Assembly (NCBI GenBank): GCA_964647565.1
Contig: CAZYIM010000016.1
Span: 1 to 57,539, forward strand
Source of the DNA: an uncultured Methanosarcinales archaeon
Lineage (GTDB): Archaea; Nanobdellota; Nanobdellia; Woesearchaeales; CAZYIM01
DNA length: 57,539 bases
Direction of reading: 5' to 3'
The number at the start of each line of letters is the position of its first letter. Within the stretch, counting starts at the first letter, position 1. The translations under genes and the position numbers were made by a program. This document shows positions 1 through 57,539 of this stretch, piece after piece. The notes under the pieces are model-generated. The model saw nothing but the letters and a program-made list of their open reading frames with translations. It did not search any database and was not told the origin of the DNA.

Positions 1-798
1 GGGAAATTCGTCTCCCCCAATTATCATTTGTTTACCCTCTTTCCAGAAATATTTCTCAATCTTGTTATTTTTAAGCATATTTGTTATGGCTTTGTGAAAT
101 CAATTAGACATGGCAAAAAAAACAACACCTTTTTTGCTTAATGTTTCTAGCGTAGTTAGAACATCATCAAAAGCTCTACAATTTTCTGCGGTGTTTTCAA
201 TCCGTTCGTAGTATTTTCTAACTGCCTCTGTTGTAAGTTCATTTCTTAGGTTCTTGTCTGACACCCCTGCTATTGCTAAAACAGATTCAAAATACCATGT
301 AAGATGGTTTCCGTATTTTCTTTGAATCCACTCAGCAGAAAAGATATCATCTGGAGGGTATGTTATGCCGAGGCCTTTATGCTCCAACAGGTTTTTTGCC
401 CTTTCTATTGCCTCTTTGGCTGTTATTATTATTTGTTCAGGAATGTCTGTCCTTCGTATAAGTGTGTCATCGATATCGAATATGATTGCGGCTAGTTTTT
501 CCAATCCATGTGTCAGCTCATAAATCTTGTTTTTGTTTATACTTAGCTCAAAATCTCGTATGTGGTATATAAGCTTTCCTTTCTTTCCAGACATTTTTTT
601 ATGATTGATGATTCCTGCAGTTTCCATCTTGCAGAGATATTTATAGACTGTAGGCTTTTTGATATTTGTCTGTTTGGAAATATCATAGATGTGTGTTGGT
701 CCGTTTGATACTAGTAGTGAAAGTATGGCTATTTTTTTAGGATTGTCCATGCAGCGGAGGATCCTTATGAACTTATGAATTCTTTGTGTTGTTTTCAT
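1..798 (-). pseudogene. ArsR-like wHTH + HAD-superfamily hydrolase fusion, interrupted by an in-frame TGA at 100-102 (pseudogene, sequencing error or readthrough); runs off window edge
   Basis: N-terminal HTH (IYDISKQTNIKKPTVYKYLCKME); HAD motif I IFDIDDTL; motif II FAMSN. After the TGA the same frame stays open to base 1: FHKAITNMLKNNKIEKYFWKEGKQMIIGGDEFP, a HAD-like continuation. Confidence 0.7.
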
Positions 799-896
799 AA
801 GGGTTGGGAGTGCGTATCTATTTATAAATATTGTCTTTATTTTTACATTCTATAAAACCAGAAGATTTATATTTATAATATATATTCTTTTTGAAG

Positions 897-1043
897 ATGA
901 TGTGTTCGAAAGGCCATAAACTAGAATCTGTAACCTACCAAAAAGATGGTATTGAGGTGATTGCACACTATTGTCATAGTTGTAAGACGGTTCTATTTTC
1001 TCAAGAAGATATTATTCAATTAAACAGGAAAATGATAGGCTAG
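897..1043 (+). CDS. Small 48-aa zinc-ribbon protein (YgiT-type-like), not in ORF track
   Basis: Manual translation MMCSKGHKLESVTYQKDGIEVIAHYCHSCKTVLFSQEDIIQLNRKMIG*, with CxxxH and CxxC pairs. TTTATA box at 866-871, about 26 nt upstream. Stop overlaps the mtnP stop (CTAG). Confidence 0.65.
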   Translation: MMCSKGHKLESVTYQKDGIEVIAHYCHSCKTVLFSQEDIIQLNRKMIG

Positions 1044-1843
1044 ATAAACGCCCCTTTGAGTGCGTCCTTACAGGTGCAGATCCTTTCTTTGGGAATTGTG
1101 GGGATAGCTTCCTCAAGTAGCTTTTTAACATTCTCTATATTCTTTTTCATAGTTGCAATTACTTCATCTGCAGAGACTGGCTTGTTAGCCCATACATCAT
1201 AGTCAGTAACAGTAGCAATGGATACATAACAGATTTCTGCTTCCCTTGCAAGTACGCATTCAGGTGTCAGAGTCATGCCTATAATGTCTGCTTTACCTGA
1301 ACGATATAGCTGGGATTCTGCCTTTGTCGAGAATCTGGGTCCTTCAATTACTACACAAGTGCCTTTTGGTTTGAATGGAATCCTAAGCTTTTTTGCATGC
1401 TTACAAAAATGCACTCTTAATTCAGGACAGATCGGCTCTGCCACACTTATATGACAGACCTGGGGACCAGGATAGAAAGTGGTTTCCCTTCTGTAGGTTC
1501 GATCAACAAATTGATTTGTAAAAACCATGTGGCCTGGTTTGATTTCTTCTTTGAGAGATCCAACGGCACCAACACCAATAATGAATTTAACTCCAAGCTC
1601 CTTTAAGGCCCAAATGTTGGCTCTGCTATTGACATTAGAAGGCATGATAGTGTGGCATTTGCCATGTCTGGGTATGAACGCTACCTTTTTGCCCTTGAAG
1701 TTACCAACAGTTATGAAATCAGAAGGTGCGCCGTAAGGCGTGTGCATCTTAAACTCTTTGGAGTCCTTCAGCAGGTTAGGATCATAGACTCCTGAACCAC
1801 CTATAAGTCCAATTTCTACATCCCTGGCTAATTTTTCATTCAT
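1040..1843 (-). CDS. mtnP: S-methyl-5'-thioadenosine phosphorylase
   Basis: IGLIGGSG, TPYGAPS, FIPRHG, GAVGSL, IEGPRFST, IGMT..PE..LAREAEICY, VTDYD motifs of PNP/MTAP family 2. Confidence 0.93.
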   Translation of the reverse strand: MNEKLARDVEIGLIGGSGVYDPNLLKDSKEFKMHTPYGAPSDFITVGNFKGKKVAFIPRHGKCHTIMPSNVNSRANIWALKELGVKFIIGVGAVGSLKEEIKPGHMVFTNQFVDRTYRRETTFYPGPQVCHISVAEPICPELRVHFCKHAKKLRIPFKPKGTCVVIEGPRFSTKAESQLYRSGKADIIGMTLTPECVLAREAEICYVSIATVTDYDVWANKPVSADEVIATMKKNIENVKKLLEEAIPTIPKERICTCKDALKGAFI

Positions 1844-1944
1844 TCTAATCCCTTTATAGAGGAGAAAGCCAGAATTTTATATAAAGATTACTATTTCAAA
1901 ATGAAAACAAAAGACTTAATTAGGACGAACAGTTATTTTTTACA

Positions 1945-2832
1945 ATGAATCCCTTCCTGAAGCGATACATTGAACTTGGAGAAGTCTTTGATCCTGCTGA
2001 AGTTACTGTAAAGAATGCCTTGAGAGTAAACAATTCTAAGATTGAAGAAAAAAAGCTTTTTATTCGGCTTGAGAAAGAAAGTGTTAAACTTGAAAAAGTG
2101 GATTTTCTAGATCATGGATATTTCTATGAAGCTGATTTTTCAATGGGATCGACACCAGAATATTTGTTGGGTTACTATTATCTTCAAGAGGCAGCATCTC
2201 AACTGCCCGCGCAGGTGCTTGATGTAAAACCAGGAGAAATTGTGCTAGATATGGCTTCTGCGCCAGGCTCTAAAACTACTCAGATAGCTCAATATATGCA
2301 GGATAAGGGTGTTATTATTGCGTTGGATAATAATATACATAGATTGGCATCTGTAAGGAACAATCTTGAACGTTTAGGCATTAAAAATACCATTCTATTC
2401 AAGAAAGATGCTCGTTTTGCCTTTGACTTGGGTATTAAGTTCGACAAGGTTCTTCTTGATGCGCCATGCTCTGGCAACTTCTGTGTTGAAGATGGCTGGT
2501 TTGATAAGCGGGATATCTTTGGCATAAAAGCAGTTTCTAAAATACAAAAGGAGTTACTGAAAGCAGCTATCAAAGTGCTGAAAAAGGATGGTGTTCTTGT
2601 TTATTCTACTTGCTCGCTCGAACCTGAGGAGAACGAATTGGCCCTGAACTGGTTGCTGAAAAAATTCGATAATATCTTTCTTGAAGAAACAGGCTTGCGT
2701 GTTGGCCAACCAGGCTATACAAATGTCTTCGGAGAAGAGTTGAATCCTGAACTTTCTAAGACTAGAAGATTATGGCCGCATAAGACAGGGACTGAGGGTT
2801 TTTTCGTAGCCAAGATTCGAAAAACCGGTTAA
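1945..2832 (+). CDS. RsmB/NOP2/Sun family RNA m5C methyltransferase
   Basis: YLQEAAS, VLDMASAPGSKT, LLDAPCSG, LVYSTCSLEPEENE, GFFVA motifs. Confidence 0.95.
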   Translation: MNPFLKRYIELGEVFDPAEVTVKNALRVNNSKIEEKKLFIRLEKESVKLEKVDFLDHGYFYEADFSMGSTPEYLLGYYYLQEAASQLPAQVLDVKPGEIVLDMASAPGSKTTQIAQYMQDKGVIIALDNNIHRLASVRNNLERLGIKNTILFKKDARFAFDLGIKFDKVLLDAPCSGNFCVEDGWFDKRDIFGIKAVSKIQKELLKAAIKVLKKDGVLVYSTCSLEPEENELALNWLLKKFDNIFLEETGLRVGQPGYTNVFGEELNPELSKTRRLWPHKTGTEGFFVAKIRKTG

Positions 2833-2888
2833 TAATTTCTTTTTAACAGTTTCTTTATAGCTAGGATTAGGAAAATTAATGATTTAAG

Positions 2889-2896
2889 AAAAAAAA
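2889..2896 (-). terminator. Oligo-T terminator of 5S rRNA
   Basis: T8 tract on the minus strand immediately after the 5S 3' end. Confidence 0.6.
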
Positions 2897-3012
2897 GGTG
2901 GACAGCTTTCCTGGGTTCCCGCGCAAAACGCAGTACAACCAAGAACGTTGGCGGGCTTAACTTCTGAGTTCGAAATGGGATCAGGTGTAACCCCGTCACT
3001 ATGACCGTCCAA
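2897..3012 (-). rRNA. rrf: 5S ribosomal RNA, archaeal type, stand-alone
   Basis: Minus strand reads TTGGACGGTCATAGTGACGGGGTTACACCTGATCCCATTTCGAACTCAGAAGTTAAGCCCGCC...GTACT...GGGAA...CTGTCCACC. Terminal helix TGGACGG/CTGTCCA; about 116 nt; ends approximate. Confidence 0.95.
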
Positions 3013-3030
3013 GACGATGGAAATAGAATT

Positions 3031-3046
3031 GATTTATAAAGTTTTC
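3031..3046 (-). promoter_or_regulatory. BRE/TATA promoter of 5S rRNA
   Basis: Minus strand GAAAAC-TTTATAAA, ending about 20 nt upstream of the 5S 5' end. Confidence 0.7.
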
Positions 3047-3106
3047 TTTATATTCTCTATATGACTTAAGAAAGCTAGCTCATTAATTTTTTAGAAAAAT
3101 ATACGC

Positions 3107-3955
3107 TCAAGATTGAAAATCCTGCTTTACACGGCTTATATCCTCTTTGAGTACTTCCATAGTCTCTTTGAAGCCCATATAAATATGCTGTAAGAGTTCA
3201 CTATCTGATACCTTATCTGCAACATCTGTTGCTAATCCGAGCCCTTTTTCAGTTATTGATGTTTCATTTTCAAGTTTCTGATTTAACGTGTCTTCATCAG
3301 AAATATCTGTTGCTATTCTTTGGCGAGCGTGTTTATACAGGCTTTCAGCTCTTTGTTCTGTTTTGGAACCATAAGTTATTAATTTTTTTCCCAGATTAAA
3401 CATTTTTTCTTTTATATCTTCTATGGCTTGATCTTTTTGATCCTGTCCTCGTTTTTCAAGCTCGAGCAGCTTTTCAGTATTTTCTGTGCGTGTATAATAG
3501 GCTCTTTTTGCTTTATCTCTTAAGCTTAACAAATAGGGTTGGTCTAATAGGGCTTTTAGCTTTCTTTTTCCAAATAAGTATGCCATTGCAAGTCCCCTTA
3601 GGCCGTTGGAGACATCATTTATCCTTTTGAATTCTCTTTCAAAGAAATTCATGTCCTTTTCTTGGTTTTCGAATTGGGCATTTAGATCTATTGTTTCATA
3701 ATTTTCTGGAATATTTAGCTCTCTTTTAAGAGCGTCCTCGAGCTTTTGGTGAACATCTCCAACCACTTTTTTGGCTAGTTCTCTAGTCTTTCTCATAGCT
3801 ATCTGTTCAGGTGTTGGTGCTGCTGCATCCTTTTCTCTTTTTTTCTGGATTTTTTCTAGCTTTTTGGTTGTATTCTTTAATACTGAACCCGCACTTTCAC
3901 GTGCTTTTTTCATTCTAGCTCTTAGTTCTTCTGGAGCTAGATGTCCTGTTGTCAT
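3107..3955 (-). CDS. Hypothetical helical/coiled-coil protein
   Basis: 282-aa K/E-rich ORF, no recognisable motif; TTTAAA box about 25 nt upstream. Confidence 0.75.
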   Translation of the reverse strand: MTTGHLAPEELRARMKKARESAGSVLKNTTKKLEKIQKKREKDAAAPTPEQIAMRKTRELAKKVVGDVHQKLEDALKRELNIPENYETIDLNAQFENQEKDMNFFEREFKRINDVSNGLRGLAMAYLFGKRKLKALLDQPYLLSLRDKAKRAYYTRTENTEKLLELEKRGQDQKDQAIEDIKEKMFNLGKKLITYGSKTEQRAESLYKHARQRIATDISDEDTLNQKLENETSITEKGLGLATDVADKVSDSELLQHIYMGFKETMEVLKEDISRVKQDFQS

Positions 3956-4088
3956 TTTAAACTAAAGAAAAGCAGTGTTTTTTTTAAATATTTTGATTAT
4001 ATTCACTTTTTAGTGGTTAATCATTTCCGTTATTTCTATATTTTCTACAAGGATAATCTTTTTAAACATTCTAGTATATCTTTTTAAT

Positions 4089-5390
4089 ATGAAAATAACC
4101 ATGTTTGGTTCTGGTTATGTCGGCTTGGTTACAGGAGTGTGCTTTGCTGACCATGGCAATGATGTCATCTGTGTTGATATTGATAAGAAGAAGATAGAAA
4201 GTCTTTCAAAGGGAGAAATACCTATTTATGAGCCTGGATTGAAGGAGCTGCTTGAGAGATCCCTTAAACAGGGGAGAATTCTATTCACAACAGACGCTGA
4301 AAAAGCAATCCAGGATTCTGAGATACTCTTTATAACTGTAGGTACACCCCAAGAGACAAGTGGCAAGGCAGATCTTAGTTATGTGCTTGATGTAGCAAAA
4401 ACAATTGGTAAGCACATAAATGGCTACAAGATTATTGTTGATAAGAGCACGGTGCCCGTTGGTACCGCAGATAGAGTGACCAGAGAAATAAGGTCGTCAA
4501 TGAAAAAAAAATGTGTGTTTGATGTTGTCTCAAATCCCGAATTCTTAAAAGAAGGGGCTGCTATTAAAGATTTTCAAAATCCTGATAGGGTTGTGATAGG
4601 CTGCAGCAACGATAGACCTAAAGAAAAGATGAAGCAGCTCTATAAGCCCATGGCACGGGCCAATCGGCCGATACTTTTTATGAGTGTAAAGAGTGCAGAG
4701 CTTACCAAGTATGCCTCTAATGCCATGCTAGCAACAAGGATTAGCTTTATGAACGAACTTTCCCACCTCTGTGAAGAGATTGGTGCTGACATAAAACAGG
4801 TAGCTAAGGGCATGGGCATGGATACCCGTATAGGATCTAGATTTCTTTCAGCAGGAGTTGGTTATGGGGGTTCTTGTTTTCCAAAAGATGTCCGCGCTTT
4901 AGCACATGTCTTAGAAGTAAAGGGTCACAAGACCAACATCCTACGCGCAGTTGATTATGCTAATGAATTGCAGAAAAAATCAGTGGTTCCTAAGTTGAAA
5001 AAACTTCTTAAGAACCTGGATGGTAAGAAAATAGCTATCTGGGGTTTAAGCTTCAAGCCAAAGACAGACGATATGAGAGAGGCGCCGTCCCTTACAGTCA
5101 TAGATCAATTACAGGATGAATATGCTCATGTGTCTGCTTATGATCCTGAATCTATGGAGAACGCAAAGAAATACTTATCTAAAGTGAGTTTTACCGCCAC
5201 CTCTTATGAGGCTCTTAAAGAGGCAGATGCGCTCATAATACTGACTGAATGGGATGAGTTTCGAAGCCCTGATTTTGAGAAGATGAAAAAATTGATGAAA
5301 CAATCCATAATAATAGATGGTAGAAATATCTATGATCCTGATGAGATCACAAAACTTGGTTTTAACTATGTGGGTATTGGCAGGTCCTAG
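4089..5390 (+). CDS. ugd: UDP-glucose/GDP-mannose dehydrogenase family (UDP-glucose 6-dehydrogenase)
   Basis: GSGYVG, KSTVPVGT, SNPEFLKEG, GYGGSCFPKD, GLSFKPKTDDMREAP, DGRN. Confidence 0.95.
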   Translation: MKITMFGSGYVGLVTGVCFADHGNDVICVDIDKKKIESLSKGEIPIYEPGLKELLERSLKQGRILFTTDAEKAIQDSEILFITVGTPQETSGKADLSYVLDVAKTIGKHINGYKIIVDKSTVPVGTADRVTREIRSSMKKKCVFDVVSNPEFLKEGAAIKDFQNPDRVVIGCSNDRPKEKMKQLYKPMARANRPILFMSVKSAELTKYASNAMLATRISFMNELSHLCEEIGADIKQVAKGMGMDTRIGSRFLSAGVGYGGSCFPKDVRALAHVLEVKGHKTNILRAVDYANELQKKSVVPKLKKLLKNLDGKKIAIWGLSFKPKTDDMREAPSLTVIDQLQDEYAHVSAYDPESMENAKKYLSKVSFTATSYEALKEADALIILTEWDEFRSPDFEKMKKLMKQSIIIDGRNIYDPDEITKLGFNYVGIGRS

Positions 5391-5593
5391 TCAAGATATC
5401 CCAGGCTTCTTAATCTTTCTTTAACTTTCTCTTCATCCTCTTCAGAATGTTTTTCATCTTTAGTCGAGTCCAACTTTGCAACGACTTGCTCGAGAATGTA
5501 GTTTACATAAGCTTCTATATTCTTGAATTCATCTGACTCGTCAACCCTTTTTTGTAGCCTGTCTGCAATCTTCTTGTTTAGTTCTATCTTCAT
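5387..5593 (-). CDS. Small ribbon-helix-helix (CopG-like) protein with C-terminal RLRSLGYL motif
   Basis: Beta-helix-helix pattern MKIEL-NKKIADRLQKRV-NIEAYVNYILEQVV; acidic linker; tail VKERLRSLGYLD. ATGA-coupled to the upstream gene. Confidence 0.75.
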   Translation of the reverse strand: MKIELNKKIADRLQKRVDESDEFKNIEAYVNYILEQVVAKLDSTKDEKHSEEDEEKVKERLRSLGYLD

Positions 5594-6306
5594 TTTTCCT
5601 CCAGAATAATATCTTTAAAATCAGTTATCTTTGGATTATCGAGATCTTTGAAACTAGTGCTCCAGAAACCATATTCAGAATGATCACCGAACATGCCTAC
5701 AGCTTTCATCCCATGATCTGAGAGCACGATCAATTTATTAGCTTTTTCCTTTGCCTTTGCTACAATCTCATCCAGATCTTTATATATCAATTTAATCATG
5801 ATGCTATTGCCAAAATTTAAATGCCCAATGACATCCGCTATACTAAAATAGCCAAGTACAAAATCATGCTCTCCTTCAAGAGCTTTGAGAAACTCGTCTT
5901 TGATTTCTCTGTGATGGTCAAAAGCGTCTTTATTGTATTCCTTTCTGACAGCCTCTTTCTCATCTCCTTGTTTCTCAAAGAACTGCTTTAGAAGTTCCCG
6001 TGATCTGTCATGTACTTTTGTATCGTAATTAAAGCCTGGAAGATCCAAAACGAGTGGATTCTTGAAATCGACAAAGAAAGTATCTTTAACATCAAACTGA
6101 GTATTCCACATTTCTTTGTCCCCTTTAGCTAATATTTCTGCTTCTTTGTTTTGCCCTGTCATAAAAGAACTCCAGAGTACCATCGTCCTTGGTTCAGAGA
6201 ACTCAGAAATGTCTGTTTTACCATAAAATTGTTGTTTTAGATTAATACAATCAAACTTTTCAACAAGCTCATGTTCTAATGCATCTATAGCTACAATTAT
6301 TATCAT
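5590..6306 (-). CDS. Alkaline-phosphatase-superfamily (phosphodiesterase/sulfatase-like) protein
   Basis: IVAIDAL, T..LWSSFMTG (Thr nucleophile region), D..GH, LSDHG, H motifs. Start moved to ATG 6306, 1 nt after the cysN stop. Confidence 0.8.
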   Translation of the reverse strand: MIIIVAIDALEHELVEKFDCINLKQQFYGKTDISEFSEPRTMVLWSSFMTGQNKEAEILAKGDKEMWNTQFDVKDTFFVDFKNPLVLDLPGFNYDTKVHDRSRELLKQFFEKQGDEKEAVRKEYNKDAFDHHREIKDEFLKALEGEHDFVLGYFSIADVIGHLNFGNSIMIKLIYKDLDEIVAKAKEKANKLIVLSDHGMKAVGMFGDHSEYGFWSTSFKDLDNPKITDFKDIILEEK

Positions 6307-6307
6307 T

Positions 6308-7537
6308 TTAGTCCTCAGTGATAATCCCGCCTGCACATGTATCTTTTCTTTGAAGGACAAATCTGCCAAGTTCTTGTACCTTGTTAAAATTCTCAATTAC
6401 AATAGGATTTTCTGTCTTTATGATTACATCGGCGACTTCCCTGTTTTTTATCTGATCAACATCTTCGCCGATGATTTCAAGGGTTGATGAATTGACAACC
6501 TTGATAATCTTTTCTATATCACACATCTCTTCTTGGGTTGAGCATTTCAAGAGCAGTCTTTCTTCTTTTTTGAATGGTTGTTTATCCATCCAGAAAAGGT
6601 GCCCCTTTATTTCGTTGGTTATAGTAGGCAGATCTTCTTTATGAGTTATAACATTGCCCCTGTCAATAAATAGCTTGTCCTTAGTGACAATACCCGTACT
6701 CTTTCCTGCTTCTGCAGATTTCACATCATCTTTACCAAACTCCTCAATACTTACAACAGTAGTCTCTTCTTCTGAGGGTAATATCTTAATCTCATCACCT
6801 TCCTTTATACTGCCACTCTCAACTCTTCCTGCAATTATTCTCTTTTCCCATTTATAGACATCCTGCACAGGTAGTCTCAAAGGCTTTTTGTTGGCTGATT
6901 CCCTGACATGGAAGCTGTCCAATGCCTCGAGTACTGTAGGTCCGTCATACCAATCCATATGTTTTGATTTTTTTGCTACGAAGTCTCCTTCTTTTGCAGA
7001 AATAGGGATGAGATAGGTTGGTTTGATGTTGATCTTGTCAAGAAACTCTAAGAGTTCTTTCTTAACTTCTTTAAACCTTTCTTGTTTGTATTCTACAAGA
7101 TCCATCTTGTTGATAACTACAATCACCTGGTCAAGACCGAGCATGCTTAGAATATATGCATGTCTCCTGGTCTGTTCCTGTACACCCTCTTTTGCATCTA
7201 CTATCAGAATAGCTGCTTCTGCTTGCGAAGCGCCTGTTATCATGTTCTTGATAAATTCAACGTGGCCAGGAGCATCAATAATAGTATACTGTCTGTTCTT
7301 GGTCTGGAAGAACGTTTGGGTGGTATCTATAGTTATCCCTTGATCCCTTTCCTCTTCAAGATGATCCAGCAGGAAGCCAAATTCTAACTCTTTACCCAGA
7401 GCCTCACATATACTTTTGAGTTCTTCGATCTTGCCTTCTGGCAATGAATCTGTATCAAAGAATAACCTTCCAATGAGGGTTGATTTTCCGTGATCAATAT
7501 GTCCGACAATAACTAGCTTCAGATTCTCTTCTTTCAT
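6308..7537 (-). CDS. cysN: Sulfate adenylyltransferase GTPase subunit (no fused APS kinase)
   Basis: GHIDHGKSTL, ERDQGITID, DAPGH, NMITGASQA, NKMD; in an operon with cysD. Confidence 0.9.
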   Translation of the reverse strand: MKEENLKLVIVGHIDHGKSTLIGRLFFDTDSLPEGKIEELKSICEALGKELEFGFLLDHLEEERDQGITIDTTQTFFQTKNRQYTIIDAPGHVEFIKNMITGASQAEAAILIVDAKEGVQEQTRRHAYILSMLGLDQVIVVINKMDLVEYKQERFKEVKKELLEFLDKINIKPTYLIPISAKEGDFVAKKSKHMDWYDGPTVLEALDSFHVRESANKKPLRLPVQDVYKWEKRIIAGRVESGSIKEGDEIKILPSEEETTVVSIEEFGKDDVKSAEAGKSTGIVTKDKLFIDRGNVITHKEDLPTITNEIKGHLFWMDKQPFKKEERLLLKCSTQEEMCDIEKIIKVVNSSTLEIIGEDVDQIKNREVADVIIKTENPIVIENFNKVQELGRFVLQRKDTCAGGIITED

Positions 7538-7539
7538 TT

Positions 7540-7785
7540 TTATTCCTCTTCTTCTGTTAAATCTTCAATAGGTAAGGCTGTAATCCTACCCCATTTAATC
7601 TGATCCCACACTCTTTCGTGTGAATAATAAATAGCCAATTTTAAAATAAGCTCAACACCGCCTATAGTTGCTGCTAAGACCAATTCTCCTGTGAAAATGT
7701 AGACTAGGCCTGCTGTTGTCAGGGTTGCAGTGAGCCTCCAACTAAGGCTCTTTATCAGACTTCTTAATTTAGATTCAGTTCTCAT
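7540..7785 (-). CDS. DUF2061-like small membrane protein
   Basis: RSLIKSLSWRL...YYSHERVW signature; two hydrophobic helices. Confidence 0.8.
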   Translation of the reverse strand: MRTESKLRSLIKSLSWRLTATLTTAGLVYIFTGELVLAATIGGVELILKLAIYYSHERVWDQIKWGRITALPIEDLTEEEE

Positions 7786-7786
7786 C

Positions 7787-8587
7787 CTACATATACCCCA
7801 AGCTTCTTAGTTTCTGCATTGCATGCGCCTCTTCCTTGTCTTGGGCTCTACCTGATCTTTCTGATGTCTTGTTTTCAATAACTTCTTTGACTATCTTGTC
7901 AACATCATCTGCTTTACTGTCGATAGGATTAGTGCACGGCACACATCCTAGACTCCTGTATCTCTTGCCATTCTTAGCAAAGTAGAGTGGATTGACAGGA
8001 AGTTTTTCTCTTTTTGTATACTCCCAGATATCAATTTCAGTCCAATGCAGCAAAGGATGTACTCTTAAGTGTTGTTCGTGTTCTTTTTGGGTCTTGAACT
8101 GGTCCCATAGTTCAGGAGGTTGATCCTTGTAGTTCCATTTGAAATCTACATTTCTTGGAGAAAACACCCTTTCCTTTGCTCTAACACCATGTTCGTCTCT
8201 TCTGATACCTAGCAGCAATGCATCGAATTTTTTTTCTGCAATACATCTTTTCAGGGCCTCTGTTTTCCTTAGATTGCAGCATTCGATCTTAGCTTCAGGT
8301 CCGATGCCTTTTTTATCTGCCTCTTCTGCGGTTGTTGCAACAATTAAGTTTAGATCCCATTCTTTGACGCACCAATCTCTAAAAGCATACATCTCCTTGA
8401 ATTTGAGCCCTGTATCGATGTGTATTACTGGAAATGGTATTTTTCCATAGAATGCCTTTTTACAGAGCCAGACGAGTGTGGTAGAATCTTTTCCGACACT
8501 CCAGAGCATTGCGATCTTCTTGAATTTCTTGTATGCCTCACGTATTATATACACGCTTTGGCTTTCTAAATTATCCAGATGGTCCAT
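7787..8587 (-). CDS. cysD: Sulfate adenylyltransferase subunit 2
   Basis: LESQSVYIIREA, WSVGKDS, HIDTG, GIRRDE..RAKERVFSPR, RVHPLLHWTE, YRSLGC, SERSGRAQD. Confidence 0.93.
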   Translation of the reverse strand: MDHLDNLESQSVYIIREAYKKFKKIAMLWSVGKDSTTLVWLCKKAFYGKIPFPVIHIDTGLKFKEMYAFRDWCVKEWDLNLIVATTAEEADKKGIGPEAKIECCNLRKTEALKRCIAEKKFDALLLGIRRDEHGVRAKERVFSPRNVDFKWNYKDQPPELWDQFKTQKEHEQHLRVHPLLHWTEIDIWEYTKREKLPVNPLYFAKNGKRYRSLGCVPCTNPIDSKADDVDKIVKEVIENKTSERSGRAQDKEEAHAMQKLRSLGYM

Positions 8588-8596
8588 TTTTTTTCC

Positions 8597-8914
8597 TCAC
8601 AAGTAACCTAGTTTCTTTAGCTTCTCTTTGATCTTTGTTTCATCCTCTACCTTTGCGTCCTCGGCAAGAATCATTCTCAATAAGAATGTGATGTACTCTG
8701 ATACTGATTGTATATCTGTTTTCCTGATGTTTTCTTTGATTTTCTCAGCAAGTTTGCTTGGAATTGAGACAATAGTTTTTTTCTCATCCAGCTCATTGAA
8801 CACATCTATCATATCTCGCAACAGTTCTTGGTATGATTTATCCCTTTTTGCAGCTAAAACCCTCAACTCTTGCCTTAGGTTTTCAGAAAGTTGTATAGTC
8901 GTGCGATTCTCCAT
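8597..8914 (-). CDS. Tandem ribbon-helix-helix protein with C-terminal KLKKLGYL motif; probable operon regulator
   Basis: RTTIQLSENLRQELRVLA..SYQELLRDMI, then a second unit TIVSIPSKLAEKIK..SVSEYITFLLR. First gene of the cys operon. Confidence 0.75.
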   Translation of the reverse strand: MENRTTIQLSENLRQELRVLAAKRDKSYQELLRDMIDVFNELDEKKTIVSIPSKLAEKIKENIRKTDIQSVSEYITFLLRMILAEDAKVEDETKIKEKLKKLGYL

Positions 8915-8936
8915 ACATACATAGAATTATGTATGG
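8911..8936. promoter_or_regulatory. Inverted-repeat operator candidate
   Basis: CATACATA-gaat-TATGTATG (8916-8935); also CCATACATA-N8-TATGTATGG. Lies between the TATA box and the RHH start codon. Confidence 0.6.
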
Positions 8937-8938
8937 GC

Positions 8939-8953
8939 TTTATATATTTTTCG
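8939..8953 (-). promoter_or_regulatory. BRE/TATA promoter of the RHH-cysD-cysN operon (leaderless)
   Basis: Minus strand CGAAAAATATATAAA, 24 nt upstream of ATG 8914; identical 15-mer upstream of aglB. Confidence 0.75.
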
Positions 8954-9002
8954 AAATTAACAAAGAACAAGCTTTTTATACCCTTCTTATTTATTGGCCT
9001 TT

Positions 9003-10484
9003 ATGTCCTATACCAAAAAAGCGGTCAAAGGCTTTGCAATTGTATTCATAATAAGCATAATAGCTGCCTTTCTTGGTTATTTGATTAGGATAGTTATGGC
9101 CCGAAACCTGAGTGTTGAAGAATATGGCTTGTTTTTTGCAATGTTTACTTTGATGTCTTTATTAGCACCTTTACATAGCATAGGTCTTTCAGCGGCACTT
9201 GTGAAGTTTATTCCCGAATTTCTTGTTAAAAAACTGCCAAGGAAGATATCCAGTTCTATTTTTTTAGTCATAATATGCCAAGTAGGTACTTTTGTTGTTT
9301 TTTCTTTAGCTGCACTAGGATTATCAGGTTTTTTAGCTGAGCACTATTTCAAGACACCTTTGGCGAAACCTGCGTTGTTCCTTTTCATTGTTATACTTCT
9401 TTTTTCTAACCTACGTTTTATGGTAAGGAGCATATACCAGGCATTCCAGAAAATGACCACATATGCGGGTATGTATCTGATAGAGAATTCACTTATATTG
9501 ATTCTTTTCTTTTACATGCTTCGCGCTACAAGATCCATCTTTACAGCAATCTATTCCTATATAGGCGTCTACATTTTCATTTTTATTGTGTTCTCTATTA
9601 TATTTCTCAAGATGTTCAATATCTTTAAGTACAAGGGGGGATTAGACAAGTCTCTTGCTAAGAATCTTTTTAAATTCAGTATTCCTGTTGTACTGAGTGG
9701 CGTTGGAGGTACAGTGGTGGTTTACACTGATACCTTGGTGCTGACATATTTTAGGACTCTGGCAGAGGTTGGCATATATAATGTTGTTGTGCCTACTGTC
9801 ATGATGCTCCAGTTCTTTGGTTCTTCTATAGCAAGTGTGATCTTTCCAATGGTCTCAGAACTATGGACCCGAAAGAAGAAAAAATTCCTTGAGTCAGGCT
9901 TGGAGATACTTGAAAAATATACATTTGTAATGCTTATTCCAGCCGTCCTAGTTGTTTTTGCATTTGCACAGATAATCCTGAACCTTATGTTTGGTCCTGA
10001 ATATGTTAGTGGAGCTTTAACCCTGAAGATTTTAGTTATTGCTATTCTTTTCCTAGTCATGTATGCCATTAATTCGACTACTTTTTCAGGTATAGGCAGA
10101 CCTGAAATTGCAACCAAGATATTGCTGCAAGGTGCTGTCATCAATTTGGTTCTTAATATTTTAATAATACCTAAGTTAGGTATTGTAGGCGCTGCTCTAT
10201 CTTCTTTGATAACCTATCTCTTCATCTTTCTATTATCTGCGGTCAAGCTCAGAAAATTCATCAAAATAAAACTACCTTGGTTCAATTGGTTCAAGATCAT
10301 TTGTTCTGGCTTGGTGATGTTAGCCCTAATATTTGGTCTGAAGGCTTTGCTCGTGATGAATGTCTACCTAGAGATTATTATTTGTGGGATAATAGGAGGA
10401 TCGGTATATTTGTTCTTGATATGGATACTCCGAGTTGTGGATTTCAAAGAGGCCAAAGATTTAGCAATGCAGATTAGAAAATAA
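9003..10484 (+). CDS. Wzx/AglR-like oligosaccharide flippase (MOP superfamily)
   Basis: About 14 TM segments; ARNLSVEEYG, YTDTLVL..AEVGIY, LIIPKLGIVGAA. ATG 9003 preferred over TTG 8994. Confidence 0.9.
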   Translation: MSYTKKAVKGFAIVFIISIIAAFLGYLIRIVMARNLSVEEYGLFFAMFTLMSLLAPLHSIGLSAALVKFIPEFLVKKLPRKISSSIFLVIICQVGTFVVFSLAALGLSGFLAEHYFKTPLAKPALFLFIVILLFSNLRFMVRSIYQAFQKMTTYAGMYLIENSLILILFFYMLRATRSIFTAIYSYIGVYIFIFIVFSIIFLKMFNIFKYKGGLDKSLAKNLFKFSIPVVLSGVGGTVVVYTDTLVLTYFRTLAEVGIYNVVVPTVMMLQFFGSSIASVIFPMVSELWTRKKKKFLESGLEILEKYTFVMLIPAVLVVFAFAQIILNLMFGPEYVSGALTLKILVIAILFLVMYAINSTTFSGIGRPEIATKILLQGAVINLVLNILIIPKLGIVGAALSSLITYLFIFLLSAVKLRKFIKIKLPWFNWFKIICSGLVMLALIFGLKALLVMNVYLEIIICGIIGGSVYLFLIWILRVVDFKEAKDLAMQIRK

Positions 10485-10490
10485 AATTGA

Positions 10491-11972
10491 TTAATCCTGG
10501 AAGGTCTTATCATAACCTTCATCAGAACTCGGTACTAATTTCTTACCCTTCAGATAGTTGAAGCCTGTAATTGATGCAAATTTAATAAATTGAGAGATAG
10601 GCTTGTCAATAAACATCTTTACTACAAAACCTGTCTCAAGGTTTAGTAATTTCAAGGGAGAAAACATCAGGCCTAGGACTGGATGTTTTTTTAGATATGC
10701 CTTCTCTGTTTCAGATGCAACCCTTCTTCTTTGAGCAATCAATTCTTTGGTACTAAACTCTGAGATGTTGATGGTAAGATCCCGAGCATCTCCTAATGAC
10801 TCAAGAAACTTGTCCATATTCTTGATCTGATGTTTGATTTGTTCATATAATGGCGTGCCAGGATACGGTGTTGCAAAGAATGGTTTTGCAAGCAGACCGT
10901 TTCTCTTGCAGAAAGCAATAGTCTGATCAACATCCTCTTTATGTTCTCCAGGGTATCCGATGATGAAAGTTCCAAAGAATCCCATCTTGTTCTTTCTTAA
11001 AACTGCAATAGCATTATCCATCTGTTCTATCTTGGTCTGCTTATTCATCAAGTCAAGCACCCTTTGACTGCCAGATTCAAAGCCAAAGTTTAATTCTTTA
11101 CAACCTGCCTTTTTGAGAAGCTTGACAAGTTCGTCCGTTATCAGGCTGGCCCTCATAGACGTGTCAAAAGTAATGTTAAGCCTGTATTTCCTTAACAAGC
11201 TAATCAGTTCGCTAACCTGTTTCTTATTGAAGACAAACAAATTATCACAAAGCGTAAAATGAGTGACTTTATATATTTGATTTAGCCTTTTTATTTCCTT
11301 TACTACCCTTTCTAACGAGAATCTTCGGGGTGAATAACCGAACTGATGATAGCAAAAGTTGCATCTGAATGGGCAGCCTCTCTCTGTTAGTAAAGGCATC
11401 TTTCCTTTCAATGCATCAAGCAGCTTGCCAAGATTGAACATCTCCCAATCAGGAAAACCTATCTCATCTAGATTATGAATAGGTTCTCTTGGTGGATTGA
11501 TTACAGGTTTGCCATTATGCTTAAAGCCAAGTCCTTTTATCTTTTTCAACTCATTTAGTTTTGGATGCTTGTGGGTTTCTAGAAAGCTGAACAGTTCAGG
11601 AGCTGTTATTTCTCCTTCTCCAATTATTATGTAATCCGTATCAAGTCCTTTAAGAGTTTCTTTTGGTACAGATGTTGGGAGTGTTCCTCCCACAACCAGC
11701 TTGGCATCTGGATGAATTTCTCGGATATGAGGTATAAGCCATTTGAGATATTTGTAAACCGTTATTATACCTCCTGTACCTATTGCATCGCATTTGAATT
11801 TTTTTAGAAGTTCCAGTACCCTTTCCCTGCTATATCTGTGAGTATCTATATCCAATATCTTGACCTGATGGCCTGCCTTAAGTAAAAACTTGGTAATATA
11901 TGCTAATCCGTATGGAAACGTGGCTGGCGGATATTGTTCTCTTACAGGCGGATTTATTAACAGAATTTTCAT
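10491..11972 (-). CDS. Cobalamin-binding radical SAM protein (class B methyltransferase-like)
   Basis: KILLINPP..PYGLAYI B12-binding domain, IIIGEGE, RGCPFRCNFC, GFESGSQ, FIIGYPGE, TPYPGTPLY. Confidence 0.9.
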   Translation of the reverse strand: MKILLINPPVREQYPPATFPYGLAYITKFLLKAGHQVKILDIDTHRYSRERVLELLKKFKCDAIGTGGIITVYKYLKWLIPHIREIHPDAKLVVGGTLPTSVPKETLKGLDTDYIIIGEGEITAPELFSFLETHKHPKLNELKKIKGLGFKHNGKPVINPPREPIHNLDEIGFPDWEMFNLGKLLDALKGKMPLLTERGCPFRCNFCYHQFGYSPRRFSLERVVKEIKRLNQIYKVTHFTLCDNLFVFNKKQVSELISLLRKYRLNITFDTSMRASLITDELVKLLKKAGCKELNFGFESGSQRVLDLMNKQTKIEQMDNAIAVLRKNKMGFFGTFIIGYPGEHKEDVDQTIAFCKRNGLLAKPFFATPYPGTPLYEQIKHQIKNMDKFLESLGDARDLTINISEFSTKELIAQRRRVASETEKAYLKKHPVLGLMFSPLKLLNLETGFVVKMFIDKPISQFIKFASITGFNYLKGKKLVPSSDEGYDKTFQD

Positions 11973-11974
11973 TT

Positions 11975-12643
11975 TTATTTAATATCCCTTCCAAACTCTT
12001 CAAAGATGTGGTTATTGTCAACCGTTTCATCCTTATATAAGTAAATGGTGAACTCATAGGGCATATAATCATGACGTAGACAAACTCGTTTAGTCAGGAT
12101 CTTGCAGAAATTGAAAACCTTTTCAGGATTAAAATAATAAAGATTTTTATCCTTATAGTCGACGTAATCTGTTGTCATGTTAAATGCCAGGCCTTTGTTG
12201 CAGAGCTTGAACATCTCAGTTACAAGGCTTTTCATGAAACCTAAATTATCTTTTAATTTTGCATTAAACAATCCAGACGCAATAACATAATCAAACTTCT
12301 TGTTTAAGGATTCGTTTTGAATATCTACTACGGTAAAATCAGCTTTTTTACCCTTATGCAGCCTTTTCGCCTCTTTTATAAGTTTAGGAGATAGATCAAT
12401 TCCCAGGTATGATATTAGCTTATTATTTTTTCTTTCTAGATAATCAAATAAATGACCAAAACCACAGCCCATATCAAGAACTGACTTATCATTCAGATCC
12501 GCTATCTGGCAAAGAACTTTAAATCTTGCGTACTGCTGTTTCTTCGATCTCCAGCCTACCACCTTTATGTCATGACCTAGATCCTCATAACGTTTCTCAT
12601 AACGTTCAATACATGCTTTTTTGTTCTTTTGATCCATATTCAA
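11975..12643 (-). CDS. Class I SAM-dependent methyltransferase
   Basis: SVLDMGCGFG, YLGIDLS, FDYVIASG. Confidence 0.88.
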   Translation of the reverse strand: MNMDQKNKKACIERYEKRYEDLGHDIKVVGWRSKKQQYARFKVLCQIADLNDKSVLDMGCGFGHLFDYLERKNNKLISYLGIDLSPKLIKEAKRLHKGKKADFTVVDIQNESLNKKFDYVIASGLFNAKLKDNLGFMKSLVTEMFKLCNKGLAFNMTTDYVDYKDKNLYYFNPEKVFNFCKILTKRVCLRHDYMPYEFTIYLYKDETVDNNHIFEEFGRDIK

Positions 12644-13416
12644 CCACCAATCAACTTCAAGATATTTCCTGATAAAATCTTTGCTTTATCTTCTTGATTA
12701 TATTCAAAGTCATCTAAGATTTCCAGCAATATACTTATGCTTTCGGCAACAGTACACTCAGGGAAATCAGAGCCAAAGATTATCTTCGAGGCTCCGATTT
12801 TTTTTAATGCTGTCATGAATGCTTTTAAGTAATCGTATTTTGAAAATCTTATGAATGTCATAAGGGAATATGAAAGATCTAAATAAATGTTACTTCTTTT
12901 TGCTAGAGGAATGATCTTTTTGTGCTTAAAGCCGCCTGCATGAGCCAAGATGATTGGGAGTTGTTTGAATTTCTCTACAAAAGCCAAAATGTCCTGGACT
13001 AGCTTCATATCATCCTTTTCAGAGAACCAACAGTCAATAACAGCAGGCGCCTTACACTCTACATCTAAATATTTAAAGAATTTTTGCACTTCTGGATCTG
13101 TTAGCCTGAATCCTTGTTGTTTTGGATGAAACTTTAATCCCTTAAAGTTCATTCGCTTCATTTCTTCCAACAGTTGTTTAGCTGCATCCTTTCCGCCTGT
13201 TGGATCTGCAGATGCAAATCCGATCAATTTTTTCGGATATATTTTGCAGCACTCTGCAATAAAACTATTGGATACAATAGGGTAGATGGGTAGCACAACT
13301 GCTCTGTCTACACCTGCTTCCCCGATAGTCTTGATTAGGTGTTTAACACTAGCGTCGTACTCTTCCCCAAAACCTGTTACGCTTGGGTGGATGTGTGTAT
13401 GTGCATCAATTATCAT
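12640..13416 (-). CDS. Amidohydrolase_2 family metal-dependent hydrolase
   Basis: IIDAHTH, GLKFHP, ILAHAGG, IFGSDFP. Confidence 0.88.
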   Translation of the reverse strand: MIIDAHTHIHPSVTGFGEEYDASVKHLIKTIGEAGVDRAVVLPIYPIVSNSFIAECCKIYPKKLIGFASADPTGGKDAAKQLLEEMKRMNFKGLKFHPKQQGFRLTDPEVQKFFKYLDVECKAPAVIDCWFSEKDDMKLVQDILAFVEKFKQLPIILAHAGGFKHKKIIPLAKRSNIYLDLSYSLMTFIRFSKYDYLKAFMTALKKIGASKIIFGSDFPECTVAESISILLEILDDFEYNQEDKAKILSGNILKLIGG

Positions 13417-13428
13417 TTTTAAAACAGC

Positions 13429-14517
13429 TCATGCTAGTTTCCTATCCTGGCAACGATAGCAGAAGGGAACCTTATCATATTTTTGTTCTTTGATATCCTT
13501 AAACATGGTTTTGTAAGTATTACCTTGCCAAATCTCTTCTACAGTATTTTTTGAGACATCTCCAACACAGTTTACACAGTTATAGTCAGTTGCACAGATG
13601 CCTACTTTATTGTTGGAAAATATGTAGAAGAAGCCTCTGTCAACCCTTGTGCATACACCCATCATCTTTTCATCTTTTTTCTTAAGATGCTCATTGCTGG
13701 GGATTTCTTTCTCGCCTGCGAACGACTCTAATATGTTTATGCTTTTGATATCTGCCTGAGTATAACATTCTTCTATGAATTTCTCAACTTGATCATGAAC
13801 CTCTGGTTGATCTATTATCTGCAGTCGTAAGAATGGCTTTCTTCTTTTCATCTTCTTTTTCATTGCCAAAAAATCGTTAAGGTTCTTCATGACTTCTGGG
13901 AAATAGGACTCTCTGCTTATAATCTTGTGAGTCTTCTTATCAAGTGCATTTAGTGAGAAATTTAAATAATCAACATCTGATTCAAGTAATAATTTTGAAT
14001 TTTTTTCATCAAGGGTTGAACCATTAGTGCTTAACCATAGAGGGTGTATTTTCTTATACTTGTTCACGAATTTCAGCAGCTCTGGAAACTCTGGATGAAG
14101 CATTGGTTCTCCTATGTTATAAAGCCATAATCCTTCTATGTCATGCTGTCCTATTTCATGAATGATTTTCTTGAATATCTTCATACCCATGTCTTTTTCT
14201 TCTCGGGTGAGGTAGTTTCGAGGGCACATCCTACAGCAGAAAGTGCATCTGTTAGTTATCTCTAGTAGAAAAGCATTGGGAAATTTACTGGTGGGTTTTT
14301 TCATGAATCTAAGCCTTGCAGATTCAAGGTATTTAAGGCCAAGCTTCTTACCTGCAATATATGCTTCCGCGTTACGGATAATGTTGTAGTCATTATCAAC
14401 AAAGACTTTACTTACTTTCCCGGTCTCACGATATTTCTCTAGTTCTTTCTTGACTTTCTTTAAGTCAATCTTCTTAGCTCTTTTCAGTTTAAATATTCGA
14501 GTGTTTGCGTATTCCAT
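13429..14517 (-). CDS. Radical SAM protein with SPASM/twitch domain and extra N-terminal domain
   Basis: EITNRCTFCCRMC (CxxxCxxC), GEPMLHP, STNG; C-terminal C..VGIC..GDV..EIW..CYRC. Confidence 0.88.
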   Translation of the reverse strand: MEYANTRIFKLKRAKKIDLKKVKKELEKYRETGKVSKVFVDNDYNIIRNAEAYIAGKKLGLKYLESARLRFMKKPTSKFPNAFLLEITNRCTFCCRMCPRNYLTREEKDMGMKIFKKIIHEIGQHDIEGLWLYNIGEPMLHPEFPELLKFVNKYKKIHPLWLSTNGSTLDEKNSKLLLESDVDYLNFSLNALDKKTHKIISRESYFPEVMKNLNDFLAMKKKMKRRKPFLRLQIIDQPEVHDQVEKFIEECYTQADIKSINILESFAGEKEIPSNEHLKKKDEKMMGVCTRVDRGFFYIFSNNKVGICATDYNCVNCVGDVSKNTVEEIWQGNTYKTMFKDIKEQKYDKVPFCYRCQDRKLA

Positions 14518-14523
14518 GTAATA

Positions 14524-15429
14524 TCACTTCTTTTTTTGTGCATATACAACAAGTGTTCTGCCTATACCTAACTCATAAAATTTTTCATACATCTTTTCTT
14601 TAAGCATTTTTCCTTGTTTACTCATTGATAGGTTTTTTTCAAATAACACCCTTTTATTATGCTGTATAGGGCCTATTTTTGGATATTGGATATAGTCCTC
14701 ACCCATCAATATAAACATCTCAAGAGGAAAAGTCACTGTTGTATATAATATATTAAAACCTGCTTTTTGGAGCAAAATGTTCAGTCCTTTTGGTGTGAAA
14801 TAGTTAATATGTTCTTCACACACCTACCAAGCGTCCTTTTTACTCTTGTTGATGATTTGTTGTAACTGGTTGAAATCATTTGGTACATCAATGCAGATTA
14901 TACCTTTAGGCAATAAAATATCTCTCTCGATCTTCTTTAACAGACCAAGGGCATCTCTTACATGTTCAAGAACCGCACACATGTTGACTACAGCATACTT
15001 GTCATGTTTTGTAGATAAAAACTCTTTAAACGTTCCTGAGAATATGTTAAAATCGCTTTTTTTCAGAGCTTTTTCATATAGTTGTTTGTTAGGTTCAATT
15101 CCTGCAGTACACCAGCCTTTTTTCTTGAATAACCTCAGAAAATGGCCACTTCCACATCCGATGTCAATAATGCTGTGAGGCATCTTTTTCGACAGGAGTC
15201 TTCGAATGGTCGTTTCTTTTTCAGAGTTGCAGAAATCCAGGTATTCCTGCTGTTTAATCTGCTGTTTGAAATAATCCTTGCTTCTCTTGGTTTTGAAATA
15301 CTTTTTTTTATAATATGCATTTAGCTGTTTTTCAGTCGGTTGCGGGTGCTGATGAATGATTCCACAACTATTGCAGTCTATGAGTTTAATACTTTCTTTT
15401 TCGAGTATGATTTTTCCTTCGTGTTCCAT
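14524..15429 (-). pseudogene. Class I SAM-dependent methyltransferase split by an in-frame TAG at 14824-14826
   Basis: ORFs 14824..15429 and 14524..14823 abut in frame (KDAW*VCEEHINYFT). CxxC knuckle, IDIGCGSG, VLEH, DVPN and the HINYF motif form one 301-codon gene. Confidence 0.8.
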
Positions 15430-15444
15430 GCCTATACCTCTCGT

Positions 15445-16632
15445 TCATTCAATATTAAACTTAAGGATTGATTCAACCTCTTTTTCAATGCGCTTTAATC
15501 CTGAAAGATCGTCTGCTTTAGCTATAAACCAGCCTATCCGGTCATCTCCGCAAGTGTACTCTTTTATTATTTCTCCTGATTTGATGGTTAAAGTTAGTTC
15601 AATTATTCCAGGTAGGTCTCTAACTTTTTTCTCACCTTCTATGTTTTTCAGTTTTCCGGGTGTTTCCTTGAAAAAATAAAGTAATGATGCTTTCCTGTAT
15701 TTCGGAGTTATGTCAGGAACCTGACCCAGAGCCATGTTAATACAAGCTTTGACAGCACTGACTCCTGAAATTGCAGGAATCATTATGTCGAATATCTTAA
15801 AGCCACCCCCTCTTGCAGCGATCTCGACTATCCTTGCTTTTTGATCTTTGATTAGAAGCTCTGTGTGAGTGATTCCATTTTCCAGACCAACTGCATTAAT
15901 GGCCTTTTTGGTCTCTGAGATGATATTTGCCTTTGTTGTAGCATCATAGCTAGTTGGGTAACTTACTTTGATGTCAGTCCTATAAGGCGGTTTGGTCCGG
16001 ATCTTATCACTGATTCCCATCACTTCAGTATGTCCCTTATACGTGAGGCACTCAACACTTACTTCTTCACCTTCAATAAAACCCTCCAGTATGGCCATGC
16101 CATCTTTGGATATTTTTCTGGCAGATTCAACTGCAGATTCAATATCCTCTAGCTTGTTAACTTGTCGTACCCCTCTACTTCCTGAGCCAACTGCGGGTTT
16201 GACTATTAAAGGGAAACCTGCTTCTTTTGCAAACGCCTTTGCCTCTGAGAGTTTATCTGTCCCCTTGAACAAGGGCACATCAACACCTCCTTGCTTTAGC
16301 TTTTGACGCATCACAATTTTATTAGTACATGCCATGGCCGTTTCAATAGAAAAACAGGATAGACCAAGTTCTTTACTAGCTATTGCAGCTGAAACAACGC
16401 CCACTTCGGTTACTACATTGAGAATGCCGTTAACTTCGTACTTTTTTGCGGTTTCAATAACTTTTTTTGGATCTGCAAAATTTGCAGCAACTCTAACATC
16501 CCCGACTTTTAAACCCTCAGCTTCGGGATTACCATCCATGACCACAGTCTTTAGGCCCATAGCCTTGGCTGTCTCAATCGTGGATATCTGTGCAGGTCCT
16601 GCGCCTAGGAGTAAGATATTCTTTTTCTTCAT
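15445..16632 (-). CDS. ATP-grasp ligase
   Basis: LLLGAGPAQ, NKIVMR, FPLIVKPAVGSGSRGV, EGFIEGEEVSVE, HTEL, VEIAARGGG. Confidence 0.9.
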   Translation of the reverse strand: MKKKNILLLGAGPAQISTIETAKAMGLKTVVMDGNPEAEGLKVGDVRVAANFADPKKVIETAKKYEVNGILNVVTEVGVVSAAIASKELGLSCFSIETAMACTNKIVMRQKLKQGGVDVPLFKGTDKLSEAKAFAKEAGFPLIVKPAVGSGSRGVRQVNKLEDIESAVESARKISKDGMAILEGFIEGEEVSVECLTYKGHTEVMGISDKIRTKPPYRTDIKVSYPTSYDATTKANIISETKKAINAVGLENGITHTELLIKDQKARIVEIAARGGGFKIFDIMIPAISGVSAVKACINMALGQVPDITPKYRKASLLYFFKETPGKLKNIEGEKKVRDLPGIIELTLTIKSGEIIKEYTCGDDRIGWFIAKADDLSGLKRIEKEVESILKFNIE

Positions 16633-16633
16633 T

Positions 16634-17794
16634 TTAAGTCCAGTCTTTAAGGCGATTTACAAACTCGTTTAAGTTTTCTCTAGTAGTTGCAAGGCAGATT
16701 CTGATGTAATGGTCACAATGACTTCCAAATGCGATGCCCGGTACTGTGGCGACTTTGCTCTTTTCAAGGAACTTGATGCAAAACTCCTCAGAACCCATGT
16801 TTTTAACAGGAATTTTTATGAATGCATAAAGTCCTCCTTGAGAGTCACACATATCACAATTCTTGATTTCACTTAGTTTTCTTTTAAGAAATGATTTGTT
16901 TTCCTGATAGAATTTTAAGCAGTTTTTGATAAAAGGAGCGCCATTTTTTAACGCTTCTATGCCTGCCGGCTGTAAAAATGTTACAGGATTTGTGGCTGAG
17001 TGTTGCTGTAATTTGGTCATGGATTGAATCATCTCAGGTTTTGCAATTGCATAACCTAATCTCCATCCTGTCATGGCATATGCCTTGGAGAAACCATTGA
17101 TCAGAACTGTGAAGTCGAGTTCAGGATCCAGTTCAAGCATTGAATAGAATTTATTATTGTCAAAAAGCAGAGTACAATATATCTCATCACTGACCAGGAT
17201 CAGTCCTTTTTGTTTACATAGATCTGCTAGGGCTTCAAGTTCTTCTTTGGGTATGATTCTTCCGGTCGGATTATTGGGACTGTTTATCATTATTACTTTT
17301 GACTTTTCTGTAATCTTTTTCTTGATGTCTTCAACATTGATGCTGAAACCTTTTTGTTCATCACATTCAACTTCCACAGGTACACCTCCTGAGATCTTGG
17401 TCATTTCAACATAACTTACCCAGGCAGGTGTGGGGATGATGACTTCATCCCCTTCATTGATTAAGCTCATCAAAACATAGAGGATGGCTTGTTTTGCCCC
17501 TGGAACTACGATGATATTTTTTTCAGCATCAAGGTCCAGATTGTAACTTCCATTAAAATATGCGCATAAAGCTTTCCTGAGTTCAAGACTGCCTTTACTA
17601 TGACTGTAGAATGTTTGATTTTCATCAAGTGCTTGTTTAGCTGCCAACTTAATATTATCTGCAGTTGGAAAGCAAGGCTCTCCTGTCTGAAGAGATATTA
17701 TTTTTTCACCTTTATTTTTTAGCTCTCGGACCTTATCAGACACCCCAATAGTTGCTGAAGGTTTTAACTTGGTGATTCTATTGGCTAATTTCAT
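16634..17794 (-). CDS. PLP-dependent class I/II (aspartate-type) aminotransferase
   Basis: GEPCF, GAKQA, INSPNNPTG, SDEIY, NGFSKAYAMTGWRLGY. Start at ATG 17794, ATGA-coupled. Confidence 0.92.
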   Translation of the reverse strand: MKLANRITKLKPSATIGVSDKVRELKNKGEKIISLQTGEPCFPTADNIKLAAKQALDENQTFYSHSKGSLELRKALCAYFNGSYNLDLDAEKNIIVVPGAKQAILYVLMSLINEGDEVIIPTPAWVSYVEMTKISGGVPVEVECDEQKGFSINVEDIKKKITEKSKVIMINSPNNPTGRIIPKEELEALADLCKQKGLILVSDEIYCTLLFDNNKFYSMLELDPELDFTVLINGFSKAYAMTGWRLGYAIAKPEMIQSMTKLQQHSATNPVTFLQPAGIEALKNGAPFIKNCLKFYQENKSFLKRKLSEIKNCDMCDSQGGLYAFIKIPVKNMGSEEFCIKFLEKSKVATVPGIAFGSHCDHYIRICLATTRENLNEFVNRLKDWT

Positions 17795-19902
17795 TCCCAA
17801 TCCCCCTTGATTTCCAGACTTTGTTTGAGTATCCACTCTTGCACTTTCTTTATTCTATCTGCAAATGGTTTTTTATCTTTAGCTACCTTCAGAAAAAATC
17901 CTTTTCCGTCAGCTAGACCCAGGACTTTAGATGGGTTAACGATTGAATTTATGACCACATCACCCTTTGAGCCAATTACTCCTCCTGCTACAACATTAAA
18001 GTCTTCCATCTTAATTTTTCCTGATATGTTATTAATGAGATCAAAGATCTGAAGATTGGTCAAGATGGTGCCTGAGAGATTGGCTCTCATGTCGAATCTC
18101 CTGACATCATTCCCTTGCTTGATGCAGAGTTCCACTAGATCTTCATGTATACTGCCGATAGAGCCATCCACTAAAACTGAATTTTTATCTATGTGTTGGA
18201 TTAATTCTGGATTTAGTGTTGTATGTTTTGGGGTCATGCCAACTATAAAATCCTTTTTTTCCACGCCTACTCTCAATTTTTTCTCATAACTGAGTGCACA
18301 AGGGACCTCTTGATATAAGTTGGTCAACGCAGTCCAAACCTTTTCTGCTTTTTTCCAGTTCTTATCCCAGATAGTGATGTCAAATCCTAGGTTAAGCAAT
18401 CTTGTTATTATTCTCATGGATATTTGGTTAATTCCTACCACTAACACTTTTTCAGCTGCTTTATCTTTAGATAGCATAATAAAATTACATATAGAATCGA
18501 CCCAGATATCTACTTCATCATAAGTTATGACCTTGCTCTTTTTAAACTCAAATTTTAGCTCTTCAACCCACGCTTGATCAACTTGGCTGTTGCTAATGTC
18601 CAGGAAAACATAGTCGATGCCATCGATGCCTTTTACAATATCTTTAATTTGGTTTTTATCTGTTATCTCAACATTACCTATCACAAAATATTCGTTTTCT
18701 CTCATGAAAGGGAAATGAATCTCTTTTTTCCCAAGATGTGAGAACGATATTGTAAAGATTCCTTTCTTGCCTTTTTTCTTAGATATGGCATCAACATCCT
18801 CCGCTATTTTCTTTGCAGTTTTCATAATACTCTGCTTTTTCTCATGATCATGAAATAATTGGTCAAATGCAATCTTGTTGATCTTATATTGTTGAGGTTT
18901 TTTCTTTTTCTGTGCTTGTATATTTTTTGCTATCCTTTCAGCATCTTTAGGCTCAGTATAGATCTTACTGATCTTAGTTACTTCAAGAATTAGCTTTCTC
19001 GGGTCAATATTATACATCTCAGAATATTTTTTGATTATTTTCATGTAGCTTGAATGAAATTCTGAAAAACCACATACGAGGCCCATTTCATCCAGACCTC
19101 CCCTATTTTTCATCAGAGGCTTGATTAGTTTCTGTCCTATTGTGAAAGTATCAAGCATATTAACACCTGTCTTAACACCTAATTTTTCAAATGCGGATAC
19201 AAGTATCTCTGTTTCCGCATTACCTGAGCTTCTACCCAAACCTCCTAATGATCCGTCAACAAACTCTGCTCCATGTTCAAAAGCGGCAATACTGTTGGCT
19301 ACGGCCATTGAAAAATTATTATGTCCGTGGAAGCCTAATTTACAGGATACTTTCTTCTTAGTTTCATCCATGTATTTTCCAACCTGTTCTGGAAACATGC
19401 CGCCTGCAGAATCTACCAGATAAAGTATATCAACTCCGAACCTATCTGCTATAGCTGCATAATCAGCAAATTTCTTTGGGGGTACTGCATAAGACTTCAT
19501 CAGGTTTGATGTAACAGTCATTCCTAAATCCTTGGCATATCTGATGTAATCTTTGGCTTTCTCTAGTTCATTTATGTTGGTTCCGATTCTGACAAAGCCC
19601 ATACCATGTTCTGAAGCCGTATTAAGATCTTCTTTTTTACCAATTCCAGGAATAAAGAACATTCCCCATTTAGATTTCTTGAACATGGCTGATGCCATCT
19701 TGCAATATTCTTTGTCTGATGCTATGGATTTTCCATAGTTGGGCGAGCCTCCAAAACCAACACCATGGCCTATTTCGATGAACTTGAATCCAAGATCCTC
19801 CAGATTCTTCCCAATCACAACTACATCCTTAAGGGTGAAGTTATAGTCGATGGCGTAACTGCCATCCCTGATAGTACAATCGAGTATGTTTATTTTTTTC
19901 AT
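17791..19902 (-). CDS. 4-hydroxy-2-oxovalerate-aldolase-like (HMGL/DRE-TIM) enzyme fused to a C-terminal Rossmann-like domain
   Basis: ILDCTIRDGSY, IEIGHG, LMKSY, VDSAG, GFHGHNN, FHSSY DmpG-like communication region; about 370 extra residues with KVLVVG..WD. Confidence 0.82.
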   Translation of the reverse strand: MKKINILDCTIRDGSYAIDYNFTLKDVVVIGKNLEDLGFKFIEIGHGVGFGGSPNYGKSIASDKEYCKMASAMFKKSKWGMFFIPGIGKKEDLNTASEHGMGFVRIGTNINELEKAKDYIRYAKDLGMTVTSNLMKSYAVPPKKFADYAAIADRFGVDILYLVDSAGGMFPEQVGKYMDETKKKVSCKLGFHGHNNFSMAVANSIAAFEHGAEFVDGSLGGLGRSSGNAETEILVSAFEKLGVKTGVNMLDTFTIGQKLIKPLMKNRGGLDEMGLVCGFSEFHSSYMKIIKKYSEMYNIDPRKLILEVTKISKIYTEPKDAERIAKNIQAQKKKKPQQYKINKIAFDQLFHDHEKKQSIMKTAKKIAEDVDAISKKKGKKGIFTISFSHLGKKEIHFPFMRENEYFVIGNVEITDKNQIKDIVKGIDGIDYVFLDISNSQVDQAWVEELKFEFKKSKVITYDEVDIWVDSICNFIMLSKDKAAEKVLVVGINQISMRIITRLLNLGFDITIWDKNWKKAEKVWTALTNLYQEVPCALSYEKKLRVGVEKKDFIVGMTPKHTTLNPELIQHIDKNSVLVDGSIGSIHEDLVELCIKQGNDVRRFDMRANLSGTILTNLQIFDLINNISGKIKMEDFNVVAGGVIGSKGDVVINSIVNPSKVLGLADGKGFFLKVAKDKKPFADRIKKVQEWILKQSLEIKGDWE

Positions 19903-19908
19903 TTTTCA

Positions 19909-19928
19909 AGATTGGAACGTTCCAATCT
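19909..19928. repeat. Perfect 20-bp palindrome between Shine-Dalgarno and aldolase start
   Basis: AGATTGGAAC|GTTCCAATCT; AGGAGGTG at 19938-19931 on the minus strand. Confidence 0.9.
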
Positions 19929-19938
19929 GCCACCTCCT

Positions 19939-20925
19939 TCAACTATTATTAATTATAATATCTATAACCTTAGACATACCATGCCCATCAAAACGTTGGC
20001 ACTTTTCATAGAGGAGTATTCGGGTCTGCTTTTCTAACAAGTTCTTATATAATTTCTGGAATTCTGCTTTATCAGTACCATTTACTTGGGTCTTTTTAAT
20101 ATACCAATTCTTTTCAAATTCTTTGGCCAACCTATCATTGGCATCGCCATATGGTACTACCAATGTTGGCACTCCTAGACCTACTGATTCATAAAGTGTG
20201 TTGCCGCCTGCGACAATGCAAAGGTCAGATAGAAGTATCTCCTGTTCAAGATCTTCAAGATCCTTTTTTATTACAACATCTTTATTAATTTTTTTCAACT
20301 CTTCTTCAGTATGCAAATCATATTCTTTAGTAATGACACAGTTAATTATAGGTATTTCGTCCAGTTCATTTTGTTTATAAAACTCAGTTATATATCGAAG
20401 CGTTTTTTGGGTTAATTTGCCAGGATCACTATATCCGAAGCTCATGAGGACATTTTTAACCTTGCCAATGTTTTTAATACTCTTTCTAGTTTCAGGTTTC
20501 TCAATTAGCCAATATTGATAACCTGTATATTCTTTCTTTGGATTGAAATCAGGATCCTTTATGATGTTGATATAGATGTCAGAACCTGGCTTATAGTTGC
20601 CAAGGGCAATAATCTTATATTCTCTGGGGTTGAGGGAACTCATCTCATGTGAAAGCAGGTCAACAATAAGCGTGGAAGCGCTTCTTGTGGCCATCTCTTT
20701 TTTTAAAGCCTCATTATTGTCTGGGATGGTCTTAAGAGGGAAATCCTCTATTATCTCTTCCTTAAAATCTTTGAGAATTTCGCCAAAGACAAGAAAATTG
20801 ATCCTCTCTCTTAAATTGTCTTCTTTTTTAGTTAAGGCCTTGGCAAGCCGCATACATCTGACAACATGACCTGAACCGATCTTTTTATTCCCTTTGCATA
20901 AAAATATGATCTCTCCTTGATTCAT
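19939..20925 (-). CDS. pseG: PseG/SpsG-like UDP-sugar hydrolase (GT-B fold)
   Basis: IGSGHVVRCMRLAKAL, SFGYSDP, AGGNTLYE..GVP; adjacent to pseI. Confidence 0.8.
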   Translation of the reverse strand: MNQGEIIFLCKGNKKIGSGHVVRCMRLAKALTKKEDNLRERINFLVFGEILKDFKEEIIEDFPLKTIPDNNEALKKEMATRSASTLIVDLLSHEMSSLNPREYKIIALGNYKPGSDIYINIIKDPDFNPKKEYTGYQYWLIEKPETRKSIKNIGKVKNVLMSFGYSDPGKLTQKTLRYITEFYKQNELDEIPIINCVITKEYDLHTEEELKKINKDVVIKKDLEDLEQEILLSDLCIVAGGNTLYESVGLGVPTLVVPYGDANDRLAKEFEKNWYIKKTQVNGTDKAEFQKLYKNLLEKQTRILLYEKCQRFDGHGMSKVIDIIINNS

Positions 20926-21959
20926 TTGTTCACCAGGTCCCAGTCAACAGGGCTGTTTTTCTTAAGATCCTTTAAAGCTTTTTTCTCTATCAATTGGTAA
21001 ATATACTTAGGTTTTAATCCGTCTGCAGGTCTAAGGATATCAAAACAAGCTTCTGTAAGAATCTCATCTTTTTTAATATCTTTTGCTGCAAATATGCTTC
21101 GCCTGTAGGCCCTTTTTGGAATTTCTAAGGGGGTTGGTTTCTTTTCAGCCTTACCCAGGGTCTGCTCGCACATCCTTATCAGTCTGACCATTTCTTTAAG
21201 CTCGCCAGGTTCGATAGCAAAATGATGATCTGGACCTTTGGATTTCCTGCTAAGCGTAAAATGTTTCTCAACAACTTGGGCACCTCTAGCAACTGCGGCC
21301 CAAGGCACCATAGTTCCTTCTGTATGATCTGAATAACCTATTGGAAGCCTAAATGTTTTCCTCATGATATCCATGGCTCGAAGATTTACATCAGCTAGAG
21401 AAACAGGGTAGTTGATGCCACAATGAAGAAGAATTATTTGTTTATTATCCTCCTCTTGAATCGCACCCACAGCTTCTTGGATCTCTTGCATGTCCGCACC
21501 GCCTGTTGAGATTATCATAGGTTTCTTTTTTCTGGCGATATACTTAAGAAAAGGTATATCTATCAATTCAAAAGAGGCTATCTTGAATAGTTTAACACCT
21601 GCTTTGTCAAGCAAATCTGTAGATTCTCTATCAAATGGACTGGCACAAAATAATATGTTTTGCTTGTTGCAATAGTCTGCAAGACCAGGTATCCAATCAT
21701 ATGGTGCTTCACATGTTTCATACAGTTCCCGAAGCGTGCTGCCGTCTGGTAATTTGGAAGCGCCAACATTTGAGTTTGCAGATATTGTCTTTGCCTTAAA
21801 GAACTGGAACTTAACTGCGTCTGCCTTTGCTTTTACAGCAACATCAACCAATTGCTTTGCAGTCTCAAGACTTCCATTATGATTACTGGCAGCTTCAGCA
21901 ATAATAAAACAATGATCTTTTTCTAATATATGTTCCCAAACATCTTTTTTTGAACTCAT
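20922..21959 (-). CDS. pseI: Nonulosonic acid synthase (PseI/NeuB family)
   Basis: IIAEAASNHNGS, DAVKFQ, KIASFE, IISTG, GYSDHT, EKHFTL, C-terminal SAF domain. The pseI symbol rests on pseB/C/G context. Confidence 0.88.
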   Translation of the reverse strand: MSSKKDVWEHILEKDHCFIIAEAASNHNGSLETAKQLVDVAVKAKADAVKFQFFKAKTISANSNVGASKLPDGSTLRELYETCEAPYDWIPGLADYCNKQNILFCASPFDRESTDLLDKAGVKLFKIASFELIDIPFLKYIARKKKPMIISTGGADMQEIQEAVGAIQEEDNKQIILLHCGINYPVSLADVNLRAMDIMRKTFRLPIGYSDHTEGTMVPWAAVARGAQVVEKHFTLSRKSKGPDHHFAIEPGELKEMVRLIRMCEQTLGKAEKKPTPLEIPKRAYRRSIFAAKDIKKDEILTEACFDILRPADGLKPKYIYQLIEKKALKDLKKNSPVDWDLVNK

Positions 21960-21963
21960 TTTT

Positions 21964-24009
21964 TCATCTGTTCTTATCTCTTTTGAATATAGGCCTTATT
22001 TTCTCCCCAAATAATATGGCATCATGACTATTCTTATCAACAGCCTTCTTGACACTAGTCATAGCTTTTGCTGCCGCTTCTAGATAGTTATTAATATCTT
22101 CTTCTGTATGTGCGAGACAGAGATTATTAGTTGTGAGTACAAGGATTCCGTTTTCAATCATAACTTGTTGATATATTGAAAGCAGGTCCAGGGCGGTGAG
22201 ATTGCCTATTGGCTTGAATACGGGTGAACTGTGTACATCGAGACCTTTAACGTCCATTACATCAGTCAGGCCTTTTTTTCTGATCAAAGTTTTGATGCCT
22301 TCTTTTAGTCTCTTGCCCAGTTTCCACATTCTTTCATATGTGCCTTTTTTTTCTAGGATATTGATGACAGCTAGGCAACCTGCTAATGATACTGCATCAC
22401 CACCATGAGTGGTTGAAATGAAAGCGCCCTCTTCGATTAACTTCAGATATTTTTTCTGGCCAACAACCGCACTTATAGGTAAACCATTACCAAAACCCTT
22501 TCCAAGAGCTGTAAGGTCTGGAACAACTCCAAAAAGGCCTTGAGCCCCAGAAAGATGGATCCTAAAACCCGTGACAACCTCATCAAATATCAGTAAAGCT
22601 CCATTATCATGTGTAAGCGTCTTTAGCTTTTCAAGAAAATGATTCTCAGGACCGTTGCCCTGTACTGGCTCTAGGATTACGCAGGCAATTTTGCCCTCAT
22701 ATTTTGTAAACAGTTTCTTAACAGAATCTATGTTATTATATTCGAATTTCTTTACAAGTGCCTTTACACATTTAGGGATGCCCAGATCATTCTCAGTTGA
22801 ACCAATATACCATTCCTGGTAGCCATGATATCCCGATACAAGGACCATCTCTCTTTTGGTATATGCTCTTGCAAGCCTGACTGCTGCTGAAGTGCCATCT
22901 GAGCCATTTTTAACAAATCGGACCATTTCTGCGGAAGGGTATATCTCGATAAGCTTTCTTGCTAGTTTAACCTCAAGTTCAGTCGCCTGAGAAAATCCAA
23001 TACCTTTCTTAAGCTGATCTGATATAGCTTTATTGACTTTGGTATTTGCATGACCCACAGTTATGGCGCCGAGTGCACATACAAAATCAATGAATTCATT
23101 ACCATCAACATCCCAGACATGGCTTCCGTTTCCTCGATCTAGAAAAGCAGGTGCAGCACCCTCGCAATAATATCTGTAGCTTTTACTGTATGTCTGTGCT
23201 GCACAAGGTGTTAGTTGTTTAGCCTCTTTGAGCAGCTTGAGACTTTTTGCATATTTTTTCATGTTTTGTTCCCTCGCCCATTGGTCCAGATAGCTTCTTT
23301 TTATATTCTGCGTCATTTGGAGAATATCTGGATGTTTCCTGACATGATTTATGATTTCGTCAAGATGGAATATGTTATTCTTTTTTGGATTGTATAAGCC
23401 CAAAAAGATCTTTTTAACAGCTTCATATTGATTTCTTTCGTCTACTGAAAAAACCATATTTGAAAGATTCTTATTATTTTCAAGGGTATCTTGCTTAACA
23501 AAAGAAGGATTCTTCCACATGTATGGTGTTACATGCTCCCTGTCGTCTCCTTTGGTTTGTTTCCAGGCATCATAAAGTATCTTGAAGCTAAACACCTCAC
23601 AGTCACCAATACCGTCTGGAAAGCTTATTCCACTATTGAGATAGTCTAATTTTTTGTCAAGAAACTTTTTGATCGCATTGTCAATTATAGAGGGATCAAT
23701 TAGTGGACAGTCTCCTGTTATCCGTACAATACTATCTGTGCTGGAAGATTTGGCTGCCTTGTAGACTCTATCTAAAACATCGTTTTCATCACCTCTAAAA
23801 CAAGCCACGCCTATTTTTTTTGCTTCAATGGAGATGGGGTTATCTTGTTTTTGGTCACTTGTGGCCAACACAATATGGTTGAGGTAATTTGAAGCTTTTA
23901 GTCTATTGATAACATGCCAGATAATAGTCCTGTGCTGGATTTTCATTAAAGTTTTTCCTGGAAGCCTCTTTGACCCCATTCTAGCCTGGATTATTGCAGT
24001 GATCTTCAT
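21964..24009 (-). CDS. Fusion: SpsF-like cytidylyltransferase + class III (GSA-like) aminotransferase
   Basis: N-terminal IIQARMGSKRLPGK, RITGDCPLID, REHVT; from about 23262 DVDGNEFID, KNGSD, FDEVVTGFR, LGKGFGNG. Confidence 0.9.
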   Translation of the reverse strand: MKITAIIQARMGSKRLPGKTLMKIQHRTIIWHVINRLKASNYLNHIVLATSDQKQDNPISIEAKKIGVACFRGDENDVLDRVYKAAKSSSTDSIVRITGDCPLIDPSIIDNAIKKFLDKKLDYLNSGISFPDGIGDCEVFSFKILYDAWKQTKGDDREHVTPYMWKNPSFVKQDTLENNKNLSNMVFSVDERNQYEAVKKIFLGLYNPKKNNIFHLDEIINHVRKHPDILQMTQNIKRSYLDQWAREQNMKKYAKSLKLLKEAKQLTPCAAQTYSKSYRYYCEGAAPAFLDRGNGSHVWDVDGNEFIDFVCALGAITVGHANTKVNKAISDQLKKGIGFSQATELEVKLARKLIEIYPSAEMVRFVKNGSDGTSAAVRLARAYTKREMVLVSGYHGYQEWYIGSTENDLGIPKCVKALVKKFEYNNIDSVKKLFTKYEGKIACVILEPVQGNGPENHFLEKLKTLTHDNGALLIFDEVVTGFRIHLSGAQGLFGVVPDLTALGKGFGNGLPISAVVGQKKYLKLIEEGAFISTTHGGDAVSLAGCLAVINILEKKGTYERMWKLGKRLKEGIKTLIRKKGLTDVMDVKGLDVHSSPVFKPIGNLTALDLLSIYQQVMIENGILVLTTNNLCLAHTEEDINNYLEAAAKAMTSVKKAVDKNSHDAILFGEKIRPIFKRDKNR

Positions 24010-24989
24010 AATGAGATCCTCCTCTTCTTGGTTTGGGATTCTTTAGCAGCAAGGACAACATCTAATGCCCTTATACCTTCAAAAATATCCTGTTCGGGTT
24101 CTATGTCCTCATTTAGACAAGCTAAAAAGTGTTTGAACTGTTCTATGTACATTTGGTTAACATCATATTTTTTATCAAGTATGAGAGTCTTCCATCCTTG
24201 GGAATCAATAAATAATCTTATCTCAGGTTTATGATAGTTCCATTCAATGATTCCCTTTTCTCCAACAATCCTGCAACCCCTAGTATATTCTGTTTGCAGG
24301 TTATCCATGTGAACCTCACCCATAACTCCCTGTTTGAACTTAAGGGTTAAGGATGCATAATCTTCTGTGTCTGTTTCGAGATTACTGATATGATTTATAT
24401 ATGCCTGGACTTCAGATACCTCGCCAAAAAGACTTTTAAGATAGTCTATCTCATGGATGGCATCAAGTACCACACCGCCTCCCATCGCTCTACTTGCACT
24501 ATATACCTTCCGGTAATCTCTTCCTGGCCTGCAATAAGGCAGATAAAAACCGACCTGCGCCTGAACAAACCAGATTTTTCCAATCACTTGCTTATCTAAA
24601 AGTTCTTTTATTTTTTTTATACCTTGATGAAATCGCATATTGCATCCCACCAATGTGAGAACAGGGTGATCCTTTGCGGTTTTGAATACAGAATCTCTTG
24701 TCTCTTTATCGTGCGCAACAGGTTTTTCAACAAATACAGGTTTTTCATGCTCTAAGGCTTTGATAAGTTGAGGCGCGTGCAAGCTGGTGGGAGAACATAT
24801 GATTACAACATCACAATCTTCCAAGTATTGTTCATATTCAAGGCAAGTCTTAATTTTATAGTCTTTCTTGACCTGATCAAGCATTTTTTGATCTGGATCA
24901 CTAGCAATAATATCTTTCTGGCCCAGGCTGATCAGGTTTCTGATATGTCTCTTACCTATTGATCCGCATCCAACCACTAAAAATTTCAT
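24006..24989 (-). CDS. Gfo/Idh/MocA family oxidoreductase
   Basis: VVGCGSIGKRH, FVEKP, GGGVVLDAIHEID. Confidence 0.92.
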   Translation of the reverse strand: MKFLVVGCGSIGKRHIRNLISLGQKDIIASDPDQKMLDQVKKDYKIKTCLEYEQYLEDCDVVIICSPTSLHAPQLIKALEHEKPVFVEKPVAHDKETRDSVFKTAKDHPVLTLVGCNMRFHQGIKKIKELLDKQVIGKIWFVQAQVGFYLPYCRPGRDYRKVYSASRAMGGGVVLDAIHEIDYLKSLFGEVSEVQAYINHISNLETDTEDYASLTLKFKQGVMGEVHMDNLQTEYTRGCRIVGEKGIIEWNYHKPEIRLFIDSQGWKTLILDKKYDVNQMYIEQFKHFLACLNEDIEPEQDIFEGIRALDVVLAAKESQTKKRRISL

Positions 24990-24994
24990 TGTTC

Positions 24995-25753
24995 TTAACC
25001 TTCTCTTACGTTTAATCCGTGTACTTTGAGGAATCTCATGGCCTTGATAAGGCTTTGGTCTGTAAAGTTGAAGATGCTGCTTGCTGCTACTGCAGATGCA
25101 CCTGCCTTGGTAAGTGCATCCTGAAAATCATCTAGGGTGCCTGCACCTCCATTGGCGATGACTGGAATATTGACAGCCTGAGAGATGGCTTTAACCAACT
25201 CCAGATCATATCCTTCCATGGTACCTTCGTTATCTATTGAAGTGATAAGGATCTCCCCTGCACCAAGTTCGGTTACTTTTTTTGCCCATGTAATAGCATC
25301 TAGACCTGTTGTTTTCTTTCCATTATGGGTGCAAACCTCATACTTGTCTCCCTTTTTTTTGGCATCAATCGATATGACAATACATTGGCTGCCGAACATA
25401 TTCGCAGCTTCTTTGATAAAATTAGGGTTGTCAACAGCTGCTGCATTGATAGAGACCTTATCTGCACCTGCTGCAAGCAGATTGTTAATATCCTGGACAG
25501 TGCGCACGCCGCCCCCGAGAGTCAAGGGCATGAAGCACTCTTTGGTCACTTCTTCTATTACACTAATCAAGGTCTGTCTGTTCTCGGTACTTGCATCAAT
25601 ATCAAGGAATATGAGTTCGTCTGCTTTTTGGGCATCATAGATTTTGGCTTGGGTTGTAGGATAGCCAACATCTCTGTATTTGCCAAATTGGATTGGCTTC
25701 ACCAGCCTACCATTTTTCAACAGAAGGACAGGAATCAATCTTTGCTTAAGCAT
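24995..25753 (-). CDS. HisF-like (WbuZ/AglZ-type) ammonia-channel subunit
   Basis: RLIPVLL, DELIFLDI, GGGVR, GADKVSIN, GAGEILITSID; clustered with the sugar amidotransferase. Confidence 0.88.
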   Translation of the reverse strand: MLKQRLIPVLLLKNGRLVKPIQFGKYRDVGYPTTQAKIYDAQKADELIFLDIDASTENRQTLISVIEEVTKECFMPLTLGGGVRTVQDINNLLAAGADKVSINAAAVDNPNFIKEAANMFGSQCIVISIDAKKKGDKYEVCTHNGKKTTGLDAITWAKKVTELGAGEILITSIDNEGTMEGYDLELVKAISQAVNIPVIANGGAGTLDDFQDALTKAGASAVAASSIFNFTDQSLIKAMRFLKVHGLNVREG

Positions 25754-26363
25754 TTTCTCCAAAATTTTCCAGGATCTTCAGTCCTTTGTCCTGACTTTTT
25801 TCAGGATGGAACTGAGCTGCATAAATATTGCCTTTGTTCAGGGTTGATACAAACCTCTCTCCATAGTCACAGTAAGAGGTGGTAATATCTTCATTTTCAT
25901 TAGGCATAACATGATAGCTGTGCACGAAATAAAAATCAGATCCGTCAGGGATATCTTTGAGGATGACGTCTTCTTTGACAATGTTAATATTGTTCCAGCC
26001 AATGTGAGGGACTTTAATGTCCTTGGGATCTGGCCTAAACAGTTTGACATCTGCATCTATGAAACCCAAGCCTTCGTGCTGACCGCCTTCTTCACTGCTC
26101 TTGGCAAGCAGCTGCATGCCCAGACATATGCCTATAAGAGGCTTTTTCTTATTGAGTACCTCATCACTAAGCAATTCAATTAGCTTGAATTTTTTCAGGT
26201 TGTTCATGCCATCCCTAAATGCGCCTACACCTGGTAGCAATAGCTTTTCAGCATTCCTGATATCTCCCTCTTTTCGTGATATGATAGCTTCAAAACCCAG
26301 AAACTCAAGAGCATTCTTTACAGAGCGAACATTACCCATTCCATAATCTATAATGACTATCAT
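25746..26363 (-). CDS. HisH-like (WbuY/AglY-type) glutaminase
   Basis: DYGMGN, LPGVG, GICLGMQ, PHIGWN, YFVHSY, QFHPEKS. Confidence 0.9.
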   Translation of the reverse strand: MIVIIDYGMGNVRSVKNALEFLGFEAIISRKEGDIRNAEKLLLPGVGAFRDGMNNLKKFKLIELLSDEVLNKKKPLIGICLGMQLLAKSSEEGGQHEGLGFIDADVKLFRPDPKDIKVPHIGWNNINIVKEDVILKDIPDGSDFYFVHSYHVMPNENEDITTSYCDYGERFVSTLNKGNIYAAQFHPEKSQDKGLKILENFGENA

Positions 26364-27490
26364 TCTTTAAGCTGCCAATCCTTTTGATCCTCAAGCTCCT
26401 CGCCTTGTTCTATGTTTTCAGCATCGAACTTATGGGGCTTTATTACATGTTTTAAAGCAATATCCATAAATTCTTCTTCAGTCATATCCATGATCTTCAG
26501 GAAATAATCCAGGCTTTTAGGTCGCTTGCCTTCATATTTCTTAACAAGTTCCATTGCTTTTTCCCGGGTCATCCTGTTGTGCCTTATATCGATGGAGGTT
26601 AGGTGTGTAGCCCTTGCAAAACCTCGTTTAATAAACTTGAGCCAATCTCTTACACCTGTCAGTTTACATTCAACTTTCTCATAGTAGTATTCTGGAGGTA
26701 CGCCTTCTGTCCTGTCGCCCATCCATCCCAGTTCTTTTCTGATCAGATCTGACTGTTTTTTGGTGTCCCATTTGATAAAGCTTCCAAGATGGATTGCGCG
26801 AACCTTCTTTTCCCTTATCTCTTTTGCAGTTGTAAACGTGAAAGGTGCAAGGTCTCTAAGATCAGCGTCAATCATGCCTGCCATATCCTCTGCACTTATA
26901 CCTAAATTACCACTCATCCTGTTAAGCTTTTTCTCACCAACATCATCATCCTCACCATAACCATAATAGCTAGTGTATTCTGCAGAAGATTCCCCATAGA
27001 TCAATAGGGGGATGTTGTGCCTGACTGCGATCTGTATTGGATACGAGGTGATGCCGAGATGGCAGTGCCAACAGAAATCACCTTTTCTTAGAAGAGACTC
27101 GAGCATCAGTTTCTTCACTATCTGCCAGCTAGGTCTGAAGATGTGAAGGTCAACACCAAGTTTGTTTAGCACTTTTTCTCGTGCTTTGATGTGGTCGGGT
27201 CTGAACAGATGATGATCAAAACAGACTGCTAAAGGTTTGAGGCCAAGTTCTTTTACAACATAGTAAAGTTGGAAAGTTGAGTCCTTACCCCCACTAAAAG
27301 GGATGATACAATCATATTCTCCTTTGCCCTTATATTCATTGACTAATGCCTGCATTTCTTTTTTCTTAGCTTCCCAGTCAATGTTATCTCTCTTTGCCTC
27401 AATTTGCCTACAAACATTACATACTCCTTTTTCATCAAAAAGCAGTGTTTCCTGGGTTTCAGGTGTTACACATTTACTACATCTTTTCAT
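26360..27490 (-). CDS. N-acetyl sugar amidotransferase (WbuX/PseA/AglX family)
   Basis: CSKC..CNVC, YDCIIPFSGGKDS PP-loop, CWHC, YGE, KRGFARAT. Start moved to ATG 27490. Confidence 0.9.
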   Translation of the reverse strand: MKRCSKCVTPETQETLLFDEKGVCNVCRQIEAKRDNIDWEAKKKEMQALVNEYKGKGEYDCIIPFSGGKDSTFQLYYVVKELGLKPLAVCFDHHLFRPDHIKAREKVLNKLGVDLHIFRPSWQIVKKLMLESLLRKGDFCWHCHLGITSYPIQIAVRHNIPLLIYGESSAEYTSYYGYGEDDDVGEKKLNRMSGNLGISAEDMAGMIDADLRDLAPFTFTTAKEIREKKVRAIHLGSFIKWDTKKQSDLIRKELGWMGDRTEGVPPEYYYEKVECKLTGVRDWLKFIKRGFARATHLTSIDIRHNRMTREKAMELVKKYEGKRPKSLDYFLKIMDMTEEEFMDIALKHVIKPHKFDAENIEQGEELEDQKDWQLKE

Positions 27491-27509
27491 ACCAAATCCC
27501 CCTTTGTTT

Positions 27510-28895
27510 TTAGTTGTCTGATAAGTTAAAAGCATTTATAATGTTTTCCACTAGCATGGCTATGGTCATAGGACCTATCCCTCCAGGAACTGGTGTTATG
27601 TACGAAGTCTTTTTCTTGACTTGCTCAAAGTCCACATCTCCAACCAACTTGTTATCTTTTTTAGATGTGCCTGCATCAATCACAACAGCACCTTCTTTGA
27701 CATAGTCCTCTGTTATCAGATGAGGTACGCCTGTAGCACTTATTAGTACATCGGCTTTCCTAGTCTTGCTCTTGATATCCTTGGTAAACTCATCGCAGAT
27801 AGTTACATTGAGTTTCCTGTTCTTTAGCATGATTGCTAAGGGTTTGCCAACTAATCTGCCGTGGCCGACTAGGATTATGTGTTTGTCTTTAAGCTTGATA
27901 TCATAGTATGTCAGCAGAGTTATTATGCCTTTTGGAGTGCAGCAGACTAGGATTTCATCACCTTGTTCCAGCTTTTTCATGCTGGCGACAGAAAGACCAT
28001 CGACATCCTTTTCTAGAATTACAGCATTAATGATTTTATCAGTGTTAAGATGCTTGGGTAATGGAAGCTGTACAAGTATGCCTGTGATAGTCGAATTCTG
28101 GTTGAGTGTTCGTATTTTATTGATAATACTTTCTTCATTACTATCCTGCGGAAACTTGATAAGCTCAAAAGCAATGCCTATATCTTCGCAAACCTTACCT
28201 TTTCTCTTGACATAGGCCTCTGAAGCCGGATCAGTACCTACTAGTATGACAGCGAGCTTGGCCTTTATTCCTTGCTCTTTTATCTCCTGTTTCAGATTTT
28301 CAATAATTTCAGAAGACACCTTTCTGCCGTCCATTAGCTTGGCTGATTTTTCAACTGTTCTCTTATCTGTGATGATTTTACCCGCCTGTTGATCATGCTC
28401 CTCTATCTGTACCTTTTCTACTAGTTGGAAATCATAGGCAAGACAGATAGTCATAATTTCAGGATGGTGGGCCAGTAACCTGTCATAATAGCCTGCACCT
28501 CTTCCAAGCCTGTTGCAATGGAGGTCACATCCGACGCAGGGCAGGATAATCATTTCTAGTTCCTCCACATTTATGGTTAATGAACTTTCTTTTGGCTCCA
28601 TAATTCCAAAACTTCCTTTTTCCAACTCATCTGCAGAGAGAATTTCCTTGAATTCGAGTTGTTCATCCATAACTCTTGGTAGAAAAACTCTTTTTCCATA
28701 TTTTATAAGTTCAGGGATTAGCTCTTTTGTTGAAACCTCGTTGTCTTTTGGAAAATAGATGGCAATCTTGCTAGATTTTTTGACTTCATTACATTTTAGA
28801 AGTTTTTCTATAATATTTCTTGATCTTTTTATAATTTCCTCACTTTCAAGCTGATTTCTTTGCTCAATAAGCTGCTTTCTTAAAACACCCTTCAT
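27510..28895 (-). CDS. folD: Fusion: 5-formyltetrahydrofolate cyclo-ligase + methylene-THF dehydrogenase/cyclohydrolase
   Basis: N-terminal NEV, FGIMEP, NRLGRGAGYYDR, EEHD; from about 28340 MDGRK, ILVQLPLP, KDVDG, CTPKG, VGKP, GDVD, TPVPGGIGPMT. Start moved to ATG 28895. Confidence 0.92.
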   Translation of the reverse strand: MKGVLRKQLIEQRNQLESEEIIKRSRNIIEKLLKCNEVKKSSKIAIYFPKDNEVSTKELIPELIKYGKRVFLPRVMDEQLEFKEILSADELEKGSFGIMEPKESSLTINVEELEMIILPCVGCDLHCNRLGRGAGYYDRLLAHHPEIMTICLAYDFQLVEKVQIEEHDQQAGKIITDKRTVEKSAKLMDGRKVSSEIIENLKQEIKEQGIKAKLAVILVGTDPASEAYVKRKGKVCEDIGIAFELIKFPQDSNEESIINKIRTLNQNSTITGILVQLPLPKHLNTDKIINAVILEKDVDGLSVASMKKLEQGDEILVCCTPKGIITLLTYYDIKLKDKHIILVGHGRLVGKPLAIMLKNRKLNVTICDEFTKDIKSKTRKADVLISATGVPHLITEDYVKEGAVVIDAGTSKKDNKLVGDVDFEQVKKKTSYITPVPGGIGPMTIAMLVENIINAFNLSDN

Positions 28896-28982
28896 CTCGA
28901 GAATAATGAATAGCCATGATTTTATTAAGGTTTTGAAATTTTCTAGAGAAAATTTATAAATTAAACGCCAACTGCCATTGTC

Positions 28983-29609
28983 ATGCGTGCGCAAGACAAG
29001 ATACTGGTTATGTTAAGCGTCTTTGTAACAGCTTTGATTTGCTCTAATCTTCTTGGCAGTAAAATAACTGTGATTCTGGGAGTTCCTGTATCAGTGGGTA
29101 TATTTGCTTACCCTATAACGTTTCTTATGACTGATATGGTGGAGGAGGTCTATGGAAGAAAAAAGACAAAACTCTTTATCATAGGAGGCGTCCTAGCTTT
29201 ACTATTAACCCTTGTACTGACTTTCCTTGGTAAGATTCTGCCTCCTGCTGGCTTTTACAAGTTTAATGATGCCTATGTAACTATATTTTCAAACTCCATC
29301 AGGATTATCATAGCTAGCTTAGTGGCTTTCTTTTTGAGCCAGATTCATGATATTTGGGCATTCAACTTCTGGAAAAAAAAGACCAAAGGTCGTTTTTTGT
29401 GGCTTAGAAACAATCTCTCTACTGCTGTAAGTCAATTTATTGATACCACTATTTTTATGTTTATTGCGTTCTATGCAATAACTCCCGACTATACTGCTGC
29501 CAAGATGTTTGCTATGATTGTACCCTATTGGCTGTTGAAGGTCTTGTTTGCAATCTTTGATACACCTTTGTGTTACTTAGGTGTCAAGTGGTTGAGAAAG
29601 GATACTTGA
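28983..29609 (+). CDS. YhhQ/Vut_1 family (queuosine-precursor) transporter
   Basis: SNLLGSK, YPITFLMTD..EVYG, RIIIASLVAF..SQ, LWLRNNLST..SQFIDT, DTP. Confidence 0.9.
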   Translation: MRAQDKILVMLSVFVTALICSNLLGSKITVILGVPVSVGIFAYPITFLMTDMVEEVYGRKKTKLFIIGGVLALLLTLVLTFLGKILPPAGFYKFNDAYVTIFSNSIRIIIASLVAFFLSQIHDIWAFNFWKKKTKGRFLWLRNNLSTAVSQFIDTTIFMFIAFYAITPDYTAAKMFAMIVPYWLLKVLFAIFDTPLCYLGVKWLRKDT

Positions 29610-30862
29610 GAATCAAGGAACTCTTTTACTTCTCCTGCTACAAACAAGGAACCTGTGATTATAACAGCATCGTTTTTTCCTGCTTGTTTTAAAGAGTAGC
29701 TAACAGCTGCACTAACTTTCCTTTTTTCAATTATGTGCTTACAATGGGGGCTGGCTATTTTTTTCAGCAGTTTAGTATCAGTTCCTCTGTATTGGGCCTG
29801 GCAGATTATGAGTTGATCAGCAATTCCTGCTAAGATAGGCACCATTTTTGTCATGTCCTTATCGTCAGATATGCCTAGAACCAACGTTATTTTATCATAC
29901 TGCTTGAGTTGATTTTGGATGTAATTTTTCAAAAGCTTGAATCCTTCTATTGTATGAGAGCAGTCCAGTATGACAAGTGGTGTTTTCTTAACTATCTCGA
30001 GTCGGGCGGGCCATTCTGTTTTATCTATGCTCTTGATAATAGTCTTTTTATCAATGCCAAGAATCTCACTGGTTAGTATGGCTGATGCAATATTAAACAA
30101 TTGATGTTTGCCTAATAATTGGGTTGATATATTATATTTATTCTTGGCAGTTACCATTACTGCAGTTTGAGAATCCAGATATTTTTTGTTATGTCGTATC
30201 TTGACGAGTTTATGAACCTCGAACAGCTTAGCATTTCTTTTTTTGCTCTCATCTTTAATAACCTTCAGGGCATTGCCAGTTGCTGATGTGATGACTGGTG
30301 TGCCTCTTTTTATTATGCCTGCCTTTTCTTTTGCGATCTTTTCAAGAGTATTGCCCAGGTATTTCTGATGTTCCAGAGATATGCTAGTTATAATGGTTGC
30401 TACAGGTATTATGATGTTAGTGGCATCAAGCCTTCCTCCCAACCCTGTCTCAATCACGGCATAATCCACTTTTTTTTGTTTGAAATATAGAAATGCTATT
30501 GCTGTAGTAAATTCAAAGAAACTAGCATCCAGATTGTTTTTTTTTAGATTCTTGTTGATTTCCTCAAACAAACGCAATAATTCCTTATCTTTGATTTCTT
30601 TGTCGTCGACCACAATTCGTTCGTTGAACTTTACAAGATGCGGAGATGTATATAATCCGACTGAATAGCCAGCTTGCTTAAGAATAGTATATATGACCTT
30701 AGCTGTGCTGCCTTTGCCATTAGTGCCTGCTATGTGCAGTGTTCTATAGTTGTCTTGAGGCTTGCCAAGACAGTGCATTAAGGCTTGAATTCTTTCGAGG
30801 CCGAGTTTAATGCCTTTTTTTTCCAATCCATATAACCAAGAAAGTCTTCTGTTGATAGACAT
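29573..30862 (-). CDS. folC: Folylpolyglutamate synthase/dihydrofolate synthase
   Basis: HIAGTNGKGST, YTSPHL..FNERI, ETGLGGRLDATN, EH..LG..IAKEKAGIIK, WPARLE, TGSLF. Confidence 0.94.
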   Translation of the reverse strand: MSINRRLSWLYGLEKKGIKLGLERIQALMHCLGKPQDNYRTLHIAGTNGKGSTAKVIYTILKQAGYSVGLYTSPHLVKFNERIVVDDKEIKDKELLRLFEEINKNLKKNNLDASFFEFTTAIAFLYFKQKKVDYAVIETGLGGRLDATNIIIPVATIITSISLEHQKYLGNTLEKIAKEKAGIIKRGTPVITSATGNALKVIKDESKKRNAKLFEVHKLVKIRHNKKYLDSQTAVMVTAKNKYNISTQLLGKHQLFNIASAILTSEILGIDKKTIIKSIDKTEWPARLEIVKKTPLVILDCSHTIEGFKLLKNYIQNQLKQYDKITLVLGISDDKDMTKMVPILAGIADQLIICQAQYRGTDTKLLKKIASPHCKHIIEKRKVSAAVSYSLKQAGKNDAVIITGSLFVAGEVKEFLDSQVSFLNHLTPK

Positions 30863-30863
30863 C

Positions 30864-32093
30864 TTAATCAAGGGGAAACTGTTTACATAGTTCCAGAACT
30901 TCCTGTTTTATCTTTTCTTTGACAGCTGGATTATCATGATTCTTGACAACAGTTGCAATGAACCTTCCGATCTCTTTCATCTCACTTTCTTTCATACCTC
31001 TTGTTGTGATTGCAGGAGTACCCAGCCTGATGCCGCTTGGATTAAAGGGCGTTTTAGGATCAAAGGGAATCATGTTCTTATTTACTGTTATGCCAACCTC
31101 ATCAAGAGCAGATTCTGCTTCTTTGCCAACACAAAACTTCTGAAGATCTGCGAGGATAAGATGCGTGTCGGTGCCGCCTGTAACCAACCTGATACCTTGA
31201 TTCATCAGCTCATCTGCAAGCGCTCTTGCGTTCTTGACGATTTGTTGAGCATATTGCTTGAACTCTGGTTTGAGGGCTTCTTGAAAAGCTACTGCTTTTG
31301 CAGCATTCACATGGTTGTGAGGGCCTCCCTGCATACCTGGAAAGACAGCTCTGTCAATATCCTTTGCAAATTTTTCTTTGCAAAGTATCATAGCACCCCT
31401 TGGACCTCTTAAGGTTTTATGAGTCGTTGTAGTCACAACATCAGTGAAAGGAAAAGGAGAGGGGTGTACACCACCAACAATAAGACCTGCAATATGAGAT
31501 ATATCTGACATGCTGTAAGCTCCAATCTCATCTGCAATCTCCTGAAAAAGCTTGAAATCTATCAATCTCGGATATGCTGTTGCGCCTGATAGAATAAGTT
31601 TCGGTTTTTCATTTATTGCTAATTTTCTGATCACATCATAATCAAGCAGTTCTGTTTTCTTATCAACACCGTATTGAATGAAATTATATACCTTACCTGA
31701 GAAATTGATAGGATGACCGTGTGTCAGATGGCCTCCATGTGCAAGGTTCATACCCAGAATCTTGTCTCCAATATCCAATAGTGCAAAGTAAACTTCTAAG
31801 TTGGCTGGACTGCCAGAGTATGGCTGTACATTGACATGTTCAGCTCCAAAAAGCTGCTTTGCTCTTTTCATAGCCAGACTCTCAACATCATCAATGTAAA
31901 TATTACCTCCGTAGTATCTTTTTTTGGGATAGCCTTCCGAATATTTATTGGTCAGTACAGAGCCTAATGCTTCTAGTACTGCTTTGCTCACATAGTTTTC
32001 AGAAGGTATAAGCTCTAACCCCTTTTGGAGTCTTTTCTTTTCTAGTTCAATCAGATCAAATATTTTTTTATCCTCTTTTTTTAGGTCTGACAA
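30864..32093 (-). CDS. glyA: Serine hydroxymethyltransferase (bacterial THF type)
   Basis: [57 protein letters not shown] start with GGAGG RBS. Confidence 0.96.
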
Positions 32094-32106
32094 TTTTGTT
32101 TCCTCC

Positions 32107-32838
32107 TTAGTCTTTCATGGCTACTACAAAATACCACGGAAGATATACTGGCCCAGAAAACTGGGCCCTGTTTTCGATTTCTGTTTTCATGGTGAAGGTT
32201 CCCCTGGCACCTTTGGGTGGTTTTGGAAGATCGATTGGAATGTTGAATCTAGCATATTTGAAAGTTGTGTAGCCCTGTTCTGCTAGCTGTTTCTCCATCT
32301 CAGTCAAAGAGAAGACATTAAAGTCTCCATCAGGATCGCTATCCTTGAGTTCGGGATTGGTGTGATCTCTAATATGGATCATAACATCAAGTGGACCTTC
32401 ATAAAACAATGAGTTGAATGCAATCCATCTAGGATTCAACTTGGTTAGAGCATCTAATGCGGGTTTTAGTTGTTTAAAGCAGCAAAATGTATGGACATTA
32501 AATATGCCATCAAATCTGCCGATGAACTCTTCGGGCAGATCGAACCAGTCTGCTGTTGTCAGCGAGACATTATTGAGCTTTAGACTATTGATAACCTCTT
32601 TACCCATGTTGATAAATGCCTGATTGTAGTCTGCGCCCAGAAATGATATGTGTGGATATTTCTTAGCTAGATAAGCAACATTATCTCCCCCGCCTGTGCC
32701 AATATCCAGGATTTCGGTATTGGCTTTGAAGCATCCATTATCATTTAAGAATTTTTCAAATTCTGTGGTGCTATACTTTGGCTTTTCAAACTGCTTTTTC
32801 TGATACTCTACCCCTAATTTCTTATTAATTAAAGTCAT
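32107..32838 (-). CDS. Class I SAM-dependent methyltransferase
   Basis: [21 protein letters not shown]. Confidence 0.8.
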
Positions 32839-32861
32839 AAACTACCCCTCTAAATATGGTT

Positions 32862-33881
32862 TTATTTTTTTAAGCCGTCTGGTGTGTAGACTGCAACAAA
32901 GTTTTTAGCATGGTCTAGATTGGAATGTGGTGTGAATAATCTCTGTCCCGCTCGCATAGCATCAATTATCAGCTTGCCTTCTTCATCTCTAGCATCCTTG
33001 ATCCAAATTCCTCCACCTTTAGCAGCCACAAAGACGCCGTTCTTGGTTTTTCTGTAGATTATGCCTCCCATGAACGGATGAAACGTATCAGGATCCTTGG
33101 TGGGCTCTACTTTTTTAAGGAAGATTCTCTTGCCTTTCCAAAAAGTTGATGCGCCAGGATATGGATCATCAAAAGCGCATATGAATCTGATGATCTCGTC
33201 TTTTTTCCATTCCCAATTGATAAATCCGTGAATGGGTGTGTGTAATCTTGGAAAATAAGTGCTTTTTAGTTCATCTTGAGGTATCAATGTGAACTCTTTA
33301 TGAGCATCTATATCCTTAAGAAATCCTTCCATAAACTGTTTATCAGTTTGGGCAGTGTATTCATCAAAATCAAATGGGAGTTTGCAGTTCTTTGGGAACT
33401 TGAAATGCTGCCTTTTTATAATATCTCCTGTGTCCAGACCACTGTCCACGATGTGTATGAGATTAGCCGCCTCTTTATCATCGTTGAGAATGTTCCAGGA
33501 AGCTCCTCCTGCCCCCCTATTTCTGGGTAGGTCTCTTGAGTGAAGATTAAGCAATCTATTACCGCCAAAGAGATCAATGAACTCTTGTTTAAATATCCAG
33601 GGTGCTCCAAAAGAAAATCCGATAGTAAATTCAGTTATGATATCTCTAACTAGTTTATTGTTGGTGATGTCACTAGTTACTATACATTTTACTCCAAGTC
33701 TCTTTAAGAAATCCGCCAAAGAGATTCCATTTAGCTTTTCGATGATAAGTCTCTTGCTTGTAACCACATAGATTTCGTATTTCTTTTCTTTGGATATTTT
33801 TTGAGCAAGATGTCGTAAAACCCGTCCTCCCCCGAATAGTACGATGGTATCTATCTTGCCAAACTTGATTTTTTTAGTCAT
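32862..33881 (-). CDS. 10-formyl-THF-dependent formyltransferase (Fmt-like fold), probable sugar N-formyltransferase
   Basis: LLNLHSRDLPRNRG and LDTGDII (catalytic N/H/D), INWEW, DPYPGA; directly downstream of pseC. Confidence 0.85.
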   Translation of the reverse strand: MTKKIKFGKIDTIVLFGGGRVLRHLAQKISKEKKYEIYVVTSKRLIIEKLNGISLADFLKRLGVKCIVTSDITNNKLVRDIITEFTIGFSFGAPWIFKQEFIDLFGGNRLLNLHSRDLPRNRGAGGASWNILNDDKEAANLIHIVDSGLDTGDIIKRQHFKFPKNCKLPFDFDEYTAQTDKQFMEGFLKDIDAHKEFTLIPQDELKSTYFPRLHTPIHGFINWEWKKDEIIRFICAFDDPYPGASTFWKGKRIFLKKVEPTKDPDTFHPFMGGIIYRKTKNGVFVAAKGGGIWIKDARDEEGKLIIDAMRAGQRLFTPHSNLDHAKNFVAVYTPDGLKK

Positions 33882-33889
33882 TTTACATT

Positions 33890-35023
33890 CTATGATTTGA
33901 AAAAATTTTTAATTTCACTTATTACTTTTTGCTGTTCCTGATCGGTTAAGCCCGGGTACATAGGTATAGACAATATCCTTTGGTAAAACTTTTCTGCATT
34001 GGGACAAAGGCCTTTCTTGTATCCCAGTTTTTGGTATGCTGGATGCCAATAGACAGGAATATAATGGACCTGACAGTAGATACCCTCAGTTTTGAGATAG
34101 TCATAAAGCCTTTTTCGAGTTTTTCCATCTTTAACTCTTATGACATAAAGATGGTATGGATTGTGCTGATCTGTTTTTTCAAGTAATGGTTTGATGTTAG
34201 GATCGTTCACAAAAGCATTATCATATCTGATTGCAATCTGTCTTCTTCTCTTTACAAATGATTCAAGTTTTTTTAGTTGACTCAATCCAAGGGCGCATTG
34301 AAAGTCAGTAATCCTGTAGTTATAGCTTATGTCGTGGATCTCATAGAACCAACCACCTTCTTTATTATTGATTAACACTTTAGGATCCTTGGTCATGCCA
34401 TGGTTTCTTAGCATCTTAAGCTTTTCATATAACTCTTGGGAATTAGTGGTAATCATGCCCCCTTCACCAGTTGTGATATGTTTTACAGGGTGGAAGCTGA
34501 AGATTGACATATCAGCATATTTGCAATTGCCAATAGGAGTACCATCATATTTACCACCAATAGCATGGCAGGAATCTTCAATTACTATTAGCTTATGTTT
34601 CTTAGCAATATCCCCTATCTGTTTCATATTACAGCTGAGACCAGTATAGTCAACAGGTATGATTACTTTAGTGTCCTTGGTGATATTTGCCTCAATCTTT
34701 TCAGCATCAATTAAACCTTGATCATCAACATCCACAAACACAGGGGTTGCGCCGCAGAATAAGCCGCAGTTGGCAGAAGCCGCAAAAGTCATTGGGCTGG
34801 TTATTAATTCATCACCCTGCTTAAGACCTGCTGCCATAGCTGCAATATGCAGGGCTGCTGTTCCGTTAGAGACTGCTACTGCATATTTAGCTTTGACTGT
34901 CTTTGCAACATTGCTTTCAAATTCATCAACAGCAGGACCTGTAGTTAGAAAATCACTTTTTAGTACTTCATCTACCGCTTGAATATCTTCTTCATCTATC
35001 TTTTGTTTACCGTAAGGGATCAT
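33890..35023 (-). CDS. pseC: UDP-4-amino-4,6-dideoxy-N-acetyl-beta-L-altrosamine transaminase (DegT family)
   Basis: MIPYGKQ.I, SDFLTTGP, SNGTAALH, FSFHPVKHITTGEGG, NYRITD, QVHYIP. Confidence 0.9.
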   Translation of the reverse strand: MIPYGKQKIDEEDIQAVDEVLKSDFLTTGPAVDEFESNVAKTVKAKYAVAVSNGTAALHIAAMAAGLKQGDELITSPMTFAASANCGLFCGATPVFVDVDDQGLIDAEKIEANITKDTKVIIPVDYTGLSCNMKQIGDIAKKHKLIVIEDSCHAIGGKYDGTPIGNCKYADMSIFSFHPVKHITTGEGGMITTNSQELYEKLKMLRNHGMTKDPKVLINNKEGGWFYEIHDISYNYRITDFQCALGLSQLKKLESFVKRRRQIAIRYDNAFVNDPNIKPLLEKTDQHNPYHLYVIRVKDGKTRKRLYDYLKTEGIYCQVHYIPVYWHPAYQKLGYKKGLCPNAEKFYQRILSIPMYPGLTDQEQQKVISEIKNFFKS

Positions 35024-36036
35024 TATAATAGATTGAGGTCCTTAAATATCTTATAAATGTTTTCCTTGCTCACAAGGGTATCCTTAGAACAATAACCTTG
35101 GATCATGTTCTCATCCAGCTTATCTCCATTTTTACAATATTCTATTTTATGCAAATGCTGGTATTTTTGGATAGAAGAAGTTATTACAAACATGTTCTTA
35201 AAGGCAAATGTTCTTGGTACTTCTGATACATTGATCATTTCCTCATGCATTTTTTCGCCTGGTCTGATTCCAATGACCTCAACAGGATTGTGAGCGTTAT
35301 GTTTCTCTTTAAGTATATCAATTAGGTCTGTGATGAGGAATGAGGGTAATTTAGGTACAAATACTTCACCTCCCACACCATATTTGATGGCGTTGAAGAC
35401 AAGGTTTACAGCTTTCATAGGAGATATGATGAACCTAGTCATCCTTTTATCTGTAAGGGGTATCTTTTGTCTGGAAATGATTTTTTCTTCGAAGAAAGGG
35501 ATGACTGAGCCAGTACTCTCTAACACGTTACCATATCTCACACTGGTGAAAATCGTAGGTGCTGGACCCTTGTTGTAATTACTTTCAGTAAAGATTCTCT
35601 CTCCGACAAACTTACAAGCTCCATACGTATTTACTGGTGAACATGCCTTGTCAGATGAGACAAAAACAGCGATTTTTACATTATTTTCGAGACAGGCATC
35701 AACAACATTCATAGTGCCCAGAATGTTGGTCTTGATCACTTCGTCGACATTATATTCGAGGATATCAATTCTTTTCAATGCAGCAGCATGGATTACAATA
35801 TCCGCACCTTTCATTGCCCTCTTAAGACGTTGGATATCCCTAATGTCGCCGATGAGGTTCCTAATTATTTCATTATTGTTGAATTTTTCTTGAAGTCGAT
35901 GATGCTTAACTTCATCTCTGCTGAAAACCCTGATACTATAAGGTTTATATTTTAAAATCTCCCTGACGAGAGCTCTGCCTAAAAAACCTGTACCTCCTGT
36001 GATTAGAATAGTCTTTCCTTTGAATATGTTTTCCAT
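35023..36036 (-). CDS. pseB: UDP-GlcNAc 4,6-dehydratase (inverting), PseB/CapD family
   Basis: ITGGTGFLG, FSRDEVK, HAAALK, SSDKA..PVNTYG..K, VRYGNV..S.GSVIP, MTRF, GIRPGEK. Confidence 0.88.
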   Translation of the reverse strand: MENIFKGKTILITGGTGFLGRALVREILKYKPYSIRVFSRDEVKHHRLQEKFNNNEIIRNLIGDIRDIQRLKRAMKGADIVIHAAALKRIDILEYNVDEVIKTNILGTMNVVDACLENNVKIAVFVSSDKACSPVNTYGACKFVGERIFTESNYNKGPAPTIFTSVRYGNVLESTGSVIPFFEEKIISRQKIPLTDKRMTRFIISPMKAVNLVFNAIKYGVGGEVFVPKLPSFLITDLIDILKEKHNAHNPVEVIGIRPGEKMHEEMINVSEVPRTFAFKNMFVITSSIQKYQHLHKIEYCKNGDKLDENMIQGYCSKDTLVSKENIYKIFKDLNLL

Positions 36037-36121
36037 TGAACCACCTGATTATATGATAATAGGAGTTAAGAATAAAGGAGAATTTTAAAAGCTTTCCTTT
36101 TACACTGTATTTTAAGGTCTT

Positions 36122-37909
36122 TTACAGTTCTTTGACAATCCGCTGAGCTGTTTGTCCATCTCTTGAGAACAGATAGTCTTTTATGAATTTCTTTCTACCC
36201 TCCTTTAATTTTTCCTGTATTTTTACATCATGTAGAATACTTGTGATAGCTGTTCTTATTTCTTCAATCTCATTAGCAAACAAGGCAGCTTCATACTGTT
36301 TGAATGGGATGGGGAATATCTGGTCATCCTGAATTAAAAGAACAGGAGTGTCGAAGATCATAGATTCTATGTCTACACTTGAGCCTGGGCTGATTAGAAG
36401 ATCTGCTGCTGGCAACAACTGTCTAAGATCAACATCACGCTGGATCATTATATTTTCATAGTTTAGATCATAGAAATTTGTGAATTTTTTCACCATACCG
36501 TTAGGATGTACCTTGACAAAAAGGAATAGATCCTTGTTTTTTTTAACAATCTCTATTAATTTATCAATTCTTCCAACATTGTAGAGGGGTCTGGCTGCAG
36601 TGACATAAACAAGTAGTTTCTTGTTAGTTGGGATGCCCAGTTTATTTCTAAGTTTTTTCTTAGTTTCATGTTTATTAGCCATCTTAAAATAGCTGTCGTA
36701 TCTTGGTTGGCCTACGGTTCGTATATTCTCTGCAGGATAATTGCATTTTTCAATTAGTATCTGTTTTGCATAACTGCCCCCTACAAAGCTGATGTCAGGA
36801 ATGGGTCTCCAGAGCGGACTGCTCTTTTTCTTATTATCTTCCTTGATGTGAGTTGCCACGCAACCAGGATAGATTAGTTCATATTGTAATGCTGCGACTT
36901 GGCATTTATGCTGTTTTGCGTTGATCATAAATCCTTTCCCATAAAAATTATCAGGATGATCCAGCAGTATCAAATCTGGCTTACGGACAATTAATATCCT
37001 TTGCGTGGTGGCTAGACAGTCACCAATCTCATAGCTGAATGCATTGAATACAAATCTGAACCTGTTTTCAACCAGATCGAAAAATTTGATGCCTTTATAT
37101 TCGCAGCTGTCTCTGAATGCTTGGGATAATAGCAGTTGTTTACCCTTTTTCTTAAGAAACTGCCTTACCTCTTCCATTTGCCGAAATGTTTTAAGATTAT
37201 AATACTGCCCAAAAAAGCTCTTGGTATCGTCGCCTTTTTTCATTATATTCAAAATATTCTTCCAACTATGGAACGCCCAAAGCCTATCATAAATAAGAAG
37301 TTCATTGTCCCTGTTTTTACTGTTTAATTCTTTTATGACATCACCAAATATGTAATTGTCCTCGTTTTTTTTCTTTGAGAACTGATCTGAAGACATGGCT
37401 ATTATTCTAATACAGGCTTTGTTTTTATTTTCAATGGTTGATTTTAACATCATCCTTAAGATGAGTCTGCCTTTCAAAAGAAAGTATTCTCTGTTATATT
37501 GATGCAAGACAGGATTAAATTTTTTTTCATTGACAACTTTTATGCCTTGTTGTTTAAATACTCGTTTCATTAGCTCTGCCTTGAATTTATTCTTCAGCAC
37601 TAACTTTACTGTCCGGGGTTTTAGAGTGTTGATGATTTTAAGAGTTGAATCTGTCCAGGAATAGATTTCGCTGAATGCAGGAGCATCTCTTACTTTCATA
37701 GTGCCCCACATGAAGAAATAGTCCATCAAATACCACAGGGTTTGGCCTTTGTAGATGAGCTTGTTTTTAATACCGCTTTTCTTAGCCCACCTTTGGACTT
37801 CTGTAAGATTATAGCCTTCTGAGGAACCACCTGGGTATCTTTCTCCAAAATGCCGCATAGGGATTTTTTTACCGCCCTTAATAATCTCTTCATCATTGAT
37901 TAGAATCAT
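36122..37909 (-). CDS. GT-B-like surface-carbohydrate transferase (glycerophosphotransferase/KpsS-like C-terminus); candidate nonulosonate transferase
   Basis: IRTVGQPRYD, FVKVHP, ADLLIS..SSV..ES..FDTPV, DGQTAQRI. Confidence 0.6.
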   Translation of the reverse strand: MILINDEEIIKGGKKIPMRHFGERYPGGSSEGYNLTEVQRWAKKSGIKNKLIYKGQTLWYLMDYFFMWGTMKVRDAPAFSEIYSWTDSTLKIINTLKPRTVKLVLKNKFKAELMKRVFKQQGIKVVNEKKFNPVLHQYNREYFLLKGRLILRMMLKSTIENKNKACIRIIAMSSDQFSKKKNEDNYIFGDVIKELNSKNRDNELLIYDRLWAFHSWKNILNIMKKGDDTKSFFGQYYNLKTFRQMEEVRQFLKKKGKQLLLSQAFRDSCEYKGIKFFDLVENRFRFVFNAFSYEIGDCLATTQRILIVRKPDLILLDHPDNFYGKGFMINAKQHKCQVAALQYELIYPGCVATHIKEDNKKKSSPLWRPIPDISFVGGSYAKQILIEKCNYPAENIRTVGQPRYDSYFKMANKHETKKKLRNKLGIPTNKKLLVYVTAARPLYNVGRIDKLIEIVKKNKDLFLFVKVHPNGMVKKFTNFYDLNYENIMIQRDVDLRQLLPAADLLISPGSSVDIESMIFDTPVLLIQDDQIFPIPFKQYEAALFANEIEEIRTAITSILHDVKIQEKLKEGRKKFIKDYLFSRDGQTAQRIVKEL

Positions 37910-37928
37910 TTGAGTTGGGAAATTTGTT

Positions 37929-38813
37929 CTATATTTTTAGTTTATCGATTATTGATCCTATTTGTTGATCTCGAGGTCTTGTCTGGCTGTTATATTTTTT
38001 ATTATCCACCGTGAACCAAGGTATCTCAACCAGCTCATTGATATGGATTGCTTCTGGGTGAAAATAAATTCCTTTTTCTCCAAAGGCTTCGCCATGGTCG
38101 GCACTTATGACAACACGTCCATTCAGATGAGGCAATAATTTTTTATCAATCTCATCAAGAACCAATCTTAGATTTTCTCTCCAGGCTGCTTTTACTTCCT
38201 TGACATCCAGATCTCCGAAGAGTAAATTATCCTCGATCTCGAACATGGTTTTCTTGAGTTCAGGATTTTTTATATTGGGGCTGATGAATGGTGCATGTGG
38301 TTGCAGATAATGGATGATTATCCTCTTATTAGGGTATTTAGCTGCCATTTTAAGAGCAGTTTGGGTCATTTCTTTAGGCGGGACAGAGTTTAACTTCTCA
38401 TCCCACCCCGAACCCCATACCTTCTCTACTTTAAAGAATAATTGATTATCAAAGATATGTTTCATTATAGTTTGGGACATCTGTGGGTTGGCAGTGATGT
38501 AAATGATGTCCTCATGTCTCTTGGTGAAGTTCTTTCTTATCCATTCAGGCGTATTGGAGCCAGCAGATATTTTCTTTCTCAGAATACCTTGCAGTTTGCT
38601 CATCCTCTTGAATTCATCAAATCTGCAGGCATCCAAGATAACCAGATATTTCCAGTCTTCCTCAACAATCCTGATGCCCTTATGCTTTATCAGCTTAAAG
38701 ATCAGTCTTAGACTGTTCTCATAGATACCTCTGAGAATCCTTTTAGGCAGATAAGGATCTTTTTTCTTTATGAACATCTTCAATAGCCTGAATTTCTTGA
38801 TAATAGCATTCAT
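37929..38813 (-). CDS. Alkaline-phosphatase/sulfatase-superfamily protein
   Basis: LVILDACRFD, SAGSNTPEW, HYLQPHAPF, ISADHGEAFGE..H. Confidence 0.82.
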   Translation of the reverse strand: MNAIIKKFRLLKMFIKKKDPYLPKRILRGIYENSLRLIFKLIKHKGIRIVEEDWKYLVILDACRFDEFKRMSKLQGILRKKISAGSNTPEWIRKNFTKRHEDIIYITANPQMSQTIMKHIFDNQLFFKVEKVWGSGWDEKLNSVPPKEMTQTALKMAAKYPNKRIIIHYLQPHAPFISPNIKNPELKKTMFEIEDNLLFGDLDVKEVKAAWRENLRLVLDEIDKKLLPHLNGRVVISADHGEAFGEKGIYFHPEAIHINELVEIPWFTVDNKKYNSQTRPRDQQIGSIIDKLKI

Positions 38814-39892
38814 CTTTTATTTTTCCTCTTTGTCAACTCACGATATGTTTTGATCAGTTCTTTTGACCAGTTTTTAATATTGTAGTTGTCAATGATTTTC
38901 TTTTGGGAAAAGTTCCCCATTTTTATTCTTAGCTCTTTATTCTCAAGCAGCTGTTTAAGATAGTTAAACCAATCATTATTGTCTTTAGCAAGGAATCCGT
39001 CCTTTTCATGACTGACCACTTGTTGATTCATTCCGACAGGGGATACTATAACAGGAATACCCAGTGACATGAATTGTATTGCCTTAAAGGCACATTTGCA
39101 TCTGGCCCATTCATCATCCTCAAGAGGCATTAGTCCAATTGTGCATTTTGACATCTCTTTAAGATAGCTCTCTAGGCTCCATTTTACATTTATAACGTTT
39201 AATTTTTTATCTGTAGGAATATAGGATTTGTTACATATAACCCTGATATCGAATTTGAATTTCTTGCTGAGTTCAGATAGTGCAGGTTCAATCTGCCTAA
39301 GATATTTTAAATTGCCAGATGTTCCAATCCATCCCAGCACCAAGTCATCATAGCTTTTCTTTCTGTAACTACCATATATGTTGAAGTCAATAATAGTAGG
39401 AATGATCTTAATTGTCTTATTGAATTTTTTAGAATAATCTTCAAGATAATTGTTGCCTACAATAACAAGATCTGCTCTCTTAGTAAGGGTAGCAGTCTTA
39501 CTGCCATAAAATGGCATTAGATAAATTGCATCATCGTATTCCACTATGACTGGTTTGTCTATTATCTTCAATATTAATATTTCAAGAAATGATGGCAGCA
39601 TAGGAAGCAGGTCATATTCCAAATGGATGATGTTGCTATTAATGGCCTTGCTTAGGCTAAAGAATCGTTTCAGATAAACGTAGGGGAAATATGCCGCCAG
39701 GAACAGGGCTTTTATCAATCCTTTTTTACCGAGTGCATATTTGAAATAAGCATCTCCAAAAAATGGAGTATAGTTGATGTTTATGCCTTCTTTTTCCAGA
39801 TATGATTGATACTGATAAAACCTGTATCTTGTACTAGGACCTACCTTTGAGTACCTTACAAACGCACATACTTTTATGCTAGATTTCTTCAT
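38810..39892 (-). CDS. Glycosyltransferase family 4
   Basis: PSTRYR..QY, EYDDAIY, GWIG, IGLMPL..KCAFK..QFMSLGIPVI. Start placed at ATG 39892. Confidence 0.88.
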   Translation of the reverse strand: MKKSSIKVCAFVRYSKVGPSTRYRFYQYQSYLEKEGININYTPFFGDAYFKYALGKKGLIKALFLAAYFPYVYLKRFFSLSKAINSNIIHLEYDLLPMLPSFLEILILKIIDKPVIVEYDDAIYLMPFYGSKTATLTKRADLVIVGNNYLEDYSKKFNKTIKIIPTIIDFNIYGSYRKKSYDDLVLGWIGTSGNLKYLRQIEPALSELSKKFKFDIRVICNKSYIPTDKKLNVINVKWSLESYLKEMSKCTIGLMPLEDDEWARCKCAFKAIQFMSLGIPVIVSPVGMNQQVVSHEKDGFLAKDNNDWFNYLKQLLENKELRIKMGNFSQKKIIDNYNIKNWSKELIKTYRELTKRKNKR

Positions 39893-41018
39893 AGAGTTTT
39901 TCATATTGCGATAGCACATGCTTCCAGTCATAATGCTTTATCTGTTGATATGCCTCTTCTGCAAAGCTCTTTCTAAGTGAATTTTCTTTTATCAATCTTA
40001 AAATCTTTTCTGAGAAATCATCAACATCATCAATTTTACATAAAAATCCAGATTTACCATCTTGAATCAGATCTGTGGTACAGGGGATGTCTGTAGTTAC
40101 AACTGGCAATTTGAAGACCATAGATTCCATCACAACTCCAGGCAGGCCTTCGCCTCGGGAAGGGAAGAAGAAGATATCTGCGGATTTATAGAAATCCTTT
40201 ACATCCCTTCTAAATCCTGTAAAAATAATTCGATTAATCAGACCTAATTTTTTTGCTAGTACTTCGAATTCCTGTCTGCATGGTCCATCGCCTACAATAA
40301 TTGTTTTTATATTATGTTTGACCAGTCTTTTTGTAGTTTTGAGGATTATATCTACTCCTTTTCTTGAGTTCAGCAGACCGACATAGAGCAATATCTTGGT
40401 CTTGTCTGAGATATTGCATTCTTTTCTTATATCCTTGGATGCAGATTTTTTAGATAATGAGATGCCTGTGGGGATGACCTGGATCTTATTAGGAGAAACT
40501 CCTGCCTTTAATGCATACTTTACCAAGCTTCGTCCATATAAAGTGATTTTATCGGGTTTCTTGAAGATTAACCATCCGAACATCTTATTCCATTTCACGA
40601 ACAAGTTATCCATTTTCTTTCCTATGCTGAAGCTGTAACCAGGCAGAGTATCCATGGTAAGGATTAACTTTTTTCTGGGATAAAATAGTTTCATAAAGAT
40701 AATTGCAAGGTTAGTGAGATAATACGGTACCCACATATGGATTATATCATATTTACTCAATATCTTAAAGACATTGATTTTGAACATGGGAGTTATGGGG
40801 AAAGGTTGTTCCATTTTGAAGAAAAGGTTACTGGTTGAATAGGTGTATACCTTTGCTTTTTTTACCCTGCTGTAATGTGAAGAATCATCAAGCTTGGCAA
40901 AAGCCTTTTTTGGAATAAGTAACCCGAGTTCATAACTATCACCAAGATTCGCGATAAGTTCGGCAATTGGGCGTTTGAGAAGAACTGTGGGATTTACATA
41001 GCAGATCTTTTTTTTCAT
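39879..41018 (-). CDS. Glycosyltransferase family 4
   Basis: YVGLLNSRKG, VGDGP, PSRGEGLPGVVMESM (Ex7E). Confidence 0.9.
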   Translation of the reverse strand: MKKKICYVNPTVLLKRPIAELIANLGDSYELGLLIPKKAFAKLDDSSHYSRVKKAKVYTYSTSNLFFKMEQPFPITPMFKINVFKILSKYDIIHMWVPYYLTNLAIIFMKLFYPRKKLILTMDTLPGYSFSIGKKMDNLFVKWNKMFGWLIFKKPDKITLYGRSLVKYALKAGVSPNKIQVIPTGISLSKKSASKDIRKECNISDKTKILLYVGLLNSRKGVDIILKTTKRLVKHNIKTIIVGDGPCRQEFEVLAKKLGLINRIIFTGFRRDVKDFYKSADIFFFPSRGEGLPGVVMESMVFKLPVVTTDIPCTTDLIQDGKSGFLCKIDDVDDFSEKILRLIKENSLRKSFAEEAYQQIKHYDWKHVLSQYEKLYEEI

Positions 41019-41371
41019 TGTTTTTTCTGTTTTTCTTTCTTTGGATTTTCTATTGCTACTTTCCTTACAAGTTTAGTTAAATTCTCCTCCACATTCCTAT
41101 GATATACATAGAGTCTGAATACCATATAGAAAAGCACAACTATACTGATTGCCATGATAAAATCCATTCCCCTACCTATACCAATCAGGTTTGAGATTCT
41201 AGAGGTAACATTAGGGATGAATGCAAAAACTATTGCAGCCACCCAGATGACTATCCAGAAAATTTCCTGCGAAAGCTTGATTTGTTTATCTCTTGCCCTT
41301 AATATAACTCTTGATATTGCAAAGACACTAAACAATAGCACAAAAAATTGAATTGGTAACATAAATATCAC
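41015..41371 (-). CDS. DUF2304-like small membrane protein
   Basis: Three TM helices, IGIGRGMD, C-terminal LTKLVRKVAI. Start uncertain (GTG 41371 or ATG 41362). Confidence 0.8.
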   Translation of the reverse strand: MIFMLPIQFFVLLFSVFAISRVILRARDKQIKLSQEIFWIVIWVAAIVFAFIPNVTSRISNLIGIGRGMDFIMAISIVVLFYMVFRLYVYHRNVEENLTKLVRKVAIENPKKEKQKKQ

Positions 41372-41429
41372 CCATTTATAATATTGTCTTAGGCTATATA
41401 AATTTTGTTTTTTTTTAATTATGACGAGA

Positions 41430-41444
41430 CGAAAAATATATAAA
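41430..41444 (+). promoter_or_regulatory. BRE/TATA promoter of aglB
   Basis: CGAAAAATATATAAA, followed by a GAGGGGG RBS before ATG 41477. Confidence 0.7.
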
Positions 41445-41476
41445 CGCGCTACAGTCTCTGATGCTTGAGGGGGAAA

Positions 41477-44400
41477 ATGGCTAAGAAGAAATCTGACGTT
41501 GATGATGTATCACTTGATTTTGGGAAACTTAAGAAGATTTTTCAGAAGAAAAAAACTAAAACAGAGAGTTCAACCCCTGGGCATGAGGACAAAGAGACTG
41601 AAGAGTTCAAGGTCGACATTTCTAAAGCCAGATCTTTTTTCTCTCACAAAGCAGTAATTGTTACTGTCTTGATTGTTATCGCTTTATTCTTTAGCGTTTA
41701 TTTCAGACTGTATTCCTTAAACCTTCCAGTTACAGATGATTGGGCCAGAAATTCTCTTGTTTCTAGCATTCAGAATCAGGTAGTCGCTGAAATTAATACA
41801 AAATATCCGAATCTACCATCTGCCAATAAACAAGAACTGATCAATAAGCAGTTGAATGTGTTCATGGAGCAAAACCAAGCTGAATTTGATAAGCAGGTAG
41901 AAGGAACTTCAGCATATTTCAAACAACAGTTGCAAGATGCAAGCGGGCAGACTTACCTTCTTGCCATTGATCCTTATCACCATCTGAGAAGAGTTGAGAA
42001 TCTTGTTAAATTGGGCACGATTTGTGACAAGATTGAAGATGGCAATTGCATTGATGATCACAAGTATGCACCTCTTGGTGAGATTACTAAACCTGGATTG
42101 CATGAGTATATTGGCTTAATCATGTATAAGGTTGTCAATTTCTTTGATAGTAACTCAACTCCAAAACAGGTTTTCTTCTTTTTACCGATACTCATATCTG
42201 CATTATCAGTCATTCCTGCTTTCTTTATTGTGAGACGACGGGCTGGCAACTTTGGTGGGTTTGTAGCTGCGCTTGTCGTGGGCGTACATCCATATTTCCT
42301 TGGTAGAACTGCAGGAGGGTTTTCTGATACTGACGCTTACAACGTCTTATTTCCGCTGTTGATAACCTGGATTTTCTTAGAAGCATTTGAATCTAGAAAC
42401 CTTAGATCCCGAATCATTCTATCTTCAGTTGGAGGCCTTTTTGTAGGGTTATACTATTATGCTTGGGCAGCAGGATGGTGGTATATCTTTGATATGATTA
42501 TAGCTGTTTTAATATTATATATTGGCTATTCAATATTGAAATTCTTCCTTCAAAAACAAGTACATAAAACTGCTTTTAAAAGAAATATGAAGAATACTTT
42601 GATTGTCTTATTTGTTTTTATACTAGCCTCAGGTATTTTCATTACCATGTTTTCAGGAGACGCAGGAAGATTTGGTACTTTTATAACAGGTCCACTAAGT
42701 AGAACTACGTTGAAAGCAGCTGCTAAGGAGAATTTATGGCCGAATGTTTTTACAACTGTTGCCGAATTAAATGCAGCTTCGGTTCCTGCTGTTATTAATA
42801 ATATCGGTGGGAAACTTTACTTCTTTATTGCATGTCTTGGTCTTGTTCTTACATTCCTAAGTAAGGAGAAGATTTACAAAAAGGATTGGTATGTTCTCAG
42901 TTTTGGCATAATTGTCTTAGTTTTATTGGTAACCAACAATTTCATGAATTTCGTACCTATATACTATTTAACAATACTTATGCTGCCAGTAGCATTTGCA
43001 GCCCTGTTATATCTGCGTGACGACAGAGATATTGATATTAAATTCGCATTATTATTCGTAATATGGTTTGGGGGCACTATCTATATGAGTATTCAGGGTG
43101 TAAGGTTTATCTTGCTTTTAGTGCCAGCATTTGCTGTAGCATTTGGCGTTTCTCTCGGACTTATTTTCAATATGCTTTCAAAATTACTAATTAAAGAGTT
43201 CAATTTCAACCAGATTGTTGTGAAGGTAGTGCTAATTGTCGTACTATGTCTTTTCTTATTCAATCCTATTGTTACAAGTGCCCAAACACCTATGCAGCAA
43301 GCTCATCGAGCGGCTAGAGGTGAGGTTCCAAGTATGAATGATGCCTGGTGGGCTGCACTTACAGCTGTACGGCAAAACTCATCAGAAGCCGCGATTCTTA
43401 ATAGCTGGTGGGATTTTGGCCATTGGTTCAAATATATTGCTGACAGGTCTGTCACTTTTGACGGAGCTTCACAGAACTCTCCAATGGCTCATTGGATCGG
43501 ACATACATTGCTCACGAATGATGAAGATAAGGCAGTAGCCATCTTGAGGATGCTTGATTGTGGAAGCAATTCTGCTTTTGAAGAAGTGAACAAGAAATAT
43601 AATGATACTTTAACCTCTGTTAATATTGTATATGATATTATCCAACAAGATAAAGACGATGCTGAAGATTATCTTAAGGATGAAGATTTTTCAAAGTCTC
43701 AGATAAAAGAAATCCTCAAAGTCACGCATTGTGATCCGCCTGAAAACTTCTTTATTACAAGCCAGGATATGGTTGGTAAGTCAGGTGTTTGGGGTCATTT
43801 TGGATCCTGGAGTTTTAAGAGGGCATTTATCTATAACATGATTAAAAAAGATGGAGCTTCTCAAGCTGAGGCAGTCGAGACCATGATGGACAGATTTGAT
43901 TATTCTGAAGATGAGGCCGTCAAGATATATTTTGATGTACAGGCACTAATTACAGACAGAGATGGCAATACCTGGATATCTGGCTGGCCAGGCTATCTTT
44001 CAAATCTTCAGCCATGCAGACTTGCTAAGAATTCCAGCAGAGTCGATTGCCCAATGAGCATAGGTGTTGGCCAACAGAATCAGGTTAACTTTGTTGTTGA
44101 AGCTGTGCATGTTGATTTATCAGATATTAAGAGCACCACCATGACTATGGGTGTATATGATATGACAACAGGAGTTCGTATCGAGCAGCAGAGTATAGTG
44201 CCAAATGCTATTGGCGTATCTACTTCAGATGGTATTGAAATCCTTAATTTAGATGGTTCGAATTTTGCTTATAATGTGCTCTTTCACCAAACCGAATCAG
44301 GTTTCAGTGCCATGGTGATGGATCCTATTTTTACAGGAGGTTTGTTCACAAGGCTTTTCTATCTGGAAGGAGAAGGTTTAAATCATTTTGAGAAATTTTG

Positions 44401-44524
44401 GGATGGTAGGAGTGTAACTGGTGATAGGATAATCGTCTGGAAAGTTAATTGGGAAGGTAAAAATGTAGAAGATGTTGATGATGAATCGACATCTCCATTA
44501 ATCACTTTGAGTGAAAGTCCTTAA
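41477..44524 (+). CDS. aglB: Oligosaccharyltransferase STT3/AglB
   Basis: DPYHHLR, DTD (DxD), TVAE (TIXE-like), RF, SWWDFGH (WWDYG-like), DGASQ, DMVGK (DK motif); many TM helices. Confidence 0.95.
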   Translation: MAKKKSDVDDVSLDFGKLKKIFQKKKTKTESSTPGHEDKETEEFKVDISKARSFFSHKAVIVTVLIVIALFFSVYFRLYSLNLPVTDDWARNSLVSSIQNQVVAEINTKYPNLPSANKQELINKQLNVFMEQNQAEFDKQVEGTSAYFKQQLQDASGQTYLLAIDPYHHLRRVENLVKLGTICDKIEDGNCIDDHKYAPLGEITKPGLHEYIGLIMYKVVNFFDSNSTPKQVFFFLPILISALSVIPAFFIVRRRAGNFGGFVAALVVGVHPYFLGRTAGGFSDTDAYNVLFPLLITWIFLEAFESRNLRSRIILSSVGGLFVGLYYYAWAAGWWYIFDMIIAVLILYIGYSILKFFLQKQVHKTAFKRNMKNTLIVLFVFILASGIFITMFSGDAGRFGTFITGPLSRTTLKAAAKENLWPNVFTTVAELNAASVPAVINNIGGKLYFFIACLGLVLTFLSKEKIYKKDWYVLSFGIIVLVLLVTNNFMNFVPIYYLTILMLPVAFAALLYLRDDRDIDIKFALLFVIWFGGTIYMSIQGVRFILLLVPAFAVAFGVSLGLIFNMLSKLLIKEFNFNQIVVKVVLIVVLCLFLFNPIVTSAQTPMQQAHRAARGEVPSMNDAWWAALTAVRQNSSEAAILNSWWDFGHWFKYIADRSVTFDGASQNSPMAHWIGHTLLTNDEDKAVAILRMLDCGSNSAFEEVNKKYNDTLTSVNIVYDIIQQDKDDAEDYLKDEDFSKSQIKEILKVTHCDPPENFFITSQDMVGKSGVWGHFGSWSFKRAFIYNMIKKDGASQAEAVETMMDRFDYSEDEAVKIYFDVQALITDRDGNTWISGWPGYLSNLQPCRLAKNSSRVDCPMSIGVGQQNQVNFVVEAVHVDLSDIKSTTMTMGVYDMTTGVRIEQQSIVPNAIGVSTSDGIEILNLDGSNFAYNVLFHQTESGFSAMVMDPIFTGGLFTRLFYLEGEGLNHFEKFWDGRSVTGDRIIVWKVNWEGKNVEDVDDESTSPLITLSESP

Positions 44525-44528
44525 TTTC

Positions 44529-45485
44529 ATGATATCCAAAGAAATTCTTGTTACGGGTGGTGCAGGTTTTATTGGATCGCACTTTTGTGAGCTCTTACTA
44601 TCTAAAGGATATTCTGTTATCTGTGTCGATAATTTCAACGACTACTACAATCCTGCACTAAAGAGAAAAAATATAGCTTCATTCAGTACTAAGAGCCATT
44701 TTACTCTTTATGAAATTGATATTCGCAATCCTGAAATCAAAGAAATATTTGAGAAACATGACATTAAAACCATAGTGCATCTTGCTGCCCGGGCAGGAGT
44801 AAGAGCGTCTATTGAACATCCTATGTTATATGAGGCTGTGAATATTAAGGGGACATTAAATCTATTGGAAATGGCTCTGCAGTTTTCAATAAAACATTTC
44901 ATTTTTGCATCATCATCAAGTGTTTATGGATCAAGAAAACAAGTGCCCTTTTCTGAGACTGATGATGTAAGCAAACCTATAAGTCCTTATGCAGCGACTA
45001 AGAGGGCTGGCGAGATGCTTTGCCACACATATCATCATCTTTATAATATCAACATTAGTTGTCTGAGATTTTTTACTGTTTACGGTCCCAGAGGCAGACC
45101 AGATATGGCACCTTTTATTTTTACTAAGAATATATTTGAGAATAAACCAATCCCTGTTTTTGGTGATGGAACTGCTAAAAGAGATTTTACCTTTGTTAAG
45201 GATATAATAAATGGTATTTATGCAGCGATGAGCAACAACAAAGGTTATGAGATATTCAATCTAGGTAACTCAAAGACAGTCGAGCTTAGTTATTTCATCT
45301 CTTTACTTGAGAAATACATAGGAAAAAAAGCCAAGATCAAAAGGTTGCCGCCTCAACCGGGTGATGTGCCAATAACTTTTGCCGACTTAAAGAAGTCAAA
45401 ACAAATGCTTGGATATGATCCTCAGACCTCAATAGAAACGGGTCTTAAAATATTTGTTGATTGGTATAGAAAGCATCATTTATGA
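44529..45485 (+). CDS. NAD-dependent epimerase, UDP-glucuronate 4-epimerase-like
   Basis: TGGAGFIG, HLAARAGVR, ASSSSVYG, PISPYAATK, RFFTVYGPRGRPDMA. Confidence 0.9.
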   Translation: MISKEILVTGGAGFIGSHFCELLLSKGYSVICVDNFNDYYNPALKRKNIASFSTKSHFTLYEIDIRNPEIKEIFEKHDIKTIVHLAARAGVRASIEHPMLYEAVNIKGTLNLLEMALQFSIKHFIFASSSSVYGSRKQVPFSETDDVSKPISPYAATKRAGEMLCHTYHHLYNINISCLRFFTVYGPRGRPDMAPFIFTKNIFENKPIPVFGDGTAKRDFTFVKDIINGIYAAMSNNKGYEIFNLGNSKTVELSYFISLLEKYIGKKAKIKRLPPQPGDVPITFADLKKSKQMLGYDPQTSIETGLKIFVDWYRKHHL

Positions 45486-45488
45486 TTT

Positions 45489-46196
45489 TTACTTTTTCTT
45501 GAGATAGGCTTCGACTTTTTCCAGTCTGTCTGGTGTGCCCATGTCTTTAAGATAGTCATCAGTCATATAGGCATAGATTTTTTCCTTGCTTTCAAGCAAT
45601 TTTGGAAATATATGCTTTTCAATGATTGAGAATTCATCCTTAACAATATAATTTAGGATAGACGGATCCATGATAAATGCGCCTGCATTTACTATATTTT
45701 CGAACTTGACATCTTTGCCGGGTTTGTGTAGAAAATCCTTCACCTGCCAGTTTTTATCTACAACAATAACATCACTGTCATGAGGATGGTCGGAGGGGTG
45801 CACAACAATAGACATGATTCCTTTTTTTTGATTATGAAACTTAACGAATTTTTCAATGTTCAGTTCATTCATAACATCTCCTTGAAAGACAAGGAAAGGC
45901 TCTGTAAGTAATTCTGGACTAATGTTAGTCAATGCGCCTGCAGTGCCTAATGGCTTGTCCTCATTGGAGTGGGTAATATTAACGCCCCATTTGCTACCAT
46001 CTCCGAAATAATCCCCGATTGCCTTGTGTAAGTAGCCATTACAAAGAATGATTTCCTTTATTCCATGTTTCTTTGCAGTCTCAATTATATGCTCGAGTAT
46101 AGGTTTTCCTCCAACAGGGATCATTGGCTTCGGGATATCTTTTGTCATGGGTCCCAATCTTGCCCCTTTTCCGCCAGTCATGATTACTAGTTTCAT
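45489..46196 (-). CDS. Sugar-1-phosphate nucleotidyltransferase (HddC-like)
   Basis: GGKGARL..PKPM, EDKPLGTAG, GD, DMGTP; last gene of the heptose operon. Confidence 0.85.
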   Translation of the reverse strand: MKLVIMTGGKGARLGPMTKDIPKPMIPVGGKPILEHIIETAKKHGIKEIILCNGYLHKAIGDYFGDGSKWGVNITHSNEDKPLGTAGALTNISPELLTEPFLVFQGDVMNELNIEKFVKFHNQKKGIMSIVVHPSDHPHDSDVIVVDKNWQVKDFLHKPGKDVKFENIVNAGAFIMDPSILNYIVKDEFSIIEKHIFPKLLESKEKIYAYMTDDYLKDMGTPDRLEKVEAYLKKK

Positions 46197-46759
46197 TTTG
46201 GGAACATCTCTGATTCAACAACATCGCAGATAATATGCGCTCCTGCAATATGGCACTCCTGGATTCGTGGTGTCTGTTCTGATGGTGCTGCAAATAGTAG
46301 ATTGCAAAGATTCTTCATCTTGCCGCCACTTTTACCTGTAAATCCAACTACAAGCAGCTTCTTTTGTTTTGCAGAGGAGATGGCTTCAAGGATGTTGCCT
46401 GAGTTGCCGCTAGTGCTGATTGCGATCAACACATCACCCTCCTGCCCTAGTGCATCTATTTGCTTGGAGAAGACATAGTTAAAGCTTGAATCATTACTTA
46501 TGCATGTGAGAATTGATGTGTCTGTGGTCAATGCGATAGCAGGAAGGGAGTCTCTGTCGTAGTTGAATCTGTTTATGAATTCACCTGCGATATGTTGGCA
46601 GTCTGCTGCGCTGCCCCCATTACCACATAGAAGCACCTTATGATTATGTTTTAAGCAGGTTATAATTACGTCTGATATTTGCCCTAGAATCTCTTCGTAG
46701 TTAAGTAAATTTTTATGAACCTGCAAGATATCTTGCAACAATTGATTAATCTTCTCCAT
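46193..46759 (-). CDS. gmhA: Sedoheptulose-7-phosphate isomerase
   Basis: CGNGGSAADCQH, ISTSGNS, TPRIQECH. ATG 46759 follows a GGAGGTGA RBS. Confidence 0.94.
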   Translation of the reverse strand: MEKINQLLQDILQVHKNLLNYEEILGQISDVIITCLKHNHKVLLCGNGGSAADCQHIAGEFINRFNYDRDSLPAIALTTDTSILTCISNDSSFNYVFSKQIDALGQEGDVLIAISTSGNSGNILEAISSAKQKKLLVVGFTGKSGGKMKNLCNLLFAAPSEQTPRIQECHIAGAHIICDVVESEMFPK

Positions 46760-46782
46760 TAATCTCACCTCCTAATCAGTTT

Positions 46783-48192
46783 TCATAGATATTTAAATCT
46801 CGTCACGGGTTCCTTATATATATCAAGGTGTTCGTGGGCCCAGCTAAAAAAGTTTTCCCTATTTTCAAGGATAATCTTAAGTTTTTTGGTTATTTCGCCC
46901 GCTACGTTAGTACCATAGATCCTCTTCCTATTAGTCATATCCTCTCTGTAGTATCTAAACACCTGGTTGACTGTATTTGCTACGAAGTTTGCAGAGAGTG
47001 GCGGAGCTAATAGATTAGAGTTGGCTTGCATCACTGTTTCTGGCCGATCTGTATTAAACCTGGCTGTGATACAGGGTTTCTGGAGCTCATTCATCTCTTC
47101 CTGCATACTGCCTGAATCTGTAAATATGGCCCAGCAATGATCTGAACTTACAAATTCCATAACATGACTATATTCTTTCCATAACGGTGTGAAAAGGAAA
47201 TTGGTGTTAGCTTTATCAAGCTTCATTAATTGGTCTCGTAATCCAAAATGCTCAAGTGCCCTGCGAGTAGCAGTAAGTTCTACAAAAACAACCTTTTTAC
47301 CATCTTTGACAAGAGATGTGACTCCGCCGATAATAGCCTTAAATCTCTTTTCAGTCAGATTGCCTCGTCTGTGAATATCGACTCGTAGCCATTCTCCATT
47401 TTCAAGTGTAGGATATACGTCAAAAACACTCTGCTCTGGTTTAGATTTTTGTTTATGCTTGATAACATCAACAACAGTATTACCTGTAATAAATATCTTA
47501 TCTTGTTTATGACCTTCAGTTGTTAGATGGTCTGCATTTAGTTTTACAGGGGCTAAAAAAAACTCGCTTCCGAGTGCGGACACAGTAGTATCTATCTGTT
47601 CAGGAAAAGGTTCTGTCTTGTTACGGATCCAATCTCCCTGGAATTGTTGATTAACAAAGTCCTGGAAATCATTAGTTGCTTTTAATTTAATGAACGATGC
47701 AGGAGACATACTTCTAAGACCTGCTTCGCCCTGGATGGATTTTAAATTGGTGGCAAAAAGCCAAGCTAATGGCACTACTCCTGCTGCCAAAGTATCTCCG
47801 TTTACATAAGGTATTAGATCTACGCCAGGATGCCTTTTATTGAGCCACGTTGACACAAATTTTAACTTAGTGAAAAGTTCAGCAGATTTCTGACATAGAT
47901 CACCTCTAATATTTAGATTGATGGCAATGTTCTTGATGAAGTTAAACTCCTTAAGACCATGACCTAGGAACTCATCGTAATGCTGGCCTGTATTAATTAG
48001 GATATATGGCAGGTTCTTCTTATGAAACTCCTCTGCAAGGCTCCAAAGCTTATAAAAACAGGGTTTAGTTGCTAAAACAATACCTATAACTTGCCTGCAA
48101 CCTGATTTACTCATTTTGAAGACCCTGTCTAGGATATCATCATTTAGTTCGATAGGTTCTTCTGGGTTTCTAGGAATATTTTTAATTATCAT
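46783..48192 (-). CDS. Divergent UDP-N-acetylglucosamine 2-epimerase (WecB-like)
   Basis: ATKP, NTGQHYD, GDT, EAGLRS, PFPEQ, TGNTVVD, HRRGN, TDSGSMQEE, TDRPET. Confidence 0.8.
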   Translation of the reverse strand: MIIKNIPRNPEEPIELNDDILDRVFKMSKSGCRQVIGIVLATKPCFYKLWSLAEEFHKKNLPYILINTGQHYDEFLGHGLKEFNFIKNIAINLNIRGDLCQKSAELFTKLKFVSTWLNKRHPGVDLIPYVNGDTLAAGVVPLAWLFATNLKSIQGEAGLRSMSPASFIKLKATNDFQDFVNQQFQGDWIRNKTEPFPEQIDTTVSALGSEFFLAPVKLNADHLTTEGHKQDKIFITGNTVVDVIKHKQKSKPEQSVFDVYPTLENGEWLRVDIHRRGNLTEKRFKAIIGGVTSLVKDGKKVVFVELTATRRALEHFGLRDQLMKLDKANTNFLFTPLWKEYSHVMEFVSSDHCWAIFTDSGSMQEEMNELQKPCITARFNTDRPETVMQANSNLLAPPLSANFVANTVNQVFRYYREDMTNRKRIYGTNVAGEITKKLKIILENRENFFSWAHEHLDIYKEPVTRFKYL

Positions 48193-49156
48193 GGTGTACT
48201 ATCCTCGTACCTTCAGGTTCATAGCTAAATCTAAACTCGGTTAGGTGTTTGAGTTTTTTTCTGATCTTGTCATGGTTTTTAGGTTCAGAGTATAAAAGCA
48301 GAAAGCCTCCACCTCCTGCGCCACAGATCTTTCCACCAAGAGCTCCTGCTTTGAGAGCATGTTGGTAAAGATTATCTATCTGTGAATTAGAGATGCCAGA
48401 AGCCAGTTTTCTTTTCATGATCCAGTTCTCGTGCAACAGCCTGCCAAATTCAGATAATTCTTGTCTTTCTAAAGCAGCTCTCATTTTCATTGTTAATTGC
48501 TTCATCTTTTTTAGATGATCTATGTTCATGCCAGTATTCTTTTTCTGTTCTTTGTGAATTCCTGTTGACTTTCGGGTCATACCAGTATAGAACATGAGTA
48601 ATCTTTGTGTTAAAGCATTCTTGAATTTTCTTGTACAGATGATAGGATTGATACTTACAGAATGATCAGGGTTGAACTGGATGTAGTTAAGCCCTCCGAA
48701 CGAGGAAATAAACTGATCCTGGTAACCCCCCTCTTCTTTTAGGATATTTCTTTCGATATGGACGGCTCTTTTTGCCAGTTCATATTTACTTTTTCTAATA
48801 CCTCTATATGCAAACAGAGCGTTTAACAAACCCACGAGAAATGTGCTTGAAGAGCCCAGGCCAGTACCCTTGGAGGTTATATCTGCAAGTGAGCTAATTT
48901 CTACTGAGTTGGCTATGCCAGTCATTTTCAGGGCTTCTCTGAATAAGGGATGTTGGATCTTGTGAATGCTATCCACAGTCTCGCTTTGGGAGTATTTGAG
49001 ATTAATTTCCTTTGCAAAATAGTTATGGATGGCAATAAAAATATATTTATCAATAGTCATGTTTACGACACAACCAAACTCCTTTTCAAAGAACGCAGGT
49101 ATGTCTGTACCCCCTCCAACAAACGATATTCTTAACGGTGTTTTTGAAATTATCAA
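48182..49156 (-). CDS. hddA: D-glycero-alpha-D-manno-heptose-7-phosphate kinase (GHMP family)
   Basis: KTPLRISFVGGGTD, GTGLGSSS, GYQDQ..SFGG, GGKICGAGGGG. Confidence 0.88.
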   Translation of the reverse strand: MIISKTPLRISFVGGGTDIPAFFEKEFGCVVNMTIDKYIFIAIHNYFAKEINLKYSQSETVDSIHKIQHPLFREALKMTGIANSVEISSLADITSKGTGLGSSSTFLVGLLNALFAYRGIRKSKYELAKRAVHIERNILKEEGGYQDQFISSFGGLNYIQFNPDHSVSINPIICTRKFKNALTQRLLMFYTGMTRKSTGIHKEQKKNTGMNIDHLKKMKQLTMKMRAALERQELSEFGRLLHENWIMKRKLASGISNSQIDNLYQHALKAGALGGKICGAGGGGFLLLYSEPKNHDKIRKKLKHLTEFRFSYEPEGTRIVHHDN

Positions 49157-49173
49157 TAACGACCACCCAATAG

Positions 49174-49189
49174 TCGGGGAAAGCCCCGA
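49174..49189. other. GC-rich intergenic hairpin
   Basis: TCGGGG-AAAG-CCCCGA between the gmhB stop and the hddA RBS. Confidence 0.6.
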
Positions 49190-49192
49190 GGT

Positions 49193-49804
49193 TTAATAAT
49201 CTTTTGCAATTAATGAACAAGCGGAGTATAGATTATCGCAGATTTGATCTGGTTTTACATCATATCTCTTGTCTTTGCCAGCATAACCAGTCTTTACAAG
49301 TATTGTTTTACAGCCGACATTCTGGCCAGCTTGGATATCCCTAGTGCTATCTCCAATAACAAAAGAGTTAACCAGATCAATATTGAGTATTTCTGCAGCT
49401 TTTTTTATCATACCAGAAGAAGGTTTTCGACAGGAACATTTACGCCTGTATCTGGGATCATTGGCTTCGGGATGGTTCCTTTCAGGATGGTGCGGGCAAT
49501 AGTAGATTGCATCTATTTTAGCACCTCTTCTCAAGAGTCGTTTCCTGATGGTTTCATTTATCTCAACAACATCTTTTTCCGTGCAGAGATTCCTAGCAAC
49601 AACTGGTTGATTGGTTACTATGATTACCAGGCATCCCTTTTTATTTAGCAGTTTAATGCCTTTAGCTGTATTCTTAATGATGCGAATCTGACTGATTTTG
49701 TGAAGAAGGTTTACTTCTTTATTTATAGTGCCATCCCTGTCAAGGAAAACCGCTCTATGTTTCTTGTTCTTATTAACATGTTTATTGAGAATCAGCTCTC
49801 TCAT
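49193..49804 (-). CDS. gmhB: Heptose-1,7-bisphosphate phosphatase (HAD IIIA)
   Basis: FLDRDGTIN, VTNQ, CPHHP, CSCRKP, IGDSTRD. Confidence 0.9.
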   Translation of the reverse strand: MRELILNKHVNKNKKHRAVFLDRDGTINKEVNLLHKISQIRIIKNTAKGIKLLNKKGCLVIIVTNQPVVARNLCTEKDVVEINETIRKRLLRRGAKIDAIYYCPHHPERNHPEANDPRYRRKCSCRKPSSGMIKKAAEILNIDLVNSFVIGDSTRDIQAGQNVGCKTILVKTGYAGKDKRYDVKPDQICDNLYSACSLIAKDY

Positions 49805-50742
49805 TTTTCTTGTTCTTTGATAAAATCCCGGGCTCCAGCTCTGACTGCCTCGTCAGAGGTGTAGCGGGCTTTCCAGCCAAGTCGATTGATTTTTGAAACA
49901 TCAAAGGCAACTTCTGCAACATCACCAGGCCAGCCTCTTTTGCCTCCGGTGAAATTATATTTAACATTCTTCAGGCCCAGTTCTTGGACTATGGTATCTG
50001 CAATAGTTACCACATCTGTTGCACCTATGCAACCTAAATTGAAATAGTTGATCTGTTTGTTGCTATTTTTCCAGCCAAACAAGATGCCATCAACACAATT
50101 CTTTACTTCGAGATATGGTTTTTTTTGGCTTCCATCACCAAGTATTTCAAGTTCCTTAGGATTTTCATTAAGCTTCTTGACGAAATCTGGTAAGATTCCA
50201 TGAGATCCCCTACTGCCAATTATGTTTGCAAACCTGAACATCCAGGCTTGAAAATTAAAGTTGTGGCAAAATGAGGATATTAGACCTTCACAAGCAAGTT
50301 TGCTAGCGCCGTAGAATGATATTGGTAGTAAGGGCCCATAATTTTCGGGAGTAGGTTTGATATCTGCTTCACCGTAGATTGCTGATGTTGAAGAGAACAC
50401 TATTTTCTTAATATTATTGAATCTCATTGATTCCAGCACATTATAGGTCACGATAGTGCCCTGTTTGAGATCTATATTGGTAACATCATTGTTACTAATG
50501 TCCGAATTCGCAGCCAGATGGAATACAATGTCTGCACCAGTCATGGCGTGTTTTAGTTTTTCAAGGTCGAGCAGATCAGACTCTATGAACTTAAAATTCT
50601 TCTTATCCAGATGATGTTCTATCTTTTCTTTGCTTCCAAGAGAAAGATTATCATATACTATAACCTCATGATTTTCAGCCATGAGCCTGTCTATCAGATG
50701 GCTTCCTATAAATCCTGCGCCTCCACTAACAAAACATTTCAT
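49801..50742 (-). CDS. NAD-dependent sugar epimerase/dehydratase (GalE-like)
   Basis: SGGAGFIGSH, HLAAN, SSTSAIYG, YGASK, GWPGD. Confidence 0.9.
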   Translation of the reverse strand: MKCFVSGGAGFIGSHLIDRLMAENHEVIVYDNLSLGSKEKIEHHLDKKNFKFIESDLLDLEKLKHAMTGADIVFHLAANSDISNNDVTNIDLKQGTIVTYNVLESMRFNNIKKIVFSSTSAIYGEADIKPTPENYGPLLPISFYGASKLACEGLISSFCHNFNFQAWMFRFANIIGSRGSHGILPDFVKKLNENPKELEILGDGSQKKPYLEVKNCVDGILFGWKNSNKQINYFNLGCIGATDVVTIADTIVQELGLKNVKYNFTGGKRGWPGDVAEVAFDVSKINRLGWKARYTSDEAVRAGARDFIKEQEK

Positions 50743-50834
50743 GCTAGTTTGTGAGATTTGAGATGCGTTTATATATTTTTTTAATATTGAATATATCTTA
50801 GAGGTAAATTTATAAATATCCTTTTTTTTATTTA

Positions 50835-51581
50835 ATGAAAATGGAAAATCAGAAGATGCTCAACAGTCTTTCAATCTTCTTACTAGCCTATAATGAGGAG
50901 GAAAATATTGAAAAGGCAGTTTTTACTGCATTTTCTGTTGCTAAATATATGGCAAAAAAATTCGAGATTATTGTTGTTCTCTATGAAGGCTCGACTGATA
51001 AGACTGGCGAGATCGTTAGAAACCTGTCAAGAGAGTTAGGTAACATAAGACTGGTGATACAGGGAAAAGATATGAAAGGTTATGGTAATGCCCTTAGGAT
51101 CGGTATTGAGAGTTCTAAAAATGAATACATTTTTTATACTGATGCAGATAATCAATTTGATCTTTTTGAACTCAAGAAGTTCCTTCCATTCATTAAAGAG
51201 TATGACATGATTGCAGGGTATAGGATACAGAGGGCTGAAGGTTTTGTGAGATTATTTATGGCCTGGGGCTACAATATCCTTGCTAAGATGTTGTTTAAAG
51301 TGAACTATAAGGATATGGATTGTGCTTTTAAGCTGTTTAAGAAGAGCATGTTTGATAAGGTCAAACTTACATCTTCCAAAGGCTTTGTGGATCCTGAGCT
51401 ATTTATCAAGGCAGAGCATTATCACTTGAAGATAAAACAGTTAGGTGTGCAGCATTATAAGCGCTTTGAAGGAAGAGCGCTTTTCCAGGCCAATAAATGG
51501 GGCATGATCAAGTTTAGTGTGATTAAAGATCTCGTAAAAGAGATGCTAGAACTTAAGGAAGAGATGAAAACTCTTAAATAA
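50835..51581 (+). CDS. Glycosyltransferase family 2 (DPM1-like)
   Basis: AYNEEENI, GSTD, GYG.AL..G, TDAD, DMDCAFK. Confidence 0.9.
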   Translation: MKMENQKMLNSLSIFLLAYNEEENIEKAVFTAFSVAKYMAKKFEIIVVLYEGSTDKTGEIVRNLSRELGNIRLVIQGKDMKGYGNALRIGIESSKNEYIFYTDADNQFDLFELKKFLPFIKEYDMIAGYRIQRAEGFVRLFMAWGYNILAKMLFKVNYKDMDCAFKLFKKSMFDKVKLTSSKGFVDPELFIKAEHYHLKIKQLGVQHYKRFEGRALFQANKWGMIKFSVIKDLVKEMLELKEEMKTLK

Positions 51582-51620
51582 AACCTTTAACCAAGAACTA
51601 TTTTGTGGGGTGGATTAGTA

Positions 51621-52421
51621 TTGGATGATGATCATATAAACAGAGAAGCTGCTTTCTATGATGAGTGGGCAGATACTATAGATGTCAATTCAGTGAAGGT
51701 TGATGAATTCTTTGAAGCTTGTACTGCTCCTGAGAATAGATATATACTTAAGCAAGTAGGCAGTCTTAAAGGAAAGAAAGTACTGGATCTTGGCTGTGGT
51801 ATGGGAGATTCTTCTGTCTACTTTGCAAAAAAGGGCGCATCTGTAGTTGCTACTGATGTTTCTGAAGGCGTTCTTAAGATTGTGCATAGGGTCGCTAAGG
51901 CACACCACACATCTTTGAAGACTCAGATTGTTGATGCAGAGAAACTGCCGTTTGAAGAAGGTACTTTTGATTTTGTCTATGCAGCCAATATGCTGCACCA
52001 TGTTGATCCTGAAAAGACTATCAAAGAGGCTGCTAGAGTCTTGAAGAAAGGGGGTTATTTAGCATCTTGGGATCCTCTAGCATACAATCCCTTAATCAAT
52101 ATATATAGGCGAATTGCAACTAAGATGCGAACAGAAGATGAGACTCCTATGAAGATGAATATTATCAAAATATTCAGGAAGCATTTTGGATCTGTTAAAT
52201 ACACAGCAACATGGTTTTTTACTTTATGGATCTTTATTAAGTTCTATTTGATTGATAGGATTGACCCTAACAAAGAAAAATATTGGAAAAAAATCATATA
52301 TGATCATAAAAAGCTTGAGAAAAGCTATAATTTTCTTGAAAAATTTGATAGAGGATTCCTGAAACTGCTTCCATTTATGAAGAGGTTCTGCTGGAATCTG
52401 GTTGTGGTGGCAAAAAAATGA
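51621..52421 (+). CDS. Class I SAM-dependent methyltransferase
   Basis: VLDLGCGMG, DAEKLPF..FDFV, LHH, RVLKKGG. TTG 51621 follows a GGGGTGG RBS. Confidence 0.88.
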   Translation: MDDDHINREAAFYDEWADTIDVNSVKVDEFFEACTAPENRYILKQVGSLKGKKVLDLGCGMGDSSVYFAKKGASVVATDVSEGVLKIVHRVAKAHHTSLKTQIVDAEKLPFEEGTFDFVYAANMLHHVDPEKTIKEAARVLKKGGYLASWDPLAYNPLINIYRRIATKMRTEDETPMKMNIIKIFRKHFGSVKYTATWFFTLWIFIKFYLIDRIDPNKEKYWKKIIYDHKKLEKSYNFLEKFDRGFLKLLPFMKRFCWNLVVVAKK

Positions 52422-54343
52422 AAATTGGCAAAAAAGAATTCAAATTCAATTTTAGTGAACATTGGTGGATTATTATTCTATTGGGTGTGGCTATATCATT
52501 TTTAGTGACTAATGGTCAACTGACCCAGGGTTTAAAATCATTACCTACTTGCCTGTATGGCTGCGATTTTTACTATGAGCAAGGCATTGCTATGGATATT
52601 ATGAACAATCCTGCGAATTCATGGCAGTCTTCAACTCATGATTGGCTTGGCCCAAATACTAATTCTATTCCTAAATCAGCTTTTTATCTGAGAGCATTAG
52701 TACAAGTATTCTCTCCTTACGACTATTTCAATTCTTGGAAAACCTTGATTACACTTTCATATTTTTTAGTACTTGTTGGAGTTGCAGGTTGGTTTCTGTT
52801 GTATAATAAAATGTTCGGAAATAAACTATTGAGCATTTTCCTGACTGTCATCTCTTTTAGTCTGTTAGACTTGCCCTATTTTAAGGGAAGGGCCATTCTG
52901 AATGTTATTTTTCCATATCTTTTCCTGTTGTATATACAGATATTGGAAGATGACAAGATTAATTTGAAGACTTTCTTGTATTCAATATTGACCATTGCAG
53001 TCATTGTGTTTATCTCTAATGCACATGCTATGGGCTTTTTTTTGTGTTATTTTTTCCTGGGCTTTGGATATCTGTTCTTTAGTTTCAAATCCATTAAACC
53101 AAAGCAGTGGCTTAAGACCTTAAAGACCAGGGTGTTTAGGAACAAGACCATTGTGTTTTTCTTTATAATCATAATTAGTATAGGCCTCAATTTTTTATTG
53201 GGTTGGTGGTACTATACAATATTTGTGCATGGAGGTGCTGAAAATGCTGAAAGATTTGATGTACATGTACCTCTAACTAATACATCCGCATTTCTTTCTA
53301 GGACCTTGGGCGCCGTACAGCACCTTTTTCTTCGTTTCGACAGCTTTACAACAGGTTTTCTTTCAATAATGTCAATATTGGGTGTGGCTGCAATGTTTTT
53401 TCTTAAGACTAAAAGCACGCGCGTTAGGTATATACGCTGGATATTCTACGCATTTTTATTCTCTGTTTTCAACTATGTGATTACAGTTCCATTATTAGGG
53501 AAAAACTTAAGTCCTGCTCATGCTCTTGATTTGTTGGGAGTATTTTTTACAGCATGTTTGTTTGCATTAGTTTTCTTTTCTGCTAGGAGTATTTTCAAAT
53601 ATCCTAGAATCGCAGAGATGGCAGTCCTGCTATTGCTTATTGTAGCATTCACATCCTTGAACGTGCATGCTATAAAGGTCAAGAGATCCAACGATAAATT
53701 TTGGACTAATGGTGCCAGGGAATTACCTGCTTATTATCTAGGACTGCAGGATTGGTACAAGCAGAACAATATTAATCCTTCAGATACTATATTGATTTCA
53801 ACTAACGAACTAAGTTTTGCCTCACACGGCGTGACTGGTTGTAAGCTTTTAGCAGGAAGACAATCACATTTTTTCTTTTATGGTGATTTCCAGAGATATT
53901 GGTTAGATTCTGCAGTCATCCTTTATAGTAATAGTGCTGAAGTTAGGAAAAATTTATTACAACATTATGTTGATCTGGCATCCAAAACAGGTAAGACACT
54001 TTATCTTTACTGGGATTACTACTGGATTAATAGCGAATATACTTCAGATGGGCAAGGAGGATATAGACCGTTTGATCCATTAAGGTTTGAGCATACACCA
54101 CAAAGAGAGAAGGTACTTAAGACTAATGGCATAAAGTTTGCCTTACAACAAGATGCTATCTTTGAACCATCTGCACAGAATAATCCCTATGCCCAAAGAT
54201 TGGACATCCTTTATGTAAGTCCTGACAACTATCGGAACCAGACACATCCCTGGAATGCAGATCTTGATCAATATCTTGAAGAAGTGTGGAATTTCAAATC
54301 AGGTTCAGATAAAGTTGCTGCACTTTACGAGATAAAGGTTTAA
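52418..54343 (+). CDS. Polytopic membrane protein, GT-C-like architecture
   Basis: First TM followed by a loop with acidic YGCDFYYE, about 10-12 further TMs and a soluble C-terminal domain of about 220 aa; in glycosylation context. Confidence 0.55.
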   Translation: MKIGKKEFKFNFSEHWWIIILLGVAISFLVTNGQLTQGLKSLPTCLYGCDFYYEQGIAMDIMNNPANSWQSSTHDWLGPNTNSIPKSAFYLRALVQVFSPYDYFNSWKTLITLSYFLVLVGVAGWFLLYNKMFGNKLLSIFLTVISFSLLDLPYFKGRAILNVIFPYLFLLYIQILEDDKINLKTFLYSILTIAVIVFISNAHAMGFFLCYFFLGFGYLFFSFKSIKPKQWLKTLKTRVFRNKTIVFFFIIIISIGLNFLLGWWYYTIFVHGGAENAERFDVHVPLTNTSAFLSRTLGAVQHLFLRFDSFTTGFLSIMSILGVAAMFFLKTKSTRVRYIRWIFYAFLFSVFNYVITVPLLGKNLSPAHALDLLGVFFTACLFALVFFSARSIFKYPRIAEMAVLLLLIVAFTSLNVHAIKVKRSNDKFWTNGARELPAYYLGLQDWYKQNNINPSDTILISTNELSFASHGVTGCKLLAGRQSHFFFYGDFQRYWLDSAVILYSNSAEVRKNLLQHYVDLASKTGKTLYLYWDYYWINSEYTSDGQGGYRPFDPLRFEHTPQREKVLKTNGIKFALQQDAIFEPSAQNNPYAQRLDILYVSPDNYRNQTHPWNADLDQYLEEVWNFKSGSDKVAALYEIKV

Positions 54344-54373
54344 TTTTATTGGTTGTAGGTTAGTTTTAGTAAA

Positions 54374-56299
54374 ATGTGCGGAATATGTGGCTTTAACTGG
54401 GAAGAGCCTGAGCTGCTCAGGCGGATGAAAAAAGCAATTGTACATAGAGGTCCAGAAGGTCATGGACAGTATGCTGATAGTAGAGTATCTCTAGGGCACC
54501 TTAGGCTGAAAATCATTGATCTTTCTGAGCGTGGAAGCCAACCGATGACTAATGAAGATGGTTCTATCGTTATTATATATAATGGGGAGCTCTACAATTT
54601 CCAGGAATTAAGAGTCAAACTTGAGAGAAAGGGTCATAGGTTCAATAGTGATACTGATACAGAAGTCATCATACATGCATATGAAGAATTCGGGCCTGAC
54701 TGCCTTCATTATTTCAACGGTATGTTTGCATTCTGTATCTATGATACCCGAAAGAACCTGCTTTTTTTAGCAAGAGATAGGATCGGCATCAAACCGCTTT
54801 ATTATTATATTAAGGATAAAAAATTTATCTTTGCATCAGAGATTAAGGCTATTTTAGAGCATCCTCTAAAGCGTGAGGTTCATACAGGCGTATTGAATAA
54901 CTATTTTGCCCTTAGGTATGTCTGTAGTGAAGATACTATCTTTCAGAGTATCAAAAGACTTAAGCCGGGACATTATATGCTTTATGGGTTGGGAAATCGT
55001 AAACTGCAGATAAAACAGTATTGGGATATTCAGGTCACAAAGAGTGATTTGTTGCATAAGTCTGAACAATTTTTTGTGGATCGGCTTGGGGAGTTGTTAG
55101 AAGACTCTGTTAAAAGAAGACTGATTTCAGATGTTCCGCTGGGAGCCTTTCTTTCTGGGGGTCTTGACTCCAGTGGCATGGTTGCCTTAATGTCCAAGAT
55201 AAATAAGGATAATGAACAGGACGCTGCTGTCAAAACTTTTTCAGTTGGCTTTGAGATGGGTGAACATGTGAATGAGCTTACTTATGCAGCTCAGGTGGGT
55301 GAATTATTTGAGACTGACCATAATGAGTTTATGCTTAAACCAGGCATTATAAAGCATTTACCCAAGATTGTCTGGCATCTGGATGAGCCGATGGCAGATC
55401 CTGCCCTGCTTCCTCTATTTTACCTTTCTGCTCAAGCCAAGAAAAAAGTTACTGTTGTGTTGACTGGAGATGGTGGAGATGAGACTTTTGCAGGTTATGA
55501 TCATTATAAGTTCCTGAGCTGGTGGAAAAAGATTAGGCAGTTACCTGCTTTTGTTCCGGATCATTTAATACCAGGAGTTATGGAAAATACGCCGTCTGCT
55601 TTATTAGACAGGATTTATAAGATGTCGTCTGCAATGGGTGAAGAAGCTAATGCGCGGTTTAAAAGATTCATGAGAACCAGAAGAGTGGGAGAAGCATATT
55701 ATGAACTGCTTTCTGTGTTTGATGAGCATGAGAGAAAAGAGTTTCTTGGAAGGGACTATTTTAAAAAAAAGAAATATGCTGTTCTTGAAGCTAAGTTCTT
55801 TTCAGATCATCATAGATTCCTGAATAGGTTGCTCTACTTTGATTTTAAGAGAATGCTCGCAGAGAGTTTTTTGATGAAGACAGATAGGGCTACTATGGCG
55901 TATGCAGTCGAAGCAAGAGTACCGATCCTGGATCATACTATAACAGAGTTCGCATTTAAGATTCCTGCACGTTTTAAGCTGAGAGGTACAAACACCAAAT
56001 ATATCTTTAAGAAAACACTTCAGACGTTACTGCCCAAACAGATTATGAACAGACGTAAACAGGTCTTTCATGTGCCCATTGAGAACTGGATGGCCAAATA
56101 CATAAAAGATTTATCAGATTCGTTTTTATCTGAAAAAGAGCTGAAGAAGACTGGTTATTTCAAGCCTTACTATGTGAAGAAGTTGATGGCCAACTACAAA
56201 AAGTCAAAATTAGTTTATGCAAAACAGTTATGGAGCATACTGAATTTCCAGATATGGCATAAGTTATATATAGAGCGGCAGAAAATAAGAACCTTGTAA
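54374..56299 (+). CDS. asnB: Asparagine synthase (glutamine-hydrolysing)-like amidotransferase
   Basis: MCGICG, HRGP, YNGE, RDRIGIKPLYY, LSGGLDSS, TGDGGDETFAGY, EARVP. Confidence 0.92.
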   Translation: MCGICGFNWEEPELLRRMKKAIVHRGPEGHGQYADSRVSLGHLRLKIIDLSERGSQPMTNEDGSIVIIYNGELYNFQELRVKLERKGHRFNSDTDTEVIIHAYEEFGPDCLHYFNGMFAFCIYDTRKNLLFLARDRIGIKPLYYYIKDKKFIFASEIKAILEHPLKREVHTGVLNNYFALRYVCSEDTIFQSIKRLKPGHYMLYGLGNRKLQIKQYWDIQVTKSDLLHKSEQFFVDRLGELLEDSVKRRLISDVPLGAFLSGGLDSSGMVALMSKINKDNEQDAAVKTFSVGFEMGEHVNELTYAAQVGELFETDHNEFMLKPGIIKHLPKIVWHLDEPMADPALLPLFYLSAQAKKKVTVVLTGDGGDETFAGYDHYKFLSWWKKIRQLPAFVPDHLIPGVMENTPSALLDRIYKMSSAMGEEANARFKRFMRTRRVGEAYYELLSVFDEHERKEFLGRDYFKKKKYAVLEAKFFSDHHRFLNRLLYFDFKRMLAESFLMKTDRATMAYAVEARVPILDHTITEFAFKIPARFKLRGTNTKYIFKKTLQTLLPKQIMNRRKQVFHVPIENWMAKYIKDLSDSFLSEKELKKTGYFKPYYVKKLMANYKKSKLVYAKQLWSILNFQIWHKLYIERQKIRTL

Positions 56300-56364
56300 A
56301 TATTTGTTATCCACAAGTTTTATATATTGCTTTTATTTTTCATAGTTTTGGGGATGTGTGGTAT

Positions 56365-57078
56365 ATGATATCTTTGATTATTCCAACGTATAATGAGGCA
56401 GAGAATATTACCCAATTGATATCTACTATTGATAGGGCACTTACTAGCCCTAAGGTCAGGGATTATGAACTTCTTGTTGTTGACGATGATTCTCCTGATA
56501 AGACCTGGGCTCTGGCTGAGAAGATGGCCAAGAATTATCCTGTGACTGTGATCAGAAGAATAAAAGAGAGAGGCTTGGCAACAGCAGTGGTAGAGGGCTT
56601 TCGACGATCAAAAGGGGATATTGTAGGAGTTATGGATGCTGATCTTAGTCACCCTCCTGCTTTATTGCCTGAACTATTGGTTCCAATTGAGCAAGGCAGA
56701 AGTGACATTACTGTTGGTAGCAGGCTTGTCGATGGAGGTGGTGTAGAGGATTGGCCAGTTCATAGGAAGCTGGTTTCTGAAGCTGCAAGATTGTTGGCTC
56801 GGCCCTTGACACCTGTTAAAGATATAATGTCTGGCTATTTTTTTCTAAAAAGAAATGTGCTTGGAAATGTGATTCTTAGACCCAAAGGCTATAAGATTCT
56901 GCTTGAGATCCTGGTAAAAGGAAAATATTCATCTGTAGAAGAAATACCCTTTCTATTCAAGAACCGTTCTGTGGGTCAGAGTAAGCTTAACTTTGTCGTT
57001 CAGTTGGATTATCTTAAACATTTAGTTCAGCTTTATAGATTCAAATTTGGTTTCAGGAGAAAACAGACAACTATATAA
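56365..57078 (+). CDS. Polyprenol-phosphate mannose/hexose synthase (GT2)
   Basis: IIPTYNEAEN, VDDDSPD, RGLATA..G, MDADLSHPP, GYKILLE, G.SKL. Confidence 0.9.
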   Translation: MISLIIPTYNEAENITQLISTIDRALTSPKVRDYELLVVDDDSPDKTWALAEKMAKNYPVTVIRRIKERGLATAVVEGFRRSKGDIVGVMDADLSHPPALLPELLVPIEQGRSDITVGSRLVDGGGVEDWPVHRKLVSEAARLLARPLTPVKDIMSGYFFLKRNVLGNVILRPKGYKILLEILVKGKYSSVEEIPFLFKNRSVGQSKLNFVVQLDYLKHLVQLYRFKFGFRRKQTTI

Positions 57079-57100
57079 ATAGACTAGACTTCTAAAAACC

Positions 57101-57481
57101 ATGGGGAAATCAGCGAAATACAGGACTCCTCTTTGGACCATCCTGTTGGTAATTTTTTGCACTATTCTGACGTCAGTTGGTCAATTGTTTATGAAATTAG
57201 GTGCCAATAATTTGGAGTTTAACATCAGATCAATCATAGTCAATCTGCCTTTGATAGCAGGTGTTATTATATACTTGGTTGCGGCTGTGCTTTTTATCAT
57301 TGCCTTAAGGCGTGGAGAATTGTCTACGTTATATCCTTTTATTGCACTTAGCTTTATATGGGTTGCACTACTTTCTGTCTATTTTCTGGGCGAAATCATT
57401 ACCTTGTTTAAGATAATCGGTGTTGCAGCTATTCTGATTGGAGTTTCATTCATTGGTAAGGGGGCAAACGATGACAACTGA
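57101..57481 (+). CDS. SMR/EamA-like small membrane protein (ArnE/ArnF-like)
   Basis: Four TM helices, GQLFMK, ELSTLYPF, FLGE. Confidence 0.85.
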   Translation: MGKSAKYRTPLWTILLVIFCTILTSVGQLFMKLGANNLEFNIRSIIVNLPLIAGVIIYLVAAVLFIIALRRGELSTLYPFIALSFIWVALLSVYFLGEIITLFKIIGVAAILIGVSFIGKGANDDN

Positions 57482-57539
57482 GTTGATTGCAATCTGCATT
57501 GTTGTGATTGCAACATTTTTTGGTGCATTTGGCTCTTTA
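57471..57539 (+). CDS. 5' part of a probable second SMR/EamA-like protein (truncated by window end)
   Basis: ATG 57471 after a GGGGG RBS: MTTELIAICIVVIATFFGAFGSL, resembling TM1 of the preceding gene. Confidence 0.6.
   Translation, partial: MTTELIAICIVVIATFFGAFGSL

Follow-up and report, generated by a model that had tools for sequence, protein, structure and literature searches.

Folate one-carbon genes packed beside a putative sugar N-formyltransferase in a nonulosonic acid island of a DPANN archaeon

The window analyzed here, a 57,539-nucleotide stretch of contig CAZYIM010000016.1, holds genes of folate-dependent one-carbon (C1) metabolism among genes for a pseudaminic-acid-like sugar. This raises the question of whether the C1 enzymes are there for the sugar, for the cell as a whole, or by chance. 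ORFs were called and scanned with Pfam and NCBIfam models (Table 1). The AglB/STT3-type gene, a weak assignment used as context only, would mark the island as an N-glycosylation locus. The five genes 5' to pseB encode a DUF2304 protein, a GT4 glycosyltransferase, a second GT1-family protein, a 294-aa protein without a family and a 595-aa BFO_1060-like glycosyltransferase, with overlaps or gaps of at most 85 nt down to pseB. The eight tailoring genes encode a 703-aa HMGL-like aldolase, a class I/II aminotransferase, an ATP-grasp ligase, a methyltransferase, a radical SAM/SPASM protein, an amidohydrolase, a second methyltransferase and a B12-binding radical SAM protein. From their family matches, WbuX, the HisH-like protein and WbuZ are a predicted glutamine-dependent N-acyl sugar amidotransferase forming acetamidino groups. 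PseB, PseI (TIGR03586, 335.9 bits against a cut-off of 340.25) and PseG (TIGR03590, 82 bits against 153.55) all fall below their NCBIfam cut-offs, so the product may be a sugar other than pseudaminic acid proper.

Table 1. Predicted features of the window, with family scores in bits
Feature	Coordinates	Strand	Evidence
AglB/STT3-type oligosaccharyltransferase (weak assignment)	41465..44524	+	TIGR04154 archaeo_STT3 62.3, E 3e-17, cut-off 450 not reached
Five co-directional genes 5' of pseB	36122..41371	-	Pfam and NCBIfam scans
PseB-like UDP-GlcNAc 4,6-dehydratase	35023..36036	-	PF02719 291.7; TIGR03589 334.1, below cut-off 407.75
PseC aminotransferase (makes 4-amino sugar)	33890..35023	-	TIGR03588 515.7, above cut-off 423.5
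Two-domain N-formyltransferase P0001	32862..33881	-	PF02911 54.5; PF00551 29.1
SAM-dependent methyltransferase	32107..32838	-	PF13847 45.8
GlyA, serine hydroxymethyltransferase	30864..32093	-	NF000586 615.6, cut-off 335
FolC, folylpolyglutamate/dihydrofolate synthase	29573..30862 (ORF to 30871)	-	TIGR01499 374.8, cut-off 162.65
Vut_1 (COG1738) membrane transporter	28983..29609	+	PF02592 171.1; TIGR00697 175, cut-off 50.95
MTHFS (5-formyl-THF cyclo-ligase)-FolD dehydrogenase/cyclohydrolase fusion	27510..28895	-	PF01812 140.8; PF00763 127.2; PF02882 200.5
WbuX, HisH-like, WbuZ	24995..27490	-	TIGR03573 356.2; TIGR01855 249.9; TIGR03572 318.5
GFO-family oxidoreductase; CMP-sugar synthetase/class-III aminotransferase fusion; PseI/NeuB synthase; PseG-like hydrolase	19939..24989	-	Pfam and NCBIfam
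Eight tailoring genes	10491..19902	-	NCBIfam and Pfam scans; same strand, one 306-nt gap

The gene order given in a preliminary description of this DNA was borne out: a tight minus-strand run, pseB-pseC-formyltransferase-methyltransferase-glyA-folC, and a second minus-strand run that begins with the MTHFS-FolD fusion and continues with wbuX-hisH-wbuZ and on to pseI-pseG. The spacings reported there also agree with ours. The overlap of pseB and pseC is 1 nt, followed by gaps of 8, 23 and 13 nt; the 1-nt gap between glyA and folC is obtained with the folC ATG at 30862, and the 19-nt gap between the fusion and wbuX with the wbuX ATG at 27490, inside an ORF spanning 26360-27535. What had been overlooked is the plus-strand Vut_1 gene between the runs, which is convergent with folC (29573-29609 is common to both ends) and divergent from the fusion. 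The fusion ORF spans 27510-28994, but its likeliest start is the ATG at 28895, which gives a protein of 461 aa matching database entry P0243 and an 87-nt AT-rich divergent spacer to Vut_1. Because this convergent gene closes the first run, folD is not expected in the same transcript as the formyltransferase. Judged by the spacing, the pse, formyltransferase and folate genes are presumably co-transcribed within their runs, and some regulatory benefit could follow. The C1 enzymes are co-directional with, and packed tightly on, a sugar formyltransferase that stands at the step of PseH.

The preliminary description had seen no GNAT-type PseH, and this was upheld: no GNAT was found among the scanned window ORFs with Pfam or NCBIfam, and in the whole assembly no PseH exceeded its cut-off, the best match scoring 29.8 bits against 93.1. 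The formyltransferase is single-copy in the assembly by tblastn and has the catalytic triad Asn-His-Asp (N112, H114 and D150). Its AlphaFold2 model (pLDDT 96.2) predicts a fold that matches Fmt and the ArnA N-terminal domain over the whole length (TM 0.72-0.77, about 315 columns). Both Pfam domains are common to these proteins, but sequence identity is 17-21%, the window protein is without the dehydrogenase domain, and its context is nonulosonic acid synthesis rather than lipid A (ArnA) or tRNA (Fmt). By sequence, the closest solved structure is that of PseJ (6ci2, E 4.1e-12), with which the N-x-H ... D motif is common (PDB 6ci2, 6ci4). The match covers only residues 81-186, however; PseJ chains are 192-217 aa long against 339 aa for the window protein, whose C-terminal domain (PF02911) is of the Fmt/ArnA type and which belongs to a separate, widespread family. 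As members of that family are found in nonulosonic-acid clusters at most of 160 loci retrieved, we regard the formyltransferase as a candidate functional replacement for PseH, analogous in function to PseJ. PseJ itself acts in place of PseH. It is described as the enzyme that completes the pathway to Pse5Ac7Fo, the counterpart of PseA in the route to the acetamidino form (PMC11040635). An archaeal parallel is Halorubrum sp. PV6, reported to carry 5-N-formyl-legionaminic acid in its glycan and, as in the window, to have its nonulosonic-acid cluster in an AglB-containing region; a predicted formyltransferase, HrrPV6_1050, was included with the leg genes in RT-PCR tests of transcription (PMC6137143). 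That pathway is of the Leg type with the formyl group at N5, whereas the window is of the Pse type, and a term search of the same paper for 'folate' gave no occurrence. Among the titles and opening lines of abstracts consulted on folate genes, whether in DPANN or in sugar-formyltransferase clusters, the arrangement was not found.

The reading that we hold to be somewhat probable is that the C1 genes form a mobile module of this lineage, here co-operonic with a sugar N-formyltransferase and shared among several consumers. The window would then be the N-glycan island of a DPANN (Woesearchaeota-type) archaeon that builds a pseudaminic-acid-like nonulosonic acid. PseB and PseC would produce a UDP-4-amino-4,6-dideoxy sugar, to whose 4-amine the two-domain formyltransferase, in place of the missing PseH, would transfer the formyl group of 10-formyl-THF. 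PseG, PseI and CMP activation would convert the formylated sugar to a 7-N-formyl nonulosonate, with further modification by WbuX/HisH/WbuZ and the other tailoring enzymes. The genome's only C1 enzymes would be transcribed with these sugar genes: GlyA would load a C1 unit from serine onto THF, FolD would oxidize the loaded cofactor to 10-formyl-THF, the cyclo-ligase fused to it would return 5-formyl-THF to the pool, and FolC would retain the cofactor by polyglutamylation. ThyX, PurH-type and PurN-like enzymes encoded elsewhere would also draw on the module. Within the order, the glyA-centred module would move and adjoin whichever consumer operon it joined, be it for purines, thymidylate or, here, a formyl sugar.

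The neighborhood of glyA was compared in nine relatives. The block was found in purine operons, in an operon with thyX or at other sites, and in none of the nine with pse genes, which argues against a line dedicated to the sugar. Purine examples are purF-purD-PurN/MTHFS-glyA-folD-purM-purL-purQ-purE (G058), purH-purN-folD-glyA ... MTHFS-purD-purF (G003) and purD-MTHFS-glyA-folD-purN (G041); in G005 the order is thyX-glyA-folC, convergent with Vut_1. These operons resemble the window in that the same enzymes, including MTHFS fused to a partner, are packed with consumers; there the consumers are PurN/PurH or ThyX, whereas in the window the adjacent consumer is the sugar formyltransferase. As for the formyltransferase itself, no close copy was found among 60 order relatives (best match 26% identity), and matches at E <=1e-20 were limited to two of 400 other genomes from the phylum. 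In one of these two, G279 (the contig is that of locus L017), it lies in a pse cluster on an 18.6-kb contig without a folate gene. The 160 loci, a few of which are duplicated between two collections, contain pseC in 78 cases, pseI in 74 and wbuX in 64. Homologues of the methyltransferase occur in eight and directly adjoin the formyltransferase in five; that of L137 is 65% identical and overlaps the formyltransferase by 4 nt.

Could housekeeping C1 genes simply have ended up in a glycan island that rearranges fast, unconnected to the formyltransferase in function or regulation? We consider this unlikely. Folate genes are present in only 2 of the 160 loci, leaving 158 without them, yet the link does recur, as the preliminary description would lead one to expect. 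In the locus of the closest homologue (L136, 52% identity), folD and the start of the formyltransferase gene share 4 nt, with MTHFS, glyA and folC no more than 10 kb away, even though the gene order differs from that of the window and the GlyA is distant (46% identity, on an outlier branch). A folD fragment follows the formyltransferase in a third locus (L010, titled uncultured archaeon), and in the relative G055 a different Fmt-like formyltransferase precedes glyA-folD. The several unrelated neighborhoods of the relatives' C1 genes are what chance would give, but wherever the block is operonic it neighbors folate consumers. Likewise, glyA-folC convergent with Vut_1 is an older block, common to G005 and G039, around which the pse genes may have been inserted; against this stand the 13 nt and 1 nt flanking glyA and the 19 nt after the fusion.

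More doubtful is the proposal that the folate genes do supply the formyl group but that the formyltransferase uses a different amine as acceptor. This could be N5 once de-N-acetylated, the product made by the class-III aminotransferase of the CMP-transferase fusion, or a substrate passed on to, or received from, WbuX/HisH/WbuZ. Where at least 1.2 kb of sequence 5' of the formyltransferase was available (119 loci), its immediate same-strand upstream neighbor is wbuZ in 26 cases and pseC in 14, but in the window the formyltransferase directly follows pseC. The CMP-transferase/aminotransferase has a homologue in 102 of the 160 loci. A GNAT accompanies the formyltransferase in L136 and L010, and is fused to it in L010, whereas with no PseH-like GNAT found in the present genome the 4-amine would otherwise stay unacylated, and PseJ offers a precedent for 7-N-formylation (PMC11040635).

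The composition of the contig agrees with that of its bin (tetranucleotide r = 0.994 against the genome mean; 32nd from the lowest among 41 contigs of at least 20 kb), and positions 24000-38000 are tiled at 99% identity or more by short contigs from four runs of two studies; one of these runs may represent the source sample. In the assembly, 2.68 Mb in size and 86.9% complete, glyA, folC and folD with the cyclo-ligase each gave single tblastn matches. FolP, DHFR, MTHFR, FTHFS and ThyA were sought in the assembly and not found. These absences and the only-copy claim are provisional because the assembly is 87% complete. As FolP and DHFR were not found, the folate cofactor is probably salvaged. 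Other consumers are encoded: a tandem ThyX in one 521-aa ORF (104.6 and 78.9 bits), which needs methylene-THF and has genes for dTMP kinase (tmk) and a dCMP-deaminase-like protein next to it; a PurH-type AICAR formyltransferase domain (136 bits); a PurN-like protein (57.5 bits) in which the N-x-H and D motif is present; and a match to purD. Since DNA and purine synthesis must draw on these C1 enzymes as well, the module is probably a shared supply unit beside one consumer rather than a private line, and the interpretation in the preliminary description is supported in part. To our knowledge, archaea do not formylate initiator tRNA. This, the sole copies inside the operon and the failure to find MTHFR or FTHFS are compatible with the earlier proposal that a metabolically reduced archaeon keeps the module mainly or solely for sugar N-formylation, a proposal made very improbable by ThyX and the purine enzymes, by a genome that is the largest of 61 listed for the order, and by relatives that lack the formyltransferase and retain this module to make purines or thymidylate. 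Nor does the label 'bacterial-type' suit the module, as its GlyA groups within DPANN homologues to which it is 70-77% identical. The three domains of the fusion (PF01812/PF00763/PF02882) are combined in 18 further proteins that cover at least 90% of it.

In 4 of 10 genomes the Vut_1 subfamily of the window has folC as its partner, and the convergent folC/Vut_1 pair also occurs in G024, G005 and G039. The protein passes the cut-off of the TIGR00697 model and in this resembles the COG1738/YhhQ (QPTR) preQ0/preQ1 transporters, but in contrast to these its subfamily pairs with folC and not with queuosine genes. Term searches gave no occurrence of 'folC' in PMC5372724 or of 'folate' in PMC11130926. 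The transporter may be an importer of folate or folinate. The genome also encodes QueC and TGT.

Open reading frame listing and Pfam/NCBIfam scans showed that the segment from 27510 to 36036 is coding throughout, in agreement with the preliminary description, and the spacings given there were reproduced: a 1-nt overlap between pseB and pseC, with 8, 23 and 13 nt between the genes that follow. The reported gaps of 1 nt before folC and 19 nt before wbuX hold when the ATG codons at 30862 and 27490, respectively, are taken as the starts. The genes that it listed are all present, but it had overlooked a plus-strand gene for a Vut_1 transporter. This gene converges on folC, closing the first run, and diverges from the gene for a fused 5-formyl-THF cyclo-ligase (MTHFS) and FolD over an 87-nt AT-rich spacer. 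In the same scans, an STT3/AglB-like gene and glycosyltransferases adjoin the island.

Genes of the island and neighboring sugar genes in the window, with profile scores in bits
Feature	Position	Strand	Profile score
PseB-like 4,6-dehydratase	35023-36036	-	PF02719 291.7
PseC	33890-35023	-	TIGR03588 515.7 (cut-off 423.5, passed)
Two-domain N-formyltransferase (FT)	32862-33881	-	PF02911 54.5 (cut-off 21.1); PF00551 29.1 (cut-off 26.1)
SAM methyltransferase	32107-32838	-	PF13847 45.8
GlyA	30864-32093	-	NF000586 615.6
FolC	29573-30862	-	TIGR01499 374.8
Vut_1 transporter	28983-29609	+	TIGR00697 175 (cut-off 50.95)
MTHFS-FolD fusion	27510-28895	-	PF01812 140.8 (cut-off 27); PF00763 127.2; PF02882 200.5
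WbuX, HisH-like, WbuZ	24995-27490	-	TIGR03573 356.2; TIGR01855 249.9; TIGR03572 318.5
Downstream of WbuZ: GFO oxidoreductase, CMP-transferase/class-III aminotransferase fusion, PseI/NeuB, PseG-like, eight tailoring genes	end 10491		
Of these, the fusion: CMP-sugar cytidylyltransferase joined to glutamate-1-semialdehyde-aminomutase-like class-III aminotransferase, 681 aa	21964-24009	-	
Of these, the eight tailoring genes: HMGL-like aldolase (703 aa), class I/II aminotransferase, ATP-grasp ligase, two methyltransferases, radical SAM/SPASM protein, amidohydrolase, B12-binding radical SAM protein	10491-19902	-	
Second sugar-nucleotide set: NTP-transferase, SIS isomerase, UDP-GlcNAc 2-epimerase-like protein, GHMP kinase, HAD phosphatase, epimerase/dehydratase	45489-50742	-	

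To judge from the tailoring genes, the sugar may be decorated in an elaborate way, with acyl or alkyl groups, that has not been described. The second sugar-nucleotide set looks like a pathway to an activated sugar of the heptose type or similar.

Both domains of the formyltransferase (FT, protein P0001) pass the Pfam gathering cut-offs. The catalytic Asn-x-His and Asp are present as N112, H114 and D150, within LLNLHS ... GLDTGD, and D150 is invariant in an alignment of 40 family members (A1). The N/H pair is kept in 27 of the 40; D and M take its place in the remaining 13, a group that may be inactive or doing other chemistry. An AlphaFold2 model built on the 40-sequence alignment (pLDDT 96.2) matched Fmt and the formyltransferase domain of ArnA with TM scores of 0.72-0.77 (3tqq, 5j63 and 2bln at 0.72-0.75, E about 1e-21), and the sugar N-formyltransferases QdtF, WlaRD and FdtF followed close behind. 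The best solved sequence relative is PseJ (E 4.1e-12, over residues 81-186 only). According to the available text of PMC11040635, PseJ is the formyltransferase that completes the Pse5Ac7Fo pathway. Close kinship over the whole length was not found, PseJ chains being 192-217 aa long and FT 339 aa; the context of FT is that expected of a PseJ function, in a pse cluster, 8 nt after pseC and with no PseH above cut-off in the genome. FT belongs to a family separate from PseJ, with 135 proteins at E <= 0.001 that are mostly unnamed or named 'methionyl-tRNA formyltransferase'.

The surroundings of this family were read in 160 loci, 80 from genome contigs and 80 from metagenome contigs, a few of them duplicates (L014/L169, L037/L210 and L028/L190 have identical match tables). 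Homologs of pseC were found in 78 loci, pseI in 74, wbuX in 64, wbuZ in 61 and pseB in 49. The commonest neighbor of FT was the CMP-transferase/aminotransferase, with homologs in 102 of the 160 loci. From these counts, the FT family is a component of nonulosonic-acid clusters. It is spread over many phyla of bacteria and also occurs in some archaea (Micrarchaeota, Methanoperedens, Natronomonas), and no relative was found in viral contigs. We predict that in such clusters of many uncultured bacteria and archaea the role of PseJ falls to this large, uncharacterized two-domain family.

The absence of PseH, noted in the preliminary description, was borne out in a profile search of the 87%-complete assembly, where the best match scored 29.8 bits against a cut-off of 93.1. 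On the NCBIfam equivalog models, PseC scored above its cut-off, with PseB (334.1 against 407.75 bits), PseI (335.9 against 340.25) and PseG (82 against 153.55) below theirs. Since FT lies immediately after pseC and no PseH is found in the genome, the PseC product is, we infer, the most economical assignment for its acceptor. Where at least 1.2 kb lay upstream of FT (119 loci), its immediate upstream neighbor on that strand was wbuZ in 26 and pseC in 14; this frequent wbuZ-FT adjacency makes another acceptor a possible candidate. We predict that glycoproteins from a cell of the Woesearchaeota type carry an N-formylated nonulosonic acid.

The preliminary description had proposed that the folate genes form a self-contained one-carbon (C1) supply, kept by a reduced archaeon mainly for glycan N-formylation. 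In a tblastn search with the window proteins, glyA, folC, the fusion and FT gave one match each in the assembly, as would be expected of the genome's only copies of the folate genes. Three further folate consumers are, however, encoded in the genome. ThyX is a tandem protein of 521 aa (104.6 and 78.9 bits) whose gene adjoins those for dTMP kinase and a dCMP-deaminase-like protein; a 414-aa protein matches the AICAR-formyltransferase half of PurH (136 bits); and a second Formyl_trans_N protein, with the N-x-H and D motif, is PurN-like (57.5 bits in Pfam, 63.5 bits in TIGR00639, below cut-off). Glycan synthesis is therefore not the sole user of the C1 module. Using proteins of a relative in tblastn, we also found matches for purD (32% identity over 420 residues) and for the AIR-synthase family, with no match for purL, purQ or purE. 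Family searches of the same 87%-complete assembly did not find ThyA, FolP, DHFR, MTHFR or formate-THF ligase; all absences are provisional at this completeness. A role of the folate genes in SAM supply for the many methyltransferases is not favored, since MTHFR was not found. Nor is the organism especially reduced: the assembly has 2,676,741 bases in 86 contigs (86.9% complete, 1.85% contaminated), and it is the largest in a sample of 61 genomes of the order, the 60 nearest genomes, all of the same order, ranging from 0.6 to 2.1 Mb. The more striking claim, of a private cofactor line in a reduced cell, is thus corrected.

What the relatives show is a C1 module that is repeatedly packed beside its consumers; in the window's genome, a formyltransferase for a surface sugar is one of these. 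SHMT was found in 32 of the 61 genomes and FolD above its cut-off in 16, both counts including the genome of the window. The surroundings of glyA were read at larger scale in ten cases from nine relatives. Three are purine loci: purF-purD-(PurN/MTHFS fusion)-glyA-folD-purM-purL-purQ-purE in G058 (L131, with the PurN-MTHFS fusion at 8031-9287), purH-purN-folD-glyA ... MTHFS-purD-purF in G003 (L130), and purD-MTHFS-glyA-folD-purN in G041 (L134). In G035 (L132) the order is class-V aminotransferase-glyA-folD, in G015 (L133) simply glyA-folD, and in G055 (L135) an Fmt-like formyltransferase-glyA-folD run is convergent with GT4 genes. G005 (L254) has thyX-glyA-folC convergent with Vut_1 and adjoining nrdD, and G039 (L256) has glyA-folC convergent with Vut_1 and adjoining a flippase and glycan genes. 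In G024, glyA adjoins DeoC, a PIG-L deacetylase and GT4 (L257), and folC is convergent with Vut_1 on a separate contig (L255). These arrangements indicate that the glyA-centered module belongs natively to the order and that it repeatedly shares operons with folate consumers. The window follows the same habit with a different consumer, and the pse genes now surround an older block, the glyA-folC/Vut_1 core. In both the window's genome (contig C13, 28989-30554) and G005 (L254, 12399-13961), ThyX is one chain of some 520 aa that carries two Thy1 domains; the thyX gene of G005 and the start of glyA overlap.

Whether the juxtaposition of FT and the folate genes arose by chance was considered against evidence on both sides. 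Favoring chance, a folate gene occurs in just two of the 160 FT-family loci, the order relatives have no close FT copy (best match 26% identity), and an FT match at E <= 1e-20 was found in only two of 400 other genomes of the phylum. One of these two, G279 (the contig of locus L017), has FT in a pse cluster on an 18.6-kb contig without a folate gene. Against chance, the closest FT homolog of all, in locus L136 (52% over 336 residues), has folate genes close by: MTHFS-glyA, a gene for a membrane protein, and folC, on the other strand, come first. Then follow pseB, genes for an amidase and a WbuX-like protein, and finally folD and FT, with folD (9165-10001) overlapping the FT start at 9998 by 4 nt. 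Locus L010, titled uncultured archaeon, has pseB, pseC, an IS200 transposase, FT, an FT-GNAT fusion and a 104-aa FolD fragment. In G055, a relative from the order, a different Fmt-like formyltransferase precedes glyA and folD in a run that converges on three GT4 genes and is truncated where the contig stops. The window and L136 have the closest FT and a 62%-identical PseB in common, but not close folate genes: the L136 GlyA is 46% identical to that of the window, against 54-70% for the order relatives, forms a long outlier branch in a quick tree and falls in SHMT clusters of mixed eukaryotic and bacterial taxa in the ESM Atlas. This pattern fits independent assembly of the linkage in the two; as the L136 GlyA is on a long branch and the Atlas clusters gave no usable taxon, we make no firm claim.

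Two details of these loci may be added. The gene between glyA and folC in L136 (1811-2560, minus strand) encodes a hydrophobic, multi-pass protein of 249 aa that matches no Pfam family, in the same kind of place as Vut_1 in the window. In L010 (8467-12140), the IS200-type transposase divides pseC from two tandem FT paralogs, the second being the GNAT fusion, of 546 aa.

The folate economy of the organism bears on the role of the block. ThyX regenerates THF rather than dihydrofolate; MTHFS is the entry point of 5-formyl-THF, and the FolD cyclohydrolase converts methenyl-THF to 10-formyl-THF. That FolP and DHFR were not found, that ThyX regenerates THF and that FolC is present together suggest that the organism salvages reduced folate. 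The fusion has an MTHFS domain at residues 35-209 of its long ORF and both FolD domains, with a best NCBIfam FolD equivalog score of 312.8 bits, below the cut-off of 437. It is not unique: 18 other proteins that combine these three domains have 42-55% identity at a query coverage of at least 90%. Fusion forms (P0244-P0261) include a 609-aa DHFR-MTHFS-FolD protein (P0257) and a 680-aa protein joining MTHFS/FolD to Formyl_trans_N (P0259).

The Vut_1 protein passes the COG1738/QPTR family model. COG1738 is described in the available portions of PMC5372724 and PMC11130926 as a heterogeneous family of preQ0/preQ1 transporters with archaeal homologs; term searches of that text gave no instance of 'folC' in the former or of 'folate' in the latter. 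The neighbors of Vut_1 in the window are folC and the MTHFS-FolD fusion, with no Q genes, and the genome encodes QueC (149.3 bits) and TGT (442 bits), so that import of preQ0/preQ1 is not obviously needed. Close Vut_1 orthologs (47-65% identity) occur in nine of the 60 relatives and are convergent with folC in three of these (G024, G005 and G039), or 4/10 counting the window. None of the 19 distant copies (24-40% identity) in the 60 relatives has a folate gene within 1.5 kb. Five relatives have both kinds. The pairing was assessed in the window and in loci L226, L227, L231 and L254-L256. That this Vut_1 is a folate or folinate importer is a reasonable lead rather than a result; it would place a candidate folate importer in a family of transporters linked until now with queuosine precursors alone. 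A broader and rather doubtful reading is that the whole block is a folate salvage-and-activation cassette, mobile between C1 sinks, for an archaeon unable to make folate. The folC-paired Vut_1 would bring in a reduced folate, for instance 5-formyl-THF. FolC would then trap this folate, and two coupled steps on the fusion would yield 10-formyl-THF for the sugar FT; the THF-regenerating ThyX would make DHFR unnecessary, and in these small-genome archaea the unit would dock onto whatever pathway is the chief C1 sink.

A formyltransferase in the Pse pathway is already known from PseJ, as are C1 genes within purine operons, which were seen here in the relatives. An archaeal Leg cluster with a predicted formyltransferase gene, AglB in the region and a 5-N-formyl product is likewise known from the available text of PMC6137143. 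In searches directed at folate genes of DPANN or of clusters with sugar formyltransferases, and judged by titles and abstract openings, we found no description of C1 enzymes embedded in a nonulosonic-acid operon; nor did we find one of the FolD/FT translational overlap of L136 or of the folC/Vut_1 pair. The finding is a cofactor-supply module beside its consumer, in a new pairing. Small-genome archaea retain very few biosynthetic genes, and the placement of their folate enzymes therefore shows what these are for. The main value lies in the testable formyl-sugar prediction, the uncharacterized FT family and the transporter lead.

The tetranucleotide profile of the window fits that of the bin (r 0.994). 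A signal of recent transfer was sought in the same profiles and rejected: neither the pse/GT block (r 0.98) nor the folate block (r 0.946, over just 4.6 kb) is clearly atypical. Among the matches listed, short Logan contigs span the pseC/FT, FT/methyltransferase, fusion/Vut_1 and Vut_1/folC junctions; as one run may be the source sample, they lend the assembly weak support. Loose ends on single contigs, also among the matches listed, lie at 26186, 27469, 29547, 34551/34584 and 37831, where single low-depth contigs (runs X3 and X4 at 27469 and 29547) continue with unlike sequence; they suggest that strains differ, or that the assembly graph branches, at the borders of wbuX with the fusion and of Vut_1 with folC. 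The GlyA of the window is 70-77% identical to proteins named Woesearchaeota, Pacearchaeota, Aenigmatarchaeota, Micrarchaeota and Nanoarchaeota, together with one Thermoplasmata and one 'bacterium', and in the quick tree it nests among them; in the same tree, a branch of zero length separates the GlyA of the order relative G047 from a protein named Woesearchaeota. The nearest homologs, at 73-77% identity, are P0124, P0125, P0127, P0130 and P0131, and their contigs, to judge from equal lengths, apparently also hold the nearest MTHFS-FolD fusions (P0246, P0248, P0247, P0245 and P0249, respectively).
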